Shown piece by piece: positions 1 through 64,000 of a stretch of DNA of 64,000 nt; positions within the stretch are counted from its first letter, which is position 1, and every line of letters starts with the position of its first letter. A program made the position numbers and the translations under genes. The notes under the pieces were generated by a model. It had not been told where the DNA came from and did no database searches. It saw nothing but the letters and a program-made list of their open reading frames with translations. Source of the DNA: Archangium sp. (GTDB taxonomy: Bacteria; Myxococcota; Myxococcia; Myxococcales; Myxococcaceae); the NCBI GenBank assembly GCA_047600485.1, contig JASGKS010000001.1, positions 6,976,259 through 7,040,258 on the forward strand, read 5' to 3'.

Positions 1-976
1 TGTCGGGGTTCACCGTCATGAGGCGCTCGGCGGTGCCCTTGGTGAGCGTCTCCTTCACGCGCGAGAGATCGAGCGACGTGTACGGCGCGACCTTCAGCCG
101 CTGCGCCGAGCCGATGCGGTCGAAGTTCTTCGCGACGGTGGTGTTCGTCAGGTCGGCGCTGTCGTCCTTCTGCTTGTCGGCCTTCTCCGCGGAGCGGAAG
201 AGCGAGGTCTGCTCGTTCGCGCCGGCGATGACGCCGTCGCCGTTCAGGTCGGACGACGCGGCGTTCACGCCCTTGCGACGCAGCGAATCGACCGAGAGCT
301 TCTGGTCCTTGTTGGCGGCGAGGAACTCGCTCAGCGAGAGCGTGGTCTTCACCGGCGGCTCGGGCAGCTTCTCGAGCGGGCGGTTCTGAACGGTCGTCGA
401 GACCTTGCCGGCCTCGGTGCTGATCAACTCCGGCTGCTTCGTCTTCGGCGCTTCCGGCAATTTCTCCAGCGGCCGATTCTGAATCGTCGTCGAGACCTTG
501 CCAGCCTCGGTGCTGATCAACTCCGGCTGCTTCGTCTTCGGCGCTTCCGGCAATTTCTCCAGCGGCCGATTCTGAATCGTCGTCGAGACCTTGCCAGCCT
601 CGGTGCTGATCAATTCCGGCTGCTTCGTCTTCGGCGCTTCCGGCAACTTCTCCAGCGGCCGATTCTGAATCGTCGTCGAGATCTTCCCGGGCTCGGTGGT
701 GATGGGCGCGTCGGGGCCCATCTTCACGTCGACCTGTTCCTTCACTCCGTTGCGCTGGGTCTTGCCGCCCTCGGCGTTCTTGATGACCGACGTCGGCGCG
801 TTGGTCTCGAACTTGTCGGGGAACAGCAGCTTCCCGCCCGCCTGAATCTTGTCGACGTTCTGAAGGCCGTTCGCTTTGGCGACCTGATCGACGGTGAGCG
901 TCGTCTTGAACTCGCGGTTGTGCGCCGCGACCATCTTCCCGAGCGTCGTTCCGTTCTGAATCGTCCTGATCGTCAT
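1..976 (-). CDS. LysM domain protein with 27-aa tandem repeats (3' end outside window)
   Basis: Not in the ORF track because it runs off the window edge. My reverse-strand translation from ATG at 976 gives MTIRTIQNGTTLGKMVAAHNREFKTTLTVDQVAKANGLQNVDKIQAGGKLLFP, which is LysM-like. It is followed by at least three near-identical 27-aa repeats (ISTTIQNRPLEKLPEAPKTKQPELISTEAGKV), each encoded by an 81-bp DNA repeat. No signal peptide is visible. Confidence 0.6.
   Translation of the reverse strand, partial: MTIRTIQNGTTLGKMVAAHNREFKTTLTVDQVAKANGLQNVDKIQAGGKLLFPDKFETNAPTSVIKNAEGGKTQRNGVKEQVDVKMGPDAPITTEPGKISTTIQNRPLEKLPEAPKTKQPELISTEAGKVSTTIQNRPLEKLPEAPKTKQPELISTEAGKVSTTIQNRPLEKLPEAPKTKQPELISTEAGKVSTTVQNRPLEKLPEPPVKTTLSLSEFLAANKDQKLSVDSLRRKGVNAASSDLNGDGVIAGANEQTSLFRSAEKADKQKDDSADLTNTTVAKNFDRIGSAQRLKVAPYTSLDLSRVKETLTKGTAERLMTVNPD
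388..715 (-). repeat. 81-bp in-frame tandem repeat array (about 4 copies, two identical) inside the LysM gene
   Basis: Direct reading shows the unit ...ctccggctgcttcgtcttcggcgcttccggcaatttctccagcggccgattctgaatcgtcgtcgagaccttgccagcctcggtgctgatcaa... recurring at 81-nt spacing (e.g. 421 and 502). Copies are nearly identical at DNA level. Confidence 0.8.
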
Positions 977-1040
977 GCTCCGAGGACGAGGCCTGGAGCA
1001 CCACCGTGCGGGGGCGGAAAGAGTCAGGTGAATCAGGTGG

Positions 1041-1985
1041 TTACGGGAGATCGATGACGATCTTGCCCGCTGCACGGCCCGATGCGCTGCGTTCCCACGC
1101 GTCGGGCAGTTTCTCGAGCGGAAAGCGCGAGTCGATGACGACGCGCACCGCTCCACGCTCCACGAAACCATCGAGCACGCCGAGGTCGACCGCGTTCGGC
1201 TTCAGCAACACCGGAGTCACCTTGCGGCCTCGCACCAGATTCAGCGCCGCGTGCGCGAAGACGCCCGGCCCGGGCAGACACGAAGCAAAGCGTCCCTGCG
1301 GCGTGAGTCGGTCCAGCCAATCTCCCGGAGAACTGCCGACGCAGTCGTAGATGACGTCGAACGGAGCGACGCCCTGCCAGACGTCGCTCTTCGTGTAGTC
1401 GACGACTTCCTGAGCACCGAGTGACCGCACCAGCTCGACGTTGCGCGTGCTGCACACGCCCGTCACGTGCGCGCCCATCGCGCGAGCGAGCTGCACCGCG
1501 AAGTGCCCCACGCCACCCGACGCGCCGATGATGCACACCCGCTCCGTCGCTCCCTCGAGCTTCAGCCCGCACCCATCACGCAGGCCCTGCAACGCCGTCA
1601 TGCCCGCCAGTGGCAACGCAGCGGCTTCGCCGAAATCGATTCCGCTCGGCATCGGCCGCAGCACGTCGAGCTGCGCGACGACTTGTTCGGCGTTCGCTCC
1701 GCCGTTCTTGCTGAGCAACCGCGTGTGCACGCGCTGCCCGACGCTGAAGCCCTTCACGTTCGCGCCGAGCGCCGCCACTTCTCCCGCGAGGTCGTAGCCA
1801 GGAATGAAGTCTGGAAAGCGCGCGAACAAGATCGGCCGCGCCTTGCCGCTGCCCTGCTTCCAGTCGATGGGGTTCACGCTCGTCGCGCGAACGCGCACCA
1901 ACACCTCGTCGGGGCCGGGGGTCGGCGCCGGCAGCTCCTTGAGCCGCGGCTGCATCGAGTAGTCGTCCAGCGTCATCGCGCGCAT
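1041..1985 (-). CDS. Zinc-binding alcohol dehydrogenase / NADPH:quinone oxidoreductase (MDR superfamily)
   Basis: Rossmann motif IIGASGGVGHFAVQLARAMGA and an MDR-like N-terminal catalytic domain. The true start may be the internal Met (MTLDDY..., about 1976). Confidence 0.85.
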   Translation of the reverse strand: MRAMTLDDYSMQPRLKELPAPTPGPDEVLVRVRATSVNPIDWKQGSGKARPILFARFPDFIPGYDLAGEVAALGANVKGFSVGQRVHTRLLSKNGGANAEQVVAQLDVLRPMPSGIDFGEAAALPLAGMTALQGLRDGCGLKLEGATERVCIIGASGGVGHFAVQLARAMGAHVTGVCSTRNVELVRSLGAQEVVDYTKSDVWQGVAPFDVIYDCVGSSPGDWLDRLTPQGRFASCLPGPGVFAHAALNLVRGRKVTPVLLKPNAVDLGVLDGFVERGAVRVVIDSRFPLEKLPDAWERSASGRAAGKIVIDLP

Positions 1986-2001
1986 GACACGCGCATCTAA
2001 C

Positions 2002-4746
2002 TCACTGGAGCAGGCTGAGCAGGAACTCCGTCGGCGTGCTGCGCAGCACTTCGACCGAGCACGACAGCTCCATGCCCAGATGCGAGAGCGAGCCCTTGCT
2101 CAACTGGAAGCGGCCTTCGCGCAGCTGAATCGCAGTGAGCTCGCGACCTGAAGTGACGTTGGTGACGAGACTCCAGCGCGCGGGCAGCTCGGGGTGCGTG
2201 GGGTCCTGCAGCGCGAGATGATCGAACGTCATCACCTGGCCCGTCGCCAGCCCCATGCCGGGGACATCGGCCTTCATGGTGATGCTCACCTGCGCGGTGA
2301 ACGGCAACGCCGAGTAGCCGACGTCAGGCGTCGCAAGCGGGTTGGTGAGCGCCTCCAGCACCACCGCGGTGAAGCTCGCCGACTCGCACGTGCGGCGCTC
2401 GACGCGACGCGAGCGATTCAAGATGTCGCGCGGGAACGGCATCGCCGCGAGCTCCGCCGACAACCCGCGAATGCCCGGCTCGAGCGAGCGCGTCTGCTTC
2501 AACACCACGCGCGCGGGAAACGGCGTTCCCATGCTGAGCGCCGGCCAGCCCTCGGGCACCTGACGGAACTCGAAGTCCAACACCTGTGTCGCTGACTGCT
2601 GCGCGACGGGCTTGCCGGTGTTCTCGCGCTCGAGCCACAGCGTGGTGACCGCCTTCGCGTGGCCGAACGTCTCGAGCAGCTCGGCGTCGGTGAGCAACAC
2701 GGTGCCCATCGGCACCAGCGTCGACGGCCGAATGCGCTCGATGACCGGAGTCGACGTTCCCGCTGCGAGCGTGACGCGATCGATTTCCGGCAGCGCGGTG
2801 GTGGTCGGGTTGGTGACGCTGACCGCTCCGGCTTGCACGTTGAGCTCCATCACCACCGTGCCGTTCTTCACGGTGCAGAGGAACACGCCGTTGCTCTTCT
2901 CCTTGTCGTCGTCGAAGCGTGCGTGCACCACCACCGCCATGTTTCCCGAGAGGTGGTCGATGTTCTCGAGCGCACGCTCTTCGAAGGCCTCGGCGGTCCA
3001 GTACGAGGCCCAGGTCTTCTTGATGGCCCACTCGATGGTCTGCTTCTGGTCGCCGCTGTTGGGCTGCAGCTGCGCGTCGAGGAAGCCGGTGTTCGAGTCG
3101 TAGAGGCCCGCGCCGTTGAAGCCCTCGATGTCTTCCGCGGTCGACGACGAGCGGAAGCGCAGGCCCTGCAGGTACGAGTAGTGGCCGAACTGCGCACGGA
3201 GCGCCGCGGTGAGGGTCGCGAGCGTGGTGGCGTTCATCGGCGTCTTGCGAATGAGCTGCTTCACGCCGCCGTCACGCACCAGGTCGCCGAGCGTGTCGCC
3301 GGGCGGGTGCGCGGCTGTGAATTCCTGCAGGAAGGTCTGATCAGCCGGAGTGGTGTGCGTCTCGTTGAATGACGTCTCGCCCTCGAGAACGAGGTAGCGC
3401 ACGCGTTGATCTTCGTTGAACCCCGGAGCGACCAGCATCGCCTCGAGCCGCGGCCGGAACTGCGCGAGGTGCTCGACGTACGGCCGAATGCTGATGGCGC
3501 CCACCGCGTCAGGCGTGGCGTTGGGAGCGCCCGCGAGCAACCCGAGATAGCCGGTCGCCTTGCCGCCGATGCCGGGCCGCAGCGTGTCGGAGTCGTCAGC
3601 CGAGAGCGTGCGCAGGTCGACGGTGTACGGGAGCGTGGCGATGTCGACCTGCGTGACCGCGGCCGCCGGCTTGCGCTGGCTCTGCAGCCACACCGAGTAC
3701 TGCGCTTCGCTGATGGGCTTGATGATCAACTGCCCGGGGCCGGTGGACTTCACGACCACCGGAGAGCGGAAGCGCGCGAGGTCGAGCAGCTCCTGATCAT
3801 CGATGACGCCCGCGCGATACGCGTTGGGAATGCCGCGGTTCTTCGCGAGCAGATTGAAGTGCGCCAGCGGCGTCTGCGGCACCGCGGTCACCACGCCCGC
3901 GCACTGCGGGAGGAAGTCGGGCACGTCTTCGAGCAGCAAGATGTCGGTCGAGGTCGTGTCGTCCGTCGACTCGCCACTTCGCTTCACGCGCAGCCGGCCC
4001 GCGGTGATGCCGTCGTTGTAGACCTCGAGCTCGCCCGGCGCGGTGAGGTCCTTCAGGCGGATGATGCGGTCGAAGTACTGCAGCTGCTTCGACTCGATGT
4101 CCTGCGCGATGACTTCCTGCTGCGGCGAGCGCACCACCCACACCACCTGCGAACCGATGCCCGCGGGCAACGTCTTCTCGAGCTCGGCGAAGAAGCGCAC
4201 CAGCTCGGCGTGTGACGGCGAGTCGGAGAACTCGAGCTGAAACGCCCAGCGCTCCGGCCGGTCTCCGCTCGCGATGACGTGAATCAACGTGCCGAGGCCG
4301 AACGCGCGCGGAGGAACGAAGAGGCCCAGGTCGTAGAAGCGCGGCGAGTAGAGGCGATCTCCGTCGACCCAGCGGAGGTCGAGCGGCAACACGGTCTCCT
4401 TCTTCGCCCACGCGTAGATGTCGGCGATGGTCGCGAACTCGTGGCCGGTGACGGGAACGATGCCCTCGCGTCCCGGGATGCGCTGGCCGTTGAGCAACCG
4501 GAACCAGTACCACTCGTCGTGCAGCGCGTAGAACGAGTTGTCGAGGTAGCGCACCGCCTCTTTGTCGCTGCCGAAGCCGGTGATGATGAACTTGCCCGAA
4601 GTGCGACCGTGCTCGGTGATGGCGAGCGCTTCGAAGTCGCTCACCGCTTTGATTTCGGTCTTCGCGTGGTCTTCGAAACCGTCGGTTCCCGGGCCCGGGC
4701 AAGCAGAGGTCACGGCCAGAACGAGGGCGAAAGCCAGTCGACGCAT
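2002..4746 (-). CDS. Exported lipoprotein with PEP/pyruvate-binding (PPDK_N-like) domain
   Basis: Signal peptide/lipobox MRRLAFALVLAVTSAC. Motifs RPGIGGKATGYLGLLAG and FRSSSTAEDIEGFNGAGLYDS resemble the GGKAANL / SSATAEDLP motifs of PEP-utilizing enzyme N-terminal domains. Start chosen at the internal Met preceding the signal peptide (the ORF track extends to 4806). Confidence 0.5.
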   Translation of the reverse strand: MRRLAFALVLAVTSACPGPGTDGFEDHAKTEIKAVSDFEALAITEHGRTSGKFIITGFGSDKEAVRYLDNSFYALHDEWYWFRLLNGQRIPGREGIVPVTGHEFATIADIYAWAKKETVLPLDLRWVDGDRLYSPRFYDLGLFVPPRAFGLGTLIHVIASGDRPERWAFQLEFSDSPSHAELVRFFAELEKTLPAGIGSQVVWVVRSPQQEVIAQDIESKQLQYFDRIIRLKDLTAPGELEVYNDGITAGRLRVKRSGESTDDTTSTDILLLEDVPDFLPQCAGVVTAVPQTPLAHFNLLAKNRGIPNAYRAGVIDDQELLDLARFRSPVVVKSTGPGQLIIKPISEAQYSVWLQSQRKPAAAVTQVDIATLPYTVDLRTLSADDSDTLRPGIGGKATGYLGLLAGAPNATPDAVGAISIRPYVEHLAQFRPRLEAMLVAPGFNEDQRVRYLVLEGETSFNETHTTPADQTFLQEFTAAHPPGDTLGDLVRDGGVKQLIRKTPMNATTLATLTAALRAQFGHYSYLQGLRFRSSSTAEDIEGFNGAGLYDSNTGFLDAQLQPNSGDQKQTIEWAIKKTWASYWTAEAFEERALENIDHLSGNMAVVVHARFDDDKEKSNGVFLCTVKNGTVVMELNVQAGAVSVTNPTTTALPEIDRVTLAAGTSTPVIERIRPSTLVPMGTVLLTDAELLETFGHAKAVTTLWLERENTGKPVAQQSATQVLDFEFRQVPEGWPALSMGTPFPARVVLKQTRSLEPGIRGLSAELAAMPFPRDILNRSRRVERRTCESASFTAVVLEALTNPLATPDVGYSALPFTAQVSITMKADVPGMGLATGQVMTFDHLALQDPTHPELPARWSLVTNVTSGRELTAIQLREGRFQLSKGSLSHLGMELSCSVEVLRSTPTEFLLSLLQ

Positions 4747-4894
4747 GGGAGGGTGGGATTCCCTCGCAAGACTGACACCATCACCGAGCGAAGACGAATC
4801 GAGCACTTAGGTTTGACCCGCCCTCAGAAATTCGCGGGTTGCTTCACACCCACGCCCATGAGGACTGGCGAAAAGTTCGGCAGCTCAGCATCCT

Positions 4895-6610
4895 TTGTCA
4901 ATGGTGCGGTGGTTCGGTTGGTTGACTGATCAGTTCGTTCCTCCCACCACTTCTGAAGAGCGAGCGTCGCGGTTCAGGTTCGGAGCGCAGGCGTGGATCA
5001 TCGCGTGGCCGCTCGCCATCGCGTGGACCATCGGCTCGGCGGTGCAGGGGCTGTGGCTCGGCGCGGCGATGAACCTGTTGATGGTGGTCATCGGCCCCAT
5101 CGCGTTGTGGGGCATGAAGCGCACCGCGTCGCTCACGCCGTGGTTCCAGATTTCGCTCGCGGGCGCGCTGTTGCTCTACGGCCCGGGCTCGCTGTCGCAG
5201 ACGCCCATCGAAGAGACCGCACTGTTCTTCGCGATGATCATTCCGCTGGTCGCGGGTTTTCTCTTCGGCGTCGCGAGCGCGTTCCGGTGGACGGTGGCGA
5301 CCGCCATCGCGACCATCGGTGCGCTGCTGCTCGCGCGGGAGGGCTACAGCATTCAGGCCACCGACCCCGCGCCGCTGCTCTCGAAGATCCTCAACATCCT
5401 CACCGCGCTGGTGATGACCGCGGGCTTCTCGGCGAGCTTCTTCATCGCGCAGCAGCGCGCGCTGGCTCGCGCCGAAGCGGCGAATCGCGCCAAGAGTCTC
5501 TTCCTCGCCACCATCAGCCACGAGATCCGCACGCCGATGAACGGAGTGCTCGGCATGACCGAGGTGCTCCTCACCGAGACGCGGGACGAGCGCACGCGCG
5601 AACAGCTCGGCGTGATTCAGCGCAGCGGCGAGCTGATGGTGTCGTTGATCAACGACCTGCTCGACCTCACCAAGCTCGAGGCGCAGAAGCTGAAGCTCGA
5701 GAGCGTCGACTTCGACGTGCACGCGCTGGTGGCCGACGTGGCGCGGCTGTTCGAAGCGCGCGCTCGCGAGAAGAACATCGCGCTCGTCGTGGGCATCGAG
5801 CCGGGCCTCGAAGCGGTGCGCAAGGGCGACCCGCTCCGGTTGCGTCAGGTGCTCTTCAACCTGGTCAGCAACGCGGTGAAGTTCACCGAGCGCGGCTCCA
5901 TCACCATCACCGTCTCCGCGCGCGCGGGGCAACTCCACTTCGCGGTGCACGACACCGGCATCGGCATCTCGGCTGAAGCGTTGCCGCGCTTGTTCTCGGT
6001 CTTCGAGCAGCAAGACGCGTCGACCACGCGGCGCTTCGGAGGCACCGGCCTCGGCCTCGCGCTCTCGAAGCAGCTGGTCTCTTTGATGGGCGGCACGCTC
6101 GAGGTCACCTCGGTGGCGGGCGTCGGTTCGCACTTCTGGTTTCAGCTCGCGCTCGAGAAGGGCGACCCGTCGCAGCTGCGCACGGTGGTGCCCGCTCCGC
6201 GGCCGGCGAGCCCGCGCGTGCTGGTGGTCGACGACAACCCCATCAACCTCCGCGTCGCGCGCACACTGGTCGAGAAGGCCGGGTTCCGCGTCGACGCCGT
6301 CGCGAGCGGCGAAGAGGCCGTGAAGCTCGCAGCGCAACACGACTACTTCGTGGTGCTGATGGACTGCCACATGCCGGCGATGGACGGCTTCGAGGCGACC
6401 ACGCAGATCCGCGAGCTGACCGGTCCCCGCGGGCGCGTGCCGGTGGTGGCGCTCACCGCGTCGACCAGTGAGGAAGACTTCGAAGCCTGCCGTCGCTCGG
6501 GCATGAACGAGGTGCTCACCAAGCCCATCTCGCTCGAGGCGCTCGCGCGCTCGCTGGCGCTGGTGACGTTGCCGACGAAGCGCGCTTCGAAGACCGCCGA
6601 CATCAACTGA
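4895..6610 (+). CDS. Hybrid sensor histidine kinase / response regulator (membrane-bound)
   Basis: N-terminal TM segments. HisKA H-box ATISHEIRTPMNGVLGM. HATPase_c G-box GGTGLGLALSKQLV. C-terminal REC domain VLVVDDNPINLRVA...VLMDCHMPAMDGFE...TKP. Confidence 0.9.
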   Translation: MSMVRWFGWLTDQFVPPTTSEERASRFRFGAQAWIIAWPLAIAWTIGSAVQGLWLGAAMNLLMVVIGPIALWGMKRTASLTPWFQISLAGALLLYGPGSLSQTPIEETALFFAMIIPLVAGFLFGVASAFRWTVATAIATIGALLLAREGYSIQATDPAPLLSKILNILTALVMTAGFSASFFIAQQRALARAEAANRAKSLFLATISHEIRTPMNGVLGMTEVLLTETRDERTREQLGVIQRSGELMVSLINDLLDLTKLEAQKLKLESVDFDVHALVADVARLFEARAREKNIALVVGIEPGLEAVRKGDPLRLRQVLFNLVSNAVKFTERGSITITVSARAGQLHFAVHDTGIGISAEALPRLFSVFEQQDASTTRRFGGTGLGLALSKQLVSLMGGTLEVTSVAGVGSHFWFQLALEKGDPSQLRTVVPAPRPASPRVLVVDDNPINLRVARTLVEKAGFRVDAVASGEEAVKLAAQHDYFVVLMDCHMPAMDGFEATTQIRELTGPRGRVPVVALTASTSEEDFEACRRSGMNEVLTKPISLEALARSLALVTLPTKRASKTADIN

Positions 6611-6701
6611 CGTCAGAAGACGTCTTCACGACTCAAGCCTGTCGTCGGCTTGCAAGCGTGCGTCGATTCATCGAACGAGTCGTCGTGCCCCGCGTGGCAG
6701 C

Positions 6702-9700
6702 GTGCTTGCTTCCCTCCCCACCATGACCCTTCGTGACCTTCGACGCTTCTTCGTCGTCGTGTTGTCGCTGTTGGCGGTGCCCGCGCTCGCGCGTGATTGG
6801 TTCGTCAGAGAAGGCAGCAGCGGCAACGGCTCGCAAGCGAACCCGTTCGGAGATCCGTGGGAAGCGCTCGACAAGTGCGAAGCGGGAGACAACATCCACG
6901 TGGCGGCGGGCAAGTACTACGGCCAGCTCGACGGCGCGGTGTGGAAGCTCGCGTTCCCGCGCATCTCGCTCTACGGCGGCTACGACAAGGACTTCAAGAA
7001 GCGCGACCCGTGGACGAATCTCACCGAGCTCACGTTCAAGGCGGGCAGCAAGAACAAGCCGTGGAACAGCTCGCGCATCTCGACGGGTGACGACTACTCC
7101 GGCTCGCGCATCGACGGCTTCGTGTTCAACATGGAATCGCAGAACGACTACGACGACTCGGGCTCGCTCGATCAACGCAGCCGTCAGCCGACGCCGCTGG
7201 TCATCGATCAACCCGGCGTGGTCATCGCGAACAACATCATCGTCAACGCGTCGAGCGAGGCCATCTCGATTCGCCCCGGCGTCATCGTCGAGAACAACAT
7301 CATCGTGAACTCGTACTCGAGCGCCATCAAGATGACGCCCGGCACGACGCTGCGGAACGACACGAACACCAAGCCCGCCATCGTGCGCAACAACACCGTC
7401 GCCTTCACGTGGGACCCGAGCGAAGCGGGCACCGGCGGGCAGCGCGGCGCGGCGATTCAGTACTCGGGCGGTGGGTTGGTCATCGAAGGCAACCTGCTCA
7501 TGAACTCCGACAACCAGGGCGTCACGCTCAACGCGAAGCCCGAAGACCTGTCGCTCAAGAACAACACCTTCTTCCAGAACCTCTTCAGCAACGTGAAGTG
7601 GATGAAGCCGGTGCCGGTCATCATCGACGACGACACGATGGATGTGCTCGACGAGGTCGGCTTCAAGGCGGTCGCCGACAACGAGGTGAAGAACCCGAAG
7701 GCGAAGTTGCCGAAGGAATGGATGGACCAGTTCTCGCGCCGTCAGGGCGTGAAGCCGGGCCAGGTGAAGATGGACGAGTGGAACGAGCTGCGTCGCACGC
7801 TCGGCCTGCCGGTCATCGCCACGGGAGGAAAGGCGTACGAGGGCTTCGCTCCGGCGTGGAAGACGAAGGACGCGCTGGCCCTGCTCGACATCACCGCGGT
7901 GAAGACCGGCGCGCGGCGCAAGGCGCTCACCGTCGGCGCGTTCTCGGAAGCGGGCCCCGCGGCGGTGCAGCGCGACTACGTGAAGAGCGACGTGAAGCAG
8001 CTCGAGACGCCCGACGCGATGCTGGGCAAGGCGGTGATTCTCGTCGTCGGTCTCGGCCAGAGCACTGCGCTCACCTACGCCAAGATGGACGGAGCGACCG
8101 CCGACACGCACGACGCGACGTACCTGTTCGACACCAAGGGCGAGCAGAAGATCATCGGCGCGTACAAGAAGGGCTCCACCATCGCGCGCACGATGGACAA
8201 GTTCGCCAACAAGCGCCTCTCGAGCTTCGGCACGCCGCCGGCGTTGTTCGTCGCGAAGGGCGTCATCACCGCGACCAACATGGTGCCGCGCACGGGCATC
8301 GTGCTCGACAGCTTCGAGGAGCAGGAACTCTCCCCGCTCGACGCGATGGGCGCGCGCCCGAAGGGCCGTGACTGGTTCGTGCGCGCGGGCGCGAAGAACG
8401 GCGACGGCAGCAAGGAGAAGCCGTTCAAGGACCCGTATCAGGCGCTCGAGAAGGTCGAGGCGGGCGACTCGATTCACGTCGCCGAGGGCGAGTACACCGG
8501 CAAGCTGCGCGCGGCGAAGTTCGTCATCGACATGCCGTTCATCGCGCTGCTCGGTGGCTACGACGCCAACTTCACCGAGCGCGACCCGTGGAAGCACCCC
8601 ACCCTGCTGCGCTTCATTCGCGACGCGAAGAACGACTACGGGCAGGGCTACATCGTCGAGGGCGCGTTCGACCACCGCGGCACCATCGTCGACGGCTTCG
8701 TGTTCGATCGCCGCGACTACAACCTCTACCAGGACGACGGAGACCTGATGGTCGACCGCTCCAACCGCAGCGAGTCGGTGTGGCTCGCGTCGCCGGGCTC
8801 GGTGGTGCGCAACTGCACGTTCGTCAACGGAGCGACCGGCGCGCTGCTGATCAGCACCGCCTCGCTGGTCGAGAACAACGTGTTCATCAACCACGTCGGC
8901 GCCATCGTCACCGTGCGTCGCGGAGACGACAACACGCCCACGCTGGTGCGGAACAACACGCTGCTCTTCAGCTGGAACGAGAAGTTCGGCCAGGGCAACG
9001 TGACCACCGGCTACGGGCTCAAGTTCGACACGCAGTCGCGCGGTGTGGCCGAGTCCAACATCATCGCCTTCATCGACAACCACGGCATCGAGGTGTTCGG
9101 CGACCCGAACGACGTGTCCATCAACAACAACGTGTTCAGCCACAACCTGTGGTCGAACTACGAGACCTCTCCTTCGATGAAGTTCATCGACGACGCGACG
9201 ATGAGCCAACTGCCCGCCGCGGGGTTGAAGAGCGCGAACGGCAACGTGGTGCAGAACGTCGACCTGCCGCTCGATGCGAAGTGGTTCGACGTCTACACGC
9301 ACCGCACCGCGCCCGTGCCCGGCAAGGTGGCGATGGATGACTGGAATCAGCTGCGCGACATGATGGGGCTCAACCTCATCGCGACGGGCGGCAAGCCGGG
9401 CGAGGGCTTCGCGCCGATGTACGACTACAAGAAGGCGCTCACGCTCTTCCCGAAGAAGGAAATGAAGGCCGGAGCGAAGAAGACCGCGCTGAGCGTGAAG
9501 TTCGACGGCGTGGTGCGCGAGGACCCGAGCTTCACGTGGGACGACACCGATTGGGACACGCTCATCGCTGACCCCGCGAAGCTGGCGGGCAAGCGCTTCG
9601 CGGTGCGCGCGTCGATTCGCGGTGAAGACAACAAGTACCTCACGCCGGGCATCGACCAGGCTGCGTATGCGAGCTGGTACTTCATGAAGCCGCAGGACAA

Positions 9701-9869
9701 CGGTCGCGCGAAGAACGTGTACGTGAAGCGCGGCACGAAGTTCGAGCGCGCACTGCGCAACGCGAAGCCGCTCGGGCCGGGTGAGAAGGCCGTCGAGGTG
9801 TTCGTCATCAAGGGCACCGTGCAGGCCAACGGAGACATCGTCGCCGACGTCATCGTCAAAGAAGACTGA
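6702..9869 (+). CDS. Secreted protein with two tandem right-handed parallel beta-helix (DUF1565/pectate-lyase-like) halves
   Basis: Signal peptide present. Each half begins with RDWFVR(E/A)G..G.G(S).(A/K).PF.DP..AL.K.EAGD.IHVA.G.Y.G, followed by Asn-rich (NNxx) beta-helix repeats. The start may be Met at 6723. The antisense 1090-aa ORF is spurious. Confidence 0.6.
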   Translation: MLASLPTMTLRDLRRFFVVVLSLLAVPALARDWFVREGSSGNGSQANPFGDPWEALDKCEAGDNIHVAAGKYYGQLDGAVWKLAFPRISLYGGYDKDFKKRDPWTNLTELTFKAGSKNKPWNSSRISTGDDYSGSRIDGFVFNMESQNDYDDSGSLDQRSRQPTPLVIDQPGVVIANNIIVNASSEAISIRPGVIVENNIIVNSYSSAIKMTPGTTLRNDTNTKPAIVRNNTVAFTWDPSEAGTGGQRGAAIQYSGGGLVIEGNLLMNSDNQGVTLNAKPEDLSLKNNTFFQNLFSNVKWMKPVPVIIDDDTMDVLDEVGFKAVADNEVKNPKAKLPKEWMDQFSRRQGVKPGQVKMDEWNELRRTLGLPVIATGGKAYEGFAPAWKTKDALALLDITAVKTGARRKALTVGAFSEAGPAAVQRDYVKSDVKQLETPDAMLGKAVILVVGLGQSTALTYAKMDGATADTHDATYLFDTKGEQKIIGAYKKGSTIARTMDKFANKRLSSFGTPPALFVAKGVITATNMVPRTGIVLDSFEEQELSPLDAMGARPKGRDWFVRAGAKNGDGSKEKPFKDPYQALEKVEAGDSIHVAEGEYTGKLRAAKFVIDMPFIALLGGYDANFTERDPWKHPTLLRFIRDAKNDYGQGYIVEGAFDHRGTIVDGFVFDRRDYNLYQDDGDLMVDRSNRSESVWLASPGSVVRNCTFVNGATGALLISTASLVENNVFINHVGAIVTVRRGDDNTPTLVRNNTLLFSWNEKFGQGNVTTGYGLKFDTQSRGVAESNIIAFIDNHGIEVFGDPNDVSINNNVFSHNLWSNYETSPSMKFIDDATMSQLPAAGLKSANGNVVQNVDLPLDAKWFDVYTHRTAPVPGKVAMDDWNQLRDMMGLNLIATGGKPGEGFAPMYDYKKALTLFPKKEMKAGAKKTALSVKFDGVVREDPSFTWDDTDWDTLIADPAKLAGKRFAVRASIRGEDNKYLTPGIDQAAYASWYFMKPQDNGRAKNVYVKRGTKFERALRNAKPLGPGEKAVEVFVIKGTVQANGDIVADVIVKED

Positions 9870-10180
9870 GCCAACAGCAGGGAGGGTGGGTGTCGTCGGG
9901 GGCACGCTGAACGCGTGCTCGTTTCGCGCGTGCGGAGGTGCTCCCGAGCGAATTTCTGGCTGCGTCGCGCTGGCTGCGACGGGGTCGGGCTCGTTTCGGC
10001 TAGCCGGCTAGCCAATTCGGGACCGACGCCCCCCGCCCTGCCCGAAATTCGCCCGAAGCCGAGGGGCTGCCGGAGTCGTGCACCGCTCGGGAACCCGACC
10101 CCACTGCCGTTCCTCACGGCAGTTGGTGCGCTCGTTGATCAGTTCACGCGCTCGTTCCGCTTCGGCATGCTCCGCCCCGC

Positions 10181-10960
10181 ATGACGCTCGCGCAGTTCAT
10201 GATTCCAGTGATGAACATCGCGCTCGTGACGGGCGTCGGCATCGTGCTCCCGCTCGCGCTGCGCGAAAAGCTCGTGCCGTGGCTCGTCGCCGCCGTGTGC
10301 GTCGGCATCTCGATGAACGTCGACGGCTCGCACTCCACCGCGGTCGCCTTCGTGGTCCCGTGGACGCTGCTCACCGTGCGCAGCGGCCTCCGCGCGTTGC
10401 TCGACGAAGAGTGGTGGCTCGCGATGGCCGCGGGTTTCGCGGGCACGGCGAGCATCGCCCTCATCACCTCGCGGCTGCAGGCCACTCCGTTCGGCATCAC
10501 CGAGCCCATCGTGAAGCTCACCGCGCTGCACTTCACCTACGCCGGTGCCGGCACGCTGATGCTCGCGCAGCGCCTCAACGAGCTGCGACCGTCGCGACTC
10601 ACGCGCGTCACGCGATGGCTGGTCTTCATCGCGCCGCCCATCGTCGCCACCGGCTTCGTCACCAGAATCTCAGTCGCGCAAGTCGGTGGCGCGCTGGTGA
10701 TGACGGCCGGCGTGTGGCTCGTCGCGACGCAACAATTCTCCGACGCAGTGAGAGGCCGCGCGCGCGTGCTGTGGTGGCTCTCGTCACTCGCGCCGTGGGT
10801 GGCGATGGTGCTCGGCGTGGCGTGGGCGGCGAACCTCTACTGGCCGTCGATTCCCGCGCTCACGGTGGTCGACATGGTGCCCACGCACGGAGCGCTCAAC
10901 GCCTTCGGCTTCGTGCTGTGCGGCCACGTCGCTGCCTGGCTCGAAACGCGCGAACGCTGA
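10181..10960 (+). CDS. Integral membrane protein (unknown function, YndJ-like)
   Basis: Several predicted hydrophobic segments. No recognizable catalytic motif. Confidence 0.5.
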   Translation: MTLAQFMIPVMNIALVTGVGIVLPLALREKLVPWLVAAVCVGISMNVDGSHSTAVAFVVPWTLLTVRSGLRALLDEEWWLAMAAGFAGTASIALITSRLQATPFGITEPIVKLTALHFTYAGAGTLMLAQRLNELRPSRLTRVTRWLVFIAPPIVATGFVTRISVAQVGGALVMTAGVWLVATQQFSDAVRGRARVLWWLSSLAPWVAMVLGVAWAANLYWPSIPALTVVDMVPTHGALNAFGFVLCGHVAAWLETRER

Positions 10961-10964
10961 ACGC

Positions 10965-13244
10965 TCACCCGCCGTCGAGCCCCTGCTTGCGCACGATGAC
11001 GCCGCCCATGCCGACGGCGAAGGGCCCGACGTCGCCGAAGCCGCCCATGCCGTAGAACGCACGCGTGGTCGGTGACGGCACGACGCTCCACACTTCGGAG
11101 TTGGGATCGAAGTGCCACAACACGCCGCGGCCGTTCGCGAGGACTCCCGTCGAGCCGCCGTCGTCGCCCGCGGCCCAGATGTCTCCGCCCGGCATCACGT
11201 ACGTGGCGCGCAGGTGACCTGCGTCGACGGTGTCGGCGACGAAGCCACCATCGGGGAATCGGCGCCACGCGGTCGCGGTGCCGACGATGGAATACAGCGA
11301 GCCACCATCAGCGAAGTTCTGCGCGTGAATGGCGCGCAAGGTGCGGAACGTCTGCGGGATGTTCACGACGTCGTTCCAGCTCGAGCCGTTGTAGCGGCGC
11401 ACGCCGCCGAACTGCGCGCCGACCACCATGATGTCGCTCGACGACAGGCCCCACACGCCGCGCGGGTTTCCCGGCGTCTGCGCGAAGGCGTACATGGCCA
11501 TCGCTCCGCTGGCCGACGAGAAGATGTTCGCGCTGTCGTTGATGAACCAGTACGGGCCGCCCGGAGCGCCCCACGCGCCATACCACTCGGAGTCGTTCCC
11601 GAAGTCGTCGGTGACGAACACACCCGCGCTCTGCCGCAAGTAGTCGCGCCTGCTGCCGACCACGAAGACGCGGTTGGGCATCTCCGCGAAGCACGCGTTC
11701 CAATTCGTCGACCTCGTGGCGCGCACCACCGAGTCCCACCGTGCGCGATCTCCGACCACGACGCGCGTGAAGACGACCTGGTCTTCCGACGCGGCGTAGG
11801 CCTGCGAGGCGTACGTCATGGTGTCGGCGAAGCCACACACGCCGCGCACGTTGGTGGTGCCACCGAAGAAGAGCTCGCGCGCGCCGCCGTCGGTGACGAG
11901 CGCCATGGTGCCAAGGCCGCCCGCTGCGAACACCGTGTCGATGGACGTGGGCGTCACCGCGTAGAGCCCCGCATCACGCGTGAGCGGCGCCTGCACCAGA
12001 CCACCTTCGTCGAGCACACGCGTCACCACGCCGGAGAGCGTCGAGACCCACGGACCACCGAGGGTGAGCGTCATCGCTCCGACGCCGCCGGGAATGTTGG
12101 GGCCGTACTGCCGCCAGCCCGCGTCGGTCTGCCGCTCGAAGATGTTGCCGAACGATTGGTTGGTGACCTTCCACCCGACGTAGAGCTCGGGGCCGGCCGC
12201 GGCGAAGGCCATGGTCTCGCGCGTGTTGGGGTTGCCGTTCCACGGCGTCTCGCCCTGCCACATCGTCGCGTTGAGCGACGGCAGTCGATACGCGCGCGTG
12301 GTGGTGGCGGCGAAGACTTCACCGGTGTCGAGACCGGCGAGCGCGAGCACGTCGAAGGTGTTGCTGGGGTTGAGCCCCATGGTCGTCCACGTCGTGCCGC
12401 TGCGCTTCAAGATGGAGCCGCCGTTCGCCGCTGCGAAGGCCTGACCCGTCGGAGCGACCCACAGCGCGTTGATGCGGAACGCGCCCGGCGTCAGCTCGCG
12501 CTGCCACGTCGTGCCGTTGAAGTGCACGATGACGCCTTCATCACCGGCGACGAACACGTCCGATGGATTCGTTCCGTGCACCGCGTAGAGGTCGACCGTG
12601 GTGCCGACGTCGACCATGAAGGTGCGCTCGCCGTTCCAGAACAACACGGTGCCTGACTCGCCGACCGCCCACACCGTCTTCGGGCCGAACGCGAACGCGC
12701 CGAACAACGCGTTGCCCTGCGGGAGCGGATTTTCCCAGCAGAAGCCCTGCTGACAGAGCTTCGGCAATCCACACTGATTCGCGGTGACGGTGCCGCACTC
12801 TTCGGGGGCGAAGCACTCGCCGCATTCGATGCTGACTCCGCAGCCTGCGTCGAACGCACCGCACTGCGCGCTCGCCGGGCAGCTGCCGACGGGAATGCAC
12901 GGGCCCGCATCGACCGCTCCGGCGTCGGTTCCCGCGTCGTCTGCTCCCGCGTCGATTCCTGCGTCGTCTCCCGCGTCGACGTCACCCGCGTCGGGCGTGC
13001 CGGAATCGACGGAGCCCGCATCGACGCCGCCGTCCTTCGCTCCACCGTCGGTGCCGCCGTCGTTCTTCTTGGGAGGCTCTCCGTCGGCAAGTGGATGGCA
13101 GTAGTCGTCAGGCCAGCACTGCTGATCAGCCGCGCACTCGCCGTTCGCTCCGCAGCGATAGAGGACGTTCGACGGCAACTGGCAGCCGTTGATCATCGCG
13201 ACGGCGAAACCCGCGAACACCAGCACTCTCGCGCGCGTCACCAT
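10965..13244 (-). CDS. Lipoprotein with Cys-rich module, DAG-rich linker and beta-propeller-like W-x-G repeats
   Basis: Signal peptide/lipobox FAVAMINGC. Low-complexity DAGxDAG linker. Repeats of type GTVLFWNGERT / VIVHFNGTTWQ, similar to the 35067..37556 protein. Stop overlaps the upstream gene (13238..13244). Confidence 0.55.
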   Translation of the reverse strand: MVTRARVLVFAGFAVAMINGCQLPSNVLYRCGANGECAADQQCWPDDYCHPLADGEPPKKNDGGTDGGAKDGGVDAGSVDSGTPDAGDVDAGDDAGIDAGADDAGTDAGAVDAGPCIPVGSCPASAQCGAFDAGCGVSIECGECFAPEECGTVTANQCGLPKLCQQGFCWENPLPQGNALFGAFAFGPKTVWAVGESGTVLFWNGERTFMVDVGTTVDLYAVHGTNPSDVFVAGDEGVIVHFNGTTWQRELTPGAFRINALWVAPTGQAFAAANGGSILKRSGTTWTTMGLNPSNTFDVLALAGLDTGEVFAATTTRAYRLPSLNATMWQGETPWNGNPNTRETMAFAAAGPELYVGWKVTNQSFGNIFERQTDAGWRQYGPNIPGGVGAMTLTLGGPWVSTLSGVVTRVLDEGGLVQAPLTRDAGLYAVTPTSIDTVFAAGGLGTMALVTDGGARELFFGGTTNVRGVCGFADTMTYASQAYAASEDQVVFTRVVVGDRARWDSVVRATRSTNWNACFAEMPNRVFVVGSRRDYLRQSAGVFVTDDFGNDSEWYGAWGAPGGPYWFINDSANIFSSASGAMAMYAFAQTPGNPRGVWGLSSSDIMVVGAQFGGVRRYNGSSWNDVVNIPQTFRTLRAIHAQNFADGGSLYSIVGTATAWRRFPDGGFVADTVDAGHLRATYVMPGGDIWAAGDDGGSTGVLANGRGVLWHFDPNSEVWSVVPSPTTRAFYGMGGFGDVGPFAVGMGGVIVRKQGLDGG

Positions 13245-14080
13245 GCAATCACCGCCGCGGTGCCGAGGCCTGCGCCGACTGCGAGCGCTCCGATGCCGCC
13301 CAACACCAGCGGCGTGCTCGAGTCGTTGAGCTGCTGCGCCTGCTGATACGTGAGCGTCGAGCGCAGCCGGCCGTCGTCATTCGGCGCGCCCTGCGAGAGC
13401 GGACCACGCGAGACCGCTCCCACGGTGAGCAGTGCGGCTCCGGCGAGGAGCGACGCGACACCCGCGCCGCCCAACACCAGCGACGGCACGTGCGAGCGCG
13501 CGGGCGGGGGCGGAGGCGGAGGCAGCAACGGCTCCTCGGTGTTCTTCGGCGTGAGGTCGGTCGCCACCGGTGCGTCGTCTTTCTTCGGCTCGTCCTTCTT
13601 CACCTCGGGAGTCGGCGGTGGCGGCGACAACCGGTTCTTCACGCGCGCCGCGAAGCCCTGCAGCAGCGACGCGTCGAGCTTCGCCTTCTTCGGCAGCAAC
13701 AGACTGTCGGTCTCGACCACCGTCTCGTCACTCACGCGGAGCAGCTCGAGGCCGACCGAGAGCTCGGAGTCGATGATGGCGACGCTGAGCAGCACCACCC
13801 ACGGCACCTTGAGCTGACGACCGAGCTCCGCGAGACACGCCTTCTTGCCGTTGCAGTTCGCCGAGTCCTTCACCGAGATGCGCGCGAGCTGCTGCATCGC
13901 CGCTTCGTTGGTCATCGCCAACGACACGCCTTCGCTCGCGAGCAACTTCGACGCGTCGGAGGTGAGGGTCTTCGCAGTCGCAGCCGGTGCCGCCGTTCGC
14001 CGCCCCAACAACACCACCGTCTGTTCGCCATCGGGAGCGGCGGTGAGGCTCAACCCCACCAGCGCGACGAGCCAGGACAT
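13238..14080 (-). CDS. Membrane-anchored exported protein (signal peptide, Pro-rich linker, C-terminal TM)
   Basis: N-terminal signal peptide, PPPPPPP linker, C-terminal Gly/Ala-rich TM helix. Immediately downstream of the STPK on the same strand. Confidence 0.5.
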   Translation of the reverse strand: MSWLVALVGLSLTAAPDGEQTVVLLGRRTAAPAATAKTLTSDASKLLASEGVSLAMTNEAAMQQLARISVKDSANCNGKKACLAELGRQLKVPWVVLLSVAIIDSELSVGLELLRVSDETVVETDSLLLPKKAKLDASLLQGFAARVKNRLSPPPPTPEVKKDEPKKDDAPVATDLTPKNTEEPLLPPPPPPPARSHVPSLVLGGAGVASLLAGAALLTVGAVSRGPLSQGAPNDDGRLRSTLTYQQAQQLNDSSTPLVLGGIGALAVGAGLGTAAVIAW

Positions 14081-14107
14081 GCCCGCAAATCTCTCACAGC
14101 CACGCCA

Positions 14108-15643
14108 CTACCGGGTGAGGAACAAGCGCTCCCAATGGTCGAGCTGCTTTGCAATTTTTCCGCGCGCCGCGGGCGAGTCGGCCATGGTGATTTGCACCTT
14201 GTATTTGGCGAGGTACTGCAGCGCCGCGGGATCAGGCGACTCGCCCTCCGGGGTCTTCTTCCGCAACCGGGCTTCGAGGCTGGTGACGCGCTTCTTCAGC
14301 TCCGCCTCGCTCGGAGGTTGGCGCAGGTCTTTCTTCGGCAACGTGCCGTTCGGCAAGGGCGTGAGCTCGTCATCGGCGTCCTCGTCGGGCTCGCGCGCGG
14401 TGTCGGGAATGGTACCCACCGCGGGCACCTCTGGCGGCTTGCTGGGCGCGGGCTGCTCGACGGTCTTCGTCGGCTGAGGAGGTGGCGGCGTGTCGTTGAC
14501 GACTGGCGGCGTTTCAGACGGTCGCGTCACCGCGTAACCCACGGCGAGCAACACCACGATGCCGGCTGCAGCGAGCAGCGGCACGGCGCGCGACGTCGCC
14601 GCTTTCGGCAGCGCTTCATCGGTCGGCGCTTCGAGCTTCGCGGCCGGCAGCGCGTCATCGGTCTCTGCCGACTGCGCGCGCTCGACGGCGCGTTGTCCCG
14701 ATGCGCGCGCCTGACGCACCACGAACTCACCCGAGAGTGAAGGACGCGGGCCTTTGTTGAGCGAAGCAGCGGTCACCGAAGCAGCGCCCAGCGACTCGAG
14801 CATCGGCAGGAGCAGCTCGCGCAGCTCGTCGGCAGACTGCGGCCGCTCTTCCGGCTTCTTCGACATCAAGCGGAAGATCAGATCATCCAGCTCGACGGGC
14901 ACCTTCTTGAGCGAGCTGACGCGCGGCACCGGAGCGCGCACGTGCGCCACCATCACGTCGAACGGCGTGGGCGCGGTGAACGGCACCTGGCCGGTCAACA
15001 TCTCGAAGCCCATGCACCCCAGCGCGTAGAGGTCGGTGCGTGGAGAGACCGCTTTTCCCTGCGCCTGCTCGGGCGCCATGTAGTCGGGCGTGCCGGCGAC
15101 GGTGGCCTTCGCGGTCTGCTCGGTGACTCCGCTGAGGGTCGCCGATTTCTTCGCGAGCCCGAAGTCGAGCAGCTTCAAGAAGTAGCCGCCGTCGGGTTGG
15201 TCGCAGAGAAAGACGTTCGAGGGCTTCAGGTCGCGGTGGATGATCTGCGCTTTGTGCGCCGCCCCGAGCGGAGCGCACATGTCGAACATCAACTGCACCG
15301 CCTCGAGCTGCGGCAGCACGCGCCCGGCGAGGTACGCCTCGAGGCCACGGCCTTCGAGGTACTCCATGATGATGTACGCGCGCCCGTCGGGGAGCCGGCC
15401 GATGCCGAAGATGCCGGTGATGTTCTGGTGGTTGATGGCGTTGGCGGCCTGCGCCTCTTTCACCAACTGCTCGTAGTCGTTGTCGCTTCCGACCTTCAGC
15501 ACCTTGATGGCGGCGCGCTTCTGAATGACGGGGTGCAGCCCGCGGTAGACGATGCCCATGCCGCCCGAGGCGACGGCTTCCTGCACCTCGTACTCGCTGA
15601 GGCGCTGCCCGATGAGGGGATCTGCGGGTTCGGTGTCGCTCAC
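14108..15643 (-). CDS. Serine/threonine protein kinase (membrane-anchored)
   Basis: Kinase subdomains: GGMGIVYRG...AIK, HRDLKPSNVFL, DFGLAK, TPDYMAPEQ. Pro-rich linker and a TM helix after the kinase domain. Confidence 0.9.
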   Translation of the reverse strand: MSDTEPADPLIGQRLSEYEVQEAVASGGMGIVYRGLHPVIQKRAAIKVLKVGSDNDYEQLVKEAQAANAINHQNITGIFGIGRLPDGRAYIIMEYLEGRGLEAYLAGRVLPQLEAVQLMFDMCAPLGAAHKAQIIHRDLKPSNVFLCDQPDGGYFLKLLDFGLAKKSATLSGVTEQTAKATVAGTPDYMAPEQAQGKAVSPRTDLYALGCMGFEMLTGQVPFTAPTPFDVMVAHVRAPVPRVSSLKKVPVELDDLIFRLMSKKPEERPQSADELRELLLPMLESLGAASVTAASLNKGPRPSLSGEFVVRQARASGQRAVERAQSAETDDALPAAKLEAPTDEALPKAATSRAVPLLAAAGIVVLLAVGYAVTRPSETPPVVNDTPPPPQPTKTVEQPAPSKPPEVPAVGTIPDTAREPDEDADDELTPLPNGTLPKKDLRQPPSEAELKKRVTSLEARLRKKTPEGESPDPAALQYLAKYKVQITMADSPAARGKIAKQLDHWERLFLTR

Positions 15644-15739
15644 GAGTGGACGCGAAGACTCATAACCCGAAGCGCAGCGCGCTGAACGCCGATTGAAATT
15701 GCTGAACGACCAGCGTCGCTACCTTGACTGGACGGCACG

Positions 15740-17434
15740 ATGGCCAAGGCTGCGCGCCGAAAGATGCTGATCGCGACTCCCCCCGGCTGGCAGGCAGGCG
15801 ACCTCGTCGGCGGGCGCTTCACGTTGCTCGGTCGGCTCGCGTTCGGCGGCATGGCCGAGCTGTGGCTCGCGCGGCAAGGTGGCCCGCAGGGTTTCTCGCG
15901 CCTGGTGGTCGTGAAACGCGTGCTCGAGGCGCGCTCGAACGACCGCGAGCTGCTCGACATGTTCATCGAGGAAGCGCAGCTCGGCGCGCGCCTGCAGCAC
16001 CCGAACATCGTGCACACCGTCGACTTCGGTGAAGAGGCCGACGTCCCCTTCATCGTGCTCGAGTATTTGTTCGGCGAGACGTTCGCGCGCGTGCTTCGCG
16101 AGAGCCGCGTGCAGTCGAAAGACTGGCCTGCCCTCGCTTCGGCGCGCGTGATTTCCGACGCGGCGCTCGGGCTCGCGTCGGCGCACGAGCTCAAGGGGCT
16201 CGACGGTCAGCTGCTGAACATCGTGCACCGCGACGTGTCTCCGCAGAATCTGTTCGTGACGGTCGACGGTCTGGTGAAGGTCATCGACTTCGGCATCGCG
16301 CGCGCGGTCGATCGCCGCAGCCACACCGAGCACAACCAGCTGCGCGGCCGCGTCGCCTTCATGTCGCCCGAGCAGATTTCGTCGCAGCCGCTCGACGCGC
16401 GCGCCGACGTCTTCGCGCTCGGGCTGGTGCTGTGGGAAGCGGTGACCGGCGGAGCTCCCGACGCCAGCAACGACCCGGTGGCCATCATGCACGAGCGCGT
16501 GTCGGAGCGGCCGATTCCCCGAGCGCGCAGCCGCAACGCAGCGATCTCGGAAGCGCTCGACGAGGTCATCGCGCGCTCGGTGGAGAAGGACCTCACGCGT
16601 CGTTTCCAGACCGCGCGCGAATTTCACGAGGCGTTGGAAGGTGTGCTCAAGGCCGAGGGCGACGTGCCCACGGTGCAGGTGGCGGCGCTGCTCTCCGAGC
16701 GCTTCAAAGACAAACACGCCGCGCGCTCGCAGCTGGTGCAGCGGCTGGTGACCGAGACCAGCACCGCGCGGCTGAGCACGTCGACCATTCGTGCGCTGCG
16801 CACGGTGACGGAAGACATGCGCGCGGTGGCGACTCCGCCGAGCGCGGCCGACGTCACGACCGGGTCGAACGACGCGCCGGCGGCTGAGCCGAAGTCCATC
16901 GAGATTCAGATCGACGAAACACCGCAGCGCAAGTCGAAGGTGCCGTGGGCCATCGCGGCGCTCCTCCTGCTCGGGCTGGGAATTGGTGGGCTCGCTGCGT
17001 GGTACGCGCGCCAGGACCGTTCACAGCCGGAGGTCGTCGCCGCGCTGCCTTCACCTCGCGTCGATGCGCCCGCGCAGCCCCAGCCCACGCCCACTCCGAC
17101 GCAGCAGCCCGAGGCACCGAAAGTTCCAGAGCCGACGAACGTGGTCACGCCCTCGGTGCCTGCCGTGCCGAAGGACCCCGAGGTGAAAGTCGTTCCGCGC
17201 ACGCCGAAGACCGGCAAGCCCGCAGCGGCCACCGGACTGTTGCGCATCGACACGGTGCCGTGGACGCAGGTGTACCTGAAGGGGCGTAAGCTCGGAGACA
17301 CGCCGTTGGTCGACGTGCCGGTGCCCGCGGGCGAGCTCGAGCTGACTCTGGTGAACGACGAAGAGAAGATTCGCACTGTCATCGGCGTGGAAATCATCGC
17401 CGGCCAAATCACCACCAAACGACTGCAGTTCTGA
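15740..17434 (+). CDS. Serine/threonine protein kinase with C-terminal PEGA domain
   Basis: GGMAELWLA...VVVK, HRDVSPQNLFV, DFGIARA. TM helix and Pro-rich segment. C-terminal LLRIDTVPWTQVYLKGRKLGDTPLV...LELTLVND is PEGA-like. Confidence 0.9.
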   Translation: MAKAARRKMLIATPPGWQAGDLVGGRFTLLGRLAFGGMAELWLARQGGPQGFSRLVVVKRVLEARSNDRELLDMFIEEAQLGARLQHPNIVHTVDFGEEADVPFIVLEYLFGETFARVLRESRVQSKDWPALASARVISDAALGLASAHELKGLDGQLLNIVHRDVSPQNLFVTVDGLVKVIDFGIARAVDRRSHTEHNQLRGRVAFMSPEQISSQPLDARADVFALGLVLWEAVTGGAPDASNDPVAIMHERVSERPIPRARSRNAAISEALDEVIARSVEKDLTRRFQTAREFHEALEGVLKAEGDVPTVQVAALLSERFKDKHAARSQLVQRLVTETSTARLSTSTIRALRTVTEDMRAVATPPSAADVTTGSNDAPAAEPKSIEIQIDETPQRKSKVPWAIAALLLLGLGIGGLAAWYARQDRSQPEVVAALPSPRVDAPAQPQPTPTPTQQPEAPKVPEPTNVVTPSVPAVPKDPEVKVVPRTPKTGKPAAATGLLRIDTVPWTQVYLKGRKLGDTPLVDVPVPAGELELTLVNDEEKIRTVIGVEIIAGQITTKRLQF

Positions 17435-17436
17435 AC

Positions 17437-18459
17437 ATGCTCACTTCTCTGGTCACCGCTCTCGTCGTCACGGCCGCGCCTGCTGACTGGCTCGCAGTCG
17501 CTGAGAAGCAGTGCTTCGAGATGCAGTACCCCAAGTGTCTCGACTCGCTCGAGCGCGCGTGGGTGCGCGAAGGCAACTCGCGCGAGCAGGTGATTCGCAT
17601 TCTCGAGCTGACGGGCGTGACGGCGGCGCAGGTGAAGCAGAACGCGCGCAGCCAGGAAGGTCTGCGGCGGTTGTTCCTCATCGACTTCGCGCACACCTTC
17701 ACCGGTCGCTTTGCGCCGCGCGTGAACACGCAGATTCTCGAAGCGAAGAGCTGGGTGGGTCAGGTGCGGCCGCTCGCGTGGAGTGCGGCTCCCGCTGAGC
17801 TGGCCGGTGAGCATGTGCGCGCCGTTTCGATTCGCATCACCAACGACCCGATGAATCTCGGAACGTTGGTGAGGTTCCACACGCGCGCGGACGGCGGCGA
17901 GTGGAAGGTGAACGAGGTGACCGTCGAAAATTCCGCGGCGCGGCTCGACGTCGACGCGGGCGAGCTCGAGTGGTGGGCCGAATTGCTGACGGGAAATCGC
18001 GGCGTGCTGATGCCGGCGATGGGAAGCGAAGCGAGCCCGCAGCGTGAGCGCGCGACGAAGGCCCCGGTGGTCGCGAAGACCGTGCCGACCGATGACGTCG
18101 CGAAGAAGCCCGGGCCGGTCGCCGCGGTGGAGAACCTGAAGCAACCTGCGCCCAGTGCGGGCCCGCGTTTTCGCCCGGCGGCTTGGGTGATGACGGTGAC
18201 GGGAGCGCTCGCAGTCGGCGCGGGAGTCACCTTCGGGGTGATGTCTTCTTCGGCGCGTCAGCAGTTGATGATGCCGGTGCTCGACTCGGCGGGCGTGGTG
18301 CAGAACCAGACGCAGGCTGAAGCGTACGCGACCAACGCACGCATGCAGCGCGACGCGATTCTGGCGATGGCGCTGAGCATCGGCGGAGGTGTGGTGCTCG
18401 CGACCGGCGTGACGCTCTTCATCGTCGGTTCAGTCGTCGGCGTGAGTGTGCCCCTCTGA
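17437..18459 (+). CDS. Membrane-anchored periplasmic protein (paralog of 34033..35070)
   Basis: Signal peptide, about 190-aa domain, C-terminal TM. Shares RILELTGVTAAQ / EWWAELLTGN motifs with the 34033..35070 product. Start abuts the kinase stop (translationally coupled). Confidence 0.55.
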   Translation: MLTSLVTALVVTAAPADWLAVAEKQCFEMQYPKCLDSLERAWVREGNSREQVIRILELTGVTAAQVKQNARSQEGLRRLFLIDFAHTFTGRFAPRVNTQILEAKSWVGQVRPLAWSAAPAELAGEHVRAVSIRITNDPMNLGTLVRFHTRADGGEWKVNEVTVENSAARLDVDAGELEWWAELLTGNRGVLMPAMGSEASPQRERATKAPVVAKTVPTDDVAKKPGPVAAVENLKQPAPSAGPRFRPAAWVMTVTGALAVGAGVTFGVMSSSARQQLMMPVLDSAGVVQNQTQAEAYATNARMQRDAILAMALSIGGGVVLATGVTLFIVGSVVGVSVPL

Positions 18460-18468
18460 CCCGCTGAA

Positions 18469-20448
18469 TCAGAGACAGCTGCAGCCGCTCGCCATCGACG
18501 CTGAGTTTCGCGGAGTCAGCGGCGCGACCACGAAGTCACTCGAGTTGTCGTTGGTGTCGATGCACGCCGTCGCAGCACCAGAAGAATCACGGCGGAACAT
18601 CGCATCGGTGTTGACCAGGTGCGGAGGCGCGTTCTGCGCCACGCCCGCTCCCTCACGACAATTCGCCGTCGAACCGAAGCCCACGAGGTCGACCACCGTC
18701 GCGCTCGCGGCCATCGTCGGGCAGCCCGTGCTGTCGACCGCGACGGCCACCGCGCTGTTGGCGAGCAGCAACTTGCCGGTGGTCTGAGACATGTCGGTAT
18801 TGGTGACGGCATCGGGGGTCGGCAACGCGACACCGGTCCCCGACTGCGCGAAGCGCACGAGGAAGAAACCACCGGGCGGAATCGACGCTCCCGCCGCGAA
18901 CGCGTGCGAGACGTTGAAGGAAGTGGTGTTGGTCGCCGACGCGTACTGCAGCGACCACCCACTCAAGCTCGCCGCGGTCGTTCCACGGTTGTGCAGCTCG
19001 ACGTAGTCGGCGTTCGGAGTCGTCGCGCCAGTGCCACCGCGTCCGTACACCTGACTGATGACCACCGCGGGCGCGCACGCCGCGCCATTGAACGTCGCCG
19101 TGTTGTTCGGAGGCGCCACCGGCGCAGCACGACGGTCGGTCACGCTGCTCATCACGGTCACCGTGTACTGCGTGCCCGGCACCTGAGCCGCGGTGGTGAG
19201 CTGCGCGACGCGCGGGCTCGCGAGTGACGCGGCGCTGATTCCGAGCGGGCTCGAGGCACCGTCGATGATGGAGAACGCTCCGGCCTGCACCGTCGACGGT
19301 TCCAAATCTCGATTGAAGTTCACCAACACGCGCGAACCGGTCGGCGCATCAGCGCTCAGCACGCGCGGCGCAGGACACGTGCTCTGCATCACTTCCGCCA
19401 TCGTCCACGCGGAAGGAAGCGCTGACGGACCCGCGCGCCACAGCGGCGCGTTCGGCAACACCACGGTGCAGCCCGGCGCGAGCGACTGCTGACTCATGAG
19501 CGCGGTCGGCAATCGCAGCCGCAACGCGAGACCGCCATCGACCGTGCCCGACGAATCGAGCGACACGGCCTGGTAGCCGTTCGAAGGGAACGACGGGTCG
19601 GCCGCGACGTTCGCCACCAACGACACCAGCCGGCTCTCGTACTCATCGAGGCGCGTCGACTGCGTGAAGTCGATGGTGTCGATGGCGCTCGTGAAGCCGA
19701 GGAGCGACTGGCCCGTCGCGGTGCGCATCACGTCGGCATCGAGAATCAATCGCAGCCCCGCCACGCGACCGACGTGGTGCACGTCGAGCGTGAGGCGGTC
19801 TCCGGTGCTCAGACCACCCGCGATCATCGTCGGGTCGAGCGCGACGAAGATTCCCGGGCCCGCCGCGCTGCCTTGAATGAAGAAGCCCGGACCGTCATCG
19901 ACGCCCGCATCGGGAACGAGCGGCTTGAGCGCCGTCACGAGTGCTCCGACCACCGGCATGCTCACCATGCCGCCGTCGCCGAAATCGGCTTCGAGGCGAA
20001 CGGCGCGCAGTTGATCATCGACCGAGCCGCCATCGGTGGAGCCTGCGTCGGTGCCGGCGTCGGTCCCCGCGTCGTCGGTGCCCGCATCGTTGGAGCCCGC
20101 GTCGTCACCGCCGTCGTCGACGCCGCCTCCGCCGGTCGAACCGCCACCGCCGCCACCACCGCCACCGCCGCTCACGGCTCCGCCACCGCCAGTGCCTGCG
20201 TCATCGCCACCGCCGGTTGCGCCGCCGCCACCCGTCGTTCCACCGCCGCCGCCGCCGCCCGTGACTCCGCCGCCTCCACCACCGGTCGTGCTCGTCGCAC
20301 CGCACACGCCGTCGAAACAGCGGTCAGGCGCGACGCAATCGGAGTCCTTCGAGCAGTGGTAGCGCAGCCCGCTCAAGTCGACGGGCGACGGATCACACGC
20401 GCTGATCAGCACGAGGACGAGCCACGAGGAGCGCCAGGAGAAACGCAC
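18469..20448 (-). CDS. Lipoprotein with poly-Gly/DAG low-complexity region and C-terminal lamin-tail-domain (LTD)-like module
   Basis: Lipobox VLISAC. The G-rich run is encoded by about 20000-20300. The C-terminal YVELHNRGTTAASLSGWSLQY...IPPGGFFLVRF matches the LTD pattern (xELyN...dLsGW.L...g..f....i.aggfllV). Confidence 0.6.
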   Translation of the reverse strand: MRFSWRSSWLVLVLISACDPSPVDLSGLRYHCSKDSDCVAPDRCFDGVCGATSTTGGGGGGVTGGGGGGGTTGGGGATGGGDDAGTGGGGAVSGGGGGGGGGGSTGGGGVDDGGDDAGSNDAGTDDAGTDAGTDAGSTDGGSVDDQLRAVRLEADFGDGGMVSMPVVGALVTALKPLVPDAGVDDGPGFFIQGSAAGPGIFVALDPTMIAGGLSTGDRLTLDVHHVGRVAGLRLILDADVMRTATGQSLLGFTSAIDTIDFTQSTRLDEYESRLVSLVANVAADPSFPSNGYQAVSLDSSGTVDGGLALRLRLPTALMSQQSLAPGCTVVLPNAPLWRAGPSALPSAWTMAEVMQSTCPAPRVLSADAPTGSRVLVNFNRDLEPSTVQAGAFSIIDGASSPLGISAASLASPRVAQLTTAAQVPGTQYTVTVMSSVTDRRAAPVAPPNNTATFNGAACAPAVVISQVYGRGGTGATTPNADYVELHNRGTTAASLSGWSLQYASATNTTSFNVSHAFAAGASIPPGGFFLVRFAQSGTGVALPTPDAVTNTDMSQTTGKLLLANSAVAVAVDSTGCPTMAASATVVDLVGFGSTANCREGAGVAQNAPPHLVNTDAMFRRDSSGAATACIDTNDNSSDFVVAPLTPRNSASMASGCSCL

Positions 20449-20475
20449 GGGGCCTGAATGTACCCGAACGACTCT

Positions 20476-21402
20476 TCAGGCAAACAATCGGGCGAGGAGT
20501 CGCGCCGAAGTTCTGATGGACGTCGCGCCCACCCGCTGCGCCGACGAGAGCGTGACCGGCGCGTTCCAGTCGAAGTTCACGAGCCGTTCGAGGTGGCCAA
20601 ACTGCACGCAGCCCTCGAGCGAGAAGATGCGCACGTCGTCACACGCGCGCGCCGCGAGGCGCAAATCTCGCGCGAGCTGCTCGAAGGTCATCTTGGGGAG
20701 CGGATCAATTCCGCCTCCGGTGCTGCCGACGGCGACCGCGCGCACGCCGTGGTGCTTCGTCCACTGCTCGGTGAGACCGGGCCCGAAACGACCGAGCAGG
20801 CTCGAGTAGATCATCAGCACTTCGCGCTCGACCTCGACGTCGAGTGAGCCCGTGAAGCGCTGGAAGAACGCGCTCGACGCCGCGCGGTCCTCGAGCATCA
20901 GCGGGAACTGGTAGCTCTCGATGCTCCAGCCTTCGCTGCGCAGGCGCTGAATGAGCGCTCCGTATTGATCGAGCGCCCGCGCGCGACGACCGCGATTCCT
21001 CGAGCGGCCGGCCCACGCGCGCAACGCCTTGAATGGCGTCTTGAAGAACACCTCGAGCTCGCGCAGATCGGGCTCGAAGTCGAAGCCGAGCGAGGTGAGC
21101 GAGAGCCGATGCGCGTCGCGCCAACGCAGCAGCGATTCGACGCGCGCCACCACGTGCTCGTGATTTTCCGGAGTGGCGAAGTAGCCGTGCTGCGAATCGA
21201 GCAACAGCCACGCGCTGACGTTCACGCCTTCGCCGGCGAGCCGCTGTACCGCGCGTGCACGCTCGTCGCCCAGACAACGAAGGCCGATGGTGACTCCGGC
21301 GTTCAGCGCGCGGAGCTGCTCGAAGAGCTTCGGCGTCTCGAGCAGCGACGTGAGCTGCTGCGCGTCCTGCTCATTGAAAAAGGCGAGGCGAGAGGGCTTC
21401 AC
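20476..21402 (-). CDS. Hypothetical protein
   Basis: Intact 308-aa ORF with coding-like composition. No motif recognized. Confidence 0.45.
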   Translation of the reverse strand: MKPSRLAFFNEQDAQQLTSLLETPKLFEQLRALNAGVTIGLRCLGDERARAVQRLAGEGVNVSAWLLLDSQHGYFATPENHEHVVARVESLLRWRDAHRLSLTSLGFDFEPDLRELEVFFKTPFKALRAWAGRSRNRGRRARALDQYGALIQRLRSEGWSIESYQFPLMLEDRAASSAFFQRFTGSLDVEVEREVLMIYSSLLGRFGPGLTEQWTKHHGVRAVAVGSTGGGIDPLPKMTFEQLARDLRLAARACDDVRIFSLEGCVQFGHLERLVNFDWNAPVTLSSAQRVGATSIRTSARLLARLFA

Positions 21403-21496
21403 GGGCGTTTCTTGAGCGGAGGCGTTGTGACACCGAATTGGGCGTCGGCCAACGGGGCCATGTCGATCTCCACCTCGTTTCCGCTATGACGCGCCA

Positions 21497-23089
21497 ATGC
21501 TGATTCCAGAATCAATTTTCCGGGTCGCGGCGGTGCTCGGGGTTTTGGCGTTGGTGGGCTGCGGGCCTCCGGGCGTGTCGGCGGATGCGGGCAGTGATTC
21601 AGACGCGAGCGTCTCGACGGGCGGCGGTGGAGGTGGCGCGACCGGCGGCGGTGGTTCTGCGACGGGTGGTGGTGGCTCAGCAACGGGCGGAGGCGGAACG
21701 ACCGGCGGCGGCTCAGCGACAGGCGGCGGTGGCGCAGCGACGGGTGGCGGCACGACGGACGACGCGGGCACCGACGCAGGCATCGTCGACGCGGGAACGC
21801 CGAGCGTGTCGGACCCGGCCGCGGCGTGCAGCGACGCCCAGGGAGAGATCTACACAGTGTCGGCGAGCGGCAACGAACCGCTCGGCGCGCGCCTCAAGTG
21901 CCACTTCGACCGCACGCTCACCGCGATGCAGGTGATGATGGAAACGCCGTCCGCTCCGAGCAACCCGAGCCCGGTCGACCTGCACCTCCTCGCGTACCGC
22001 ACCAACCGTCGCGGCCCGGCGGGCAACCTTCCCGGCGTCGGCACCGCGCGCGTGTATCTGCCGCGCAACGCGAAGAGCGGCCCACTCCCGGTGGTGGTGG
22101 TGATGCACGGCAGCGTCGGAGTGGCCGACAATTGTGCGCCCTCGACCGAGATGAACGGACTCTTCAGCCTCGCGCTCCCGTGGGCGTCGCGCGGCTACGC
22201 GGTCATCGCGCCCGACCTCGCGGGCCTCGGCAACGCGGGCGTGCAGGGCTACGTCGACAACCACGACACCGCGATGTCGGTGCTCGACGGCATTCGCGCG
22301 CTGCGCTCGTTGCTGCCCGGCGGAGCGCTCGACGGTCGCGCGATTCTCATCGGCTATTCGCAGGGTGGTGGCGCGGTGCTCGCGGCGCAGACGCTCGAGC
22401 GCTCGTACGGCTCGGGCGGGCAAATCACCGCGGTGGTCGGAGTCGCTCCGCAGTTCTTCACGCGGCTCAACTCGTTCGGCTACGTCGGCATGCTCCGCAA
22501 CCCGACCGCGCTCACCGTCGCGCAGGGCTACACCAAGCCCGTCGTCGGAGCGCTGCGCCACTACGCGTGGTTCGAGAACACGCTCGGTCCCGGTCACGGG
22601 CTCGACGCGTTCCCTGCTGATGGCGGCCAGGGCACCGTCGACGCGCTCGAGCGTCGCTGTCTCATCGACCTCGGCGCGTGGCTGCCGAGCAATCGCACGC
22701 GCGTCGGCGAGCTCATCGACGAGAACCTGCGCACCACCTTCCTCGCGTGCGTCGATGGGCCGACCTCGGCGGGCTGCGTCCCTCCGGGCAAGCCGTTCTA
22801 CGACGGGCTGGTGAGCGACGTGATGGCGGGCGACTCGCTCGGCTCACCGGTGCTCTACCTGCAGGGCGGCCTCGACACCGTGATGCCCGTCGGAGAAGAG
22901 GCGGCCTGCAACGTGCCCGCGATGCGCGATGCCGGCGTGCGGTTGACCTACTGCACCGACAATTTCGCCGCGCACAACAACATCTACGACCGCAACGTCG
23001 AGCTGGTGCGCACCTGGGCGGAGTCGACGGCGTACGGAATTCCGGCTCCCGCCTGTTCGAACGCGGGGTTGCTGGCGTGTCCTCCGTGA
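21497..23089 (+). CDS. Secreted lipase/esterase (alpha/beta hydrolase, LIP-like) with Gly-rich ATGGG linker
   Basis: Signal peptide/lipobox LALVGC. GGGSATGGGG repeats. Nucleophile elbow GYSQGGG (GxSxG). HGSVG oxyanion-like region. Confidence 0.7.
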   Translation: MLIPESIFRVAAVLGVLALVGCGPPGVSADAGSDSDASVSTGGGGGGATGGGGSATGGGGSATGGGGTTGGGSATGGGGAATGGGTTDDAGTDAGIVDAGTPSVSDPAAACSDAQGEIYTVSASGNEPLGARLKCHFDRTLTAMQVMMETPSAPSNPSPVDLHLLAYRTNRRGPAGNLPGVGTARVYLPRNAKSGPLPVVVVMHGSVGVADNCAPSTEMNGLFSLALPWASRGYAVIAPDLAGLGNAGVQGYVDNHDTAMSVLDGIRALRSLLPGGALDGRAILIGYSQGGGAVLAAQTLERSYGSGGQITAVVGVAPQFFTRLNSFGYVGMLRNPTALTVAQGYTKPVVGALRHYAWFENTLGPGHGLDAFPADGGQGTVDALERRCLIDLGAWLPSNRTRVGELIDENLRTTFLACVDGPTSAGCVPPGKPFYDGLVSDVMAGDSLGSPVLYLQGGLDTVMPVGEEAACNVPAMRDAGVRLTYCTDNFAAHNNIYDRNVELVRTWAESTAYGIPAPACSNAGLLACPP

Positions 23090-23128
23090 CTTGACTTCAA
23101 TTCGTGAATGGCATTCACTCTTTTATGA

Positions 23129-23818
23129 ATGATTCACGAAACAGCCATCAAGACGACTCCGCGCGCGCGCCGGCGTGACGCGAACACCTCGCGCATCCTC
23201 GAGGCGGCGATGGAGCTGGTGGCCGAGGGCGGGCTCGACACGCTCTCGATGGGCCGGCTGGCCGAGGCGGTCGACTACACGCCCGGAGCGCTCTACCGGT
23301 ACTTCCCCAGCAAGGACGCGCTGCTCGCCGGGCTGGTGGGCCAGGTGCTCGACGAGCTGCAGGCGTTCCTCGTGCAGGGAGAACTTCCTGCGCAGCCGCT
23401 GCAGCGGGTCTTCGCCCTGGCGCACGGCTTTCGGCGCTTCGCGAAAGAGCGGGCGCACGCGTTCGGCTTCCTCTCGCGCACCATCGCCGAGCCGCGGGTG
23501 TTGTTGCCCGGCGCCGACGCCAACCCCGTCGCCGAGCGCGCCATCGCGTTGCTGGAATTGATGGCCACCGCGCTCGAGGACGCGACGAAGGCCGGGCTGC
23601 TCGACGCTCCTGAAGGTGGGAGCGAGCTGGAGCGCACGTTGTGTCTCTTCTCTTTGCTGCAGGGGTTGTTGCAGCTGCAGAAGCAGTCGCGGTTCGAGTC
23701 GGCGTTGATCTCACTCGAGCCGCTCGTCTCACACGGCGTGCGTACGCTGCTCATCGGCTGGGGTGGAAAGCCGAAGCACGTCGACGCCGCGCTTCACGCT
23801 CACGGAGGCCGTTCATGA
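23129..23818 (+). CDS. TetR family transcriptional regulator
   Basis: N-terminal HTH RILEAAMELVAEGGLDTLSMGRLAEAVDYTPGALYRYFPSKDALL. Confidence 0.9.
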   Translation: MIHETAIKTTPRARRRDANTSRILEAAMELVAEGGLDTLSMGRLAEAVDYTPGALYRYFPSKDALLAGLVGQVLDELQAFLVQGELPAQPLQRVFALAHGFRRFAKERAHAFGFLSRTIAEPRVLLPGADANPVAERAIALLELMATALEDATKAGLLDAPEGGSELERTLCLFSLLQGLLQLQKQSRFESALISLEPLVSHGVRTLLIGWGGKPKHVDAALHAHGGRS

Positions 23819-24351
23819 TTCTCGCCGCGCTGCTCGGAGTGCTGACCTGGTCGTTGATGGAGTACTTGATTCACCGCTTCCTCGGGCACGAGCCGAAGAC
23901 GCGGCCCAACCTGTTCGCCACCGAGCACGTGCGGCACCACTCCGAGGGGAATTACTTCGCGGCGTGGTGGAAGAAGGTCGCCGCGGCGGCGGTGTTCTTC
24001 GCGGTGTTGAGCCCGCTCGCGGTGTGGGTCGCCGGAGTTTCGCTCGGGCTCTCGTACGCCGGCGGGCTCCTCGGCTTCTACGCGTTCTACGAGGTGCTGC
24101 ACCGGCGCGAGCACGTGACCGCGGGGTTCGGCGCGTACGGCAGGTGGGCGCGCCGGCATCACTTCGCGCACCACTATTCCGACACGCGCTTCAATCACGG
24201 CGTGACTTCGCCGCTCTGGGACCTCGTGTTCCGCACCTACAAACCAGTGCAGACGGTGCGCGTGCCATCGCGCTTCGTGATGCCGTGGCTCAAGGACCCG
24301 TCGACTGGCGCGGTGCGCTCGGAGTACGCGGACGTGTTCTTCGTCGCGTGA
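23815..24351 (+). CDS. Fatty acid hydroxylase superfamily membrane protein (His-box desaturase/hydroxylase-like)
   Basis: His boxes HRFLGHE, HVRHH, HHFAHH. Hydrophobic segments. ATGA start/stop overlap with the TetR gene. The ORF-track start (23641) overlaps TetR and is probably too long. Confidence 0.7.
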   Translation: MILAALLGVLTWSLMEYLIHRFLGHEPKTRPNLFATEHVRHHSEGNYFAAWWKKVAAAAVFFAVLSPLAVWVAGVSLGLSYAGGLLGFYAFYEVLHRREHVTAGFGAYGRWARRHHFAHHYSDTRFNHGVTSPLWDLVFRTYKPVQTVRVPSRFVMPWLKDPSTGAVRSEYADVFFVA

Positions 24352-24364
24352 GCGTGAGCTTCGG

Positions 24365-25063
24365 TCACACCAGGCGATGACCGCCGTCGACCGGAAGCAC
24401 GGCGCCGGTCATGAAGCCGTTCTCCATCAGGAACATCGCGGCGTGCGCGAGGTCGGCCGTCGTGCCGATGCGCTTCACCGGGAGCCGCTCCGCGACGCGC
24501 GCGAACATCGCCTGCTTGTCGCCGCCCAACTTGTCCCACAGCGCGGTGTCGACCCAGCCCGGTGAGATGACGTTCACGCGCACGGGCGCGAGCTCGAGCG
24601 CGAGGGCGCGGGCGAGTGAAAAGAGCGCGCCGTTCGCAGCAGACACGGCGGCGCCCGAGGGACCGGGACGCTCGGCGGCGACTCCGGCGGTGAGCGTGAA
24701 GGAGCCGCGCAGCTTCACGTGACGCGCGAGGAGCAACGCTGCGAGCACCTTGCTGTCGAGCACCTCGCGCACGGTGGCGACCTTCATTTGCGTCAGCTTC
24801 TCGCCCGCTCCGCTGATGGCGGTGGTGACGAGGTGGTCGACCTCTCCAACTTTCGCCGCGAGTGATTGGACTGCTGCTTCGTCAGCGACGTCGGCCACCA
24901 CCGCGGCGTGCGCTTTGATTTCACGACGCACGGCTTCGAGGCGAGTCTCGTCGCGGCCGACGAGCGTGACGCGCGCGCCACGTCGCAGCGCCTCCTCAGC
25001 GATGCCGCGACCGATGCCTGAGCTGCCACCCACCACCACGATGCTGCTGTCTTTGAGGTTCAT
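24365..25063 (-). CDS. Short-chain dehydrogenase/reductase (SDR)
   Basis: TGxxxGIG motif: VVGGSSGIGRGIAEEALRRGARV. SDR-length protein. Confidence 0.9.
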   Translation of the reverse strand: MNLKDSSIVVVGGSSGIGRGIAEEALRRGARVTLVGRDETRLEAVRREIKAHAAVVADVADEAAVQSLAAKVGEVDHLVTTAISGAGEKLTQMKVATVREVLDSKVLAALLLARHVKLRGSFTLTAGVAAERPGPSGAAVSAANGALFSLARALALELAPVRVNVISPGWVDTALWDKLGGDKQAMFARVAERLPVKRIGTTADLAHAAMFLMENGFMTGAVLPVDGGHRLV

Positions 25064-25108
25064 GGCGCACAGTCAGCCCCAGAGCGGACTCGTGGCACAA
25101 TCGACAGA

Positions 25109-26020
25109 ATGAAGAAGCACCATCCCGAAAATGGAACGGCGGACTTCAGCGACCTTCCGCTGTTCCTCGCCGTCGCGCGGTCTCAGAGCTTCGCCGCCGC
25201 CGCCCGGCAGACCGGAGTTCCCTTGAGCACCGTGAGCCGCTCGGTCGCGCGGCTCGAGGAACGGCTGGGCGTGCGGCTGCTCACGCGCACCACGCGGCGG
25301 GTGACGCTCACGCACGAGGGCGCGTTGCTGCTCGAGCGCACGGGTGGTCTGGCCGACGAGCTGGGCGAGCGGCTGCGTGATGCGTCGAGCGGAGTCGATG
25401 AACCGGCGGGCGTGTTGCGCGTGACGGCTCCAGTGGTGACGGGCGCGGGTCCGGTGGCGCGGGTGCTGCGCAAGATGCTCGCGACGTTCCCGCGGCTGAC
25501 GGTCGAGCTGCACCTGGGCAACGAGCTCGTCGACCTCGTGAAGGAGCGGTACGACCTCGCGATTCGCAACTCGGCGGAAGAGACGCCCGGGCTCATCGCG
25601 CGGAAGTTGTGGAACTTCTCGTTCGCGCTCGCAGCGTCACCGGACTTCGTGAGGCGCGAATTGCGCGGCCGTCACGTGCTCGACGAGGAGACGTTGCGCT
25701 CGGTGCCGTCGGTCGCGACGCGGCCCGCGCCGGTGTGGCGATTCAGGCGGAAGAATGGAGAGTTCGCCGAGGTGCGGCCGAGGCCGCGGCTGGTGGTGAG
25801 CGACCCGCGTGTGGCGGCGGAGACGGCGGCCGATGGACTCGGCGTGGTGTTCGCTCCGCGGATGGCGATTGAGGCGTGCGCGAAGAAGTTGGTGACGCTC
25901 AGCACCACGCTCGGAGAGCCGGAGTCACGCGTCATCTACGCGGTGTATCCGTCGCGGCAGTTTCTTCCCGCGCGAACGCGCGTCGCGCTCGAGTGGCTGC
26001 AGCGCGAAGGGTCGGGGTGA
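25109..26020 (+). CDS. LysR family transcriptional regulator
   Basis: N-terminal HTH LFLAVARSQSFAAAARQTGVPLSTVSRSVARLEERLGVRLLTRTTR plus a substrate-binding domain. Divergent from the SDR gene (classic LysR arrangement). Confidence 0.9.
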   Translation: MKKHHPENGTADFSDLPLFLAVARSQSFAAAARQTGVPLSTVSRSVARLEERLGVRLLTRTTRRVTLTHEGALLLERTGGLADELGERLRDASSGVDEPAGVLRVTAPVVTGAGPVARVLRKMLATFPRLTVELHLGNELVDLVKERYDLAIRNSAEETPGLIARKLWNFSFALAASPDFVRRELRGRHVLDEETLRSVPSVATRPAPVWRFRRKNGEFAEVRPRPRLVVSDPRVAAETAADGLGVVFAPRMAIEACAKKLVTLSTTLGEPESRVIYAVYPSRQFLPARTRVALEWLQREGSG

Positions 26021-26060
26021 GGGTCGACCAGGCCGCTTCAAGCAGAACTGACCTGCTTCT

Positions 26061-29000
26061 TCACGAGCGACGGCGTCTCACGCCAAGCAGCGCGAGCGCG
26101 AGCCACGCCACGCTTGCGTCGAATGCAGTGCAGCCGCAGCCAGGTCGAACGTCGGAGCCTCCTCCGCCCGCACCGCCGCCGGTTTCCCCACCGCCGGTCG
26201 CGGTCCCGCCGCCCATCGTGCTGCCGCCTCCTGTTGCAGTGCCGCCTCCCGTCGCTGAGCCGCCGCCGGTCGCTGAGCCGCCGCCGGTCGAGCCGCCGCC
26301 GCCACCGACAACTGCTTCGCTCGCACAGGTCGCCGAGCAGCCGTCGCCGCTCATCTGATTTCCGTCGTCACACTGCTCGCCCGTCTGCACGATGGTGTCT
26401 CCGCAGCGCGCGAGGTTGCACGCGTTCGAGCAGGCGTCGTCGTTCAGCATGTTGCCGTCGTCGCACTGCTCGCCCGTCTGGACGATGGTGTCTCCGCAGC
26501 GCGCAGTCGTGCACGCGTTCGAGCAGTCGTCGTTGTTCACCATGTTCCCGTCGTCACACTGCTCGCCTGACTGAAGGATGGTGTCTCCGCAGCGCCGCAG
26601 GTTGCACGCGTTGGAGCACGAGTCGTCGTTCACGCCGTTGCCGTCGTCGCACTGCTCGGTGCCTTGCACGAACGTGTCGCCGCAGCGCGCGACCGTGCAT
26701 GCGTTGGTGCACGCATCGATATTGCTGGTGTTGCCGTCGTCACACGGCTCGGTGCCCTGCACGAAGCCGTCGCCGCAGGTCGCGAGTGCGCAGACGTTGG
26801 TGCACGCGTCTTCGTTCACGGTGTTCGCGTCGTCGCAGGCCTCGGGAGGTTGCGTGAAGCCGTCACCACACCGCGCGAGCGTGCACGCGTTGGTGCACGC
26901 GTCTTCGTTCACCGAGTTCGCGTCGTCGCACTGCTCGCCTGTTTGCCGAATTCCATCTCCGCAGCGCGGGAGCGTGCACGCGTTGGTGCAGCCGTCGTCG
27001 TTGACCATGTTTCCGTCGTCGCACTGCTCGGCGCCCTGGCGGAATCCGTCGAGGCACATCGCGGTGACGAGGGTCGAGACAGGAGAGCCGGCGATGGGGC
27101 CCTGGTTCAACGCCACGATGGTCGCCGTCCACGTTCCAGCCGAGGTCGGCGTGTAGACCACGTCGTAGGTGCCGTCGTTTCGATCGACGATGGTGGCGCC
27201 GAAGGTGGTGGTGCCGTCGGTGGCGATGGCTCCGAAGAGCGAAGCGAAGCCGCTGGCGTGCACGTCTTCGCCGCAGCTGCCGCGCGACTGCATGCGCACC
27301 GTGACGGTCTGCCCCAGAATCGCGGTGCTCGGCGTCGGCGGCAGCACCATGCTCGCGGCGGTCGGAATGCTCGAGCGGACGCTCACGTTCGACACCACGG
27401 CCGACGTCGGTCCTGCGAAGCGCCCCGACGCGACAGCGAGCAAGGCGCCTCGCGCGAAGAGCGACTCCATCTCTGACTGAAGAAGCTCGACCTCGAGCTC
27501 GGGCGCGTAGAACGGTTCGCCCGGCACGATGATGTACGTGCGCAGCCAGCCCTTCGCAGGACCCGTGCGCGTCTCGTCACGAGTCCAGGTGATGCGAATC
27601 GGTGTCGTCGCGGCGAGCTCGGTGCCGAACGTCGACTGACACGCAGACCACCACGGCCAGGCGCAGTAGCGCTCGCGCAGGACTCGCGCCCACCCGCGCT
27701 GTGCGACCGCGTGATTCGCGCTGTTCGGCAGCGGCCCTCGGGTCATGACGGCGACGTGGCCACCGATGGGATCGCCGCCTCCGCTGCTGACGTCGTCGAA
27801 CTCGATCGCGAGGCTGTTCGGAATGTTCTCGTAGCCCAGCACCCCACTGTCGACCGGGAGCGGCAGCGCGTCGGCGAGCACGACCGAGATGCCGGAGGCC
27901 GTGGAAGAAGTGAGCACCGTGAAGTCGAGCTGAAAGTCGTGCGACACGTCGATGCGATCGTTGAAGAAGACCGCGTTCGGGAGCAGGCGACCATCAAAGC
28001 CACCATCCAGGCCTGCACCGGGGCCGGCGTCGTATGCAGGGCCGGCAGCGAGCTCAAAGCCGCCATCGGTGAGCACGGTCGCGTGGCCGAGCAACGTCTG
28101 CGGTGGCGCAATGGTTCTCGTCGGTGCCGAGCAGGCCGGAGGAATCGCGTCGACGAGCTCGAACTGGAACTCGGGCTCGTGCAGTCCGCGATGCGCGTAG
28201 AAGAGATCGACCGGGTAGTTGCGACCCGTCGCGAGCCCGTTCGCCGCGGCGAAGGCATCGAGGGGAACCGCGAGCGTCTGGCGCGAATGCACACCGCCGA
28301 GGTCGGCCAGCAACTTGCCGTTCCAGAAGACCCACAGGTCGTCGGCCGACGCGAAATACAACGTGGTGCCCGGGACCCAGGGCATCTGCTCGTGGAGCTC
28401 CCACGTGAAGTTGCGATTGGGATTCGGCTCGGCCGCAGATGGAGTGCGTTGATCGAGAGGGTAGAAGTGCGAGCTCGTGAATCGCGTCACGCCGGTGGTG
28501 CTCACGTTTCCGCTGAGCACGAGGTCGAGTGGCCGTACCAGCGTCGCTCCTGCGTCGGGAGAATCGTCCCACCATGCGTTGAAGCTGCTCGGCGAGGAGA
28601 CGGTGGTGAGCGTGGTCGGCTGAAACACCGGCTTGTTGTTCGCGCCGAGCGTGGAGGCGACGAACGCCGGCACGTCATCTCCGTTCGCGGACGAGAAGTC
28701 GGCTTGCGTCGTGCGGAAGTCGCGGAACGTCCCGGTGACGGTGCGAATCGGCCCCGGCGTGATGGCGAAGGTCGCGCAACAGTTGCCGAAGCTCGAAGCG
28801 CTGAGCCCGCTGACCGTGAAGCACGCGAAGTTCGCGGTCGAGAACGTGGGAGCGCCATAGTTCACGACGGGCCGACCGGGGCTCCACGTCACCAGCCAAC
28901 CTGCATCGGCGTTGGTCGAGAGCGGCGTGATGACCATTCCAGTGGGGAGCGGCGTGTTGCTGAGCGTCAGGGTGTCGCCCCCGGCTCGATTCGAACGCGC

Positions 29001-29867
29001 CGTGAGCAGCAGAGCGGCCTCGAGTCCCTGCGGAGTGTTCGCCTGCTCGCCACAGCCAGCGGTGAAGACCACTGAGGTTGGGGGCGACGCGACGACGTTG
29101 AAGATCAGATCGAGCGGAACCACCGAACCACCACTCGCGGTCAGCAACACCTGCACCGAGGCTTCGCCCAACGTGGTCGGAGTCCACTGCAGCAGGCCCG
29201 TCGGACTGATGGTCATGCCAGCAGGCGCGGCGACCGCCAGACCCGAGCTCGCGATGGGAGCGAACGACAGACTCACCGTCTCGTTCGGAGGCGCGGTGAC
29301 CGGCAGGGAGATGCTGTTCGACTGGTTCTGCACCAGGCCCATTCGAAGCACCGCGGTGGTGCGCGCCGAACGCGGCGACGAGAGCAGCAACGCGCTGCGC
29401 ATCAGGAACGGGCGAGTCGAATTCCCATCTTGCAGTGGCGTGACACGACAGCAGTCGTTCACCTCGATGGGCGTCGAGCTCGCGGTGAGAGGAACCACCA
29501 CCTGCAGCGTCGCGTTGGCGTACAGGCGGTCATTGGCGGCGTCGGTGGCAACCACCTGGAGAGGAATGGTCTGCACCGTCGCGCCGCCGTTGATGCGGAG
29601 CGAGAAGTCGTTGATGAGCGCTCCGGGGTTCGCGTTGGCGCCAGCCGGCGTGTAGGTCGCGCTCCGCCGCAGGGCGAGCTGCACGTTCACGTTGAAGCGC
29701 GCCTGGGTCGACGAGACGAACGTCGTGTCACGCACCCAGTCGATGGTTCCGCCAGCGAAGCGGGTCGCCAGGGCAGGGCACGCGAAGAACAGCACGGCGA
29801 CCACGACCAGTCGAAGAGCGCGCACGGCGGCGCAGCCTAGCAAGGCGGTCGAGACGACGATGGCCAA
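26061..29867 (-). CDS. Large secreted protein: PA14/fibro-slime-like domain + 9 Myxococcus cysteine-rich repeats + Gly-rich linker + MYXO-CTERM-like tail
   Basis: Motif DDLWVFWNGKLLADLGGVHS (PA14/fibro-slime-like). Nine repeats RCGDG(F/I)xQxGEQCDDGNxxNxDxCxNAC. Then GGGSATGGGS repeats. The protein ends GCGCTAFDASVAWLALALLGVRRRRS (Cys motif + TM + basic tail). Confidence 0.7.
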   Translation of the reverse strand: MAIVVSTALLGCAAVRALRLVVVAVLFFACPALATRFAGGTIDWVRDTTFVSSTQARFNVNVQLALRRSATYTPAGANANPGALINDFSLRINGGATVQTIPLQVVATDAANDRLYANATLQVVVPLTASSTPIEVNDCCRVTPLQDGNSTRPFLMRSALLLSSPRSARTTAVLRMGLVQNQSNSISLPVTAPPNETVSLSFAPIASSGLAVAAPAGMTISPTGLLQWTPTTLGEASVQVLLTASGGSVVPLDLIFNVVASPPTSVVFTAGCGEQANTPQGLEAALLLTARSNRAGGDTLTLSNTPLPTGMVITPLSTNADAGWLVTWSPGRPVVNYGAPTFSTANFACFTVSGLSASSFGNCCATFAITPGPIRTVTGTFRDFRTTQADFSSANGDDVPAFVASTLGANNKPVFQPTTLTTVSSPSSFNAWWDDSPDAGATLVRPLDLVLSGNVSTTGVTRFTSSHFYPLDQRTPSAAEPNPNRNFTWELHEQMPWVPGTTLYFASADDLWVFWNGKLLADLGGVHSRQTLAVPLDAFAAANGLATGRNYPVDLFYAHRGLHEPEFQFELVDAIPPACSAPTRTIAPPQTLLGHATVLTDGGFELAAGPAYDAGPGAGLDGGFDGRLLPNAVFFNDRIDVSHDFQLDFTVLTSSTASGISVVLADALPLPVDSGVLGYENIPNSLAIEFDDVSSGGGDPIGGHVAVMTRGPLPNSANHAVAQRGWARVLRERYCAWPWWSACQSTFGTELAATTPIRITWTRDETRTGPAKGWLRTYIIVPGEPFYAPELEVELLQSEMESLFARGALLAVASGRFAGPTSAVVSNVSVRSSIPTAASMVLPPTPSTAILGQTVTVRMQSRGSCGEDVHASGFASLFGAIATDGTTTFGATIVDRNDGTYDVVYTPTSAGTWTATIVALNQGPIAGSPVSTLVTAMCLDGFRQGAEQCDDGNMVNDDGCTNACTLPRCGDGIRQTGEQCDDANSVNEDACTNACTLARCGDGFTQPPEACDDANTVNEDACTNVCALATCGDGFVQGTEPCDDGNTSNIDACTNACTVARCGDTFVQGTEQCDDGNGVNDDSCSNACNLRRCGDTILQSGEQCDDGNMVNNDDCSNACTTARCGDTIVQTGEQCDDGNMLNDDACSNACNLARCGDTIVQTGEQCDDGNQMSGDGCSATCASEAVVGGGGGSTGGGSATGGGSATGGGTATGGGSTMGGGTATGGGETGGGAGGGGSDVRPGCGCTAFDASVAWLALALLGVRRRRS

Positions 29868-29902
29868 CGAGCTCGCTGCCTATGTAGCGCGGGCGACCGG
29901 AG

Positions 29903-30598
29903 TCAGGGCTGCACGACGGCCGGGAAGTTCGCCGAGCCCTGAATCGTCGCGGTGCACGAGGTCGCGACTTCGCACTTCGTCACCATCGAGTTCACCAGCC
30001 AGCTCAACGTCACCGTGCCGTTCGCGCTCACCGTCTGCGTCGGAACCGGAGTGGTGAGCGTCGTGCCGAGCGAAGTGCCTTCCGCCCACGTCGCCTCTGC
30101 TCCACCGTTCGGCGTGAACGAGACCTTGTAGCTGCTGGTGCCCTGAGACGGCGGAGAGGTCAGCCAGCGCAGCATGTAGTTCGAGCGCAGCGTCGCGGGC
30201 GGCGAGTCGGCGATGGCGGTGCCGAGCTCGAGCGTCGTGACCGTCATGTTCATGGTCGTCACTTCATCGGTGAAGATGATCTCTCGCGGCGTCGACTTCA
30301 TGTCGGGCGTGATGAGGAAGCCGGGGAACTGGCACTTGTCGGCTTCGTTCATCTGCATCGGGTCGAAGCTGCCGGCCGAGGCCGCGACGTTCTGACCGTC
30401 GAGCGTGGCGCGCAGGTTCTTCACCGCGCCGCACGCCGTCTTGGTGTTGTCGTACGTGAGAATCACCTGGAGCGCTCCGCCGTTGCGGCGCTGAGCGGTG
30501 ATGACCGGGCTGATCAACTTGCCCAACTCCGGCGTGGCGGGACCACAGCCAGCGAGGAGCGCGAGCGTCACGAAGGCAGCGAGAGCACGTGAATTCAT
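29903..30598 (-). CDS. Lipoprotein, unknown function
   Basis: Signal peptide/lipobox LALLAGC. Ser/Thr-rich. Confidence 0.5.
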   Translation of the reverse strand: MNSRALAAFVTLALLAGCGPATPELGKLISPVITAQRRNGGALQVILTYDNTKTACGAVKNLRATLDGQNVAASAGSFDPMQMNEADKCQFPGFLITPDMKSTPREIIFTDEVTTMNMTVTTLELGTAIADSPPATLRSNYMLRWLTSPPSQGTSSYKVSFTPNGGAEATWAEGTSLGTTLTTPVPTQTVSANGTVTLSWLVNSMVTKCEVATSCTATIQGSANFPAVVQP

Positions 30599-30619
30599 GG
30601 CGCGCGGACCAAAGCGCAG

Positions 30620-31570
30620 TCAGCGCGTTCCGACCACCAGTTCCGCGATGGCGCGACTGATGCGGTGCCCGAGCTTCTGCTCGACGTCGAGGTAGATGGG
30701 CGAGCTGTTCAGCTCGAGGAACACGAAGCGCCCGTCAGTCGTGCGCTTGATGTCGATGCCCGCGAAGCGCAGTCCGCATTTCCTTGCGGCGTCTCGACAG
30801 TGTTGGACCACCGCGCTCGGCAGCTCGACTTCTTCGTAGCGCGCGTCACCCGACGAGTAGACGGGGTCGTCGCGAAAATCGAGGTGCTGCGACGGAGTGC
30901 GAATCGCGACGCACGAGACGATTTCGTCTCCCGCGAGCATCACGCGGAGATCGTCACCGTCGATGCGCTCTTGAAAGATGACCGGCGAATTGCGGACCGC
31001 GTCGAGCTCGTCGGCGCTCTCGAGGTCGGCGAGGCGACGGGTGATGGCTCCGCCCATGAGCGGCTTGAAGATGACGTCGTGCGTGTCCTTCGCGAATGCG
31101 CGCACCGCGTCGGGGTCGTTGCTGATCAACGTGCGGGGCACGCTCGCGCCGACGCTGCGCAGCACGTTGAGCTGAAACGGTTTGTACTGGAGCACGCTCC
31201 CGGCTTGCGGCGGGTTGATCAGCCGCGCGCCTCGGTCCTGCAACGCGAGGAGCCACGCGACGAAGTACGACGCGCGCTCGCGTTCCTGCATGTAGCGGAT
31301 GAACCAGTCTTCGTAGAGCACGAGCTCCTGGTCTTCTTCGCGTTCGAACGACGGCGCGTACGGAGCGGGGATGCTGCGCAGGTAGAAGCCGCGCACGTCG
31401 GTGAGGTCGACGCCGCGGTAGAGGAATTTGCCGTCGAGCTCGCTGAGCGGAAGACCTTCGTCGAGCGCGTCGCTGCGGATCAGCACGTCGTCTGCGCCGA
31501 GCGCGCGCACTTCCTTCGCCACGGCGTGGACCTGGAGATCATCGTCAGTGCCAAAGATGCCGACCCGCAT
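30620..31570 (-). CDS. ATP-grasp family peptide ligase (RimK-like; candidate graspetide macrocyclase)
   Basis: RimK/glutathione-synthetase-like ATP-grasp architecture (~320 aa); specific catalytic motifs were not confirmed from memory. Start taken at MRVGIFG. Divergent from the repeat-peptide gene. Confidence 0.75.
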   Translation of the reverse strand: MRVGIFGTDDDLQVHAVAKEVRALGADDVLIRSDALDEGLPLSELDGKFLYRGVDLTDVRGFYLRSIPAPYAPSFEREEDQELVLYEDWFIRYMQERERASYFVAWLLALQDRGARLINPPQAGSVLQYKPFQLNVLRSVGASVPRTLISNDPDAVRAFAKDTHDVIFKPLMGGAITRRLADLESADELDAVRNSPVIFQERIDGDDLRVMLAGDEIVSCVAIRTPSQHLDFRDDPVYSSGDARYEEVELPSAVVQHCRDAARKCGLRFAGIDIKRTTDGRFVFLELNSSPIYLDVEQKLGHRISRAIAELVVGTR

Positions 31571-31640
31571 GACGTGTTCGCGGGGCAAATGTACTCTGCG
31601 CGCGCGTCATTTCTCTCGTCGTCATCAAGGAGCGCTCCAC

Positions 31641-32177
31641 ATGAAGGTGAAGGGTCACAAGAGCCTGCCGAAGTACGAGCTCGGGAAGAACAAGAAGAAG
31701 GAAGAGAAGAAGATGACGACGATGGCGCTCGGCGAAGAGAGCGCGAAGAAGCCCGGCAAGCCGGGTCAGGTCACGACCAAAGCGCTCGGCGAAGAGGGCA
31801 ACGCGAAGCCGGGAAAGCCGGGCGGGACGTTCACCACGATGGCGGTTGGTGAGGAGAGCAACACCAAGCCGAAGCCTCCGGGCGGCACGTTCACCACGAT
31901 GGCGGTGGGTGAAGAGGGCGGTGCTCCGAACAAGCCCGGCAAGCCTCCGACGATGACCACGCTCGCGGTCGGTGAAGAGGGCGGTGCGCCGAACAAGCCG
32001 GGGAAGCCCGACGTCACGACGCTCGCCGTCGGTGAAGAGGGCAACGACAAGCCGACTAAACCCGGGAAGCCTGACGTCACGACGCTCGCCGTCGGTGAAG
32101 AAGGCAACAAGCCGAAGCCGCCGGGTGGAACGTTCACCACCATGGCGCTCGGTGAAGAGGGCACAGGCTCGCGCTGA
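31641..32177 (+). CDS. Graspetide (omega-ester-containing peptide) precursor with 8 tandem TTxxxGEE core repeats
   Basis: RBS-like aaggag 10 nt upstream of ATG 31641. Lys-rich leader MKVKGHKSLPKYELGKNKKKEEKK. Eight roughly 20-aa units (TTMALGEES, TTKALGEEG, TTMAVGEES, TTMAVGEEG, TTLAVGEEG x3, TTMALGEEG) separated by KPGKPG-type linkers. The ORF-track entry 31428..32177 is the same frame with an upstream false start. Confidence 0.65.
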   Translation: MKVKGHKSLPKYELGKNKKKEEKKMTTMALGEESAKKPGKPGQVTTKALGEEGNAKPGKPGGTFTTMAVGEESNTKPKPPGGTFTTMAVGEEGGAPNKPGKPPTMTTLAVGEEGGAPNKPGKPDVTTLAVGEEGNDKPTKPGKPDVTTLAVGEEGNKPKPPGGTFTTMALGEEGTGSR

Positions 32178-32191
32178 GCGGCGGTTTTGGT

Positions 32192-32232
32192 CCACCCTCA
32201 CCCCGACCCTCTCCCTCGCGGGAGAGGGGGCT
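32192..32232. repeat. Dispersed palindromic intergenic repeat, copy 1
   Basis: caccctcaccccgaccctctccctcgcgggagaggggg containing a 9-bp perfect stem (ccctctccc/gggagaggg) with a 4-nt loop. Same element at 42426..42466 and inverted at 35086..35123. Confidence 0.8.
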
Positions 32233-32273
32233 CTGAGCCGCGGCGCGTCTTCTGCGTTTCGTCTTCTGCGTTC

Positions 32274-33992
32274 TCAGAGCTTCAGCTTCTTCGTCGTCGT
32301 CTTGCCCGCGCTGATCTCGACTTCGATCGCGCGCTTGATGCCCTTGGCGTCGTTCACCAGCGTGAGCACGTGAATGCCCGGCGGCAACGTCACCTCGACC
32401 AGCGGCGTGTCGCCCAACTTGCGCCCCTTGAGAAACACCTCGGTGTATGGCGTCGTATCGAGCGTCAGCTTCCCCTTCGCGATCTTCACCGGAGTCTTCA
32501 CCGGCTGATCAGTCTTCGGCGGCTCGACGGGCTTCGGCGTCTCGGCAGCGAGCCCCGCATCGACCGCAGCAGTCGGCACAGGCGGCGGTTCCTTCACCGG
32601 CTCCTTCACGACCACCGGCGGAGGCACCACCTTCGCGATGACCGGTTCCTTCTTCGGCTCCTCGGACGACGGCAGATGCGTGACGAGGTACGCGACACCG
32701 ACCAGCAACACGATGCCGACACCCACCGCGATGGCCGCGCGCGCTTTTCTCTCGCGCTGCATGCGCGCGAGCGTCGGCTCTCCGACCTGCGTGGGAATTC
32801 CTTCGACCACGGGAATCGAACTTCCACTCGCGGTGACTTCCGGCGCGCCGAGCGGTGACGGCGCAGGAGCGAGCTCGGCCGCCGGCAACGTCGGGTGGCT
32901 GCGAATCGGCGAGAGGTGCTGCGGCAAGTGCTTCAACTGCGACGGCGTCTTCGCCGACGGCTCGAGCGAAATCTGCGCGATGCGCAATTTGCCCATGCGC
33001 CGGTCAGCGTCGAACAGCCCGTTCATGAACTCCGCGACCGCGCGCTCGCTGCGCACGTACTGCTGACTCACGAGAAACGACGCGAGCGCATCGGCGAGCT
33101 CAGCGGCGCTCTGGTAGCGCTGCTCCAAATCGCGCTCCATCGCCTTCAAGATGATGGCGTCGAGCGCCGGCGGCACCTGCGGCCGAATGCTGCTCGGCAC
33201 GGGAATCGGAGCGCTCACCACCGCCTTCAACGTCGCGAGGTCGCTCTCGCGCTTGAACGGCCGCTGCAGCGTCACCAACTCGTAGAGCACCGTGCCGAGC
33301 GCGAACACGTCGCTGCGGCGATCGAGCGGATCTCCCGCGGCCTGCTCGGGAGACACGTACGCGACCTTGCCCTTCAACGTGCCGGCCGCGGTCTTCGTGA
33401 TGTTCGACTCCGCGCGCGCGATGCCGAAGTCCACCAGCTTCACGGTGCCGTGGTACGTGACGATGACGTTCGACGGGCTCACGTCACGGTGCACGACGTT
33501 TTGGGGCCGGCCGTTCTGATCAGTCAGCTCGTGCGCGAAGTGCAGACCGGTCGCCGCTCCGACGATGACGTCGCACGCGGTGGCGATGGGCACCATGCGC
33601 TCGGCGCGCTTGCTCGCCTGCATGATGCTCGCGAGGTCCTCACCGGGGAGGTGCTCCATCGCGAGGTAGTACTGCCCGCCGACTTCGCCGAAGTCGTAGA
33701 TGCGCACCACGTTGTTGTGGTCGAGCGTCGCCGCGAGCCGCGCCTCGTCGAGGAACATCTGGACGAACTCGTCGTTGCTGCACAGCTCGGGGAGAATCAC
33801 CTTCAGCACGGCGGTCTTCTCGAAGCCGTGCGGCCCGCGCTGCACCGCGAGCCAGATCTGCGCCATGCCGCCCACCGCGATGCGGCGAATCAGCCGGTAC
33901 TTTCCGAACTCGATGGGCTGAAGCCCGTCGGCGCCAGGGGTCTGATCCACGCGGTCGGTGCGCAGCTTACTCCGCCACACAGAGCAGACCAC
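32274..33992 (-). CDS. Serine/threonine protein kinase with C-terminal PEGA domain
   Basis: GGMAQIWLA...VLK, HRDVSPSNVIV, DFGIARA, TM helix. C-terminal KLTLDTTPYTEVFLKGRKLGDTPLVEVTLPPGIHVLTLVND is PEGA-like. Paralog of 15740..17434. Confidence 0.9.
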   Translation of the reverse strand: MVCSVWRSKLRTDRVDQTPGADGLQPIEFGKYRLIRRIAVGGMAQIWLAVQRGPHGFEKTAVLKVILPELCSNDEFVQMFLDEARLAATLDHNNVVRIYDFGEVGGQYYLAMEHLPGEDLASIMQASKRAERMVPIATACDVIVGAATGLHFAHELTDQNGRPQNVVHRDVSPSNVIVTYHGTVKLVDFGIARAESNITKTAAGTLKGKVAYVSPEQAAGDPLDRRSDVFALGTVLYELVTLQRPFKRESDLATLKAVVSAPIPVPSSIRPQVPPALDAIILKAMERDLEQRYQSAAELADALASFLVSQQYVRSERAVAEFMNGLFDADRRMGKLRIAQISLEPSAKTPSQLKHLPQHLSPIRSHPTLPAAELAPAPSPLGAPEVTASGSSIPVVEGIPTQVGEPTLARMQRERKARAAIAVGVGIVLLVGVAYLVTHLPSSEEPKKEPVIAKVVPPPVVVKEPVKEPPPVPTAAVDAGLAAETPKPVEPPKTDQPVKTPVKIAKGKLTLDTTPYTEVFLKGRKLGDTPLVEVTLPPGIHVLTLVNDAKGIKRAIEVEISAGKTTTKKLKL

Positions 33993-34032
33993 TTCATGAA
34001 GCCGCGAAACTCAGCGCGAGTAGAGTCCGCGC

Positions 34033-35070
34033 ATGTCCCTCTTCGTCTGCGTAGTCGCCGCGACGTTGGCGGTGGCTCCTCCGGAGCTGAAGAACGCCGA
34101 AGGGTTGATGGCGAAATACAAATACGCCGAGGCGCAGGCGCAGCTGAAGAAGGCGCGCGCGGCGAAGGGTCTCGATCGCGCGAGCTTGCTGCGCATTCTC
34201 GAGCTGCAGGGCATCGCGGCGGGACAACAGCGACAAGCCGGGCCCGCGACGCAGGCGTTCAGCGAGCTGCTCACGCTCGACCCGGGTCACAAGCTCGCCG
34301 AGGAATTCGCGCCGCGCGTGATGACTCCGTTCTTCGAGGCCGGTCAGGCGGTCAACGAAGCGGGCGCGCTCGAGCTCAAAGCCGCGGCGGTCTCGGCGAG
34401 CAACGGTCGACTCACCGCGCTCAACGTCGAGGTGCCGAAGGACGCGCTGAAGCTCGTGCGCTCGTTGGTGTTCCACATCTCCATCAACGCGCCGTGGTCG
34501 ACGCGCACCGTTCCACTCGAGGGCGGCAAGGCGAGCACGCCGGTCGACGCGACCGAGGTGCAGTGGTGGGCGGAGCTGCTCGGAGAAAACGACGCGCAGT
34601 TGGTCGTGCTCGGGTCCGAGAGCAATCCACTGGTGGCGACGCCGCCGGCACCGATGGTGAGCGCGACTGCGCCGCCTCCGCTTCCGCCGTCAGCCGAACC
34701 GGTGGTGACGAAGAGCGCGAGCAGTGGTGGAGCGGTGCGCACGGCGTCGTTCTTCGTGATGGGTGGCGCGGTGGTGGCCGCGGGAGTCGGCGCGTTCTTC
34801 GGAGTGCGCTCGTCGACGGCGCTCGGTTCCATCACCGGAGCGACGCGAGATGATCAGGGCCGCATCACTTCGCTCACCGAACGCGAAGCCGCCGCGCGCG
34901 GTGCGCAGGCCGCGAGTGATGGGCTCATCGCGAACATCTTGTTCGTCAGCGCGGGAGTGGTGGCCGCGGCCGGCATCGTGATGTTCATCGTCGGCGGGCC
35001 GGAGACGCCCGCACGCGTGACGCTCGCTCCTGCGCTCGGTGGCTTCGCGCTGAGCGGGAGCTTTCCGTGA
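34033..35070 (+). CDS. Membrane-anchored periplasmic protein (paralog of 17437..18459)
   Basis: Signal peptide. RILELQGIAAGQ and QWWAELLGEN motifs shared with 17437..18459. C-terminal TM helix. Confidence 0.55.
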   Translation: MSLFVCVVAATLAVAPPELKNAEGLMAKYKYAEAQAQLKKARAAKGLDRASLLRILELQGIAAGQQRQAGPATQAFSELLTLDPGHKLAEEFAPRVMTPFFEAGQAVNEAGALELKAAAVSASNGRLTALNVEVPKDALKLVRSLVFHISINAPWSTRTVPLEGGKASTPVDATEVQWWAELLGENDAQLVVLGSESNPLVATPPAPMVSATAPPPLPPSAEPVVTKSASSGGAVRTASFFVMGGAVVAAGVGAFFGVRSSTALGSITGATRDDQGRITSLTEREAAARGAQAASDGLIANILFVSAGVVAAAGIVMFIVGGPETPARVTLAPALGGFALSGSFP

Positions 35071-37556
35071 GTGTGGTCGAAGGCAAAGCCCCCCTCTCCC
35101 GCCAGGGAGAGGGTCGGGGTGAGGGTGAACCGCACCACAATCTCAGCGCGCGATTCGTCGGAGGGGCGCGCAACACGTCGTGGCGCTCGCCGCTGCTCCT
35201 CGCGGCGTTCGTCTTCGCCGGCTGTCAGTGCACTCCGCCAGATCTCTCGCAGCAACGCTTCGCGTGCACGACGCTCGCCGATTGCGCCGATGGCCACGAC
35301 TGCATCGACGGCGAGTGTCGCAGTCCCTCGAGCAATGGAGACGGCGGAGCGACCGGAGGCGGCACAGCGACCGGAGGCGGCGCAGCGACCGGCGGCGGCG
35401 CAGCAACTGGTGGCGGCGCAGCGACGGGTGGTGGCGCAACGACTGGCGGCGGCGCTGCAACCGGAGGCGGCGGCGGCGCGACTGGCGGCGGATCCACAAC
35501 CGGTGGTGGCGGTGGTGCCACTGGTGGTGGCTCAACGACCGGAGGCGGCGGCTCGACCGGTGGCGGAGGCGGCACCTGCACTCCCGAAAGCGACCCCGAC
35601 TTCTGCACGCGACTCGCAAAGAACTGCGGCAGCGTGACGGCGAACGACAACTGCTCCGTCTCGCGCACCGCGACCTGCGGCACGTGCAACGGCGGAAACT
35701 TCTGCGGCGGCGGCGGCGCAGCGAACGTCTGCGGCCCCTGTCAGCCCGAGAACGACGTCGGCTTCTGCGGCCGCCTCGCGAAGAACTGCGGCCAGCTCAC
35801 CGCCAACGACAACTGCAACGTCCCGCGCACCGCGATGTGCGGCAGCTGTACTTCACCGCTCACCTGCGGCGGCAGCGTGACGCCGAACGTGTGCGGTGGC
35901 GGCCCCATCTGCACCGCCGACTGGTGTTGGAGCCGCCCGCAGATTCAAGGCAACCATCTGCACGACACCGCCGTCGTCTCAGCGACCGACGTGTGGGCCG
36001 TCGGAGACATCGGCACGATTCTCCACTGGGACGGCACGGCCTGGGGCAAGGCGCCGAACACCTTCGGCGATGATCTCTTCGCGGTCTGGGCCAACGGCAC
36101 GAGCAACGCGTGGGCGGCCGGGCGTGACGGCACCATCCTCCACTGGAATGGAAACGACTGGTCTCCGCTCGGAAACCTCGCCACCAACCAGACCATCTTC
36201 GGCCTGTGGGGCAGCTCGACGAACGACGTGTGGGCCGCGGGCACTGGCGGCGTGCTCCGCCGGTGGAACGGCTCGACGTGGGTCGCGGCGACGAGCAACA
36301 CCGCCAACACCTTCTACGGCCTCGGTGGCTCAGCGACGAACGACGTGTGGGCCGTCGGCGAAGGCGGAATGATTCAGCACTTCAACGGCACCGCGTGGAG
36401 CAACGTCACGAGCCCCACCACCAACGAGCTCGACGGCGTGTGGGCGAGCAGCACGACCAACGCGTGGGCCGTCGGTGACAACGTCATCCTGCGGTGGAAC
36501 GGCACGATGTGGACCGACGTGACGCCGACCACGTCGACTGGGTTCTTCGGCGTGTGGGGCACCGGACCCAACGACGTGTGGGCCGTCGGCGATCGCCTCA
36601 CGATGCGCTTCAACGGCACGTCGTGGAACGCAGTGGGCACTCCGGTCGCGAGTGAGTGGCACGGCGTGCACGGCGCGGGCAGCGAAGTGTTCGCGGTCGG
36701 AATCGGCGGAGCGACGATGCGGTGGACCGGAATGGCGTGGACCGAGCTCACCGCGGGTCCGTTCGAGACGCTCTACGGCCTGTTCGCGTTCTCGACGACC
36801 GACGTTTGGGCTTCAGGCTCGCGCGGAACGATTCTGCACTTCGACGGCACGACGTGGACACGCTCCAACTCCGGTACGACGAACGACCTCAACGCGCTGT
36901 GGGGCTCGGCGCCGAACAACATCTGGGTCGCGGGCGACAACGTGATGAAGCGGTGGAACGGAACGTCGTGGACCACCCAACCCGCTCCGCCGCGGCAGAT
37001 CTACGACCTGCACGGACTCTCGGCGAACGACATCTGGGCGTCGGGCGTCGACGGTTTGATGATGCACTACAACGGCACGAGCTGGTCGGTGGTGAACACC
37101 GGCATGTCGACCACCAACGACTACAACACCGTGTGGGCCCTCGCCGCGAACGACGTCTGGGCGCTCGGTGACAACGGGCTCGCGGGCCACTGGGACGGCA
37201 TGAACTGGAGCGTGGTGGCGCCGTTCATCACCACCAATTCCGTCTACGCGATGTCGGGCAACGCGGGCACGCTCATCGGCGTCGGCCCGGGCGCGACCAT
37301 CGTGAAATTCTCGGGAGGCACGTGGACCGACGTGTCCGTCGGCGGCAGCGATTACTACGGCGTCACGATGGTCACTCCGAGTGAGAGCTACATCGTCGGT
37401 GGCGGCGTCTCGATGCGCTACGACACCGTCTCTCCGCAGCAATACCTCGACCTGCCGAACTACTACGGGTTCTACAACATCGCCGCCATTGCACAGCCCA
37501 GCGGCCCCGTGCTCTTCACCGTCGGCACCGCAGGCGGGGTCCTGCAACACAACTGA
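35067..37556 (+). CDS. Lipoprotein with (ATGGG)n Gly-rich linker, duplicated Cys-rich module and beta-propeller-like W-x-G repeats
   Basis: Lipobox FVFAGCQ. GGATGGGTATGGGAATGGG... repeats. Two copies of C...DFCTRLAKNCG..TANDNC.V.RTA.CG.C. At least 15 repeats of type GTILHWDGTAW / VWAVG / LRWNGTMW. The true start is uncertain because the repeat element lies in the 5' region. Confidence 0.6.
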   Translation: MSVVEGKAPLSRQGEGRGEGEPHHNLSARFVGGARNTSWRSPLLLAAFVFAGCQCTPPDLSQQRFACTTLADCADGHDCIDGECRSPSSNGDGGATGGGTATGGGAATGGGAATGGGAATGGGATTGGGAATGGGGGATGGGSTTGGGGGATGGGSTTGGGGSTGGGGGTCTPESDPDFCTRLAKNCGSVTANDNCSVSRTATCGTCNGGNFCGGGGAANVCGPCQPENDVGFCGRLAKNCGQLTANDNCNVPRTAMCGSCTSPLTCGGSVTPNVCGGGPICTADWCWSRPQIQGNHLHDTAVVSATDVWAVGDIGTILHWDGTAWGKAPNTFGDDLFAVWANGTSNAWAAGRDGTILHWNGNDWSPLGNLATNQTIFGLWGSSTNDVWAAGTGGVLRRWNGSTWVAATSNTANTFYGLGGSATNDVWAVGEGGMIQHFNGTAWSNVTSPTTNELDGVWASSTTNAWAVGDNVILRWNGTMWTDVTPTTSTGFFGVWGTGPNDVWAVGDRLTMRFNGTSWNAVGTPVASEWHGVHGAGSEVFAVGIGGATMRWTGMAWTELTAGPFETLYGLFAFSTTDVWASGSRGTILHFDGTTWTRSNSGTTNDLNALWGSAPNNIWVAGDNVMKRWNGTSWTTQPAPPRQIYDLHGLSANDIWASGVDGLMMHYNGTSWSVVNTGMSTTNDYNTVWALAANDVWALGDNGLAGHWDGMNWSVVAPFITTNSVYAMSGNAGTLIGVGPGATIVKFSGGTWTDVSVGGSDYYGVTMVTPSESYIVGGGVSMRYDTVSPQQYLDLPNYYGFYNIAAIAQPSGPVLFTVGTAGGVLQHN
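35086..35123. repeat. Dispersed palindromic repeat, copy 2 (inverted orientation)
   Basis: cccctctcccgccagggagagggtcggggtgagggtg is the reverse complement of the 32192 element, with one substitution in the loop. Confidence 0.8.
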
Positions 37557-37619
37557 CTTCGTAACGTTTTCTCTCCTCGGCAATCAGGCGTCGGGGACGT
37601 TAGGTCCCGCTCCGTACCC

Positions 37620-38687
37620 ATGGCATCCGCTCCCGTCATCGCTTCCGTCGCTCGCGCGCTCCCGCCGCACTACCACTCGCAGGCAGAGCTCTCGCAGGGC
37701 CTTCAGGACTACTGGCGCGAAGGCGGCCACCACTTCAACAAGAGCCGCGTCGATTCGTTGCACGCCTCGGTGCAGGTGCGCGGGCGGCACCTCGCGATTC
37801 CGATGGCCGACTACCCGCCGCTCAACACCTTCGAGAAGCGAAACCAGGTGTGGATTCGCGAGGCGGTGAAGCTCGGTGAACAGGCCGTGCGCGACGCGGT
37901 GAAGAAGGCCGGGCTCTCGCTGCAAGACATCGACGCGTTGTGCTTCACGAGCATCACCGGTCTCGCGACGCCGAGCATCGACGCGCGATTGGTGAACAAG
38001 CTCGGGCTGCGCAACGACGTGAAGCGGCTTCCGATTTTCGGACTCGGCTGCGTCGCGGGAGTGGCTGGCACCGCGCGCGTGAGCGACATGCTGCGCGGTT
38101 TTCCCGGGCACAACGCGGTGCTGCTCTCGGTCGAACTGTGCAGCCTCACCGTGCAGCGCGATGACCTCTCGCTCTCGAACATCATCGCGTCGGGGCTGTT
38201 CGGCGACGGCGCTTCGGCAGTCGTGGTGCGCGGAGGCGACGCTCCCGGCGATGGACCGCGCGTGCTCGCGAGCGAATCGGTCTTCTACCCAGACACCGAA
38301 GACGTGATGGGTTGGGACTTTCTCGATTCGGGTTTCAAGGTCGTGCTCTCGGCGCGCGTGCCGGAGATGGTGCTCACCAACGTGCGCAACAACGTCGACG
38401 GTTTCTTGAGCAAGCACGGCGTGAAGCGCAGCGACATCAAGCACTGGGTCGCGCACACCGGCGGGCCGAAGGTGCTCGAGGCGTTCGAGCAGGCACTCGA
38501 GCTTCCACCCGACGCGCTCGCGCGAAGCTGGGAGTCGCTGCGCTCGGTCGGAAATCTCTCGTCGTCGTCGGTGCTCTACGTGCTCGGTGACCTGCTCGAC
38601 TCGGGCGTCGCGAAGAAGGGCGACGTCGGCCTGATGATGGCGATGGGCCCGGGCTTCTGCTCGGAGCTGGTGCTGCTGAAATGGTGA
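37620..38687 (+). CDS. Type III polyketide synthase (chalcone/stilbene synthase family)
   Basis: Catalytic Cys in FGLGCVAGVAG, His in WVAHTGGPKVL, Asn in VGNLSSSSVLYVL. Length 355 aa. Confidence 0.9.
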   Translation: MASAPVIASVARALPPHYHSQAELSQGLQDYWREGGHHFNKSRVDSLHASVQVRGRHLAIPMADYPPLNTFEKRNQVWIREAVKLGEQAVRDAVKKAGLSLQDIDALCFTSITGLATPSIDARLVNKLGLRNDVKRLPIFGLGCVAGVAGTARVSDMLRGFPGHNAVLLSVELCSLTVQRDDLSLSNIIASGLFGDGASAVVVRGGDAPGDGPRVLASESVFYPDTEDVMGWDFLDSGFKVVLSARVPEMVLTNVRNNVDGFLSKHGVKRSDIKHWVAHTGGPKVLEAFEQALELPPDALARSWESLRSVGNLSSSSVLYVLGDLLDSGVAKKGDVGLMMAMGPGFCSELVLLKW

Positions 38688-39208
38688 ACTCGCTCTGGCT
38701 CTACACGGCGCTCATCGCGCTGGTGGGCGTGGAGCGGCTCGTCGAACTTCGACTCTCGGTGCGCAACGCGAAGTGGGCGTTCGAGCGCGGCGCGAAAGAG
38801 TACGGTCAGGGCCACTACCCGTTCATGACCGTGTTCCACACCGCGTTCCTCGTGGCGTGCGTGGCGGAGCCGTGGCTCTTCGACCGGCCCTTCGTTTCGC
38901 CGTGGGGCTTCCTCGCGCTCGCGTTCGCCGTCGGCGCGCAGCTGTTGCGGTACTGGGCCATCACCACGCTCGGCACGCGGTGGAACACGCGCGTCATCGT
39001 GCTGCCGAAGGGAGAGCAGTTGGTGAGCGGCGGGCCGTACCAATTCGTGCGGCACCCGAACTACGTCGCGGTGTGCGTCGAGCTGCTGGCGTTGCCGCTC
39101 ATTCACGGAGCGTTCGTGACCGCGGTGGTCTTCACGATTGGAAATGCGCTGCTCTTGCGCGTGCGCATCAAGGTCGAGGAGACGGCGCTCGGTCTGCGCG
39201 CGGAGTAG
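38681..39208 (+). CDS. Isoprenylcysteine carboxyl methyltransferase (ICMT)-family membrane methyltransferase
   Basis: Multi-TM protein with C-terminal GGPYQFVRHPNYVAVCVELLALPL motif typical of the ICMT/PEMT family. Overlaps the PKS stop by 7 nt. Confidence 0.8.
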   Translation: MVNSLWLYTALIALVGVERLVELRLSVRNAKWAFERGAKEYGQGHYPFMTVFHTAFLVACVAEPWLFDRPFVSPWGFLALAFAVGAQLLRYWAITTLGTRWNTRVIVLPKGEQLVSGGPYQFVRHPNYVAVCVELLALPLIHGAFVTAVVFTIGNALLLRVRIKVEETALGLRAE

Positions 39209-39210
39209 GA

Positions 39211-39671
39211 CGTGGCGCATGGCGATTCTCTTCCGTGCGGCGGTGCGAGCTGACCTTCCTGCGATGTTGGCGCTGCTGGCTGACGACACGCTGGGCACCA
39301 AGCGCGAGGTGAGCAGCGAGGACCCGCGCTACCTCGCCGCGTGGGAAGCGGTGACCACCGACGCGAATCAACACCTGCTCGTCGCCGAGCTCGACGGCGC
39401 GGTGGTGGGCATGATGCAGATGACGCGCACGCCCGGCCTCTCTCGCGCAGGAGCGTGGCGCGCGACGCTCGAATCGGTGCGCATTCGCAGCGACCTCCGC
39501 GGGCGTGGGTACGGCGGGCAGTTCATCGAGTACGCGATTGAGTTGGCGCGCACCCTCGGGTGCCGGTTGGTGCAGCTCACCAGCGACGTGCGACGCGAAG
39601 AAGCGCATCGGTTCTACGGGCGACTCGGCTTCGTCGCGTCGCACACCGGCTTCAAGCTCGAGCTCAAGTGA
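39211..39671 (+). CDS. GNAT family N-acetyltransferase
   Basis: RIRSDLRGRGYGGQFIEYAIELAR acetyl-CoA binding motif (R/Q-x-x-G-x-G/A). Start taken at MAILFRAAV (39211) rather than the ORF-track 39138. Confidence 0.75.
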
Positions 39672-40762
39672 GAGTCGACGTCGCCATCGTCGGAGCGGGT
39701 CCCGCCGGCCTCGCCACGGCCATCGGCGCTGCGACGCGCGGGCTGACGGTGCACGTGTTCGACAAGCAGGGCTTTCCCATCGACAAGGCGTGCGGTGAAG
39801 GGCTGATGCCGTCGGGCTTGTCGGCGCTCGAGCGGCTCGGCGCGCTGAAGTTTCTCGACCGTGCTGATTCGGCGGAGTTCCACTCCATTACCTATGTGCA
39901 GGAGAGCGGCGTGCGCGCGGTGGGCACGTTGCCCGCTCCCGGTGGGCTCGGCGTGCGTCGCCTCGCGCTGTCCGCAGCGTTGCGCGCGCGCGCGGTCGAA
40001 GCCGGAGTCGTGCTGCACGAGAAGACCGGCGTGCGCACACATCGCCACGTCATCGACGGCGTCGAGCTCGAGACGGAGAGTGAAGTCGTGCACGCGCAGG
40101 TGCTCATCGCGGCCGACGGGTTGAACTCGCTGTGCCGGCAACGCGAAGGGCTCGCTGGGCCGGTGGCGAAACATCGGCGGTTCGGTGTGCGGCGGCATCT
40201 GCGCGTGAAGCCGTGGGCCGCGACGGTCGAGGTGCATTTCGCGGAAGGCGTCGAGGCGTACGTCACTCCCGCGGGCGTCGAGCGCGTGGGCGTCGCGTTT
40301 CTGTGGGACGCGTCGAGCGCGGTGAGTGAAGAGAGCGGCTTCGATGCGCTGCTCGCGCGTTTCCCCGAGCTCGCTGAGCGCGTGCGCGGAGCTGACTTCG
40401 ATTCGTCGTCGCGCGGCGCGGGCCCGTTGATGCAGCACGTGCAGCGGCGCGTCGCACCGCGGTTCGCGCTGGTGGGAGATGCCGCCGGCTACGTCGATGC
40501 CATCACCGGTGAAGGGCTGACGCAGGCGTTCGACGCGTCGGAAGCGCTGGTCAGTGTGTTGCCCGAAGTCATCGCGGCGCGCGGAGCGGTGGAAGCGTTC
40601 GGTGCGTACGAGCGCGCGGCCGAGAAGTCTTTCGTCAGGTACGCGCGGCTCGCGAACTCGCTGCTGTGGCTCGCGCGACGTCCCCAGTTGCGGAAGTTCG
40701 TCGTCGCGTCGCTGGCGAAGAGCCCTGCCCTGTTCGAGCGAGTCCTCGCGTCGGCGCTGTAG
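39668..40762 (+). CDS. FAD-dependent oxidoreductase/monooxygenase (geranylgeranyl-reductase-like family)
   Basis: GTGA overlap with the GNAT stop. N-terminal dinucleotide-binding motif VDVAIVGAGPAGLATA...VHVFDK. GD motif LVGDAAGYVDAITGEG. Confidence 0.8.
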   Translation: MRVDVAIVGAGPAGLATAIGAATRGLTVHVFDKQGFPIDKACGEGLMPSGLSALERLGALKFLDRADSAEFHSITYVQESGVRAVGTLPAPGGLGVRRLALSAALRARAVEAGVVLHEKTGVRTHRHVIDGVELETESEVVHAQVLIAADGLNSLCRQREGLAGPVAKHRRFGVRRHLRVKPWAATVEVHFAEGVEAYVTPAGVERVGVAFLWDASSAVSEESGFDALLARFPELAERVRGADFDSSSRGAGPLMQHVQRRVAPRFALVGDAAGYVDAITGEGLTQAFDASEALVSVLPEVIAARGAVEAFGAYERAAEKSFVRYARLANSLLWLARRPQLRKFVVASLAKSPALFERVLASAL

Positions 40763-40865
40763 TTTTCTGCTCGGAAATTCGCGCCGAAATTGCGGCGATT
40801 CTGTGCGTGGCGTTTACAGCCTGAGGCCGATTCTCAAACGCTGCGAAAGCCGACCATGCGGGACC

Positions 40866-42392
40866 ATGAGCATTCGTGTGGCTTCTCCGTTGGTGCCGAC
40901 GCTGCCTCCTCCCACGCCGTTGCCGGTTCCGACCGCGGGACAGGTGAAGCGCGCTGAGACGCAGTTGAAGAAGCTCGGATACAGCCCGGGCGCAGTCGAC
41001 GGTCGCCCCACCGCGGCGTTCTCGTCGGCGCTCAAGGAATTCCAGGCGGCGTGGGGTTTGTCTGCGACCGGCACGCTCGACGACGCGACGCGCTCGAAGC
41101 TCGACCACACCGCGGAGCGGCAGCACGACGCGAAGGGCAAGTCGGTCTCGGTCGGCGAGAAGTCGAAGAGCATTCTGAAGATGGAGCAGCTGCTGGCGCG
41201 GCTCGGTTACCGCGTCGGAAAGCGCGACGGTGTCTACTCGCGCGAGACCGCGGAGGCGGTGAAGGCGTTCCGCGCTGATCAGAAGGAACTGAAGGACGGC
41301 TTCGGCTCGATGAGCACCGGCGCGCAGAAGGTGCTGCAGCGCGAGGCGAGCTCGCTGTCGCATGCTCCGGAGCGTCGCCGCGTGAAGGCCACCGCCGCGC
41401 AGACGCAGCTCGATCGCGCCACGCTGAACGCGACGCGCGCGGGCATCAAGGAAGGTGACCACTCGCGCGTCGTCGCCAACGTGCAGCAGCACTTGCGCGC
41501 GGCGGGCTTCGACCCCAAGCGCGTGACCGGCACGTTCGATGAGCGCACCGCGGGCGCGCTCAAGGCGTTCCAGCGTCGCAGCAAGCTCGAGCCGACCGGC
41601 GTGGTCGACGCGAAGACCTGGCGCGCGCTGCGCAACGCGCGGATGGAAGCGACCTCGGGCACCAGCCCCGCGCAGCGGCTCAACGAGCGCAGCGGCGCGG
41701 TGAAGGCGAGCGAGAAGCTGCTCAAGAAGCTCGGCTTCAACCCCGGGAAGATCGACGGGCTGTTCGACAAGCGCACCGAGAAGGCCGTGCGTGCGTTCGA
41801 GCGCCGCGAGCACCTCAAGGTCGACGGAGCCATCACCACCGGCGAGCTGTCGAAGATGAAGAAGCTGTCGAAGGGCGTCACGCTCGGACAGCTGCACGCC
41901 ATCATGCCGTCGCTGCCGATGTCGAAGGCGCGGGCGTATTTGCCGCTGCTCAACCGCGCGATGGCCGAGGCGCACATCAACACCAAGTCGCGCAAGGCGA
42001 TGTTCCTCGCGCAGCTCGCGCACGAGAGCGTGCAGCTGCGGTTCTTCGAGGAGATTGCGTCGGGCGCGGCGTACGAGGGCCGGCGAGATCTGGGCAACAC
42101 GCACCCGGGTGATGGCGTTCGGTACAAGGGGCGCGGGCCGATTCAGCTGACTGGTCGCGCGAACTACCGCGCGGCGGGGAAGGCGCTGCACCTGCCGCTC
42201 GAGGCGCAGCCGAAGATGGCGGCGCGCCCGTCGGTCGGGTTCCGCACGGCGGCGTGGTTCTGGACGAGCCACGGACTCAACGCGCTTGCGGACCGTGGTG
42301 ACTTCATCGGCGTCACGCGGCGCATCAACGGCGGTACCAACGGGCTGTCGTCGCGGCAGGCGTACTACCGCAAGGCGCTGCGGGTTCTCTGA
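40866..42392 (+). CDS. Putative peptidoglycan hydrolase: 5 PG-binding (PG_binding_1) repeats + C-terminal GH19 chitinase/lysozyme-like domain
   Basis: Repeats of LKKLGYSPGAVDG....T..A(L/V)KAFQ. C-terminal ...AQLAHES..L...EE.....YEGRRDLGNT.PGDG.RYKGRGPIQLTGRANY, the GH19 signature. Start at ATG 40866; the ORF-track 40554 start adds an Arg/Ser-rich non-coding-like extension. Confidence 0.75.
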   Translation: MSIRVASPLVPTLPPPTPLPVPTAGQVKRAETQLKKLGYSPGAVDGRPTAAFSSALKEFQAAWGLSATGTLDDATRSKLDHTAERQHDAKGKSVSVGEKSKSILKMEQLLARLGYRVGKRDGVYSRETAEAVKAFRADQKELKDGFGSMSTGAQKVLQREASSLSHAPERRRVKATAAQTQLDRATLNATRAGIKEGDHSRVVANVQQHLRAAGFDPKRVTGTFDERTAGALKAFQRRSKLEPTGVVDAKTWRALRNARMEATSGTSPAQRLNERSGAVKASEKLLKKLGFNPGKIDGLFDKRTEKAVRAFERREHLKVDGAITTGELSKMKKLSKGVTLGQLHAIMPSLPMSKARAYLPLLNRAMAEAHINTKSRKAMFLAQLAHESVQLRFFEEIASGAAYEGRRDLGNTHPGDGVRYKGRGPIQLTGRANYRAAGKALHLPLEAQPKMAARPSVGFRTAAWFWTSHGLNALADRGDFIGVTRRINGGTNGLSSRQAYYRKALRVL

Positions 42393-42425
42393 GGCTCGTA
42401 GAACGTAAGTAAAAGCTTACTTTTG

Positions 42426-42466
42426 GTTCACCCTCACCCCGACCCTCTCCCTCGCGGGAGAGGGGG
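42426..42466. repeat. Dispersed palindromic intergenic repeat, copy 3
   Basis: caccctcaccccgaccctctccctcgcgggagaggggg between convergent genes. Preceded by the AT-rich palindrome gtaagtaaaagcttac. Confidence 0.8.
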
Positions 42467-42512
42467 ATTTGTTTGGGCACTTCGTCCGGCCCTTCACCAG
42501 CCCTCGCGGGCA

Positions 42513-43463
42513 TCACTCCAGGAATGCGTCGAGCCGCGCGATGCGATCTCCGTCGAGCGTCAGCACGTGGAGCGCTGCCTTCACGCCATCGCGGAACATC
42601 GTCAGCGCCGGCTGACCGTTCGCCGTCGTGAGCTCGACGCGGAACGAGCCCGCGCTGCCAGGCACCAGCACCATGCCGGCCAGCGACGCTCCGATGTTCG
42701 CCGCGCCGCGGAACCACACCGGCATCGGCGGCATGGTGAGCACCGCGTCTTCTTTCAGCAACTGCACGAGCAGCCCGACGTCGCTGCGTTCCCACGCGGT
42801 GATGTAGCGAGCCAGCAGCGAACGCGTCGTCTCGTCATCAGCCGCCGGAGCACGCACCGCGCGATTCTCTTCGAGCGTCGCCCTCGCCCGCTGCAGCGCC
42901 GAGTTCACCGCCGCGACCGACAGCTCGAGCAGCTCGGCGCACTCGCTCGCCTGCCACCCGAGCACGTCGCGCAACAACAACACCGCGCGCTGTCTCGGCG
43001 GCAACCGCTGCAACGCCGTCAGGAACGCCAGCGACACGCTCTGCCGCCGCGAGTAGCGCGCTTCGGGTGACGCTTCTTCGGGCTCAATCCACTCGTCGGG
43101 GCACGGCTGCAGCCACGGCACCTCGACGTCGGGCGCCATCGACGACAGCACGGCCGCGCTCGGCTCACCCGGCCCGCTCAAGTCACTCGGCAGCACGCGA
43201 TTCTTCTTCGCTTCGAGCGCGTTGAGGCACGCTGACGTCGCCACGCGATACAGCCAGCCGCGCAAGCTCGAACGACCCTCGAAACCACCGAGGCCCTTCC
43301 ACGCCTTCACCAGCGAGTCCTGCAGCAGGTCTTCGGCGTCGTGCGTCGAGCCGCTCATCCGATAGCAGTGCGCTCGCAGCTCCCGGCGAAACGGAGCGAC
43401 CAGTTGCTCGAACGCCTTCGCATTTCCCGCGCGCGCCGAGGCGAGAAGTTGTTCGGAACTCAT
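42513..43463 (-). CDS. ECF-type RNA polymerase sigma factor with C-terminal SnoaL-like extension (ECF41-like)
   Basis: Sigma-2 region DAEDLLQDSLVKAWKGLGGFEG. Sigma-4 region RQRAVLLLRDVLGWQASECAELLELSVAAVNSALQRAR. An extra roughly 110-aa C-terminal domain. Confidence 0.8.
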   Translation of the reverse strand: MSSEQLLASARAGNAKAFEQLVAPFRRELRAHCYRMSGSTHDAEDLLQDSLVKAWKGLGGFEGRSSLRGWLYRVATSACLNALEAKKNRVLPSDLSGPGEPSAAVLSSMAPDVEVPWLQPCPDEWIEPEEASPEARYSRRQSVSLAFLTALQRLPPRQRAVLLLRDVLGWQASECAELLELSVAAVNSALQRARATLEENRAVRAPAADDETTRSLLARYITAWERSDVGLLVQLLKEDAVLTMPPMPVWFRGAANIGASLAGMVLVPGSAGSFRVELTTANGQPALTMFRDGVKAALHVLTLDGDRIARLDAFLE

Positions 43464-43588
43464 GCGGGACTTTCTAATCCTGAACCGGTCGCCGTCGCCC
43501 CGCCAACTCGAGCGAGTCGATGCAGCGATGAGTTTTCGACGCAGCTCCGGTCTTCACCCACGTCACCTCAACTCGACTGGAGACACAC

Positions 43589-44263
43589 ATGAGCTTCGAA
43601 CACGTATTGCTGTGCATTCGCGGGACGTTGGCAGCTGGCAGCGACCGCAACGCCGCGCGCGAGACCCACAACGCCACCGCCGGCGACCCCGAAGGCGTGA
43701 AGGCCGCGAAGGCGCTCGGCGACCTCTCGCACAAGGTGTTCGTCACCTCGGGTGGAGAGAAGAACGGCGCGAAGAACGACGAGCTCCTCATCCTCGACAT
43801 CTGGCAGACGCCCGAGGCGATTCAGAAGTTCTTCAGCAACGGCGCAGTGCAGGGCGGCGGCGCACGGCTGTTCAAGAATCGCGAACCGGTGGTCTTCATG
43901 CCCGCGAAGGGCGCGATGACGTTCAACATCGTCGCTCCGATGAACAAGACCGAGCGCTACGTCGCCGTGCTGCGCGGCAAGGTGAAGTCACCCGAGGCCA
44001 CCATCGACGCGTTCAAGGCGCACCAGCAGCGCTTCATCAATCCCGGGCGGCAGAACGGCCAGCTCTCGCACGACCTCTACGTGCGGCTCGACGGCCCGGG
44101 CCCCGACGGGCTCATCGAAGTGCTCGGCGTCGACACGTGGAGCGACTTGAAGGGCATGCAGGCGCACTACGCCGAGGTGATGGGCGGGCTGATGCCGCTC
44201 TTCGCCGAGCCGCCGGTGACGAGCGTGTGGACGCAGCCTCCGGGCGCGTGGGTCGAGTGGTAA
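43589..44263 (+). CDS. Hypothetical protein (divergent partner of ECF sigma)
   Basis: Intact 224-aa ORF with good codon bias. No motif recognized. Confidence 0.45.
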   Translation: MSFEHVLLCIRGTLAAGSDRNAARETHNATAGDPEGVKAAKALGDLSHKVFVTSGGEKNGAKNDELLILDIWQTPEAIQKFFSNGAVQGGGARLFKNREPVVFMPAKGAMTFNIVAPMNKTERYVAVLRGKVKSPEATIDAFKAHQQRFINPGRQNGQLSHDLYVRLDGPGPDGLIEVLGVDTWSDLKGMQAHYAEVMGGLMPLFAEPPVTSVWTQPPGAWVEW

Positions 44264-44290
44264 CGCCCCTCATGGGGTACGGTCCGCGGC

Positions 44291-44827
44291 ATGAATGGAG
44301 CCTTGCTGGCCGCGGGCGCAGTCAAACTCTTCGTCGGAATCGGAATCGGTGGTCTCGGCGTCGCGCTCGCGTGGAAGTTGCTCTCGCGGGTGCTCTCGCG
44401 CGGTGAAGGCATTCCGCTCGAGGACAACGGCGCCGCGGGAATTCTGCACGCCAGCGCGCTCATCTCGCTCGGGCTGCTGGTGCGCCAGGTACTCTCGGCG
44501 CTCTACGACACCATCGACCTCTTCCTGCTTCGCGGAGAGCTGCTGAAGACGTTGCCGCGGGTTCTTCTCCTCGGGGGGATTCACATCGGCCTCGCGCTCG
44601 GCCTGGGCGCGTCGATTCTTCTGCTCGGCGTGTGGCTGTTCAATCGGCTCACTCCCGGCATCGACGAGGTCGCCGCGGTGCGCGCGGGAAAAATCGGTCC
44701 GGCGCTGGTGCTCGGCGCGATTCTGGTGACGCTCTCGCTGCTCGCCGCTCCGGGGCTCGAGGCGTTGCTCACGGGTTTGATTCCGCTCCCGACGTTGCCT
44801 GAAGGCGTGGGAGTGACCGCTTCGTGA
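44291..44827 (+). CDS. DUF350-like small integral membrane protein
   Basis: Two internally similar hydrophobic halves with charged loops, as in DUF350. Confidence 0.5.
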   Translation: MNGALLAAGAVKLFVGIGIGGLGVALAWKLLSRVLSRGEGIPLEDNGAAGILHASALISLGLLVRQVLSALYDTIDLFLLRGELLKTLPRVLLLGGIHIGLALGLGASILLLGVWLFNRLTPGIDEVAAVRAGKIGPALVLGAILVTLSLLAAPGLEALLTGLIPLPTLPEGVGVTAS

Positions 44828-45759
44828 GATGGGCTGCCGGACCAGGGCAGCCGATTGCGCCGATGCCGCCACCGGTGCGTGCGCCGGCGCCTCCGCCGAA
44901 GAAGGGCGGTGGCTGCTTCAAAATCGTCATCGGCATTCTGGTCGCCTCGTTTCTCTTCTGCTGCTGCATCGTCAGCGCCGCGCTCGAGAGCGCTGACGAC
45001 CCGCTCAACTGGCAGCAGGTGGTGCAGGCGCCCGACGTCGGCCCGCGCACCAACCTGGGAACTGCCGTGGTGCCTGATGATCTCCGCGCTGATCAGACGC
45101 GACGCTACGCGTGGCGCGAGCGGCTCACCGCGTTCGAGCTGCGCTACGGAATTTCGGACGACGTGCATCGCCAGGTGGAAGACGATTTCGCCGAGCTGTC
45201 GGAGCGCTTCGACTACCGCCCGGGAAAAGGCACGAGCTTCACGTGGCTCCCGCCGCCGGCGTGCCGCGGTCGCGAGTGGAACTGCGTGTTCGACTCGCTC
45301 GCCAGCGACAGCAACCAGAACATTCTCGCGCTCACCAGGCTCTTCAAGCAGCGCCAGGAAGCCGAGCAGCTCGATCAACGCGAGCTCGCCGAGCTGGTGA
45401 TCAGCTTCGTGCAGAACATCAAGTACCGGCTCCCCACCGAGGAGACCGCGGCGTTCGGCCTGCTGCCTCCCACCATCGTGGTGAGCGACGGCAGCGGTGA
45501 CTGCGACAGCAAGGCGTTGCTGGCGACGATTCTCCTGCGACAACTCGGCGTCGACGCGGTGGTGCTGCTCGGCTCGAGCCTGGGTCACGCGGCGCTCGGC
45601 GTCGCGCTGCCGGCGCAGGGAAAGAAGTTCGGAAAGAAGTACGCGTTCGTCGAAGTGACGACGCCGGGGTGGACGATTGGGACGATTCCTCCCGGCTACG
45701 ACATCGCGGGCGCGTGGAAGGTGATTCCCGTCACCGTGTCCAAGGGAGAAGACGATTGA
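44824..45759 (+). CDS. Membrane-anchored transglutaminase-like (cysteine protease core) domain protein
   Basis: Pro-rich N-terminus, TM helix. C-terminal VSDGSGDCDSKALLATILLRQLGVDAVVL resembles the transglutaminase-core G-x-C-xxx-A...LR..GI motif. 4-nt overlap with the upstream gene. Confidence 0.45.
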   Translation: MRWAAGPGQPIAPMPPPVRAPAPPPKKGGGCFKIVIGILVASFLFCCCIVSAALESADDPLNWQQVVQAPDVGPRTNLGTAVVPDDLRADQTRRYAWRERLTAFELRYGISDDVHRQVEDDFAELSERFDYRPGKGTSFTWLPPPACRGREWNCVFDSLASDSNQNILALTRLFKQRQEAEQLDQRELAELVISFVQNIKYRLPTEETAAFGLLPPTIVVSDGSGDCDSKALLATILLRQLGVDAVVLLGSSLGHAALGVALPAQGKKFGKKYAFVEVTTPGWTIGTIPPGYDIAGAWKVIPVTVSKGEDD

Positions 45760-47039
45760 AGACGCGTGGCCTGTTCGCCGTGCTCAGTGCGTTGGCGTGG
45801 TCTGCGTGTGGTCCGACTCCGACTCCTCCGAGTGATGCCGGTGTCGATGCGGGAGTCGTCGATGCGGGCACCGACGGCGGTTCGATGGACTTCGACGCCG
45901 GCGTCTGGGACGGCGGCCTGCTGCAATTGAACGACGTCTCGGTGCTCTTCCCGCTCGCTTCGAGCGCGACCGAGCTCTCGACTTCGAGCTTGAAGCCCAC
46001 GGCGATCGGCTCGCGCGGCATGTTGTTTCCGCAGGCCACGTACGACGCGGTCGGGCACATCAGCGGCAGCTCCGGCAATCCTCCGCCGGGTGGAATCGGC
46101 GAAGCGCTCTACCCTGACCTGCACATCGTCGCGGTGCGCGTCGACCCGTGCTTCGCCGAGCTGAACCCCGACCCGCATTCCACGACGTGTGAGAACCAGC
46201 TGCGGTTGATCATTCAGGAAGTGAAGGCCACCGGAGGAACCGGCAACGGCTTCGACTCCGCGATGCACGTCTTCTACCGGCTCAACCGCGCCGAGGTGCT
46301 CGCGTTCGCGCGCGGCGTGGCGATGCTGCGTGAAGCGAACGCGCCGGGGCAACGGCTCGGCAAGCTCGCTCCGCATCCGGTGATGGTGACGCAGGGCCTC
46401 GGCGGAGCGATGGCGAGCGGCGTGCGCGCGTTGATTCTCCGTTACGCCGGCGTGCAGAACTTGATGCGCGTCACGAAGCTGAGCGCGTCGACCGCCGGCT
46501 TCGGTTGGGACTTCTCGGGCTTCGACATCGCGCCCAACGGCACGCTCACCGCGATGGTGATTCCGTCGCTGGCGATGAACGCCACGTCGCAGTCGCTGTT
46601 CTCCGGCTTCAGCATCACCTCGCCCGAGGCGTTCTTCTCGCCGAGCACCACCAGCGCCGACGACTTCACGCGGCTCTCGAGCTCGATGTCGGCCGGCATG
46701 CTCACCATGCAGGAGCGGGCCACGGCGTTCGACGCGCTCATTCGCGTGAATCACCCCGCGCGCAATTCACCGAACACCATCGACTGCGCGAGCTGTCACT
46801 TCGCGACGCCGACCTCGGTGCTCATCGCGAAGGCGAAGTACTCACTCGACGAAGCGACGACCGCGGGCGTGTTCACCGTGACCGGCCCCGCGGTGTTGCC
46901 GACGGAGCTCGTGCCGACCTTCCAGACGACCGGCGGCTTCAACGTGCACGCGTTCAGCTACTTCGACGCCGAGCCGGGCATCAACCAACGCGTGGTGAAC
47001 GAGTCGGCTGCGGTGGTCGAGTTCCTCAATTCACCGTGA
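45756..47039 (+). CDS. Secreted protein, unknown function (single CxxCH motif)
   Basis: TTG start overlapping the upstream stop (TTGA). Signal peptide LFAVLSALAWSAC. Contains IDCASCHF (CxxCH). Confidence 0.45.
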   Translation: MKTRGLFAVLSALAWSACGPTPTPPSDAGVDAGVVDAGTDGGSMDFDAGVWDGGLLQLNDVSVLFPLASSATELSTSSLKPTAIGSRGMLFPQATYDAVGHISGSSGNPPPGGIGEALYPDLHIVAVRVDPCFAELNPDPHSTTCENQLRLIIQEVKATGGTGNGFDSAMHVFYRLNRAEVLAFARGVAMLREANAPGQRLGKLAPHPVMVTQGLGGAMASGVRALILRYAGVQNLMRVTKLSASTAGFGWDFSGFDIAPNGTLTAMVIPSLAMNATSQSLFSGFSITSPEAFFSPSTTSADDFTRLSSSMSAGMLTMQERATAFDALIRVNHPARNSPNTIDCASCHFATPTSVLIAKAKYSLDEATTAGVFTVTGPAVLPTELVPTFQTTGGFNVHAFSYFDAEPGINQRVVNESAAVVEFLNSP

Positions 47040-47502
47040 GCGCGAGCGTCAGCGGCTCTTTCTGAATCAGACACTTCTCGGCGCTGCACACGCTGAACGC
47101 GATGATGCCGTCGAGCTTCGCGGCGCCCGCTTCCTGCGCGGTAAAGGGCAGCTCGAATTCGGCGGCGCACGAGTCTTCGGCCTTCTCGGCGCACGGAGTC
47201 TTCTTCGACGCCGTCAACGGCACACGGTCGCCCGAGAACTTCACGGTGCTCGACGGCGTGACCTTGAACGCCACCGGGTAATCGGGGTTCACGTGGAACC
47301 CGTCTTTCGCGGCGACGTTGATCAACGCTGAACCGCCCTGCCCCGCAGCGACCGCGCCCTTCGCGGCGATGGAAAGCGAGAACGGGTTCGCAGCCGCGCT
47401 GACGGTGTCGGCCGGAGGAGGAACAGCGGCCGGCTCGTCCTTCTTGCAGCCGACGAGCACCACTCCGAGCACGAGGCTCAGTTCGAGTATTTGACGCCGC
47501 AT
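47026..47502 (-). CDS. Lipoprotein, unknown function
   Basis: Lipobox VVLVGC. Confidence 0.5.
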   Translation of the reverse strand: MRRQILELSLVLGVVLVGCKKDEPAAVPPPADTVSAAANPFSLSIAAKGAVAAGQGGSALINVAAKDGFHVNPDYPVAFKVTPSSTVKFSGDRVPLTASKKTPCAEKAEDSCAAEFELPFTAQEAGAAKLDGIIAFSVCSAEKCLIQKEPLTLALTVN

Positions 47503-48074
47503 CCGTACGCTTTCGTGTCGTTGGTCTTCACTGCGCGCTTCGCCGCGAGATCCTCGAGCGCCGCGTCGACGTAGTTGATCAGCACTCCGCCCTGCGGCGA
47601 CTGGCCTTCACCGTCGGGCGAGTTGTCGATGGCGCCGCGGTACACGAGGTTGCCGCTCGCATCGACGATGAAGAGGTGAGGCGTGTTGGTCGCGCCGTAC
47701 GCCTTGCCGACCGTGCCCGACTCGTCGAGCAACACCGGGTTCTCCATCGCGAACGTCTTCACGCCCGCCTTGCTCTTCTCGGCGCCGGCGCCCTGCTTGC
47801 CCGCTCCGCCGGAGTTGATGGACAGCCACACGATGCCCTTCGCCTGCTGCTTCTTCGCGGTGTCGACCAGCGAGCCCTTGCCGTGCGACGCCTTCACGAA
47901 CGGGCACTCGGGGTTGAACCACTCGAGCACCACCGTCTTGCCCTTGAACGAGCTCAACGAGACTTCCTTGCCGTCGAGGTCCTTCAGCTTGAAGTCAGGA
48001 GCGGGCTTCCCGAGGTCGGCTCCAGCGAACGCAGGAGCAGCGACCAGCATCACCAGCGAGAGCAGTGTCTTCAT
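47478..48074 (-). CDS. Thioredoxin-fold redoxin (TlpA/peroxiredoxin-like), periplasmic
   Basis: Signal peptide. PAPDFKLKDLDGKEVSLSSFKGKTVVLEWFNPECPFV is a redoxin-type motif. Confidence 0.7.
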   Translation of the reverse strand: MKTLLSLVMLVAAPAFAGADLGKPAPDFKLKDLDGKEVSLSSFKGKTVVLEWFNPECPFVKASHGKGSLVDTAKKQQAKGIVWLSINSGGAGKQGAGAEKSKAGVKTFAMENPVLLDESGTVGKAYGATNTPHLFIVDASGNLVYRGAIDNSPDGEGQSPQGGVLINYVDAALEDLAAKRAVKTNDTKAYGCGVKYSN

Positions 48075-48092
48075 GAGCGACCTCCTACCACG

Positions 48093-48171
48093 CTCAGTTG
48101 AGGTGATCTCCGCGTCGACTCCACCGGCATGAAGCCACTGCGCTCATGGAGTCGCCGCGGCATCACCTCAA
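48093..48171. promoter_or_regulatory. Long-range 13-bp inverted repeat (cagttgaggtgat ... atcacctcaactg) in intergenic region
   Basis: Perfect 13-bp arms separated by about 53 nt, between the TPR/rhomboid gene stop and the redoxin gene start. Followed by the small hairpin gagcttcgggtaacaagctc. Confidence 0.5.
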
Positions 48172-48191
48172 CTGAGCTTCGGGTAACAAGC

Positions 48192-49844
48192 TCAGCGCGG
48201 GAGCGCCTTCTTCGCTTCCTCTGGAAGCAACGGCCACAGCACCGCGCGTTTCGCCTCGGTCTCACGACCCTCGAGCACCGCGAGGTCCTTCGTCGCCGCG
48301 AACAGCGCGACCTTCGCTTCGATCGACTTCGGGTCCTTCGCGATCATCTCGCGCGCGGGAGCCTCATCGCCCTCACGCACCGAGCACAGGGCTCGCAACG
48401 CACTCGGCAGCTCCGACGAGTCACCCTCGACGAGTTTGCGCGCTGACTCGCAATCACCGCGACCGACCATCCACAGGGCGCGGAAGCTGCGCTTGATGGG
48501 CGACGAGCCCACGAGGGTCGGACACGCCTGCGACTCGAAGTCACCTTCCATGCTCGCGGTGAGACACGACAGCGACGCGCTCGGCTCTTCCTTGAGCTGC
48601 GCCTTCGCGTCGGCGTAGCGGCCCAGGTCGAGGAGCAGCAACACGTAGTCGTCGCTCCACAGCCGCGGTTCCTTCTTCGCGGCGATCGACAACGGCTCGA
48701 CGGCGTCTTCGTCTCGTTCCTGGCGCATCAACCCGTGCGCGAGCAGGCCCTTCGAAATCGCCCAGCTCGGGTGTTCCTTCTGCATGTCCTTCTCGAACGC
48801 CTCGAGGCCCTGGTCGTCCTTCAGCGCGACGAGCGTGTCCATCTTCAGGCGGAGCAGCCGCTCATCTGACGCGTCGTCTTTCAGCGCCTCGTTGAGCACC
48901 ACCAGCGCGCGGTCAGCGTGACCCGTCGAGGTGTACAGCACGCTCACCAGGCCCGGCTGCGCGGTCTTCTTCTCGGGCAGCAACGCGACGCCTTCTTCGG
49001 TGCGGTTCGATTCGATCAACGCCTGCGCACGGAGCAGCGGGTAGAGCTCGTCCTTGCTCAGGTCCTTCCCGTCGGTGAGCGCGATGATCTTCGCCCAGTC
49101 GTTCGCGCCGTACGCGTTGATCAACGCGACGCGATCGATCCACCCGTCGTGAATCTTCGGCAGCGGCCGCAACGACGCGGCAATCAACAGCGCGCTCACG
49201 AACAACGCGACGGGCAGGCGATTGCGACCACCAGGCACCATGCCCGAGGTGATGGCGAGCCCGAGCACGAGGCCCGCGATGGGCGAAATCCAATCGGCGC
49301 CGATGACGGGCATCAACGCCAGCCACGAAATCGTCGTCGCGATGCTGCGCTTCTGCGCGGGGTCGTTCCACAGCGCGCGCCAGCTGCCGTAGCGGAACCA
49401 TTGCAGCGTGTAGATGCCGCCCATGATGACGAACAGCGGCGCGCCGAGCCCGAGGAACACGCCGTCGCGCACGATGCTCACCGTCGCGACCGTCGCCATG
49501 CCACCGACGATGAACAGCAACGCGAAGCGCAGCGAGCCCATCACGCGCTCGAACGACGTCGCGAGGCTGAAGCCCATGAAGATGTTCCACACCAACAGCA
49601 TCGGGCTGTTGTGCACGAAGCTCGCGGTGAAGAGCCGCCACCACTCGCCCGACCACAGCCCCGCGCGATTGGCCGCGCCGTGCGCGATGGCGTTGTTGAG
49701 GTCGCTCGCGTCGCCAGACTTCATCATCGCGAGGAACGTCACGCCCGCCGCGACGAAGGTGAGCATCGTCAACGGAGCGCCCACCACCATCGACATCAGC
49801 CGATTGCCCTGCCCGCCGCTCTCGTCGTCGTGTTCGTCGCTCAC
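48192..49844 (-). CDS. Rhomboid-like membrane protein (apparently lacking catalytic Ser/His) fused to C-terminal TPR-like domain
   Basis: Rhomboid TM2 signature WRLFTASFVHNSPMLLVWNIFMGF. Where GlpG has GLSG this protein has FLGLGAPLF. Where GlpG has the catalytic His this protein has ADWISPIAGL. The C-terminal roughly 300 aa are helical-repeat (TPR-like) rich in A/L/K/E. Confidence 0.6.
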   Translation of the reverse strand: MSDEHDDESGGQGNRLMSMVVGAPLTMLTFVAAGVTFLAMMKSGDASDLNNAIAHGAANRAGLWSGEWWRLFTASFVHNSPMLLVWNIFMGFSLATSFERVMGSLRFALLFIVGGMATVATVSIVRDGVFLGLGAPLFVIMGGIYTLQWFRYGSWRALWNDPAQKRSIATTISWLALMPVIGADWISPIAGLVLGLAITSGMVPGGRNRLPVALFVSALLIAASLRPLPKIHDGWIDRVALINAYGANDWAKIIALTDGKDLSKDELYPLLRAQALIESNRTEEGVALLPEKKTAQPGLVSVLYTSTGHADRALVVLNEALKDDASDERLLRLKMDTLVALKDDQGLEAFEKDMQKEHPSWAISKGLLAHGLMRQERDEDAVEPLSIAAKKEPRLWSDDYVLLLLDLGRYADAKAQLKEEPSASLSCLTASMEGDFESQACPTLVGSSPIKRSFRALWMVGRGDCESARKLVEGDSSELPSALRALCSVREGDEAPAREMIAKDPKSIEAKVALFAATKDLAVLEGRETEAKRAVLWPLLPEEAKKALPR

Positions 49845-49845
49845 G

Positions 49846-50271
49846 TCACGTCCCCAGGTAATGAAGTGCCAGCGCGCGTCGATGCGCCGCGTGGCGGTGC
49901 TCGAACACGTAGACCGCTTGCCATGTTCCGAGCTGCAGCGCGCCGCCTCGCACGGGAATCGAGAGCTGCGTCTGCGTCAGCGCCGCGCGCACGTGGGCCG
50001 GCATGTCGTCGGGCCCTTCGTCGTCGTGCGTGAAGCGTGCGTCGCCGTCGGGCACGAGCTCGGAGAAGAAGCGCTCCAGGTCGACGCGCACCGCGGGGTC
50101 GGCGTTCTCCTGCACCAGCAGACTCGCCGACGTGTGGCGGATGAAGAGTGTCAGCAGCCCATCGACCGCGTTCTCGGAGCGCAGAAACTCACGCAGCGCC
50201 GCCGTGACGTCGAAGAAGCCGCGCCCTCGTGTGGCGACCGTCAGCTCGTGCTGTGCCTGACGCAGCGTCAT
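49846..50271 (-). CDS. YjbQ/UPF0047 family protein (secondary thiamine-phosphate synthase-like)
   Basis: MTLRQAQHELTVATRGRGFFDVT...LLTLFIRHTSASLLVQENADPAVRVDLERFF...HVRAALTQTQLSIPV is the conserved YjbQ fold sequence. Start at the internal Met; the upstream 64 aa of the tracked ORF are Arg-rich, non-coding-like. Confidence 0.8.
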   Translation of the reverse strand: MTLRQAQHELTVATRGRGFFDVTAALREFLRSENAVDGLLTLFIRHTSASLLVQENADPAVRVDLERFFSELVPDGDARFTHDDEGPDDMPAHVRAALTQTQLSIPVRGGALQLGTWQAVYVFEHRHAAHRRALALHYLGT

Positions 50272-50800
50272 CGAGCGGTGGACTATGACATGAGCGCCGT
50301 GAGAGCCACGTCGTCGAGACGCGGGGCGATGCCTGTGACGCACCGCTGTCCCATGGGGCACGCCGCTCGCTGAGCGCGCCAACTGTTTGATGCGTCTGAG
50401 CGATTGACCGGCCGTGCGCGAGGGCTTTGCGACGGCACCGCGTTTGCTCAGTGGCGGCGGCATGCGCGCACTCTTCCTGGGTCTACTGATGGTGTGGTCG
50501 TCCGGCTGTGTTCCCGTGCTGGCCTTCGCGCTCGCACCTGCGGGAGAGGCGCAGCGGCGGCGAGAGTGGCGAGCGCGCGAAGCGGCCTACCGCGCGCAGT
50601 TGACCATCGACGCGGCGGCAGCTCGAAAGCACTACAACGAGACGGTGCGTGACGCGCCCGAGGTGGCGCTCGCGACGCCCGCTCCCGCAGAAAGCCTCAG
50701 CCCGCCGCCGTTGCCCGTGCAGGACCCGCCGCGGAAGCCGCTCGCTCCGCTCCCGTGCGCGACACGTTGATCAGCAGGCAAGCTTGCTGGGGGAAACAGC

Positions 50801-52249
50801 TCAGGGCACCGCTGCCACGTCGACGACCGCGCGGAACAAAATCTCGAGCCCGCGGTGCACGTTCTTCACGCTCACGCGCTCGTTCTTGCCGTGGAACGTG
50901 GCGAGCTCGTCAGCGGTGACTTCGAACGGCACGAAGCCGTACGCCCGCGTGCCCTTGCCGCGCGCGAGAATCGAATCGGTGAAGCCCGGAGAAATGACGG
51001 GACCCGCGACCGCGTTGGGGTGACCCATCACCGCGTAGCGCGCGAGCGCGTCGAAGAACGGGTCGTCCATCTCGCTCACCGCGGCCTCGAAGCTCTGCAC
51101 CACCTCGAACTTGATGCCCGGCACGTCTTTCACCAGCGCCTCGAGCTCGTCCTGCAGCGCCTTGGGCGTCGTGCCCGGCAACAACCGGCAATCGAGAATC
51201 GCCGACGTCGACGAGGGAATGACGTTGGGCGCGCTGCCCTTTCCATCGAAGCCCGTCACCTGACACGTATCGGTGATGCCCGCGCGCGTGGTCGGCTTGG
51301 CCAGCAGCTTCTTGGTGGCGAACGAATCGACGAGTGACGGCCGCTGCATCACGAAGCCGTTCAGCCCGCCGTTCTTCTCTCCGGCTCTCCGGAGCATTTC
51401 GTAGAGAGCAGGCTGAATTTTCGGTTTGGCCTGACGGGCGGCGAGTTTTTCGAGCGCCTGCACCAGCCGCGTCGGAGCGCGATTGTCGGTCGGCGTGCTG
51501 CCGTGACCGGCTTCACCTTCGGCGGTGACGCGCAGCCAGAGCACTCCTTTTTCACCGACGGAAATGGCGAACGAGGTCTGCCCTTCCTGCAGCAGGTCCT
51601 TCACGCCCATGCCGCCTTCGTTGACGAGGTGACCGCAGTCGATGGTCTTCCACAGCTCGTCACCGACGATGAGCTTCATGCCGCCTTCGGCCACTTCTTC
51701 ATCGGCGACGGCGAGCAAGATGACGTCGCGACGCAATGGTACTTTTTTTCGGGCGAGCCACCGGAAGGTCTGCAGCTCGAGCGTGCCCATGCCCTTCATG
51801 TCGAGCGCGCCGCGGCCCCATATTTGGTCGTCCTTGATGACTCCCGACAGCGGCTGCGCGTCGGCTTCCCAGGTGTTGGCTTCGGCGGGCACCACGTCGA
51901 TGTGCGAGAGCAGACACAGCGGCTTCTCGCCGTCGGGTTTGGTGGCCTTCAGCCGCGCGATGAGCGAGCCGCGCCCCGGAGCGAACTCGTGAATCTCGGC
52001 GTCGATGGAGTCCTTCGCGAGCTCGGCTTTGAGGAACTCCGCGCCGAGCGTCTCGTTGCCGGGCGGGTTCATGGTGTCGAGGCGGAGGTACGACTGCAGC
52101 ACGCCGACCGCTTCGTCACCCGCGGCCTTCCAGTCCATCTCGTCGCCGTATTTGTTCAAGCCCGCAGGCGCGTCGTGCAACGCGCGCGGAGTGGTGGCGC
52201 ACGAGCACGCGCAGAGAACGTTCGCGAACACCAGAATGCAGAGGCGCAT
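50801..52249 (-). CDS. M20 family metallopeptidase (ArgE/DapE/CPG2-like), exported lipoprotein
   Basis: Lipobox VLCACS. Metal-binding motifs LLSHIDVVP, GRGALDMKG, VADEEVAEGG. Confidence 0.8.
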   Translation of the reverse strand: MRLCILVFANVLCACSCATTPRALHDAPAGLNKYGDEMDWKAAGDEAVGVLQSYLRLDTMNPPGNETLGAEFLKAELAKDSIDAEIHEFAPGRGSLIARLKATKPDGEKPLCLLSHIDVVPAEANTWEADAQPLSGVIKDDQIWGRGALDMKGMGTLELQTFRWLARKKVPLRRDVILLAVADEEVAEGGMKLIVGDELWKTIDCGHLVNEGGMGVKDLLQEGQTSFAISVGEKGVLWLRVTAEGEAGHGSTPTDNRAPTRLVQALEKLAARQAKPKIQPALYEMLRRAGEKNGGLNGFVMQRPSLVDSFATKKLLAKPTTRAGITDTCQVTGFDGKGSAPNVIPSSTSAILDCRLLPGTTPKALQDELEALVKDVPGIKFEVVQSFEAAVSEMDDPFFDALARYAVMGHPNAVAGPVISPGFTDSILARGKGTRAYGFVPFEVTADELATFHGKNERVSVKNVHRGLEILFRAVVDVAAVP

Positions 52250-52329
52250 GGAGGGCCTGTTAGCCGTTCGCGCTCCAGTTGCCGAGTGCGGTTCAGCGCG
52301 ACACAGTGCGAACTCACTTGAGCGACACG

Positions 52330-53109
52330 ATGTTGACGCCCACACAGCAAATTCTCGCAGGGCTCGCGGGGCTGCTCGGCGGAACGCTCTCGGGCTTCTT
52401 CGGAGTGGGCGGCAACGTCGTCTTGATTCCGCTGCTCAGCCTCACGCTGGGCCTCAACCAACATCAGGCGCAGGGCATGACGCTCGCGGCGCTGCTGCCG
52501 CCGCTCGGGTTGCCCGCGGTGTGGCAGTACCGCAAGGCCGGCGTGCCCCTCTCGTGGAAGGTGGTCGCCGCGGCGTGCGTGGGGTTCATGGTCGCCATTC
52601 CCCTCGGCAGCGCGCTCGCCAACGTGCTGTCGGCCATGGCGCTGCGACTCATCTTCGCGGTGTTGTTGTTCGCCACCGCGGTGCGCACCTTTCGCGCGCC
52701 GAAAGAAGAGACGAGCGACGAACATTCGGAAATTCCGCCGCGCTTCGTGAGCGTCTCGGTGCTCGCTGGTTTCGCGGGCGGGCTCGGGAGCGGCTTGCTC
52801 GGCATCGGAGGCGCCATTCTCGTCATTCCGCTGCTGCGTCGCTTCTTGAAGATGTCGCAGAAGCAGGCGCAGCTGACGTCGTTGGCGATGTTGCTCCCGC
52901 CGATCGCGCTGCCCGGCGTGCTCGTCTACGCGCAGGCGCAGGAAGCGATGCCCTGGAGCGCGCTCGTCCCCATCGCGTGTGGCTTTCTCGTGGGCGCCTT
53001 CATCGGCGCGAGCCTGACCCGCGTGGTGAGCGCCGCGCGACTGCAGCGCGGCTTCGCGGTGGTGCTGCTCACAGCGTCAGCGTCGCTCATCTTCGCGGCG
53101 CTGCGCTGA
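52330..53109 (+). CDS. TauE/SafE (TSUP, DUF81) family sulfite/anion exporter
   Basis: Two-fold repeated 4-TM architecture with GGLGSGLLGIGGAILVIPLL motifs. Confidence 0.8.
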   Translation: MLTPTQQILAGLAGLLGGTLSGFFGVGGNVVLIPLLSLTLGLNQHQAQGMTLAALLPPLGLPAVWQYRKAGVPLSWKVVAAACVGFMVAIPLGSALANVLSAMALRLIFAVLLFATAVRTFRAPKEETSDEHSEIPPRFVSVSVLAGFAGGLGSGLLGIGGAILVIPLLRRFLKMSQKQAQLTSLAMLLPPIALPGVLVYAQAQEAMPWSALVPIACGFLVGAFIGASLTRVVSAARLQRGFAVVLLTASASLIFAALR

Positions 53110-53126
53110 CGGGAAATCGCCTTCGC

Positions 53127-55475
53127 TCACTGCACTTCGAAGATGAGGTGCGCGTTGCCGGAGCCCGCCGCGTCGTAGCCCTTCACGATGATGAAGGTCT
53201 GCAGCGGAGTGGTGCCGGCGCTGTTGTCGACGATGATGGACTCGATTTCGCCGCCCGAGCCATCGTCGACGCAGTCGGAGGCCACGGTGCCAGCGCACGT
53301 CGGCTGCATGTCGATGAGCACGAGGTCGGTGGTGTCGAAGCCCACGCCGATGACCTGCAACATCTGCATCGGCGGAATCGTCACGTCGTACACGACGTCG
53401 TTGCCGGTGGGCGGGCTGCACGTCGCGCTCACGTCGATGGCGTTGTAGTCGGCCATCGCCACGGCGAGGTCGACCTGACGCGTCGCGACGCCGTTGGTGA
53501 AGGTGATGACGTCCGCTCCGGTGCACACGTCGTTGCTCGCGGTGGTCTGCACCGCGCTGGTGCTGAGCTCGATGCCGAACTGCGTGTTGATGGGGTCGTA
53601 GGCGCCGAGCACCACGAAGTACGTGCCTGCGGCGAGGTTGCCGACGAAGACCGTCTCGTTGCCCGAACCCAGGTCGGAGCACGAGAGCGACGTGCCGGTG
53701 TCGCACGGGTCTCCGCGCAGCTCGAGCGCGGGGTCGGAACCGTTCACCGACGTGGCGGTGACCACCACGCGCTGCGGAGTGGCGAGCGTGAATTGATAGA
53801 CCGCGTCACCGCCGCTGTAGAACGAACAGGCGATGGAATAGTCCTGCACGGCCGCGGCGAGGTCGATCATCTGGCTGGTGTTGGAGACGAGCGTCGCGGG
53901 CGAAGCGCAGGTGTCGTTCGCCGGAGGGAACACGGGCGCGTCGAGCGCGAGGCTGAGCCCGAAGTTGCCTGCGGCCGGGCGGTACGCCTGGAGAATCACG
54001 AAGTACGTGCCCGCCGGGAGATTGTTGACGGTGATGACTTCGGGCGAGCTGATCTCTTCGTCCTTGCAATCGATTTCACCCGTGTCCATGTCGCACGGCA
54101 TCGCGCGCAACGAGATGACGGCGTCCGAGCCGCTCATGCTGGTCGCGGTGATGATCGCCTTCTGCGGCATGGTGGTGGTGAACGTGTAGACGACGTCTCC
54201 ACCGGTCGCGTTCGACTGACACGACAGGTCGTAGTCACGCGCGCCGGTGTTCGCGTCCACCGACTGCGTCATCGCCGGCACCAGCGTGGTGGGCATGGTG
54301 CACGAGTCGTTCATCGGCGGAGGCGGCGGCGTGGTCGTGACCACGTTCAGCTGGAACGCTCCGCTCGACGCGCCCGTCGACGAGCTGTCGCCATCGACGA
54401 CGATGAACCAGGTGCCCGCGGGCACTCGACGCGCGATGGCGGACGCTGGCGTGTCCGAATCACAACTCAGCTCGTTGCCCATGCCTCCGGCGCACGCGGC
54501 GAGCAGCGACACCGCGGGCGAGAACGAGCCCATCGGCGTCACCGTCACCAGGATGTCCTGCTCCGCGGTGGTGGTGAATGAATAGAAGACGTCCGGCTGA
54601 CGGCCCGACTGGAAGCTGCAGCTGAGCTCTGCGTTGCCGTTGTCGTTGACGGCGCCGACGGTGGTGCCCATCACGCTGCCCATGCCGTTGGTGAGCGGAA
54701 TGACTTGCGCCGAAGCGCAGGTGTCGTTCGCGGGGCCCGGCACCGCGTCGCGCAGATCGAAGGTGAGGTCGACCTGCCCCGGCACGTCGGAGCTGCTGTA
54801 GTTCTCGACGAGCACGTACCAGGTGCCAGCGCCGAGTCGATCGATGGACAGCGTCTCGGTGGTGCCGCCGGTGTCGACGCACGAGACCTCATTCATGTCG
54901 GCGCACGGCGCGGAAACGAGCGTGAGCGTGAGGTCCTGATCAGTCGTCGCCGACGTATCGGTCGCGGTGATGGTGACGCCCTTCTCGGTCGGAATGGTGA
55001 ACGAGAGGATCAAGTCAGCGCCGTCGCTCGTGCCGCTCGAGCACGACGAGCGGTACTCGTTGCTCGCCGAGCCGAGATCGACCTGCGCCGTCGCGCTGGT
55101 GCCACCGTCGAAGTCGACCGCGATGGCCTTGCCGCAGATTTCTCCGGGAATGAAGACGCCGCCGTCATCGAGCGGATCGACGCCCGCGTCGAACGCACCG
55201 CCACCACCGCCCGTCGCACCGCCACCGCCCGTCGCGCCGCCGCCGCCGGTCGTGCCACCACCGCCGGTCGCGCCACCGCCGGTCGCTCCACCGCCACCAG
55301 TGCCGCCACCACCGCCGGTGCTCAAGATTTCGCACAGCCCGGTGTTGCTGTTGCAGACCGAGCCGGCGGAACAGCCCGTGCTCTTGCACGACGTCTTGCT
55401 CGGAGAGCCACACGCCGACAACACGAGCGCGAGCACTGCCACCGCGAGGAAACTCAACGCGAACGAACGATTCAT
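53127..55475 (-). CDS. Secreted protein with (ATGGG)n linker and 5 tandem pre-peptidase C-terminal (PPC)-like domains
   Basis: Signal peptide. GGGGTGGGGATGGG repeats. Five roughly 115-aa modules each with a Cys pair, D.(V/F)Y.F(T) ... AGTY(F/W)V(V/I) pattern. Confidence 0.55.
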   Translation of the reverse strand: MNRSFALSFLAVAVLALVLSACGSPSKTSCKSTGCSAGSVCNSNTGLCEILSTGGGGGTGGGGATGGGATGGGGTTGGGGATGGGGATGGGGGAFDAGVDPLDDGGVFIPGEICGKAIAVDFDGGTSATAQVDLGSASNEYRSSCSSGTSDGADLILSFTIPTEKGVTITATDTSATTDQDLTLTLVSAPCADMNEVSCVDTGGTTETLSIDRLGAGTWYVLVENYSSSDVPGQVDLTFDLRDAVPGPANDTCASAQVIPLTNGMGSVMGTTVGAVNDNGNAELSCSFQSGRQPDVFYSFTTTAEQDILVTVTPMGSFSPAVSLLAACAGGMGNELSCDSDTPASAIARRVPAGTWFIVVDGDSSSTGASSGAFQLNVVTTTPPPPPMNDSCTMPTTLVPAMTQSVDANTGARDYDLSCQSNATGGDVVYTFTTTMPQKAIITATSMSGSDAVISLRAMPCDMDTGEIDCKDEEISSPEVITVNNLPAGTYFVILQAYRPAAGNFGLSLALDAPVFPPANDTCASPATLVSNTSQMIDLAAAVQDYSIACSFYSGGDAVYQFTLATPQRVVVTATSVNGSDPALELRGDPCDTGTSLSCSDLGSGNETVFVGNLAAGTYFVVLGAYDPINTQFGIELSTSAVQTTASNDVCTGADVITFTNGVATRQVDLAVAMADYNAIDVSATCSPPTGNDVVYDVTIPPMQMLQVIGVGFDTTDLVLIDMQPTCAGTVASDCVDDGSGGEIESIIVDNSAGTTPLQTFIIVKGYDAAGSGNAHLIFEVQ

Positions 55476-55552
55476 GTGTGGAACTCCGTGATGCCGGCCG
55501 GGAAGGGCTTCCAGCTCTACTACAAGCAGACGAAACAGTAGCGTCGCGCCAC

Positions 55553-56185
55553 ATGCTCACTCCTGCGCTCGTCGTGTTGGCGTTGACCGCTCCGCCCACT
55601 CCTGCCCCAACTGCCGCTGCTCAGAAAGAAGACGTGGTCGCGCGCATCGGCAAGGCACTCGACTGCAAGCCGACGACGAAAGACCCGCTGCGACCGTGGT
55701 GCATCACGCAGCTCACGACCGACGCGGGCTTCACCACTCCGAAAGAAGGAACGGTGCTGGTGGGCCTGAGCGTGCCGCTGCCCGCGTCGAAAGACGTTCG
55801 CGAAATTCTGCTCAAGGCGACTCGCGTGAGTGCGCTCGCGTTTCAGGGCGGCAAGGTGAAGTTGACCGACGTGACTCCGGACAACGACGACGAGAAGAGG
55901 CAGCTGCTCGACGTCGCGGTGCAGGTGTCGATGGTGCTCAAGGACCAGGCCGATTCCATCGCGGTGCCGAAGGGGCTCTCGGAATATCTGCCGACGCTTG
56001 CTGCGGGCGCCGCGAAGTCGGGGCAGACCGTGAAGAACTCCGCGAAGGGACCGGCGACGTGCAAGTTCAACGCGCCCGCGCGCTTGTGGACGGTGCAGCG
56101 TGGAGCGCTCACCGCCTACGTCGTCGCGGAGGACACCGACGACGGCGCGTGGATCAACGTGTACCCGGCCGTGCCGTTCAAGTGA
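55553..56185 (+). CDS. Hypothetical exported protein
   Basis: Signal peptide MLTPALVVLALTAPPTPAPTAAA. No motif recognized. Confidence 0.45.
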   Translation: MLTPALVVLALTAPPTPAPTAAAQKEDVVARIGKALDCKPTTKDPLRPWCITQLTTDAGFTTPKEGTVLVGLSVPLPASKDVREILLKATRVSALAFQGGKVKLTDVTPDNDDEKRQLLDVAVQVSMVLKDQADSIAVPKGLSEYLPTLAAGAAKSGQTVKNSAKGPATCKFNAPARLWTVQRGALTAYVVAEDTDDGAWINVYPAVPFK

Positions 56186-56196
56186 CTCGCTTCGAG

Positions 56197-56739
56197 CTAC
56201 AGCTCGACCAGCACGCCGAGTGAGAAGGTGATGTAGCCGGTCACTCCGCTCGCGAACGGGAGCGGCGCGAGCGCGCGGAATTTCGCGTGCACGGGGCCGA
56301 CGATGCGAAACGCGATGCTTGCTCCGAGCCCGAGCGTGAAGGCGCTCACGGTGTCGACCAGCTTGCCGTCGATGCCGAGCTTCTCGTTCACGAAGCGACC
56401 GTCGAGCCACACCTTCGACCAACCGATGAGCAGATGCGGCGAGAGTGTGAAGCGCCACACCTCGAAGCGCGGCCCGAGCGTGCCCAGCACCTGCAGTCGA
56501 TGCGTCGCGCCGAAGGAGTGCGCTCCGCCGAGGTATTGGTCGAACACGTCGTACGGCTCGGCCTGGTAGCCGATGAGGGCGCCAGCCTCTCCAATCCACA
56601 GCTCGCTGAAGCGGTGCGCGTAGCTGCCGCCGACGAAGCCGCCATACGCGGGACGCAGTGAGGCCGAATACGCGCCGCTGCCTTCGACGCTGACCGGCGA
56701 CTGCTGCGCGAGCACGAGCGCGGCGACGATCGCAATCAT
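56197..56739 (-). CDS. Putative outer-membrane beta-barrel protein
   Basis: Signal peptide. Alternating hydrophobic/aromatic beta-strand pattern, Gly/Tyr-rich. ATGA overlap with the upstream esterase gene. Confidence 0.45.
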   Translation of the reverse strand: MIAIVAALVLAQQSPVSVEGSGAYSASLRPAYGGFVGGSYAHRFSELWIGEAGALIGYQAEPYDVFDQYLGGAHSFGATHRLQVLGTLGPRFEVWRFTLSPHLLIGWSKVWLDGRFVNEKLGIDGKLVDTVSAFTLGLGASIAFRIVGPVHAKFRALAPLPFASGVTGYITFSLGVLVEL

Positions 56740-57566
56740 CGAGCGTCCCACCCACGCGAGTGCAGCACGCGCAGCGCTTCCTTGAACGAAGGCTCGATGC
56801 TGTTGATGTGGTCGACGGGAAAATCGAAGTCAGTGACCTCGATTCCGCTACTGAACTTCTTGTCGCGAGCCTGCTGAGCGAACGTGCGCACCGGCACCAC
56901 CATCTCCGGGCCTTCGAGCGTTCCGGCGGTGAGCACGAGCGTGCGTGGAACGTTCCACGACGTCGGCAGGTCGAGCAGCGACTGGTGAATCGCGCCGCCG
57001 GAATAGATGAGTGAAGGGCTGGCGGCGACGATGGCTCCGAAGAGCGGCGCATCGGCCTGCTGCGTCAGCGCGTGCGCACCGAACAAACCGCCGAGCGAAT
57101 GACCGAACAGCGCGCGACCGTCGCGGTCTTTGCGCAGATGAAAATCATCTTCGATGGAAGGAATGAGCTGCGTTCCGAGGAAGTGATGGAAGTCAGCCGC
57201 GCCGCCCGAGCCACCGAACACGTCATCACCGGGAATCGTGTAGTCGCGGTTGCGCCCGCGCGCGTTGCCTTCGCCAGTCGCCGAGTTGATGCCGACGATG
57301 ACGACTTCCTCGAGCTCGCCGCGTGCTTCAGCTTCGCTCGCGAGCCGCGCGGTGGTGTCGAACTCGTTGAGTGACGGCACGCGGCCATCGAGCTGCAGAA
57401 TCCACGGGAAGCGGCGGTCGGGCTCGCTCGCGAACGACGGAGGGAGACGCACCGTGATTCGGAACGTGTCCATCGGCCCTTCGACGTCTCGCTCGCGGAT
57501 TTCACCGGTGATGGGCGGCGCGCACGAAGCGAACACGACCATCAGAGCCAACGCGGAGCGTTTCAC
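56736..57566 (-). CDS. Esterase (alpha/beta hydrolase, 'putative esterase' family)
   Basis: Nucleophile elbow FGHSLGGLFGAHAL (GHSLGG). GTGA start overlapping the stop of the upstream membrane protein gene. The longer tracked ORF (to 57767) would overlap that gene by 200 nt. Confidence 0.7.
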   Translation of the reverse strand: MKRSALALMVVFASCAPPITGEIRERDVEGPMDTFRITVRLPPSFASEPDRRFPWILQLDGRVPSLNEFDTTARLASEAEARGELEEVVIVGINSATGEGNARGRNRDYTIPGDDVFGGSGGAADFHHFLGTQLIPSIEDDFHLRKDRDGRALFGHSLGGLFGAHALTQQADAPLFGAIVAASPSLIYSGGAIHQSLLDLPTSWNVPRTLVLTAGTLEGPEMVVPVRTFAQQARDKKFSSGIEVTDFDFPVDHINSIEPSFKEALRVLHSRGWDAR

Positions 57567-58858
57567 GGAACGGGCGGAGGCGCAGGTGCAGGAGCCGGTG
57601 CAGGAACCGCAGGCGTCGTCGGGTTCGCACTGCCCTCGGGGAACTTGAAGCCGAGGTACGTCGCGTTGCTGATGCCCATGAGCAACAACAGCGACTCGGG
57701 GAATTCCGGCATCGACATCACCGCGGCGACCGATCGAATGAAGACCACTCCGAGCAGCACGGTCCACACCACGACCTGCACGCGGTGAAAGCTCGTGCCG
57801 TTGCCGTCATCGGTGATGTCGCGGAGGAAGTGCGTGCGGTCGAGCAAGTCGTCGATGACGGCGATGCGCTTCTTCTCGGCGTCCGTCGCGTTCGCGCCCT
57901 TCTCGAGCAACGCGCTCAGCTCGAGACGCAGCGCCTTCGCGCCCTTCGCTCCCGCGGGACTGCTGCCGATGAGCAACGAGCCGAGGCCCGTCGCGCCGCT
58001 GATGCCGAGCAGCCCGAGCGTCTGCGGAGGAATGCGCTCCAGCGTGCCGGTGACGATGAGCACCGCGACCACGCACACGAAGACGATGACGCCCCAGAAC
58101 GCCATCTGACTCTTGCCCAGCGAGTAGTACCCGCTGTTCCCGTCACGCAGCCAATCGCTGCGCACCAGCATCACCAGCATCAGCAGCATCGCGACGAACG
58201 CGCCGATGGAGACGATGGTGATGGTGTTCGGATTTCCGACCGAGAGCGTCACCACCTTGTGCTGCGTCGACACGACCTGCGCCACGCCGTTGGCGATCGA
58301 CAAATAGACCGGCACTTCCATCTGGTAGCTCTGGTGTTTGGTGAGCAGCGCGTCCCACGCCTTGCGGTTCAGGTCGTCGCTCGAGTCGCGGTTCAGCTGA
58401 AACGTGAGCAGCACGTCGCCGACCGTCGCGGGGTTGATGCGCCCGTCGGGAAATTGAATCGGCGCGGCTTCGGTGAGGCCGTAGGTGAGGTTCGAGAGCG
58501 GCACTCCGTCGAGCACCAGCGTCACCAACTTGCCCGGTTGCACGGTGGTGAATTGCGTACGCAACGCAGTCGCCGCCGCACCCGACGCGCGAATCACCAG
58601 CGAGTCGTGCAGGCGGTAGATGTACTGCGGCGCGTCGCTCTGGCTCTTGTCGGGCACGAGCTCGAGCACCGCGGGCACGGCGTCGGCTGCCTGATTCTTG
58701 ATGGGCACCATCGGCGTGCCGGGCGCGCCGGGAGTCACGACCGGGGCTGGCGCGACGGTTGGAGCCGCGTCACTTCCCGCGTCTTGAGCACGCACGACGT
58801 ACGCCGTGACCGTCGACAGCATGGCCGCGACCGAAATCCACCGCATGGGGGAGCGCAT
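57563..58858 (-). CDS. Exported/membrane protein with central TM cluster, unknown function
   Basis: Signal peptide, about 4 TM helices. PAPAPAPAPPP C-terminal tail. Confidence 0.5.
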   Translation of the reverse strand: MRSPMRWISVAAMLSTVTAYVVRAQDAGSDAAPTVAPAPVVTPGAPGTPMVPIKNQAADAVPAVLELVPDKSQSDAPQYIYRLHDSLVIRASGAAATALRTQFTTVQPGKLVTLVLDGVPLSNLTYGLTEAAPIQFPDGRINPATVGDVLLTFQLNRDSSDDLNRKAWDALLTKHQSYQMEVPVYLSIANGVAQVVSTQHKVVTLSVGNPNTITIVSIGAFVAMLLMLVMLVRSDWLRDGNSGYYSLGKSQMAFWGVIVFVCVVAVLIVTGTLERIPPQTLGLLGISGATGLGSLLIGSSPAGAKGAKALRLELSALLEKGANATDAEKKRIAVIDDLLDRTHFLRDITDDGNGTSFHRVQVVVWTVLLGVVFIRSVAAVMSMPEFPESLLLLMGISNATYLGFKFPEGSANPTTPAVPAPAPAPAPPPVP

Positions 58859-58906
58859 TCAGTTGATCAGCGTGCCATGCCCAGCCGACACGGCGAGTTT
58901 TGCGGC

Positions 58907-59790
58907 TCACTTCGCCTGCGCGCGCAACTTGCTGCAGACGTCGCCGTACAACACCGGAATCAACTTCGCCGCCGAGCCGTACGCGTTGCCCACCGCGCTG
59001 CCGTTCACGTCGCTGCGAAAGCTGTCGATGTTCTCGAGACTGGCGGTGACGGTGACGCTCTTCTGGCGATGCTCGACGGTGAGCGTGAGGCGTTTGGGAA
59101 TTCTCGCCTTCACCTGGCTCGAGCCGCTCTGCACGTATTCGTTCCACACCATGTCGGCGTTGACGCCGATGACGTCGCTCGCCGCGGCGATGACTTCGGC
59201 AGCGGGCCGGCCGCGACGCGACACCACGTCATCTTTCACACCGAGGGCGTCGCGCACGCAGCGGTCGAGGTCGGAGTCTTCGAAGCCCGTCGTGAAATAC
59301 AGCGTCTTGCCCTTCACCTTTTCGGCTTCGGCCTTCGCACTCTCCGCAGCCGCAGCGTTGGCGACGGCTCCGCATTCGAGCTGCAGCTCAGCCCATTTTC
59401 CAGGCAAAGAAGGATCGGCCTCGAGCAGCGCGGTGAAGAGCTTGTCCATCAGCGCGGTCTTCTTCTTCACCCACTCCGGCTCGGCGTTCTTCGGGTTCTT
59501 CGCCGCGGAGAGCTCGCTCGCGCGAATGCGGTCCCACTTGTTCGCAATCAACTTCGCCGCCTCAGCGCGGAACTGTTTGCGCGCGGCGCTGGCTTTGAGG
59601 CCCTTCACCGAGCTGCGCGTGAACTCGAGGCTCGAGTCTTCGACGAAGAACGCGTCGGCGAAGCTCGGCAGAAAACCCTCGTCGGCGTACTTCACGAGGT
59701 AGGCGAGTTGCTCGTCGTAGCGCTTGTCATCTTTCGACGTGCAACCGCTGATCAGCACCACGGCCACCGCGACGAGCGCTCGTCTCACGC
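58907..59790 (-). CDS. Lipoprotein, unknown function
   Basis: Lipobox VVLISGC after a GTG start at about 59790. Lys/Ala-rich helical protein. Confidence 0.5.
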
Positions 59791-60702
59791 TGCGCGTTCT
59801 ACACCTGCCGCAGCCAGTTGCTTCACGCCGCGCGCATTCCACACGCCCTCGGCGATGAACACCGCGAGGCTCGACCAGATGAGAATGAAGCCCAGCCAAC
59901 GCCCGCTCGACATCGCTTCGTGGAACACCAGCACGCCACACAGGAACTGCAGCGACGGAGCGAAGTACTGCAGCAATCCGAGCGTGGAGAGGGGAATGCG
60001 GTTGGCGGCGGCTCCGAAGGCGATGAGCGGCAACGCGGTCATCACGCCCGCACCTGCGAGCAGCAAATTGGTCTTCGCGCTCGCGTGACCGAACGAACCT
60101 TCACCGTGCGCCTCGAGCCACAGCAGGTACCCGAGCGCGAGCGGGAAGAGCACGGCCGTTTCCCACGAGAGTGATTCCACCGCGCCGACGGCCGCGCGTT
60201 TCTTCACGAGGCCATAGAGCCCGAACGACGGAGCGAGACCCAGCGCGATCCACGGCGGGTGTCCCGCGTCGATGGCGAGCACGAGGACGCCGAGCAGCGC
60301 ACCACCGAGCACCAACCACTGCGCGCGACGCAGCTTCTCTTTGAGCACCAGCACGCCGAGCAGCACGCTCACCAACGGGTTGATGAAGTAGCCGAGCGAC
60401 GTCTCGACCACGTGCCCGTTGTTCACCGCCCAGATGTAGAGGAGCCAGTTGAACGAGACGAGAAACGCCGCGAGCGTGAGCAGCCACAACTTCTTCGCAG
60501 GCGTCTCGCGCACCCAGCGCAGACGACGCACGCCGACGAGCAGCAGCAGCACCACGCCGAGCGACCACACCACGCGGTGCGAGAGAATCTCGAGTGAGCC
60601 GAGCGGCTTGAGCAGCGGCCAGTAGAGCGGGAAGAGCCCCCACATCAGGTACGCGGCTGCGCCGAGGAAGAGGCCTTGTCTGCTGCTGGAGACGTTGCTC
60701 AC
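59785..60702 (-). CDS. rarD: RarD-like EamA/DMT family transporter
   Basis: 10-TM EamA-like architecture. N-terminal GLFLGAAAYLMWGLFPLYW is characteristic of RarD. Confidence 0.85.
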   Translation of the reverse strand: MSNVSSSRQGLFLGAAAYLMWGLFPLYWPLLKPLGSLEILSHRVVWSLGVVLLLLVGVRRLRWVRETPAKKLWLLTLAAFLVSFNWLLYIWAVNNGHVVETSLGYFINPLVSVLLGVLVLKEKLRRAQWLVLGGALLGVLVLAIDAGHPPWIALGLAPSFGLYGLVKKRAAVGAVESLSWETAVLFPLALGYLLWLEAHGEGSFGHASAKTNLLLAGAGVMTALPLIAFGAAANRIPLSTLGLLQYFAPSLQFLCGVLVFHEAMSSGRWLGFILIWSSLAVFIAEGVWNARGVKQLAAAGVERAA

Positions 60703-60753
60703 GACGCGGACTCAGATACACCCGAGCCCTTCGCCTCGCTGCACTTCCGGGGA

Positions 60754-61137
60754 ATGACCGTCATGCCTGCGATGAAGAAGTTCGAATCTGTACCGGCGTA
60801 TCTGAAGGCACAGACGCCAACCGCGCGGAAGATGCTGAGCGCGGTGCGCGCGTTGATCAAGAAGGCCGCGCCCGACGCCGAGGAAGTCATCAGCTACGGC
60901 ATCCCCGGGTACAAAATGAACGGTCGCACCGGCGTCTTCTTCTCGGGCTGGGCCGAACACTTCTCGCTCTACCCGGTGACGAGCGGAGTGCGCGCCACGC
61001 TCGCGAAGGAAATCGCGCCGTACGTCTCGGGCAAGGGCACGCTGAAGTTCAGCTACGACGCGAAGTTGCCGAGCGCGCTCATCACGAAGTTCGTGAAGGT
61101 GCGACGCGCCGAAGCGCACGCGTTGAAGAAGCGATGA
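60754..61137 (+). CDS. DUF1801 (YdhG-like) domain protein
   Basis: Conserved ...EEVISYGIPGYKMNGR.GVFFSGWAEHFSLYP... pattern of DUF1801. Confidence 0.6.
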   Translation: MTVMPAMKKFESVPAYLKAQTPTARKMLSAVRALIKKAAPDAEEVISYGIPGYKMNGRTGVFFSGWAEHFSLYPVTSGVRATLAKEIAPYVSGKGTLKFSYDAKLPSALITKFVKVRRAEAHALKKR

Positions 61138-61739
61138 CCGGGCCGCGGCGGCTGATCATCGTGGTGGGACTGGTGCTCGCCGCGACGGCGATGTGTCTGT
61201 TCTGGCCGCGCAATCAGCCCGTGCGCGTTGAGGTCGAGGGTCGCGTCGTCGAGCACTGGTGGGAACGACGCGTCGACATCGAGCGCTTCGACGACTGGTG
61301 GGGCGACGGAAAATGTTCGACGGTACCTCGCGGTGCGCGCGTCATTTCCCGGGCGAACTTGAAGACCGGAACGCAGCGGCAGGGCAACCGGTACGTCGAC
61401 GTCTACGAAGAGATGTGTACGTGGAAGCTGTTGTCGTGGAGGTCGGCGCGCGAGGTCACCACGCAGGAAAAGAGCGCAGCGCCGAGCTGGCCGCAGCCGA
61501 CGCTCGCGTCGTGCGACGGCGGAGAAGAAACCGGCTGCGAACGTGAAGGCCGGCGCGATGAGACGTTGAGCCTCGTGGTGCAGACCGAAGACGGAGGCGT
61601 CACGCGGTGCTCGATCGACGCGGTCCGGTGGAACTCGACGCGCGAAGGCGCACGCGTCTCGATTCCAGTCATCATCTATGCGTCGGGCTCGCAATCGCAC
61701 GACTGCAGCCAGCTCGTCGTGCTCGACGCCGGTCGTTGA
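61134..61739 (+). CDS. Hypothetical membrane-anchored protein
   Basis: N-terminal TM helix RRLIIVVGLVLAATAMCLF. 4-nt overlap with the upstream gene. Confidence 0.4.
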   Translation: MTGPRRLIIVVGLVLAATAMCLFWPRNQPVRVEVEGRVVEHWWERRVDIERFDDWWGDGKCSTVPRGARVISRANLKTGTQRQGNRYVDVYEEMCTWKLLSWRSAREVTTQEKSAAPSWPQPTLASCDGGEETGCEREGRRDETLSLVVQTEDGGVTRCSIDAVRWNSTREGARVSIPVIIYASGSQSHDCSQLVVLDAGR

Positions 61740-63110
61740 TCAGGCGTGCTGCGGTGCCAGACCCAACTTCTGCCGCAGCTGCTGCCCACCAATCGCCATC
61801 GTCTTCTTGAAGAGATGCCAGCCCGGTGAGCCGCCGACCGTCTTCTGAATGAACGCGTGCGACGCGGCCTTGTCGACGAACGCCGGAGTGAGCGAGTTCG
61901 GGTCGACGAAATTTTCTCCGATGGCGCGCGCGATGACGTCTTCGGGCGTGGTGCCCATGCCGTCGCTCCCGTACGCCGAGGTGATGAGGTCCTGGCCCGC
62001 CTTGCTCAGCGGCTGCGTGAGCAGGTCGCTGAAGAAATACGTCGTCTTCCCGGAGTCGGCCCAGAAGGTCTCGAAGGCGCTCTTCATCCACTCCGCGTCG
62101 AAGGGAGCGTCGCCGCGCGCGTCGATGGAAGCTGCGTACGAGCGCACCATGCGAGCTCCGTTGTTCGCGCCCTGCCCTGCGCACGGGTCCATCGAGACGG
62201 CGGTGTCTCCGAGCGCGAGCACGCTGCGTCCCGAGGGCAACGTCGCCACCGGCCCGCGCACGCTGGGCAGCACTTCGCCGACCAGCCAGCCGTGTTCATC
62301 GGCGAGCGTCGCGTCTTTGAACCAGTCCCATTCCCACGGCATGCGCTCGCGAATGAGCTCTTTGATTTTCTCGACGACCGCGTGACCGTCTTTGCAGTCG
62401 CTGAAGCGGTCCCAGCTGCGGCCGGGAATCGCCTCGATGAGCGGAGCCCACATCGCCTCGCCGCTCTTGTGCAGCACCGGGTTCCAGAACGTCTCGCCCT
62501 CTTCAGGGCTGATGTTGAACTTCACCGGCGTGAACGGCACTCCGGGAATCTTCTTCGGGCCTTTGACGATGGCGACCGCGAGCTTGCGCGGAGGCGAGTG
62601 ACGCAACGAGCGCGCTTCGTCACGCGCGAACAACGAGCACAGCGGGCCGCGACCGACGCCGACGAAGGTGAGGTCGTGCTCGGCGGTAATCTTGTCGAGC
62701 CCCGCGACGTCGACGGTCTGCACCACCACACGACCACCGCGCTCGGTGAGGTCGTCCATCCATCGGGGAATCTGCAGGCGCATGTCGACCGCCATCGCCT
62801 TGCCCGTCACCGGAGCGACCGCCGTCAACACGCGATTCTTCGCGTTGAGGCTCAGCGTGAGGTGCACGCCGCCGACCATCTGACCGACGTCGCCCCAGTG
62901 CGAGAGACCGAGCTCGTCTTCGAGCGCGAGCGTGCCGCGGAAGCGGCCGGCGACTCCGGTGGGCTTCGATTCGTGCAGCCACTGATGCGTGGTGCGTTCC
63001 GAATAGAGCGTGACCTCGTGCCCGCGCTTCTTCAGCGCGTGCGCCATGTAGAGCCCGATGAGACCGGACCCCACCACTGCAAACCGTTTCGCCATCTTCC
63101 CCCCGGACAA
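61740..63110 (-). CDS. FAD/NAD(P)-binding oxidoreductase (StyA-like putative monooxygenase)
   Basis: N-terminal Rossmann FAVVGSGLIGLYMAHALKKRGHEVTLYSE. Protein of about 450 aa. Confidence 0.6.
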   Translation of the reverse strand: MSGGKMAKRFAVVGSGLIGLYMAHALKKRGHEVTLYSERTTHQWLHESKPTGVAGRFRGTLALEDELGLSHWGDVGQMVGGVHLTLSLNAKNRVLTAVAPVTGKAMAVDMRLQIPRWMDDLTERGGRVVVQTVDVAGLDKITAEHDLTFVGVGRGPLCSLFARDEARSLRHSPPRKLAVAIVKGPKKIPGVPFTPVKFNISPEEGETFWNPVLHKSGEAMWAPLIEAIPGRSWDRFSDCKDGHAVVEKIKELIRERMPWEWDWFKDATLADEHGWLVGEVLPSVRGPVATLPSGRSVLALGDTAVSMDPCAGQGANNGARMVRSYAASIDARGDAPFDAEWMKSAFETFWADSGKTTYFFSDLLTQPLSKAGQDLITSAYGSDGMGTTPEDVIARAIGENFVDPNSLTPAFVDKAASHAFIQKTVGGSPGWHLFKKTMAIGGQQLRQKLGLAPQHA

Positions 63111-63114
63111 CGAC

Positions 63115-64000
63115 TCAGAGCTGATTGACCCAGACCCCAGCAGGCTCGGTGACGGCGAACAACTTCTTCCCGTGCACGGCGAACTGAATCACGCGCGGCA
63201 GTCCGGTGAAGCCTTCGTTGAACGCGGTCCACGACGCGCCCTTGTCGGCGGTGACGAACACGCCGGCGCCGGTGACCGACGCGTAGATTTTCCCGTCGTT
63301 GACGAACAGCGAGCTGACGCCCTTGTTGGGAGGCAGTCCCTGGCTCACGGCGGTGAAGACCACTCCGTCGCCCGAGCTGTAGACGCCGGAGTTCGCGGTG
63401 GCGATGTAGAGAATTCCCTCGAGCGTCTCGAGCCACAGCGTGTTGCTCATGCCGGGCTTGGTCGGAGAGGTCTGCCACGTCACGCCTTCGTCGGTGCTGC
63501 GGCCGATGGTCTCTCCGGCTGAAGCGAAGATGGTCTGACCGACGCGCTCGAACGAGTTCACGCCGGTGTTCATGCCGAGGCCGGTGGCCGACGCGCTCCA
63601 CGTCATGCCTTTGTTGGTGGTGCGAAACACGCCACCCATCGGGCCGCTGCTGGCGTTCATGCCCGCGAGCGTCGTCGTGCCGGTGGTGAAGAACGTGTAC
63701 ACGCTGACGGTGTTGGGCATGCCCGTGTTGGCCGCGCGCCAGGTGACGCCGTGGTCGGTGCTGCTGAAGGTCGCTTCTCCGCCGGCGAGCAGCGTGGTGC
63801 CGGAGAACGCCATGAACTCGGTCTGAATCGGAGCGCCGCCGTCGAGCGAGAGCTTCAGGTCAGACGCGGCCCACGTCGCGCCGTCGTCGGTGGTCTTCGC
63901 GATGCCCTGGCTGTGCCCGACGAAGATGGAGTCGCCGTCGACCAGAATGCAGATCGGCGAGGCGTCGTTGGGCAGCGCGGCGACCTTGGTCCACTTCGTC
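63115..64000 (-). CDS. BNR/Asp-box repeat protein (Ycf48-like beta-propeller); 5' end outside window
   Basis: Repeated S/T-x-D-x-G-x-T-W motifs (STDHGVTW, TTNKGMTW, STDEGVTW, TADKGASW). Reading upstream of 63813 on the minus strand stays open to the window edge (..TTDDGATW..). Confidence 0.6.
   Translation of the reverse strand, partial: TKWTKVAALPNDASPICILVDGDSIFVGHSQGIAKTTDDGATWAASDLKLSLDGGAPIQTEFMAFSGTTLLAGGEATFSSTDHGVTWRAANTGMPNTVSVYTFFTTGTTTLAGMNASSGPMGGVFRTTNKGMTWSASATGLGMNTGVNSFERVGQTIFASAGETIGRSTDEGVTWQTSPTKPGMSNTLWLETLEGILYIATANSGVYSSGDGVVFTAVSQGLPPNKGVSSLFVNDGKIYASVTGAGVFVTADKGASWTAFNEGFTGLPRVIQFAVHGKKLFAVTEPAGVWVNQL

Follow-up and report, generated by a model that had tools for sequence, protein, structure and literature searches.

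Kinase-adaptor-lipoprotein triads of two types in Archangium sp.: a possible modular receptor unit for Hanks-type Ser/Thr kinases

Ligand-driven dimerisation is the proposed activation mechanism of receptor Ser/Thr kinases, including PknB and PknD, and M. tuberculosis PknD carries a single six-bladed NHL propeller. Tandem beta-propellers form the sensor regions of Bacteroides hybrid two-component systems, where they serve transmembrane signalling, and lipoprotein-mediated envelope sensing is known from the RcsF-IgaA-Rcs phosphorelay and from NlpE-CpxA. In phototrophs, Ycf48 serves in photosystem II assembly as a soluble or lumenal factor.

The 64,000-nt stretch of Archangium sp. DNA analyzed here (the window) contains three kinase-adaptor-lipoprotein triads of two types (Table 1). 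As in PknD and in the kinase-TM-propeller fusion proteins P0099 and P0119, whose repeats are of the same type as those of propA and propB, a Hanks kinase with one TM helix is combined with an extracytoplasmic beta-propeller. In contrast to PknD, the propeller of the window is a separate lipoprotein of the tandem 7+7 Ycf48-like kind, an adaptor stands between it and the kinase as a third protein, and other domains replace the propeller in other type-2 loci. The triads resemble the RcsF and NlpE systems in logic, with a small disulfide-bonded lipoprotein domain on a long disordered tether and a lipoprotein that would report to an inner-membrane protein controlling a kinase. However, the triad kinase is a Hanks Ser/Thr kinase instead of a histidine kinase, the Cys knot adjoins the lipid anchor and a large variable domain terminates the tether, and neither a Pfam or NCBIfam hit nor a sequence relationship to RcsF, IgaA or NlpE was found. 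The propeller profile showed a weak, marginal sequence similarity to PDB 3v9f (E 2.7e-4), whose deposited chain is described as a hybrid two-component sensor kinase/response regulator. In this class, sensor, histidine kinase and response regulator form a single polypeptide, without the lipoprotein, adaptor and Cys modules of the triads, whose propellers are separate proteins. Among solved structures, Ycf48/HCF136 (PDB 5ojp and 2xbg, E 4.5e-16) were nearest in sequence to the propeller repeats; Ycf48 chains, however, have 326-347 residues in about one ring, compared with two rings plus lipid anchor, knot, tether and Cys modules in propA and propB.

Table 1. Positions of the triads, their genes and internal features in the window
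Feature	Position (nt)	Strand	Length (aa)	Description and evidence
T1	10965-15643			Type 1 triad: kinA1, memA, propA
kinA1	14108-15643	-	511	T1 kinase; Pfam Pkinase 148.5 bits
memA	13238-14080	-	280	T1 adaptor; family alignment, anchor match to memB family
memA loop	13313-13411			aa ~224-256
propA	10965-13244	-	759	T1 lipoprotein; sequence, knot search, TRF, propeller HMM E 2e-113
propA knot	13098-13184			C-x9-YRC-x5-C-x5-CWPDDYC
propA linker	12904-12993			DNA tandem repeat (TRF)
propA propeller repeats	10968-12749			aa ~166-759
T2a	15740-20448			Type 2 triad: kinA2, memA2, lipoprotein
T2a indel	15644-20475			~4.8 kb
kinA2	15740-17434	+	564	T2a kinase; Pfam Pkinase 110.5 bits
memA2	17437-18459	+	340	T2a adaptor; memB paralogue, family HMM E 2.4e-119
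memA2 predicted loop	~18244-18381			Thr292
T2a lipoprotein	18469-20448	-	659	Translation, knot search, LTD 46.1 bits, Big_5 26.7 bits (Pfam)
T2a knot	20302-20397			DLSGLRYHC-x5-C-x5-C-x4-C
T2b	32274-37556			Type 2 triad: kinB, memB, propB
kinB	32274-33992	-	572	T2b kinase; Pfam, motifs, TM scan
memB	34033-35070	+	345	T2b adaptor
memB predicted loop	~34804-34929			Thr282
propB	35067-37556	+	829	T2b lipoprotein
propB knot	35223-35318			DLSQQRFAC-x5-C-x5-C-x4-C
propB linker	35337-35570			18-nt tandem repeat
propB propeller	35919-37553			aa ~286-829

A preliminary description had listed eight ORFs, all of which are present at its positions, and had read them as two paralogous copies of a two-gene cassette accompanying kinases. 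This reading was not sustained: memA and memB are unrelated in their periplasmic domains, and a third unit exists, since the supposed kinA2-memA2 pair has a third partner, the T2a lipoprotein, with the same knot as propA and propB. The kinase, the adaptor membrane hairpin and the N-terminal Cys knot of the lipoprotein are constant across the triads, and the outer domains vary. Seven of the eight listed ORFs had GC3 values of 0.83-0.88 and passed a coding-frame composition filter (GC3 > 0.78 and GC2 < 0.6). The only one to fail was propB, possibly owing to its Gly-rich linker; it was taken as coding because it has homologues and a confident structure model. The end of memA and the start of propA share 7 nt (ATGGTGA), those of memB and propB 4 nt (GTGA), kinA2 and memA2 are separated by 2 nt, and kinB and memB are divergent with an intergenic gap of just 40 bp. 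The T2a lipoprotein gene is convergent with memA2 and ends 10 nt past it. In the close relative Archangium MAG-75, the segment made of kinA2, memA2 and the T2a lipoprotein gene is absent as a whole, leaving a clean indel between two conserved genes; the triad is gained or lost as a module.

All three kinases are of the Hanks type. kinA1 has a canonical catalytic loop (HRDLKPSN), one TM helix (aa 354-372) in a TM scan, a Pro-rich linker and a periplasmic C-terminus that is short and helical; no PEGA domain is present. kinA2 and kinB are paralogous, as had been proposed (BLASTP, full-length alignment, 36% identity, E 1.6e-91), with the atypical loops HRDVSPQN and HRDVSPSN (Ser for the canonical Lys), TM helices at aa 401-419 and 419-437, Pro-rich and Pro/Lys-rich linkers, respectively, and C-terminal PEGA-like domains, that of kinA2 a beta domain. 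Their designation as PEGA kinases stood in part: the scores of 16.0 (kinA2) and 14.8 bits are under the Pfam cut-off of 20.8, and the assignment is supported by the recorded PEGA hit of the homologous kinase of locus L003. The Lys-to-Ser change was found in all PEGA-type kinases (HRD[VI]SPxN), which, judging from this motif, may be weak or non-catalytic; this counts against a receptor function. Kinase subtype tracks the adaptor, PEGA and HRDVSP occurring with the TPR adaptor and canonical HRDLKP with the memA type. The three kinases also match the PADLOC PD-T4-6 and mad6 models (E down to 1e-78) and, at the domain level, the NCBIfam MADS6 model, as would befit anti-phage defence of the PD-T4-6 or Stk type with the neighbours as accessory defence genes. 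We regard this as very improbable: the matches are confined to the generic Hanks kinase domain with NCBIfam scores far under the curated cut-offs, the adaptors and lipoproteins have no PADLOC match, the architecture faces the periplasm (signal peptide, lipobox, predicted disulfides), and the chromosomal context is ordinary and syntenic across genomes.

The memA product consists of a signal-like N-terminus, a periplasmic domain of ~130 aa, a Pro-rich linker and a TM-loop-TM anchor. Its Cys pair C76 and C82 is invariant in the family alignment; none of the 45 family members is named, and searches of Pfam, NCBIfam and PDB sequences gave no match. The memB product has a signal-like N-terminus, a TPR-like helical domain (aa 17-110), a beta-sandwich (114-202), a Pro-rich linker and, before a conserved short C-terminal tail, a TM hairpin (helices 233-268 and 283-320). 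The similarity noted earlier between the memA2 and memB products was borne out (BLASTP, 30% over 326 aa, E 1.9e-28), and memA had no pairwise similarity to either (E > 1). Between the memA and memB families only the C-terminal TM-loop-TM aligned (hhalign probability 95.6%, E 1.2e-8, 75 columns), in Gly/Ala-rich TM segments where composition can inflate profile comparisons; cross-HMM hits also link the two anchors. By sequence, the periplasmic domains of the two families appear unrelated. The predicted cytoplasmic loops have a common motif, D-x2-G-x4-L-T/S (DGRxRS-T-L-T244 in memA, NQ-T-QAEA with the conserved Thr292 in memA2, D-x2-G-x-I-T-S-L-T282-E in memB), whose T/S is conserved in 41 of 43 and 15 of 16 sequences of the two families by column statistics. 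The N-terminal domains are assigned to the periplasm and the loop to the cytoplasm because homologues have canonical signal peptides and memA has the invariant Cys pair. The outer-membrane lipoprotein activators LpoA, LpoB and LpoP and the TPR envelope proteins BamD, CpoB/YbgF and PilF showed a generic TPR similarity (8-20% identity); unlike these, the triad TPR protein has an inner-membrane C-terminal hairpin anchor, and its partner is a kinase instead of a peptidoglycan synthase or the BAM complex.

In keeping with the preliminary description of Cys-rich lipoproteins, propA, propB and their relatives have a lipobox Cys followed by Cys-rich segments. propA has the lipobox ...MING|C, the knot, a D/A/G-rich linker, a Cys-rich module and Ycf48-like propeller repeats. 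propB has a 41-aa N-terminal extension, the lipobox VFAG|C, the knot, a GGGAAT-type linker, two Cys-rich modules and a Ycf48-like propeller with a confident tandem 7+7 structure model. The T2a lipoprotein has the lipobox LISA|C, a type-2 knot and a Gly-rich linker, and then Big_5 and Lamin-tail (LTD) domains where the propeller would stand. The propeller is therefore not the constant element it had been taken for; type-2 knots are carried by propeller, Big_5+LTD, Ig-like and Cys/Gly-rich proteins, and the knot subtype tracks adaptor and kinase type, not the outer domain. A pattern search of 392 kb in six frames gave 24 knots, 21 of them in a gene directly adjoining an adaptor gene; the knot of L014 has a variant spacing. 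Placement of the lipoproteins in the outer or inner membrane is a guess from the +2 residue alone. The claimed likeness of propA and propB holds (BLASTP, 34% over 240 aa, E 1.3e-25, with further repeat-level matches), without special closeness: their 23% identity in the family alignment compares with 25-34% for unrelated superfamily members. On these values, they are members of the Ycf48-like superfamily (> 6,300 hits) and not a specific paralogue pair. PF14870 is present in some superfamily members; propA and propB are under every Pfam threshold, including that of PF14870.

The conserved loop Thr/Ser and the outer domains, which resemble binding or structural modules (tandem propeller, Big_5+LTD, Ig-like), would also suit a reversed control. 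The kinase, sensing something else, would phosphorylate the adaptor loop and thereby control the assembly, stability or activity of its output, namely the adaptor and lipoprotein as, e.g., a module for binding, adhesion or catalysis at the surface or in the periplasm. The genes near the triads include no conserved candidate for a signalling output, such as an FHA protein, PP2C phosphatase or transcription factor, and in L031 an adaptor and a propeller lipoprotein occur with no adjacent kinase, both of which agree with this. It is nevertheless unlikely, because the fusions put the propeller at the usual sensor-domain place of receptor kinases, the kinases' own stalked periplasmic domains suggest input from outside the cytoplasm, and no lipoprotein examined has an enzyme signature.

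A gene-neighbourhood survey upheld the proposed conserved linkage of kinase, membrane protein and lipoprotein: both triad types recurred, between other flanking genes, in MAGs of further Myxococcota and in metagenomes (type 2 in L003, L009 and the metagenome loci L018-L025; type 1 in L014, L032 and L033). A kinase directly adjoins the type-2 adaptor in 17 of the 22 adaptor loci having upstream sequence (the window twice, L001, L003, L005, L007-L010 and L018-L025), and relatives of kinB are divergent from the adaptor gene in L001, L003, L005, L008-L010 and L018-L025. Five of seven type-1 loci have an adjacent kinase, and the genes follow each other as kinase, adaptor and lipoprotein in L013, L014, L032, L033 and the window. 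The kinA1 relatives in these four loci share 60% (L013), 63% (L033) and 58% (L032) identity over most of the length and 55% (L014) in the kinase domain, and propA relatives lie downstream of memA-family genes in the same four loci and in L031. The adjacency spans divergent and co-directional arrangements. In several loci the adaptor and lipoprotein genes overlap, by 4 nt in type 2 and by 7 nt in type 1 except in L013 (4 nt). No neighbouring kinase was found for memB-family members in L011, L012, L027 and L030 or memA-family members in L016 and L031; L026, L028 and L029, where none was seen, have little or no upstream sequence. The knot search detected no knot-bearing lipoprotein beside the kinase-adaptor pairs L021, L022 and L025.

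Kinase-less members of both adaptor families, the overlapping pairing of adaptor and lipoprotein across the surveyed loci and its persistence in the memA family where the kinase is not adjacent would fit an envelope structure in its own right, e.g., one that, in the manner of the Lpo or Tol-Pal systems, tethers the inner membrane to the outer membrane or cell wall; the kinase would then be a frequently co-located, co-expressed neighbour lacking direct coupling. All three proteins also have long Pro- or Gly-rich stalks, which are associated with periplasm-spanning proteins. The frequency of kinase adjacency despite differing flanks and orientations, the co-variation of kinase subtype with adaptor type, and the gain or loss of the kinase along with the other two genes make such a structure quite improbable.

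We tentatively favor, at slightly less than an even chance, the view that the window encodes three versions of a modular receptor unit that spans the envelope with three proteins and serves Hanks-type Ser/Thr kinases. The conserved linkage, the knot beside the adaptor, the T2a indel, the fusions, the common anchor and the propeller fold speak for it; kinase-less adaptor loci, knot-less pairs, the absent output partner and the Lys-to-Ser kinases speak against it. The linkage of the genes, the domain architecture, the topology signals and the gain or loss as a module are observations; function and mechanism, with every physical contact, ligand and phosphorylation step, we infer. In this reading, the kinase is an inner-membrane protein whose single TM joins a cytoplasmic catalytic domain to a Pro-rich stalk, at the end of which sits a small periplasmic domain (PEGA-like in type 2, short helical in type 1). 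The adaptor has a periplasmic domain, which combines TPR and beta-sandwich in type 2 and is an unrelated domain with a disulfide in type 1, on a Pro-rich stalk and the two-helix membrane hairpin common to both types. In the lipoprotein, the four-Cys knot follows the lipid anchor, and a long low-complexity tether leads on to an outer domain that varies, being in the window a tandem 7+7 propeller (twice) or Big_5+LTD (once). The knot would dock the lipoprotein onto the periplasmic domain of the adaptor and/or kinase, and the outer domain would bind a signal, possibly a glycan or some other polymer of envelope or prey. The ligand might then cause clustering or a change of conformation that passes through the adaptor and alters kinase dimerisation and autophosphorylation, with the loop Thr/Ser (T244, T292 and T282 of memA, memA2 and memB, respectively) as a candidate phospho-acceptor or docking site. 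The adaptor and lipoprotein families have no Pfam or NCBIfam family and the literature search gave no paper on either, in keeping with the view of the preliminary description that the architecture is not known to be functionally characterized; the three-gene unit of Ser/Thr kinase, hairpin adaptor and knot lipoprotein is undescribed. Since the fusions P0099 and P0119 exist, sensing by a kinase through a propeller of the Ycf48-like type is plausible.

All eight ORFs of the preliminary description were present in the window (G+C content, 66.8%), and seven of them passed the composition filter for genes of a high-GC genome (GC3, 0.83-0.88). The gene propB (35067-37556) failed this filter, possibly because of its Gly-rich linker, and is supported by homologues and a confident structure model. 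A protein identical to MemB (P0001) is annotated as a hypothetical protein. The junctions were as described, with an overlap of 7 nt for memA-propA and of 4 nt (GTGA) for memB-propB. The spacing between kinA2 and memA2 is 2 nt, and the divergent kinB and memB are separated by just 40 bp. The same description had grouped the genes into two copies of a kinase-associated cassette of two genes, encoding a membrane-anchored protein (here called the adaptor) and a propeller lipoprotein. This observation is real but was mis-parsed. A lipoprotein gene located beside memA2 had been overlooked, and the window therefore contains three triads. T1 (kinA1, memA, and propA) is of type 1, having a canonical kinase and a MemA adaptor, and T2a (kinA2, memA2, and the overlooked gene) and T2b (kinB, memB, and propB) are of type 2, having a PEGA-like kinase and a TPR-like adaptor. 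BLASTP analysis bore out the proposed paralogy of KinA2 and KinB (36% identity over the full length, E = 1.6e-91) and the relationship of MemA2 to MemB (30% identity over 326 aa, E = 1.9e-28). MemA, which the two-copy grouping had paired with MemB, showed no pairwise similarity to MemA2 or MemB (E > 1).

Features of the three triads and of related loci (L numbers denote loci of relatives obtained from genome and metagenome scans)
Feature	Position or locus	Strand	Remark
T1 triad	10965-15643
T2a triad	15740-20448
T2b triad	32274-37556
T2a lipoprotein gene	18469-20448	-	Ends 10 nt after memA2, convergent
MemB TPR-like helical domain	Residues 17-110		Structure model
MemB beta-sandwich	Residues 114-202		Structure model
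MemB disordered Pro-rich stalk, then two long helices	Helices 233-268 and 283-320		Structure model
Hairpin-loop T/S of MemB	T282
Hairpin-loop T/S of MemA2	T292
Hairpin-loop T/S of MemA	T244
Outer domain, tandem propeller	Window T2b, L001, L005, L019
Outer domain, Big_5 + LTD	Window T2a
Outer region, Ig-like or carboxypeptidase-regulatory-like	L009
Outer region, Cys-rich repeats, then Gly-rich	L003
Outer region, another Cys-rich protein	L007

All three kinases exceeded the whole-protein gathering cut-off of Pfam PF00069 (31.7 bits), with scores of 148.5 (KinA1), 110.5 (KinA2), and 110.1 bits (KinB). When canonical catalysis was defined by an HRDxKxxN loop, DFG, and an APE/SPE activation segment, KinA1 was canonical (HRDLKPSN, DFG, and APE), and HRDLKPSN is the form found in the type-1 kinases. 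KinA2 (HRDVSPQN) and KinB (HRDVSPSN) carry Ser at the position of the catalytic-loop Lys and thus both lack the canonical Lys; the same replacement was observed in 10 out of 10 PEGA-type kinases checked in other loci. HRD[VI]SPxN was found in every PEGA-type kinase adjoining a TPR adaptor (window 15740-17434 and 32274-33992; L001, L003, L008-L010, L020, L021, and L023-L025). These kinases retain the HRD-Asp, Asn, DFG, and SPE, and KGK is conserved in their activation segment. A literature search for an HRDVSP kinase variant found nothing. The PEGA (PF08308) scores of KinA2 and KinB were 16.0 and 14.8 bits, respectively, compared with a gathering cut-off of 20.8 bits, and a PEGA match, unmarked, is on record for the homologous kinase of L003. 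The C-terminal ~70 aa are conserved across all type-2 kinases, and a PEGA-like domain was found there in those with the C-terminus present. With a single TM helix in each kinase, the stalk and the small domain at the C-terminus are placed outside the cytoplasm.

Profiles of the MemA and MemB families could be aligned only over ~75 C-terminal columns (hhalign probability 95.6%, E = 1.2e-8), in agreement with reciprocal HMM matches between the families (1e-5 to 1e-6). The common region consists of a Pro-rich stalk, a TM helix, a 35-45 aa loop, and a second TM helix. The structure model of MemB, obtained with the narrower alignment A1, was confident at residues 17-205 (pLDDT > 90). The criteria for TPR were helix-turn-helix repeats superposing on TPR structures and a match to a Pfam TPR model; no adaptor had a match in the Pfam and NCBIfam scans, and PDB sequence searches with both adaptor profiles gave no match. 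An exhaustive HMM search showed that the MemB-type family, with 283 representative clusters at E <= 1e-30 and 1,213 at E <= 1e-10, is far larger than a word-indexed search had suggested, and all members looked up were unnamed "hypothetical proteins" from MAGs or metagenomes. Signal peptides are canonical in the adaptor homologues (e.g., MKRALVIVSLLCAAPVLA/D), and a Cys pair is invariant in MemA. The adaptor N-domains are therefore placed in the periplasm, with a cytoplasmic location predicted for the hairpin loop. L012 has another version of the pairing, in which the C-terminal part of a PEGA-type kinase (2-955) precedes, in the same direction, a shorter, 275-aa adaptor (966-1793) with a signal peptide, TPR region, coiled coil, Pro-rich stalk, and TM hairpin, and without the beta-sandwich; it matches the family HMM (E = 1.8e-10), and a propeller lipoprotein lies 3 kb off.

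PropA (...VAMING/C), PropB (...FVFAG/C), and the 18469-20448 product (...LVLISA/C) each contain a hydrophobic signal segment and, after it, a lipobox whose last residue is Cys, and all three are predicted to be acylated lipoproteins; the lipoboxes of relatives end in LAG/C, LG/C, VG/C, or SG/C. At its N-terminus, PropB has an unusual ~41 aa ahead of the hydrophobic core of the signal peptide (35067-35222), and GTG 35067 and GTG 35073 are its only in-frame start codons. In its counterpart in L010, L019, and L020, an in-frame Met (MITRCWLLL...) would yield a conventional short signal peptide.

The N-terminus of the 18469-20448 product, in which Pfam detected Big_5 and LTD domains, reads ...LVLISAC/DPSPVDLSGLRYHC-x5-C-x5-C-x4-C and continues into a Gly-rich linker. 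PropB begins with the same lipobox, four-Cys segment (the knot), and tether (...FAGC/QCTPPDLSQQRFAC-x5-C-x5-C-x4-C), and PropA has a variant form (...INGC/QLPSNVLYRC-x5-C-x5-C-x5-C). The pattern C-x(2-14)-[FY]-x-C-x5-C-x5-C-x(3-5)-C was searched in six frames of 392 kb of sequence, including the window and loci of relatives. Twenty-four matches were obtained, 21 of which lay in a gene directly adjoining an adaptor gene; one further knot, with x5/x6/x5 spacing, was spotted by eye in L014. The subtype VL[YF][RK]C...CW.DGYCH pairs with MemA-type adaptors and the subtype D[LIV]....RF.C... with TPR-type adaptors. The knot subtype thus tracks the adaptor and kinase type and not the outer domain, and this is the strongest indirect argument for the knot as a docking element. 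Apart from LTD/Big_5 on 18469-20448, Pfam and NCBIfam scans of the lipoproteins gave no match. L010 and L020 have the knot and linker of L019, and their contigs stop before the outer domain. Tandem repeats in the tether-encoding DNA were found at 12904-12993 in propA (DAG-type; periods of 12-39 nt) and 35337-35570 in propB (GGGAAT-type; 18-54 nt). The units in relatives differ (e.g., AGGST in L019 and GGGGGAV in L014), and therefore the length and composition of the tether appear to evolve quickly.

In the structure model, the propeller adopts a tandem 7-bladed beta-propeller fold, in which four-stranded antiparallel blades are arranged in a ring. The likeness of the two lipoproteins noticed earlier was confirmed by BLASTP (E = 1.3e-25), but their 23% identity is below the 25-34% shown by unrelated members of the superfamily, indicating that they are not a specific paralogue pair. 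This superfamily is very large (6,337 of 8,000 scored candidates were significant). Neither protein had any Pfam match at E <= 0.1, PF14870 (Ycf48/PSII_BNR) included, and Ycf48-like chains matched the propeller at the profile level only (E = 4.5e-16). By profile comparison, PropA and PropB can be classed as relatives of Ycf48 at the superfamily level and not as PF14870 members. The idea of a conserved, uncharacterized kinase-linked envelope module was broadly right, with the correction that the constant element of the lipoprotein is the knot, not the propeller.

Type-2 adaptor loci from Myxococcota MAGs were obtained by scanning genomes and metagenomes and by looking up exact proteins. The metagenome scan reached close relatives only, because it used A1; the wider alignments A4 and A5 were too divergent for locus finding. 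A kinase gene lay directly beside the type-2 adaptor gene in 17 of the 22 loci with upstream sequence (the two window copies, L001, L003, L005, L007-L010, and L018-L025). The flanking genes differ in L003 and L009, so that the linkage is more than inherited synteny. The co-directional type-1 operon of kinase, MemA adaptor, and propeller lipoprotein genes recurs in L013, L014, L032, and L033, with different flanking genes in L014 and L033. The conserved linkage anticipated in the preliminary description was recovered in these loci. A type-2 subclade with a K/E/P-rich stalk (L011, L012, L027, L030, and relatives) lacks a neighbouring kinase. Among the type-1 loci, L031 has adaptor and propeller genes but no kinase gene next to them, and L016 has the adaptor alone. 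The kinase-less adaptor of L011, L012, and L030 (~398 aa) has its own conserved context, 3' of a ferredoxin-reductase-like gene and near a conserved membrane protein.

In Archangium MAG-75 (L005), the gene order is that of the window from kinA1 onward, but the orthologue of the gene 20476-21402 begins ~74 bp beyond that of kinA1. The 4.8 kb that is extra in the window (15644-20475) corresponds exactly to the T2a triad, which was gained or lost as one unit. Chance adjacency in a kinase-rich genome was rejected because the linkage persists in different flanks and one triad behaves as an indel unit. No FHA, PP2C, or regulator partner was found nearby. In the two regions scanned, promoter-like sites were absent, and the counts of terminator-like sites fell in the range given by shuffles (6 vs 5.4±2.6 and 7 vs 4.3±2.3), so that they are uninformative on operon boundaries.

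Several neighbouring genes were also characterized. A RimK-like ATP-grasp gene (30620-31588, minus strand) is divergent from a gene for a ~180-aa peptide (~31638-32177, plus strand). The peptide has eight tandem repeats with TT[MLK]A[LV]GEE (DNA period of 60-63 nt, 31791-32105), fitting TTxxxxEE, which we take to be the plesiocin core motif. The region 30620-32177, which directly adjoins the 3' end of kinB, probably represents a RiPP cluster for a multi-core graspetide (omega-ester peptide); TTxxxxEE appears in a preprint dealing with the group-2 graspetide plesiocin (10.1101/2021.03.09.434688). Directly downstream of propB, an operon (37620-40762) conserved in L001 and L005 encodes a type III polyketide synthase, an ICMT/PEMT-like methyltransferase, a GNAT acetyltransferase, and an FAD monooxygenase, and resembles a lipid cluster of the alkylresorcinol or alkylpyrone type. 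The product of the gene 26061-29867 (minus strand; 1,268 aa) contains eight DUF4215 Cys-rich repeats plus a filamin repeat, and part of the coding sequence is a 93-nt tandem repeat of 7.2 copies (26362-27030); Archangium MAG-75 gave no match to this gene or to the two preceding genes (24365-26020, SDR and LysR). In the product of 40554-42392 (plus strand), four PG_binding_1 repeats are combined with a C-terminus resembling GH19 chitinase/lysozyme, and the protein may be a predatory enzyme that is secreted and degrades cell walls.

The best-supported reading, to which we assign a chance a little short of even, is a receptor for Hanks kinases that is modular, consists of three proteins, and spans the envelope; it joins the observed linkage, architecture, and unit-level inheritance to putative contacts, ligand, and phosphorylation. 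The variable domain of the lipoprotein would serve as the input, the knot would dock the lipoprotein, and the adaptor would couple it to the kinase. The adaptor hairpin loop carries the motif D-x2-G-x-[VI]-T-[GS]-L-[T/S]-[QE]-x-[EQ]-A, with the T/S in 41 of 43 TPR-type and 15 of 16 MemA-type sequences. From this conservation we infer that the residue is a candidate phospho-site. Reversed control, in which the adaptor and lipoprotein are the targets of the kinase, is unlikely. That the adaptor and lipoprotein form an envelope structure with which the kinase is merely co-located seems improbable. A more specific form of the receptor reading is possible though rather doubtful: Myxococcota may hold a previously unrecognized plug-in receptor system for Hanks kinases, in which four-Cys docking-knot lipoproteins with interchangeable ligand-binding outer domains are each matched by an adaptor with a hairpin anchor and a membrane kinase with a stalk, and a signal crossing the envelope would be written onto the conserved Thr of the adaptor's cytoplasmic loop. 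The same tentative grade covers the HRDVSPxN kinases, which would be a catalytic variant dedicated to this job. A defence system of the PD-T4-6/MADS6 kinase kind is unlikely, and was rejected, because the PADLOC matches are confined to the generic kinase domain; in addition, the NCBIfam MADS6 scores (115-157 bits) were far under the 460-bit cut-off, and the neighbouring genes had no PADLOC match. Literature searches on PEGA and kinase, HRDVSP, and the myxobacterial kinome found no paper on PEGA kinases or a kinase-adaptor-lipoprotein module.

As a receptor, the unit would work in the manner of a receptor kinase whose sensor is external, such as PknD and the PASTA kinases. In PknD-type proteins, the kinase and propeller are in one polypeptide, whereas they are encoded by separate genes in the window; fusions occur elsewhere, in P0099 and P0119, each of which joins in a single chain an N-terminal Hanks kinase, one TM helix, and propeller repeats of the type of PropA and PropB. 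The unit resembles lipoprotein-relayed envelope sensing (RcsF-IgaA and NlpE-CpxA) in logic only, and none of the adaptors or lipoproteins matched the RcsF, IgaA, or NlpE families in Pfam and NCBIfam scans. It is not a member of the PknD, PASTA, RcsF-IgaA, or NlpE-CpxA families, because there is no sequence match.

To our knowledge, the inputs sensed by most myxobacterial eukaryote-like kinases are unknown. The eukaryote-like kinase sets of myxobacteria are among the largest in bacteria (PMC2887360). If the receptor model is wrong, the conserved synteny among hypothetical proteins of uncultured Myxococcaceae and Archangiaceae still stands. If it is true, three protein families absent from Pfam and NCBIfam would be defined, one of them with at least 283 clusters at 50% identity. 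A conserved modular unit, if real, would provide a concrete, testable model for signal entry with named parts, namely a knot for docking, a membrane hairpin that is shared and bears a candidate phospho-site, and outer domains that can be swapped.

Follow-up and report, generated by a model that had tools for sequence, protein, structure and literature searches.

A putative surface adhesin of Archangium sp. with a six-domain head, a Cys-rich repeat stalk and a MYXO-CTERM-type tail

A large open reading frame of Archangium sp. lies close to an ATP-grasp RiPP-maturase-like gene. What kind of protein does it encode, and is this protein tied to the graspetide genes in its vicinity? The whole stretch of DNA analysed, hereafter the window, is 64 kb in length and has a GC content of 67%. 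The open reading frame of 1268 codons, which had been described in an earlier note on this DNA, is present in the sequence, and its GC3 of 0.84 follows a pattern of the coding type. The positions of all features are given in Table 1. Judging from the alignment and the DNA, the true start is probably the GTG codon at 29825, which would give a protein of 1254 aa whose N-terminus corresponds to those of the orthologs. Translation from this codon yields MRALRLVVVAVLFFACPALA followed by TRF. The putative signal peptide forms the helix 2-13 in the AF2 model, and its cleavage is predicted before TRFAGGTIDW.

Table 1. Features of the adhesin-like protein and its neighbouring genes (positions in the window)
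Feature	Residues (aa)	Position	Strand	Basis or remark
Whole ORF		26061..29867	(-)	1268 codons + stop, TTG start as listed
Putative Sec-type signal peptide MRALRLVVVAVLFFACPALA		29766..29825	(-)	read from sequence; aligns with ortholog signal peptides
Head domain 1, beta-sandwich	36-161	29385..29762	(-)	collinear with SIBA-E_N (PF24907) of relatives; model pLDDT about 85-90
Head domain 2, He_PIG / SibA-E second Ig-like	~174-259	29091..29348	(-)	Pfam scores
Head domain 3, Ig-like beta	~264-370	28758..29078	(-)	all-beta block in AF2 model; conserved alignment columns
Head domain 4, fibro-slime / PA14-like	374-572	28152..28748	(-)	TIGR02148; starts at RDF motif
Head domain 5, L-type (legume) lectin fold	583-832	27372..28121	(-)	family profile, AF2 model, 1fny alignment
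Head domain 6, filamin/ABP280-type Ig repeat	848-935	27063..27326	(-)	PF00630
Stalk, 8 tandem 31-aa Cys-rich acidic repeats	938-1185	26313..27056	(-)	TIGR02232, PF13948, TRF, regex
Gly-rich low-complexity linker	1186-1238	26154..26312	(-)	GGG[ST]AT-type hexapeptides
Tripartite MYXO-CTERM-type sorting signal	1239-1268	26064..26153	(-)	DVRPGCGC / TAFDASVAWLALALLGV / RRRRS
Lipoprotein gene	231	29903-30598		between the adhesin-like gene and the ATP-grasp gene
ATP-grasp RiPP-maturase-like gene		30620-31588		two genes upstream of the adhesin-like gene

The earlier note divided the protein into three parts. All of the named parts were found, but the division is incomplete: about 700 aa, which comprise the He_PIG Ig, other Ig-like, L-type lectin-fold and filamin domains, had been left undescribed. 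The head is modelled as an all-beta region of about 900-920 aa with six domains (AF2 model, pLDDT 78.9). At the position of head domain 1 the Pfam search of the protein gave no PF24907 match; the collinear relatives P0010, P0007 and P0017 pass this profile at the equivalent position with 48.8, 41.8 and 33.6 bits, respectively (cutoff 28.1). Head domain 2 belongs to the He_PIG family (PF05345, 31 bits, cutoff 24, aa ~180-247). The same region scores 24.1 bits with PF24908, for which the cutoff is 27.8 and which collinear relatives pass (34 bits). Head domain 3, which was assigned to no family, contains a CC pair, C363/C364, conserved in two alignments of relatives. The core of head domain 4 is ASADDLWVFWNGKLLADLGGVH, with a DD pair at aa 509-510. 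The expected PA14/fibro-slime module was recovered here: the motif DDLWVFWNGKLLADLGGVHS is located at aa 509-528, within a match to the fibro-slime model TIGR02148 at aa 484-568 that passes the cutoff (59.4 bits against 45), as the earlier note had anticipated. The Pfam PA14 profile (PF07691) reaches just 15 bits in the protein against a cutoff of 24, and it matches 15 of the 21 family members at E ≤ 0.01.

The fold of head domain 5 was recognised through the family profile, which matches the legume lectins of the PDB (E = 2.5e-23) and filamins; the domain has the legume-lectin beta-sandwich. The lectin models of Pfam do not reach their gathering scores on the protein itself (PF18483, 14.6-17.6 bits, cutoff 78.3; PF00139, no match), and PF00139 is passed by the relatives P0010, P0015 and P0007. 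In legume lectins, metal is bound by an E/D/D/H set of residues, and an Asp (in the ADG motif) and an Asn serve as sugar ligands. In an ungapped alignment, residues E689, D691, D699 and H704 match the E/D/D/H metal loop of 1fny. Both sugar-ligand positions are occupied by Ser (Asn to Ser, and ADG to ASG), and the YVGFTAS strand of the fold is divergent in the family alignment. Lacking the canonical sugar-ligand Asp and Asn, the lectin-fold domain may have a structural role or a different ligand. The DD core of head domain 4 and the E/D/D/H metal loop are both conserved in the alignment of 25 relatives. Because the invariant DD pair is retained, the PA14-like domain is the likelier of the two predicted binding sites. 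Head domain 6 passes the gathering score of the filamin/ABP280 repeat (PF00630) and has its fold. Two of the six head domains, the fibro-slime/PA14 domain and the L-type lectin fold, come from carbohydrate-recognition families.

The head is followed by a tandem array of Cys-rich, acidic units of the disulfide type. Nine repeats of about 33 aa had been reported; the array itself was confirmed, but it consists of exactly eight units of 31 aa, in agreement with a TRF period of 93 nt. Regular expressions and identity matrices gave the pattern C-x10-C-x10-C-x3-C, with four Cys in each unit and 32 overall. The proposed assignment to TIGR02232 is borne out with 209.7 bits (cutoff 20.8), and PF13948 (DUF4215) reaches 150.2 bits (cutoff 27), each in eight stretches. 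The close orthologs contain two of these repeats, and relative to them the stalk is expanded from two to eight units. No solved structural homolog of the repeats was found in the search, and the term "rigid stalk" is therefore an analogy. The Gly-rich linker described previously was also found; it has a TRF period of 18 nt (6 aa) and 6.3 copies at 26191-26303.

The protein ends with PGCGC-TAFDAS-VAWLALALLGV-RRRRS-stop, and the earlier note regarded this tail as MYXO-CTERM-like. According to the published description, such a signal consists of an invariant-Cys motif (often GCGC), an uncharged Pro-free transmembrane helix and an Arg cluster, it is located at the extreme C-terminus, and it occurs in proteins with an N-terminal signal peptide (Haft preprint; PMC11980579). 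All of these features are found in the protein, including the signal peptide. The match to the MYXO-CTERM model TIGR03901 (TIGR03901.2) that the earlier note had expected was not obtained, either with the full protein at E ≤ 1 or with the isolated tail (7.1-8.7 bits, cutoff 20). The tails of the orthologs also stay below this cutoff (11.8-16.4 bits). The sister model TIGR03382 (GC_trans_RRR), which NCBI likewise names MYXO-CTERM, gives 13.1, 14.3 or 15.8 bits depending on the length of the flank, against a cutoff of 15.85. Two tails that are orthologous by position, those of P0001 (18.2 bits) and of the ortholog at locus L006 (22.2 bits), pass it. The complete orthologs (L001, L002 and L006) all end with [ST]GCGC...helix...RR.RR. 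The MYXO-CTERM-like reading holds because of the qualitative features, the near-cutoff TIGR03382 score and the passing ortholog tails, and the part of it that fell away is the TIGR03901 match. The model is stated to require lineage-specific curation (Haft preprint). [quoted passage not shown]

We propose that the protein is likely to be a Sec-exported, adhesin-like protein of the cell surface, composed of a head, a stalk, a tether and a MYXO-CTERM-type anchor. The suggestion of the earlier note that it is a candidate surface adhesin was reasonable, and it is strengthened by the L-type lectin fold found here. Since it is a large secreted protein with a sugar-binding-type head, a Cys-rich stalk and a sorting tail, it is an ordinary representative of the class of cell-surface adhesins for which TraA is typical. 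TraA (MXAN_6895) of Myxococcus xanthus and its paralog MXAN_4924 share with it the signal peptide, the PA14-like head, the tandem Cys-rich repeats, for which a rigid stalk was proposed, and the tripartite tail of MYXO-CTERM type (PMC3325183). The MYXO-CTERM sorting route was established on TraA, for which lipidation of the Cys and dependence on it, cleavage by the myxosortase MrtX and delivery by the T2SS have been shown (PMC11980579). By analogy, the tail would retain the protein in the inner membrane after Sec export. Lipidation would take place at the signature Cys, C1244 or C1246, MrtX would cut off the helix and the Arg tail, and the T2SS would bring the protein, now anchored by its lipid, to the outer membrane and place it on the outer face. 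At this site the repeats might act as a rigid spacer that keeps the head off the cell surface, a stalk argument that was made for TraA together with its FLO-like architecture (PMC3325183). The ligand of the head would then be a glycan or another polymer carried by prey, substrate, matrix or neighbouring cells.

The failure of the tail to reach both curated cutoffs (TIGR03901 and, by a narrow margin, TIGR03382) allows other fates for the protein. With a degenerate or inefficient tail it could be released as a component of the extracellular matrix or slime, in which the head and the acidic Cys-rich repeats would cross-link polysaccharide after shedding. TraA without its MYXO-CTERM is released into the medium by the T2SS (PMC11980579), the fibro-slime proteins of Fibrobacter peak in the extracellular medium (PMC4668043), and a secreted diatom adhesive-trail protein has twelve DUF4215 repeats. 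However, the tail retains every qualitative feature, GCGC among them, every complete ortholog has conserved it, with a passing TIGR03382 score in two cases, and a conserved C-terminal helix with an Arg cluster would be needless in a purely secreted protein. We therefore consider release unlikely. The tail could also be an unprocessed stop-transfer anchor of a periplasmic protein of the inner membrane, as the hydrophobic helix followed by RRRRS fits the positive-inside rule and the curated sorting-signal models are unmet. This is extremely unlikely, since an ectodomain of about 120 kDa with lectin, Ig and Cys-rich domains and a Gly tether of 50 aa typifies surface display and not the periplasm, GCGC directly precedes the helix across the orthologs, and the eukaryotic relatives are ectodomains of the plasma membrane.

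The role of a surface-anchored protein could also differ from that of a general adhesin. The architecture common with TraA, from the signal peptide to the tail, would be compatible with a homotypic kin-recognition receptor active in outer-membrane exchange or in a related process of fusion between cells. Such a role is very unlikely. The repeats that define TIGR04201 in TraA (PMC3325183) differ from those of the protein, which belong to TIGR02232 and give no TIGR04201 match at E ≤ 1. An adjacent traB partner with an OmpA domain is absent, and the neighbours are a LysR regulator downstream on the opposite strand and, upstream, the lipoprotein gene and the ATP-grasp gene. The head, with TraA compared by description, is a six-domain cassette of about 900 aa with an additional L-type lectin fold and filamin; it is common to non-myxobacterial and eukaryotic proteins and is not the variable domain of TraA. 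The tail, again in contrast to TraA, fails TIGR03901. Even MXAN_4924, a paralog of TraA with an identical architecture, plays no part in outer-membrane exchange (PMC3325183). The earlier note had also placed the gene directly beside a graspetide locus and implied a tie between them. An ATP-grasp gene is indeed nearby, but the intervening lipoprotein gene rules out direct adjacency. If coupled to the locus, the protein would be co-transcribed and act with the modified peptide as its receptor, display scaffold or target. The ATP-grasp, lipoprotein and adhesin-like genes are co-oriented with gaps of 21 nt and 35-77 nt, respectively, and consensus scans revealed no terminator-like or promoter-like site between them, which is weak evidence in a myxobacterium. 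The precursor gene, however, is located on the other strand and transcribed divergently, and an ATP-grasp, lipoprotein or kinase neighbour is present at none of the six orthologous loci. The implied tie is thus unsupported, and functional coupling is most improbable. Because none of these orthologs adjoins an ATP-grasp gene, the adjacency looks coincidental.

The surface-adhesin reading can be compared with other known systems. The fibro-slime proteins of Fibrobacter succinogenes and Dictyostelium have TIGR02148 in common with the protein; they are located at the surface or extracellularly, and those of Fibrobacter mediate adhesion to cellulose (PMC4668043). They differ in host, remaining domains and anchoring, and cellulose binding was shown for whole proteins and not for the domain. 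The DUF4215 repeats of the diatom adhesive-trail protein likewise favour an adhesive architecture. SraP of S. aureus, Aap of S. epidermidis and YwfG of Lactococcus contain L-type lectin modules and likewise combine a head, repeats and a C-terminal sorting signal. In contrast to the protein, which lacks the canonical sugar-ligand residues, they are anchored by the Gram-positive LPXTG/sortase system, and their identity to it is 10-16%. In the flocculins and Epa adhesins of yeast (Flo1/Flo5), a PA14 head that bears a DD Ca2+ motif is combined with a stalk of repeats and a signal for a C-terminal lipid (GPI) anchor, an analogy already drawn for TraA (PMC3325183). These proteins come from eukaryotes, their glycosylated stalk is rich in Ser/Thr and they are anchored through GPI; the likeness is one of analogy and not of an established homology.

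Close orthologs are rare: seven were found, all in metagenome-assembled genomes of Myxococcaceae/Archangiaceae, a distribution that together with the GC content of 67% points to a Myxococcota origin. The head itself is distributed more widely and is collinear with 47 of the best 150 profile hits. These include eukaryotic membrane proteins of about 4,000 aa with the same layout of head, stalk and C-terminal anchor. In the giant relatives, such as P0154, the whole head of about 920 aa is followed by Ig repeats, a Cys-rich region, a single transmembrane segment and a cytoplasmic tail, and this layout supports the logic of a receptor with a distal head and a proximal anchor. It is possible, though doubtful, that the head is a single, previously undescribed and deeply conserved adhesion cassette, which has moved between bacteria and protists and is always placed distally on a C-terminally anchored stalk. 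The SibA-E_N-like, two Ig, PA14/fibro-slime, L-type lectin-fold and filamin domains would then form one unit. Its stalk would be built of Ig and Cys-rich regions with a transmembrane segment and a cytoplasmic tail in eukaryotes, of MBG repeats in other bacteria, and of TIGR02232 repeats with a MYXO-CTERM-type tail in the rare Myxococcaceae/Archangiaceae clade. If this tentative cassette exists, the expansion of the stalk from two to eight units would be an adaptive tuning of reach, and the head would be a recognition module shared by soil predators and amoebae and gained by horizontal transfer. PF24907 and PF24908, which match the N-terminal domains of the relatives, are named after SibA-E, the integrin-beta-like Sib proteins of Dictyostelium, which are substrate-adhesion receptors. 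The published description of SibA includes a VWA domain as well as NPxY motifs that bind talin, both absent from the Archangium protein. The Sib proteins and the eukaryotic relatives are anchored by a transmembrane segment and a tail, whereas the Archangium protein carries a MYXO-CTERM-type signal.

Judged by its sequence, the target protein is probably a new addition, well resolved, to the MYXO-CTERM-type surface proteins, a class already known. Myxobacteria have dozens of such proteins, and to our knowledge the roles of only a few of them (TraA, MepA and MstC) are known. The earlier note had read the protein in largely the right kind; its repeat number and size, its expected match to the model TIGR03901 and its tie to the graspetide locus did not stand, and its anatomy was incomplete. 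The reading frame, with 1268 codons counted from a TTG, is as that note had given it and shows coding-type codon-position GC (GC3 = 0.84; window GC ~67%). Its opening in-frame codons read LAIVVSTALLGCAAV-RALRLVVVAVLFFACPALA-TRF. In the alignment with the relatives, the GTG at 29825 is the start that matches their N-termini, and from it the protein begins with a standard signal peptide, MRALRLVVVAVLFFACPALA, followed by TRFAGGTIDW. No record identical to the protein was found, whether it was begun at the TTG or at the GTG. A lipoprotein-type N-terminus (with ALLGC, if the TTG is the start, or with FFAC) was discarded because no cysteine occurs there in the orthologs, whose N-termini match an ordinary signal peptide.

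The head is the largest part of the protein. The fibro-slime model TIGR02148 matches aa 484-568 with 59.4 bits against a cutoff of 45, in the region that holds the segment DDLWVFWNGKLLADLGGVHS quoted in support of a PA14/fibro-slime module. The fibro-slime assignment is upheld, and further head domains had been missed. The Ig domain He_PIG passes at aa ~180-247 (31 bits against 24), as does a Pfam filamin repeat at aa 850-930 (32.5 bits against 26.9). A first Pfam scan gave a weak L-type lectin signal; the L-type lectin model, PA14 and PF24908 (the second Ig domain of SibA-E) are below threshold on the target itself. In collinear relatives SIBA-E_N, Ig_SIBA-E_2nd, PA14, Lectin_legB and Filamin are found by Pfam above threshold and in the same order. 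PF07691 (PA14) is matched by 15 of 21 family members, so that the PA14 membership of the target head is supported indirectly, through its family. A profile of 25 family sequences matched legume lectins of the PDB with E = 2.5e-23, and no solved PA14 structure was retrieved by sequence, the PA14-only family profile included. The AlphaFold2 model of the head from the 25-sequence alignment (mean pLDDT 78.9) superseded one from four sequences, which was unusable (pLDDT 48). A Foldseek comparison of the complete 923-aa model with the PDB returned generic multi-Ig matches only, with TM-scores of 0.1-0.4, which were judged uninformative.

The fibro-slime/PA14 core [SA][SA]DD[LM]W[VI]F.NG.L..DLGGVH is near-invariant among the relatives and is kept in the target. 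The corresponding Asp pair of TraA is a proposed Ca2+/carbohydrate site, and the equivalent calcium site of flocculin binds carbohydrate (PMC3325183). In the lectin fold, no gap is needed to align AIEFDDVSSGGGDPIGGH of the target with AVEFDTFSNGDWDPKGRH from Robinia bark agglutinin. E689, D691, D699 and H704 are kept, a Ser stands at the Asn position, ASG replaces the ADG motif, and the YVGFTAS strand is divergent (LLAVASGRF). In the light of what is known of legume lectins in general, these residues suggest that the metal site is retained and that the canonical monosaccharide site is lost or altered. A Cys...W...Cys loop inside the lectin fold (aa 729-752) is common to the myxobacterial clade (RYCAWPWWSAC in the target, DCFWPYASC and GCTWLDFGC in the relatives P0003 and P0002), is absent from the wider family and has low confidence in the AlphaFold2 model. 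It may be a disulfide-closed binding loop specific to the clade.

The cysteine-rich stalk matches TIGR02232 (cysteine-rich acidic repeat), as had been expected, in eight stretches with 209.7 bits against a cutoff of 20.8, and PF13948 (150.2 bits) is consistent with this. Both a regular-expression scan and Tandem Repeats Finder gave eight repeats of 31 aa (93 nt), and not nine of roughly 33 aa. The units follow the pattern C-x10-C-x10-C-x3-C, with 32 cysteines over the eight units. Their nucleotide identity is 54-85%, units 6 and 7 being the closest pair, and the expansion of the stalk is therefore not very recent. No solved homolog of the repeat region was found. The linker is an array of GGG[ST]AT-type hexapeptides with an 18-nt period.

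The defining parts of a MYXO-CTERM signal are a signature with Cys (often GCGC), a helix free of charged residues and a cluster of Arg, and TIGR03901 is described as short, divergent and in need of lineage-specific curation (Haft preprint). TIGR03901 does not match the full target protein at E<=1, and it scores 8.7 and 7.1 bits on the isolated tail against a cutoff of 20. Its sister model TIGR03382, which NCBI also names MYXO-CTERM sorting domain, gives 13.1-15.8 bits against 15.85, varying with the flank included; it is passed by the tails of the relative P0001 (18.2 bits) and of the ortholog at locus L006 (22.2 bits). For genome annotation the lesson is that real lineage-specific tails probably escape TIGR03901, as the author of the model cautions. 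Another protein of the window, of 659 aa with a Lamin-tail and a Big_5 Ig domain, ends in ...SASMASGCSCL. Its GCxC-type signature is thus at the extreme C-terminus and is followed by neither a hydrophobic helix nor an Arg cluster, and the end of a convergent gene is 10 bp away. This SGCSCL end may represent either a MYXO-CTERM-like motif that has been truncated or one of CaaX-like type.

A word-indexed homolog search yielded only 3 relatives, and an exhaustive profile search was needed to expose the large family. With the body alone, the ~920 aa before the repeats, 7,966 matches at E<=1e-3 and 462 at E<=1e-30 were obtained among 1.84 billion representative proteins, and the near-complete body is collinear in 47 of the top 150. 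Close orthologs (34-41% identity to the target) are rare: three were found in an index of 5.8 billion proteins, and four ortholog loci among 185,579 species genomes, all of them MAGs labelled Myxococcaceae, Archangiaceae, Archangium or uncultured Myxococcales. One ortholog is labelled 'fibro-slime domain-containing protein' by NCBI. The orthologs have two Cys-rich units each, compared with eight in the target, and DAG- or GG-rich linkers; the complete ones end in [ST]GCGC...helix...RR.RR. P0003 (891 aa; locus L002, called gene 3884-6559) is an N-terminally truncated gene call, whose missing first ~200 aa were found by tblastn upstream in another frame (L002 3216-3818). This split suggests a pseudogene, a frameshift or an error in the assembly.

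Among the full-body relatives, many have lengths of 4,000-4,900 aa and ~5% Cys. In these giants a signal peptide and the same head precede an Ig/filamin array and a stretch with 11-14% Cys, after which come one TM helix and ~270 aa of cytoplasmic tail. One of them, P0154 (L007 6001-19500), lies on a 311-kb contig of 52% GC beside a mitochondrial-carrier gene and an RCC1/WD40 gene, and is therefore eukaryotic. In other bacterial relatives the head is followed by MBG repeats. Since the head is shared by relatives with differing stalks and anchors, it is a conserved cassette that is mounted distally. Judged by these alignments, conservation of the complete cassette across kingdoms is the one less ordinary aspect of the target, and the wider point is that giant eukaryotic membrane receptors have an N-terminus collinear with its entire head. 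Should the cassette that they share turn out to be a mobile adhesion module, this would bear on surface and mutual recognition by soil predators and amoebae. P0154, P0009, P0012, P0015, P0019 and P0024 are intronless eukaryotic genes for proteins of ~4,000-4,500 aa with the ~920-aa head.

In alignment A3 of the target with its relatives, many non-myxobacterial and eukaryotic members (P0007, P0010, P0017, P0021, P0027, P0036, P0046) have the mature N-terminus A-[ST]-H-F-[RA]-Y-G-T directly after the signal peptide, so that His would be at position 2 once the signal peptide is removed. This His is missing from the myxobacterial clade, to which the target (ATRFAGG) belongs. An LPMO-like role for this residue (A-T-H-F...) is inapplicable to the clade of the target, where the position is R, V or L.

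The architecture of the target was established here, and from it we infer the sorting pathway and the role. By analogy with known systems, the target most likely sits on the cell surface by a lipid anchor, and the eight repeats would act as a disulfide-stiffened spacer and the head would bind a glycan-type ligand. It would thus work like TraA or the flocculins. [quoted passage not shown] The target is not a member of the TraA family, because its repeats are of the TIGR02232 and not the TIGR04201 type, it has no traB neighbour as the partner of TraA, and its head is different. No myxosortase or T2SS gene is present within the 64-kb window. In Fibrobacter, fibro-slime proteins mediate adhesion to cellulose (PMC4668043), and DUF4215 repeats are present in a diatom adhesive-trail protein. 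The target is a well-resolved MYXO-CTERM-type example with two lectin-type modules in one head; in stalk length it is sharply unlike its orthologs, and it is therefore suited to studying stalk length and head type against adhesion range.

Features of the window discussed in the text
Feature	Position	Strand	Remark
Gene of the 659-aa Lamin-tail protein	18469-20448	-	
Target ORF	26061-29867	-	
Cys...W...Cys loop of the lectin fold	about 27612-27683	-	within target
Predicted lipoprotein, 231 aa	29903-30598	-	MNSRALAAFVTLALLAGC...; between ATP-grasp gene and target
ATP-grasp gene	30620-31588	-	first in minus-strand order, then lipoprotein, then target
Probable multi-core graspetide precursor, ~178 aa	31641-32177	+	starts MKVKGHKSLPKYELGKNKKKEEKK; divergent from ATP-grasp gene
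Type III PKS (chalcone-synthase-like) gene, then overlapping ICMT-family methyltransferase gene	37620-39208	+	unrelated to target

The genes of the ATP-grasp enzyme, the lipoprotein and the target are separated by short gaps, in which a scan found no terminator-like sites; a promoter and terminator scan between the target and its upstream genes gave nothing decisive. Co-transcription of the three genes is possible. The best NCBIfam match of the ATP-grasp enzyme is TIGR04187, at 127.9 bits far under the cutoff of 350, and in the graspetide precursor some eight TT[ML]A[LV]GEEG...KPGKP repeats come after the opening segment. The lipoprotein has no Pfam or NCBIfam match and no counterpart beside any target ortholog. 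A tblastn search with twelve window proteins against six ortholog loci revealed no synteny of the ATP-grasp, lipoprotein, kinase, SDR and LysR genes. Any tie to the graspetide locus is thus unsupported, a conserved functional link was rejected, and the adjacency should not be taken as one. Elsewhere the window encodes Ser/Thr kinases, a peptidoglycan-binding chitinase-like protein and an ECF sigma factor. The pairing of a type III PKS with an ICMT-family methyltransferase presumably resembles alkylresorcinol/alkylpyrone-type loci.

Follow-up and report, generated by a model that had tools for sequence, protein, structure and literature searches.

In plesiocin biosynthesis by Plesiocystis pacifica, as in the locus described here, a single ATP-grasp ligase (PsnB) adjoins a precursor with tandem cores (PsnA2). 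PsnB makes two nested Thr-Glu esters in each TTxxxxEE core and closes the inner ring first, and the element of the PsnA2 leader that it binds is LFIEDL, with Phe15 being critical (PsnB preprint). The PsnB residues R72 and R213 bind the core and are found in all graspetide ligases, whereas R101 is reported as conserved only in group 2a enzymes, a subgroup criterion that is taken from the PsnB preprint alone. Plesiocin inhibits elastase and chymotrypsin with nM Ki, and becomes more potent as more motifs are cyclised. The engineered variant Psn-LLLR gains trypsin inhibition; its name is read here as a Leu-to-Arg exchange at position 3 of the fourth core. A published catalogue of precursors already lists one from Moorea with at least 12 strict cores, and also one from Stigmatella whose leader is of the type described below.

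The window, which is the whole 64-kb stretch of DNA that was analysed, contains a divergent gene pair that is probably (roughly 0.8) a minimal two-gene module for a group 2, plesiocin-type graspetide with protease-inhibitor hairpins. The PsnB-like ligase, its kept arginines, the PsnA2-type cores and the conserved pairing of the two genes together support the group 2 assignment, and thus bear out the plesiocin-group reading of the earlier note. The peptide class is known and catalogued; the locus adds another example and leaves the knowledge of the class unchanged. The module consists of the following features.

30620..31570, minus strand: probable ATP-grasp macrocyclase, 316 aa from the ATG at 31570, PsnB-like in sequence, predicted fold and key residues
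31571..31640, unstranded: divergent intergenic region of 70 bp, read from the sequence, holding the Shine-Dalgarno of the precursor
31641..32177, plus strand: probable graspetide precursor gene, 178 aa, 18.15 kDa (18,152 Da), leader and eight cores
31641..31712, plus strand: leader peptide, residues 1-24, MKVKGHKSLPKYELGKNKKKEEKK, with a candidate recognition motif inside
31662-31688, plus strand: candidate ligase-recognition motif SLPKYELGK, residues 8-16, a conserved leader motif in relatives
31716..31739, plus strand: core 1, TTMALGEE
31773..31796, plus strand: core 2, TTKALGEE, with Lys at the predicted protease-specificity position
31833..31856, plus strand: core 3, TTMAVGEE
31893..31916, plus strand: core 4, TTMAVGEE
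31956..31979, plus strand: core 5, TTLAVGEE
32016..32039, plus strand: core 6, TTLAVGEE
32079..32102, plus strand: core 7, TTLAVGEE
32136..32159, plus strand: core 8, TTMALGEE
32199..32228, plus strand: REP-like GC-rich hairpin, 9-bp stem CCCTCTCCC/GGGAGAGGG, 22 nt past the precursor stop

Direct translation of the open reading frame at 31641..32177 (plus strand) and the motif scan agree with the earlier description of a 178-aa protein having a 24-aa Lys-rich leader, eight TTxxxGEE units and KPGKPG-type linkers between them. The pattern TT...GEE has eight matches in all six frames of the 64-kb window, all of them inside the precursor, against a mean of 0.04 and a maximum of 2 in 50 triplet-shuffled windows. 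Core position 3 is occupied by Met in four cores, Leu in three and Lys in one. The linkers comprise 11-13 residues, are rich in Lys, Pro and Gly, and are of the KPGKPG, KPKPPGG and NKPGKP types; 15 of their 16 Lys residues precede Pro. In the leader, the 10 Lys make up the whole Lys/Arg content, and none precedes Pro. Tandem Repeats Finder detects periods of 60 and 63 bp in the precursor DNA, with 76-83% matches. The leaders of 28 relatives have the conserved motif [F/L]-x-x-Y-[E/A]-[L/V/M]-[P/G]. In a MAFFT alignment, SLPKYELGK sits opposite DLFIEDLGK of PsnA2, sharing L and [D/E]-L-G-K, and has Pro at the position of Phe15. The candidates for the residue filling the ligase pocket are Leu9, Tyr12 and Leu14. 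A phmmer search with the precursor, and with a leader-plus-core fragment, gave no match among PDB chains.

By analogy with plesiocin, the precursor would be translated in the cytoplasm, and the ligase, probably a PsnB-like dimer, would dock on the leader sequence SLPKYELGK via a hydrophobic pocket. At each TTxAxGEE core the ligase would spend ATP on phosphorylating the first Glu (position 7) at its side-chain carboxylate, which the second Thr (position 2) would then attack through its hydroxyl to give the inner ring. The outer ring, formed after the inner one, would join the second Glu (position 8) to the first Thr (position 1). Each core would then be a hairpin with two nested macrolactone rings, and the whole product would contain up to 16 esters, with a mass change of -288 Da. 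Residue 3 of each hairpin would enter the specificity pocket of a protease, so that most heads may act against chymotrypsin-, elastase- or subtilisin-type enzymes and the one with Lys against trypsin-type enzymes. With eight hairpins each presenting residue 3, the mature product would thus be a chain of roughly 15 kDa bearing eight heads, for which the likeness to plesiocin suggests serine-protease inhibition. It would presumably be exported and freed of its leader.

Part of the composition would also suit a cross-linked structural or adhesive matrix polymer like corallotide, a large repeat graspetide of Corallococcus with collagen-like properties, in which the linkers would be functional and protease inhibition would play no role. 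Of the 178 residues of the precursor, 44% are Gly (31), Lys (27) or Pro (21), and the predicted product of about 15 kDa is strongly cationic, since by arithmetic the net charge of the core region changes from -1 to +15 when predicted esterification removes 16 negative charges. A function residing in the linkers would predict the reverse of the conservation that is seen. Across the family the cores are conserved, whereas both the length and the sequence of the linkers are free to change, and some consist just of GG or GGG. Residue variation is concentrated at core position 3, where relatives also have Gln and Arg, and this is the position that sets specificity according to Psn-LLLR. Moreover, the cores hardly differ from those of plesiocin, which inhibits proteases at nM level and whose hairpins each serve as one inhibitor unit. 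A structural polymer is therefore considered improbable.

A plesiocin-like topology would not be obtained if the enzyme also formed Lys-Glu lactams via Lys residues of the linkers or of core 2. Lactam formation does occur with graspetide ligases of other groups, and the 27 Lys of the precursor offer many partners. However, PsnB, the characterised enzyme of the clade, makes solely Thr-Glu esters within TTxxxxEE, the 16 core Glu are balanced by 16 core Thr, and the position of the linker Lys relative to the cores is not conserved across the family. Additional lactams are thus very improbable, and nested Thr-Glu esters are the expected linkages.

The ligase shows 100% identity to MFT3712253.1, an NCBI protein of a MAG labelled Archangium sp. 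The open frame of the ligase extends to a TTG at 31588 (30620..31588, minus strand), which would give 322 aa, but the 316-aa start (MRVGIFG...) agrees with this same-MAG protein and with the N-termini of 26 homologues. The earlier note had placed a 322-aa ligase 70 bp from the precursor; the divergent ATP-grasp gene is there, but the 70 bp fits the 316-aa ATG start, whereas the TTG start leaves 52 bp. The closest solved relative is PsnB (7drm), with an E-value of 7e-44 and 36% identity over 284 aa, compared with an E-value of 5e-6 for RimK. The phmmer bit scores against PDB chains are 153 for PsnB, 78 for PruB, 54 for MdnC and 29 for RimK. An AlphaFold (AF2) model of the ligase has a pLDDT of 86.6, and in Foldseek its ranks 1-14 are all PsnB (E 1e-27, TM 0.81), followed by other graspetide ligases and then by ArgX, LysX and RimK (E 1e-16).

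The three best NCBIfam models for the ligase are all ATP-grasp RiPP maturases. TIGR04187 (GRASP_SAV_5884) is the best match with 127.9 bits, under its cut-off of 350, and the models TIGR04185 and TIGR04184 for the microviridin maturases MvdC/MvdD, which are homologues of MdnB/MdnC, reach 81.9 bits against 425 and 80.6 against 475. The curated cut-off of no NCBIfam graspetide model is exceeded. The scores for RimK_fam TIGR00768 (48.6 bits against 143.4) and PRK10446 (27.8 against 331) are also under their cut-offs. The ligase is therefore a relative of PsnB and not a member of a curated equivalog. The core- and nucleotide-binding residues are kept. PsnB R72, R101 and R213 correspond to R65, R97 and R209 of the ligase (316-aa numbering), which are invariant in 27 homologues, and so are the DFR loop D231-F232-R233, K169, D273, E286 and N288. 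The residues of the leader pocket are conservatively kept relative to PsnB (Y171F, I193L, L196V, V201, F203 and R181), and PsnB R192 is replaced by Glu.

These results argue for a graspetide ligase and against an enzyme of the RimK or cyanophycin synthetase cluster, as had been expected. Public homologues are labelled "RimK family alpha-L-glutamate ligase" or "glutathione synthase/RimK-type ligase", and Pfam finds only the generic domains RimK, GSH-S_ATP and ATP-grasp_3, in line with a RimK/LysX-type alpha-L-glutamate ligase that would add Glu to a protein C-terminus or to EE motifs instead of forming macrocycles. Such an enzyme is extremely improbable, because RimK and LysX fall far under PsnB and every other graspetide ligase in both sequence and fold, the core-binding Arg triad is invariant, and the gene is paired with a TTxAxGEE repeat precursor.

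The precursor frame has features of a translated gene. A Shine-Dalgarno, AAGGAG, is read at 31627-31632, 8 nt 5' of the ATG. Codon differences across the eight cores comprise 73 synonymous and 34 non-synonymous changes, and the latter are confined to core positions 3 and 5. Among 188 cores collected from 22 related loci and the precursor in the window, 23 sources in all, Ala4 is present in 185 and Gly6 in 184; each is written with four different codons, and neither was demanded by the search pattern for cores. The start M-x-V-[K/R]-G-P is kept in 28 relatives. The precursor frame is under purifying selection. Its GC3 of 0.79 is the lowest among the neighbouring genes, owing to many AAG, GAA and ATG codons. 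The exact protein is missing from a collection of 15 billion proteins in which the adjoining ligase is present, so that the frame was perhaps never called as a gene, and it appears to be unannotated. Homologous precursors are called as genes elsewhere, namely a 57-aa gene in the related locus L032 and STAUR_8142. The absence from the protein collection, the low GC3 and a frameshift in the precursor of another relative (L020) would be compatible with a chance or antisense frame in GC-rich DNA, or with a decaying, untranslated pseudogene, but the ideal spacing of the Shine-Dalgarno, the synonymous excess, the conserved start and leader motif, and the called homologues make this extremely improbable and uphold the translation that the earlier note had assumed.

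A consensus scan found no sigma-70 consensus promoter in the 70-bp intergenic region, in which the blocks ATT[A/G]TCG and GTTGCC are partly conserved among relatives. The hairpin at 32199..32228 occurs in three exact copies in the window against 0 expected, and its stem is present in the predicted fold. It may be the 3' end or an mRNA stabiliser of the precursor transcript. Pfam searches of 17 ORFs around the module, from 18.5 to 42.4 kb, gave no protease, C39-peptidase exporter, acetyltransferase or second ligase, and only one ATP-grasp gene lies within about 10 kb on either side. The lack of a dedicated protease and transporter, first noticed next to the two genes, thus extends to about 10 kb each way, and it is typical of the clade. 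The ligase is followed by one further gene.

29903..30598: lipoprotein gene, 22 nt downstream of the ligase

The lipoprotein is one of a narrow family of 19 proteins and gave no match in Pfam. Its gene was rejected as a component of the module. Only in the closest relatives (loci L001, L004, L006 and L032) does this gene come after the ligase, and locus L029 carries it with no ligase nearby.

Pairing of the two genes is conserved. In 25 of 28 related myxobacterial loci the ligase has a recognisable, divergently oriented precursor upstream, and all-against-all clustering of ORFs found no third conserved gene across the 28. Neighbours in the different subclades are unrelated and include a K+ transporter, a histidine kinase and a uracil-DNA glycosylase. 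The locus belongs to a subclade known mainly from MAGs, whose ligases are 70-87% identical to the one described here. Precursors in relatives have 2-17 cores in all and 5-17 in the subclade, in which the core array is expanded. Among the 120 database matches listed, at least 19 have 8 strict cores or more. The array had been called unusually multivalent; this holds against the four repeats of characterised plesiocin, but not against the relatives or the catalogued Moorea precursor.

The charge and the linkers suggest a more speculative extension. With Lys-Pro linkers, leader Lys/Arg free of following Pro and a core region of +15, the product may be a polycationic inhibitor that is protected by its linkers and loses its leader to ordinary and not to dedicated proteases. 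The Lys-Pro bond is a poor trypsin substrate. The linkers could therefore withstand trypsin-type cleavage, and the Lys-rich leader could be trimmed by whatever proteases are encountered. Esterification would turn an about neutral core region into one of about +15, which could adhere to anionic cell surfaces or matrix. Heads with Met, Leu and Lys, and in relatives Gln and Arg, would be combined on one chain, whereas Psn-LLLR was engineered by hand. Rapid gain and loss of 60- or 63-bp units, of which close relatives have 2-17 copies, would tune valency and specificity. The Lys-Pro pattern could also be a mere KPG-repeat spacer with no role in protease resistance. That the clade has turned the plesiocin scaffold into a naturally multi-specific, polycationic inhibitor needing no dedicated maturation machinery is offered tentatively and is rather unlikely.

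Graspetides are compact and engineerable protease inhibitors, and the target protease of plesiocin shifts with one loop residue. The locus and roughly 25 relatives form a natural series with 2-17 repeats, mixed specificity residues and two-gene biosynthesis, and are therefore handy material for multivalent or multi-specific inhibitors. The series could also serve to study how one ligase handles many cores that share one leader, and of what use such inhibitors are to predatory myxobacteria. In addition, the locus illustrates how a RiPP precursor can stand unannotated beside a ligase labelled just "ATP-grasp domain-containing protein".

The module resembles that of plesiocin, which likewise lacks a second ligase, an acetyltransferase and a transporter. 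The ligase shares 36% identity and the predicted fold with PsnB, and the equivalents of Arg72, Arg101, Arg213 and the DFR loop are kept. The PsnA2 cores, TTLAIGEE (three times) and TTLALGEE, share the octapeptide TT-x-A-[I/L/V]-G-E-E with those described here, the PsnA2 sequence being taken from OCR text of a paper supplement and so possibly containing minor errors. In contrast, PsnA2 has four cores and not eight, and its core position 3 is always Leu, as opposed to Met, Leu or Lys. Its linkers comprise 2-4 residues and are of an acidic DP type, compared with the 11-13 Lys-Pro-Gly-rich residues in the window, and once esterified, the core region is predicted to have a net charge of -4 in PsnA2 and of +15 here. 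The PsnA2 leader has LFIEDLGK where SLPKYELGK is found here (family [F/L]xxYE[L/V][P/G]K), with no equivalent of Phe15 identified, and the leader here ends without the GG motif of PsnA2.

Among myxobacterial relatives, STAUR_8142 of Stigmatella aurantiaca (precursor cluster 2725, Makarova et al. 2022) has a leader of the same type, SFIQYELP, and shares the core TTLAVGEE. Relatives from cultured strains, such as STAUR_8142, have two cores and longer leaders of about 40 aa, and the ligase in the window shares 63-67% identity with those of Hyalangium, Archangium and Vitiosangium. RcpA and RcpB of Rheinheimera (group 2, characterised in 2024) are similar in that TTxxxxEE is esterified by one ATP-grasp enzyme and the product inhibits proteases. 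However, RcpA has one canonical and two variant motifs, unlike the eight cores here, and the Rcp cluster has a C39-peptidase ABC exporter and a leader ending in GG, neither of which is present here. Microviridins (MdnA, MdnB and MdnC) are made by two ligases, one for esters and one for amides, and have a cage-like tricyclic single core and a different leader, all unlike the system described here, but they share with it the overall ligase fold, a ribosomal precursor and products that are, or here are predicted to be, serine-protease inhibitors.

As judged from its sequence, the locus is most likely a new member of the known group 2 (plesiocin-type) graspetides, with a precursor gene that is probably unannotated, and belongs to a myxobacterial subclade with expanded repeat arrays. 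The plesiocin-type interpretation of the earlier note is supported by a ligase resembling PsnB, the macrocyclase of plesiocin from Plesiocystis pacifica, by cores close to those of the plesiocin precursor PsnA2, and by the pairing of both genes in most related loci. This part of the window contains:

29903-30598, minus strand: lipoprotein of 231 aa with the lipobox LLAGC, 22 nt downstream of the ligase, no Pfam match
30620..31588, minus strand: ATP-grasp ligase, open frame of 322 aa from a TTG
31641..32177, plus strand: graspetide precursor, 178 aa by translation

An ATG at 31570 gives a 316-aa ligase beginning MRVGIFG, and this start agrees with the N-termini of 26 homologues and of P0121 (MFT3712253.1), the NCBI protein of the same MAG, labelled Archangium sp. 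and 100% identical to the ligase. The divergent gap of 70 bp, earlier given together with a length of 322 aa, holds for the 316-aa form and not for the TTG start, from which it measures 52 bp. Pfam detects only generic ATP-grasp domains (RimK, GSH-S_ATP, and ATP-grasp_3). In NCBIfam, ATP-grasp RiPP maturases take the first three places (TIGR04187 with 128 bits, MvdC and MvdD with about 81 bits), each under its curated cut-off, and RimK_fam reaches 48.6 bits where its cut-off is 143. The top PDB sequence match is PsnB (7drm, E 7e-44, residues 9-306, 36% identity over 284 aligned positions), followed by PruB (5e-21), MdnC (1e-13), and RimK (5e-6). An AlphaFold2 model from 27 homologues has a mean pLDDT of 86.6 and a pTM of 0.85. 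When this model is compared with the PDB by Foldseek, PsnB chains fill ranks 1-14 (E 1e-27, TM 0.81), then come MdnC, AMdnB, PruB, CdnC, and MdnB, and ArgX, LysX, RimK, and Ddl are reached only at E about 1e-16. These sequence and fold rankings rule out a RimK-like glutamylase, and the ligase is most likely of the graspetide type, as first proposed.

Among the catalytic residues, the ligase family alignment shows no variation in the DFR loop or at K169, D273, E286, and N288, and the latter four presumably bind nucleotide and Mg, as in ATP-grasp enzymes generally. The study of PsnB shows that R213 touches the first-reacting Glu and that R72 is kept in all graspetide ligases, and reports R101 as conserved in group 2a enzymes only. 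The corresponding R209, R65, and R97 (316-aa numbering) are all present in the window ligase and invariant in the 27-sequence alignment. The hydrophobic PsnB leader pocket Y171/I193/L196/V201/F203 is conservatively maintained as F/L/V/V/F, R181 is retained, and R192 is changed to Glu.

The translated precursor consists of MKVKGHKSLPKYELGKNKKKEEKK-M-TTMALGEE-SAKKPGKPGQV-TTKALGEE-GNAKPGKPGGTF-TTMAVGEE-SNTKPKPPGGTF-TTMAVGEE-GGAPNKPGKPPTM, followed by TTLAVGEE-GGAPNKPGKPDV-TTLAVGEE-GNDKPTKPGKPDV-TTLAVGEE-GNKPKPPGGTF-TTMALGEE-GTGSR. All eight TT...GEE matches in the six frames of the whole window lie in this ORF, which confirms the earlier count, and triplet-shuffled windows give a mean of 0.04 matches. 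At the DNA level the repeats form a degenerate tandem array with 60- and 63-bp periods, and an AAGGAG Shine-Dalgarno sequence is located 8 nt upstream of the ATG. Codon differences between the eight cores are synonymous in 73 cases and non-synonymous in 34, the latter confined to core positions 3 and 5. In 22 related loci and the window, Ala4 occurs in 185 of 188 cores and Gly6 in 184 of 188, with four codons used for each; the search pattern demanded neither residue. The N-terminus M-x-V-[K/R]-G-P and the leader motif are kept in relatives, and homologues are annotated as genes in other assemblies (a 57-aa gene in the related locus L032, and STAUR_8142). Selection and synteny thus rule out a non-coding repeat ORF. 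The exact 178-aa protein is absent from a collection of 15 billion proteins in which the neighbouring ligase and lipoprotein of the same 9.4-Mb MAG contig are present, so the gene was probably missed by automatic annotation of the source MAG.

PsnA2 (MSKNENNKKQLRDLFIEDLGKVTGGKGPYTTLAIGEEDPITTLAIGEEDPDPTTLALGEEDPTTLAIGEE, from an OCR copy of the paper supplement) has three TTLAIGEE cores and one TTLALGEE core, and the window cores differ from these at position 3 (M/K/L) and position 5 (L/V) only. The PsnA2 leader contains the element LFIEDL, in which Phe15 is critical to binding, whereas the window leader has SLPKYELGK at this place. The leader consensus of 28 relatives, [F/L]-x-x-Y-[E/A]-[L/V/M]-[P/G], is set by MAFFT against DLFIEDLGK of PsnA2.

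Scanning 185,579 bacterial and archaeal species, each represented by a single genome, with the ligase yields 28 loci, nearly all from Myxococcaceae or Archangiaceae MAGs or Hyalangium, with one labelled cyanobacterial and one Pseudomonadota, and with ligase identities of 54% to 84%. A divergent TTxAxGEE precursor lies upstream of the ligase in 25 of the 28, counting L019 and L020; none is seen there in L017 or L018, and the L003 sequence is too short to judge. The precursors have from 2 cores (Hyalangium and relatives) up to 17 (L015), so the eight in the window are mid-range and not exceptional, contrary to the earlier view of an unusually multivalent product. In L001, the closest relative (9313-10149, minus strand), the Gly before EE is replaced in four cores (three TTKALHEE and one TTLALNEE). 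L019 has one intact and one degenerate core, and in L020 (about 8702-10061, minus strand) a frameshift splits leader from core. Together, these variants point to rapid turnover of the core array. In many relatives (among L002-L016), the stretch between ligase and precursor contains the block ATT[A/G]TCG and, about 15-20 nt on, GTTGCC; both are only weakly recognisable at 31571-31640 in the window and may represent a shared promoter or operator.

Neither tblastn of the window neighbours nor all-against-all clustering finds a further conserved gene at the loci. In loci other than the window, a K+ transporter, a GAF-PAS histidine kinase, and a uracil-DNA glycosylase are among the neighbouring genes. 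The roughly 10 kb that flank the window module on either side contain no protease, C39-ABC exporter, acetyltransferase, or second ATP-grasp gene, in line with the earlier remark on the lack of an adjacent protease or transporter. The lipoprotein family comprises 19 proteins, all within this myxobacterial clade, and adjoins the ligase in L001, L004, L006, and L032. It is rejected as a module component because it also occurs distant from any ligase (L029). Other elements of the window are:

26061-29867, minus strand: secreted protein of 1268 aa
32199-32228 (plus), 35092-35121 (minus), and 42435-42464 (plus): REP-like palindrome, by pattern search
37620-38687, plus strand: type III polyketide synthase gene
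38681-39208, plus strand: ICMT-family methyltransferase gene
39560-40762, plus strand: FAD-dependent monooxygenase gene

The secreted protein combines eight cysteine-rich DUF4215 repeats (CGDG..Q.GEQCDDGN) with a filamin repeat and, at the C-terminus, a Gly-rich tail. The three palindromes (CACCCCGACCCTCTCCC-N4-GGGAGAGGG) are identical at every specified base, with 0 expected by chance, and the copy at 32199-32228, with a 9-bp GC stem, begins 22 nt past the precursor stop codon. The three adjacent genes at 37620-40762 resemble Srs-type alkylresorcinol/alkylquinone operons in their arrangement.

In the proposed mechanism, the leader would bring the precursor onto the ligase, two nested Thr-Glu esters would be made per core in an ATP-dependent manner at all eight cores, and the product would be a chain of eight hairpins, each serving as an inhibitor head. 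PsnB likewise puts two nested esters on each core, Thr32-Glu37 first and Thr31-Glu38 second. Plesiocin acts on elastase with a Ki of 16 nM and on chymotrypsin with one of 7.5 nM, and leaves trypsin uninhibited. A lone excised repeat is a weaker inhibitor, and potency climbs with the count of cyclised motifs. The engineered variant Psn-LLLR, whose name we read as Arg for the position-3 Leu in the fourth core, acquires trypsin inhibition. The inhibition data of plesiocin and this variant indicate that position 3 sets specificity. This position is Met in four window cores, Leu in three, and Lys in one (M 78, L 57, K 32, Q 8, and R 8 across the family). With such mixed residues, the window product could reasonably be expected, by analogy, to be a naturally mixed-specificity inhibitor.

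Lys or Arg is followed by Pro at 0 of 10 positions in the window leader, and linker Lys at 15 of 16; for 12 full-length relatives together, the corresponding fractions are 7/104 (leaders) and 153/184 (linkers). With 18 Lys+Arg and 19 Asp+Glu, the core region of the window precursor has a computed net charge of -1, which would become +15 if 16 Glu are esterified, whereas that of plesiocin changes from -12 to -4. A protease-resistant, polycationic product with a leader trimmable by ordinary proteases is conceivable, if rather unlikely, and the Lys-Pro pattern and the charge could equally be by-products of a KPG-type spacer. A structural, collagen-like role of the repeat protein fits poorly, as the cores are conserved while the linkers vary freely. 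Additional Lys-Glu lactams also fit poorly, since each core Glu is already paired with a Thr.

On a wider scale, 177 proteins from Planctomycetota, Thiothrix, Alphaproteobacteria, and other groups match the precursor at E <= 1e-3, and every one is made up of TTxAxGEE repeats behind an N-terminal region that varies. Among the 120 matches listed, 19 have at least eight strict cores, with a maximum of 13. A twin-arginine-like signal (RRDFLRRLVVAGLSS...) precedes the repeats in 22 of the 120 listed, such as P0002, P0005, P0006, P0017, and others (Planctomycetota: Stieleria, Roseiconus). This signal suggests that the Planctomycetota peptide is exported already cross-linked via the Tat pathway, a route that is, in contrast, absent from the myxobacterial clade. 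Cores are also fused to a WXG100/ESAT-6-like domain (PF06013, P0003), Nif11 leaders (PF07862), and PF14343, and P0003, P0034, P0113, P0084, P0103, and P0117 carry differing N-terminal modules on the same cores. These architectures suggest a portable cassette, with the core array joined to various recognition or export domains.

The literature searched contains no biochemical characterisation of the window's clade; group 2 has been characterised via plesiocin, RcpA, and Gra-5. Two related entries stand in the Makarova et al. 2022 supplement: STAUR_8142 of Stigmatella aurantiaca (leader SFIQYELP, two cores, cluster 2725) and a 298-aa precursor of Moorea producens (cluster 10071) that has 12 or more strict cores. 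Given these entries and the characterised members, neither the graspetide class nor this type of leader nor a high number of repeats is new, all being known or catalogued earlier, and the STAUR_8142 leader is of the same type as that of the window.
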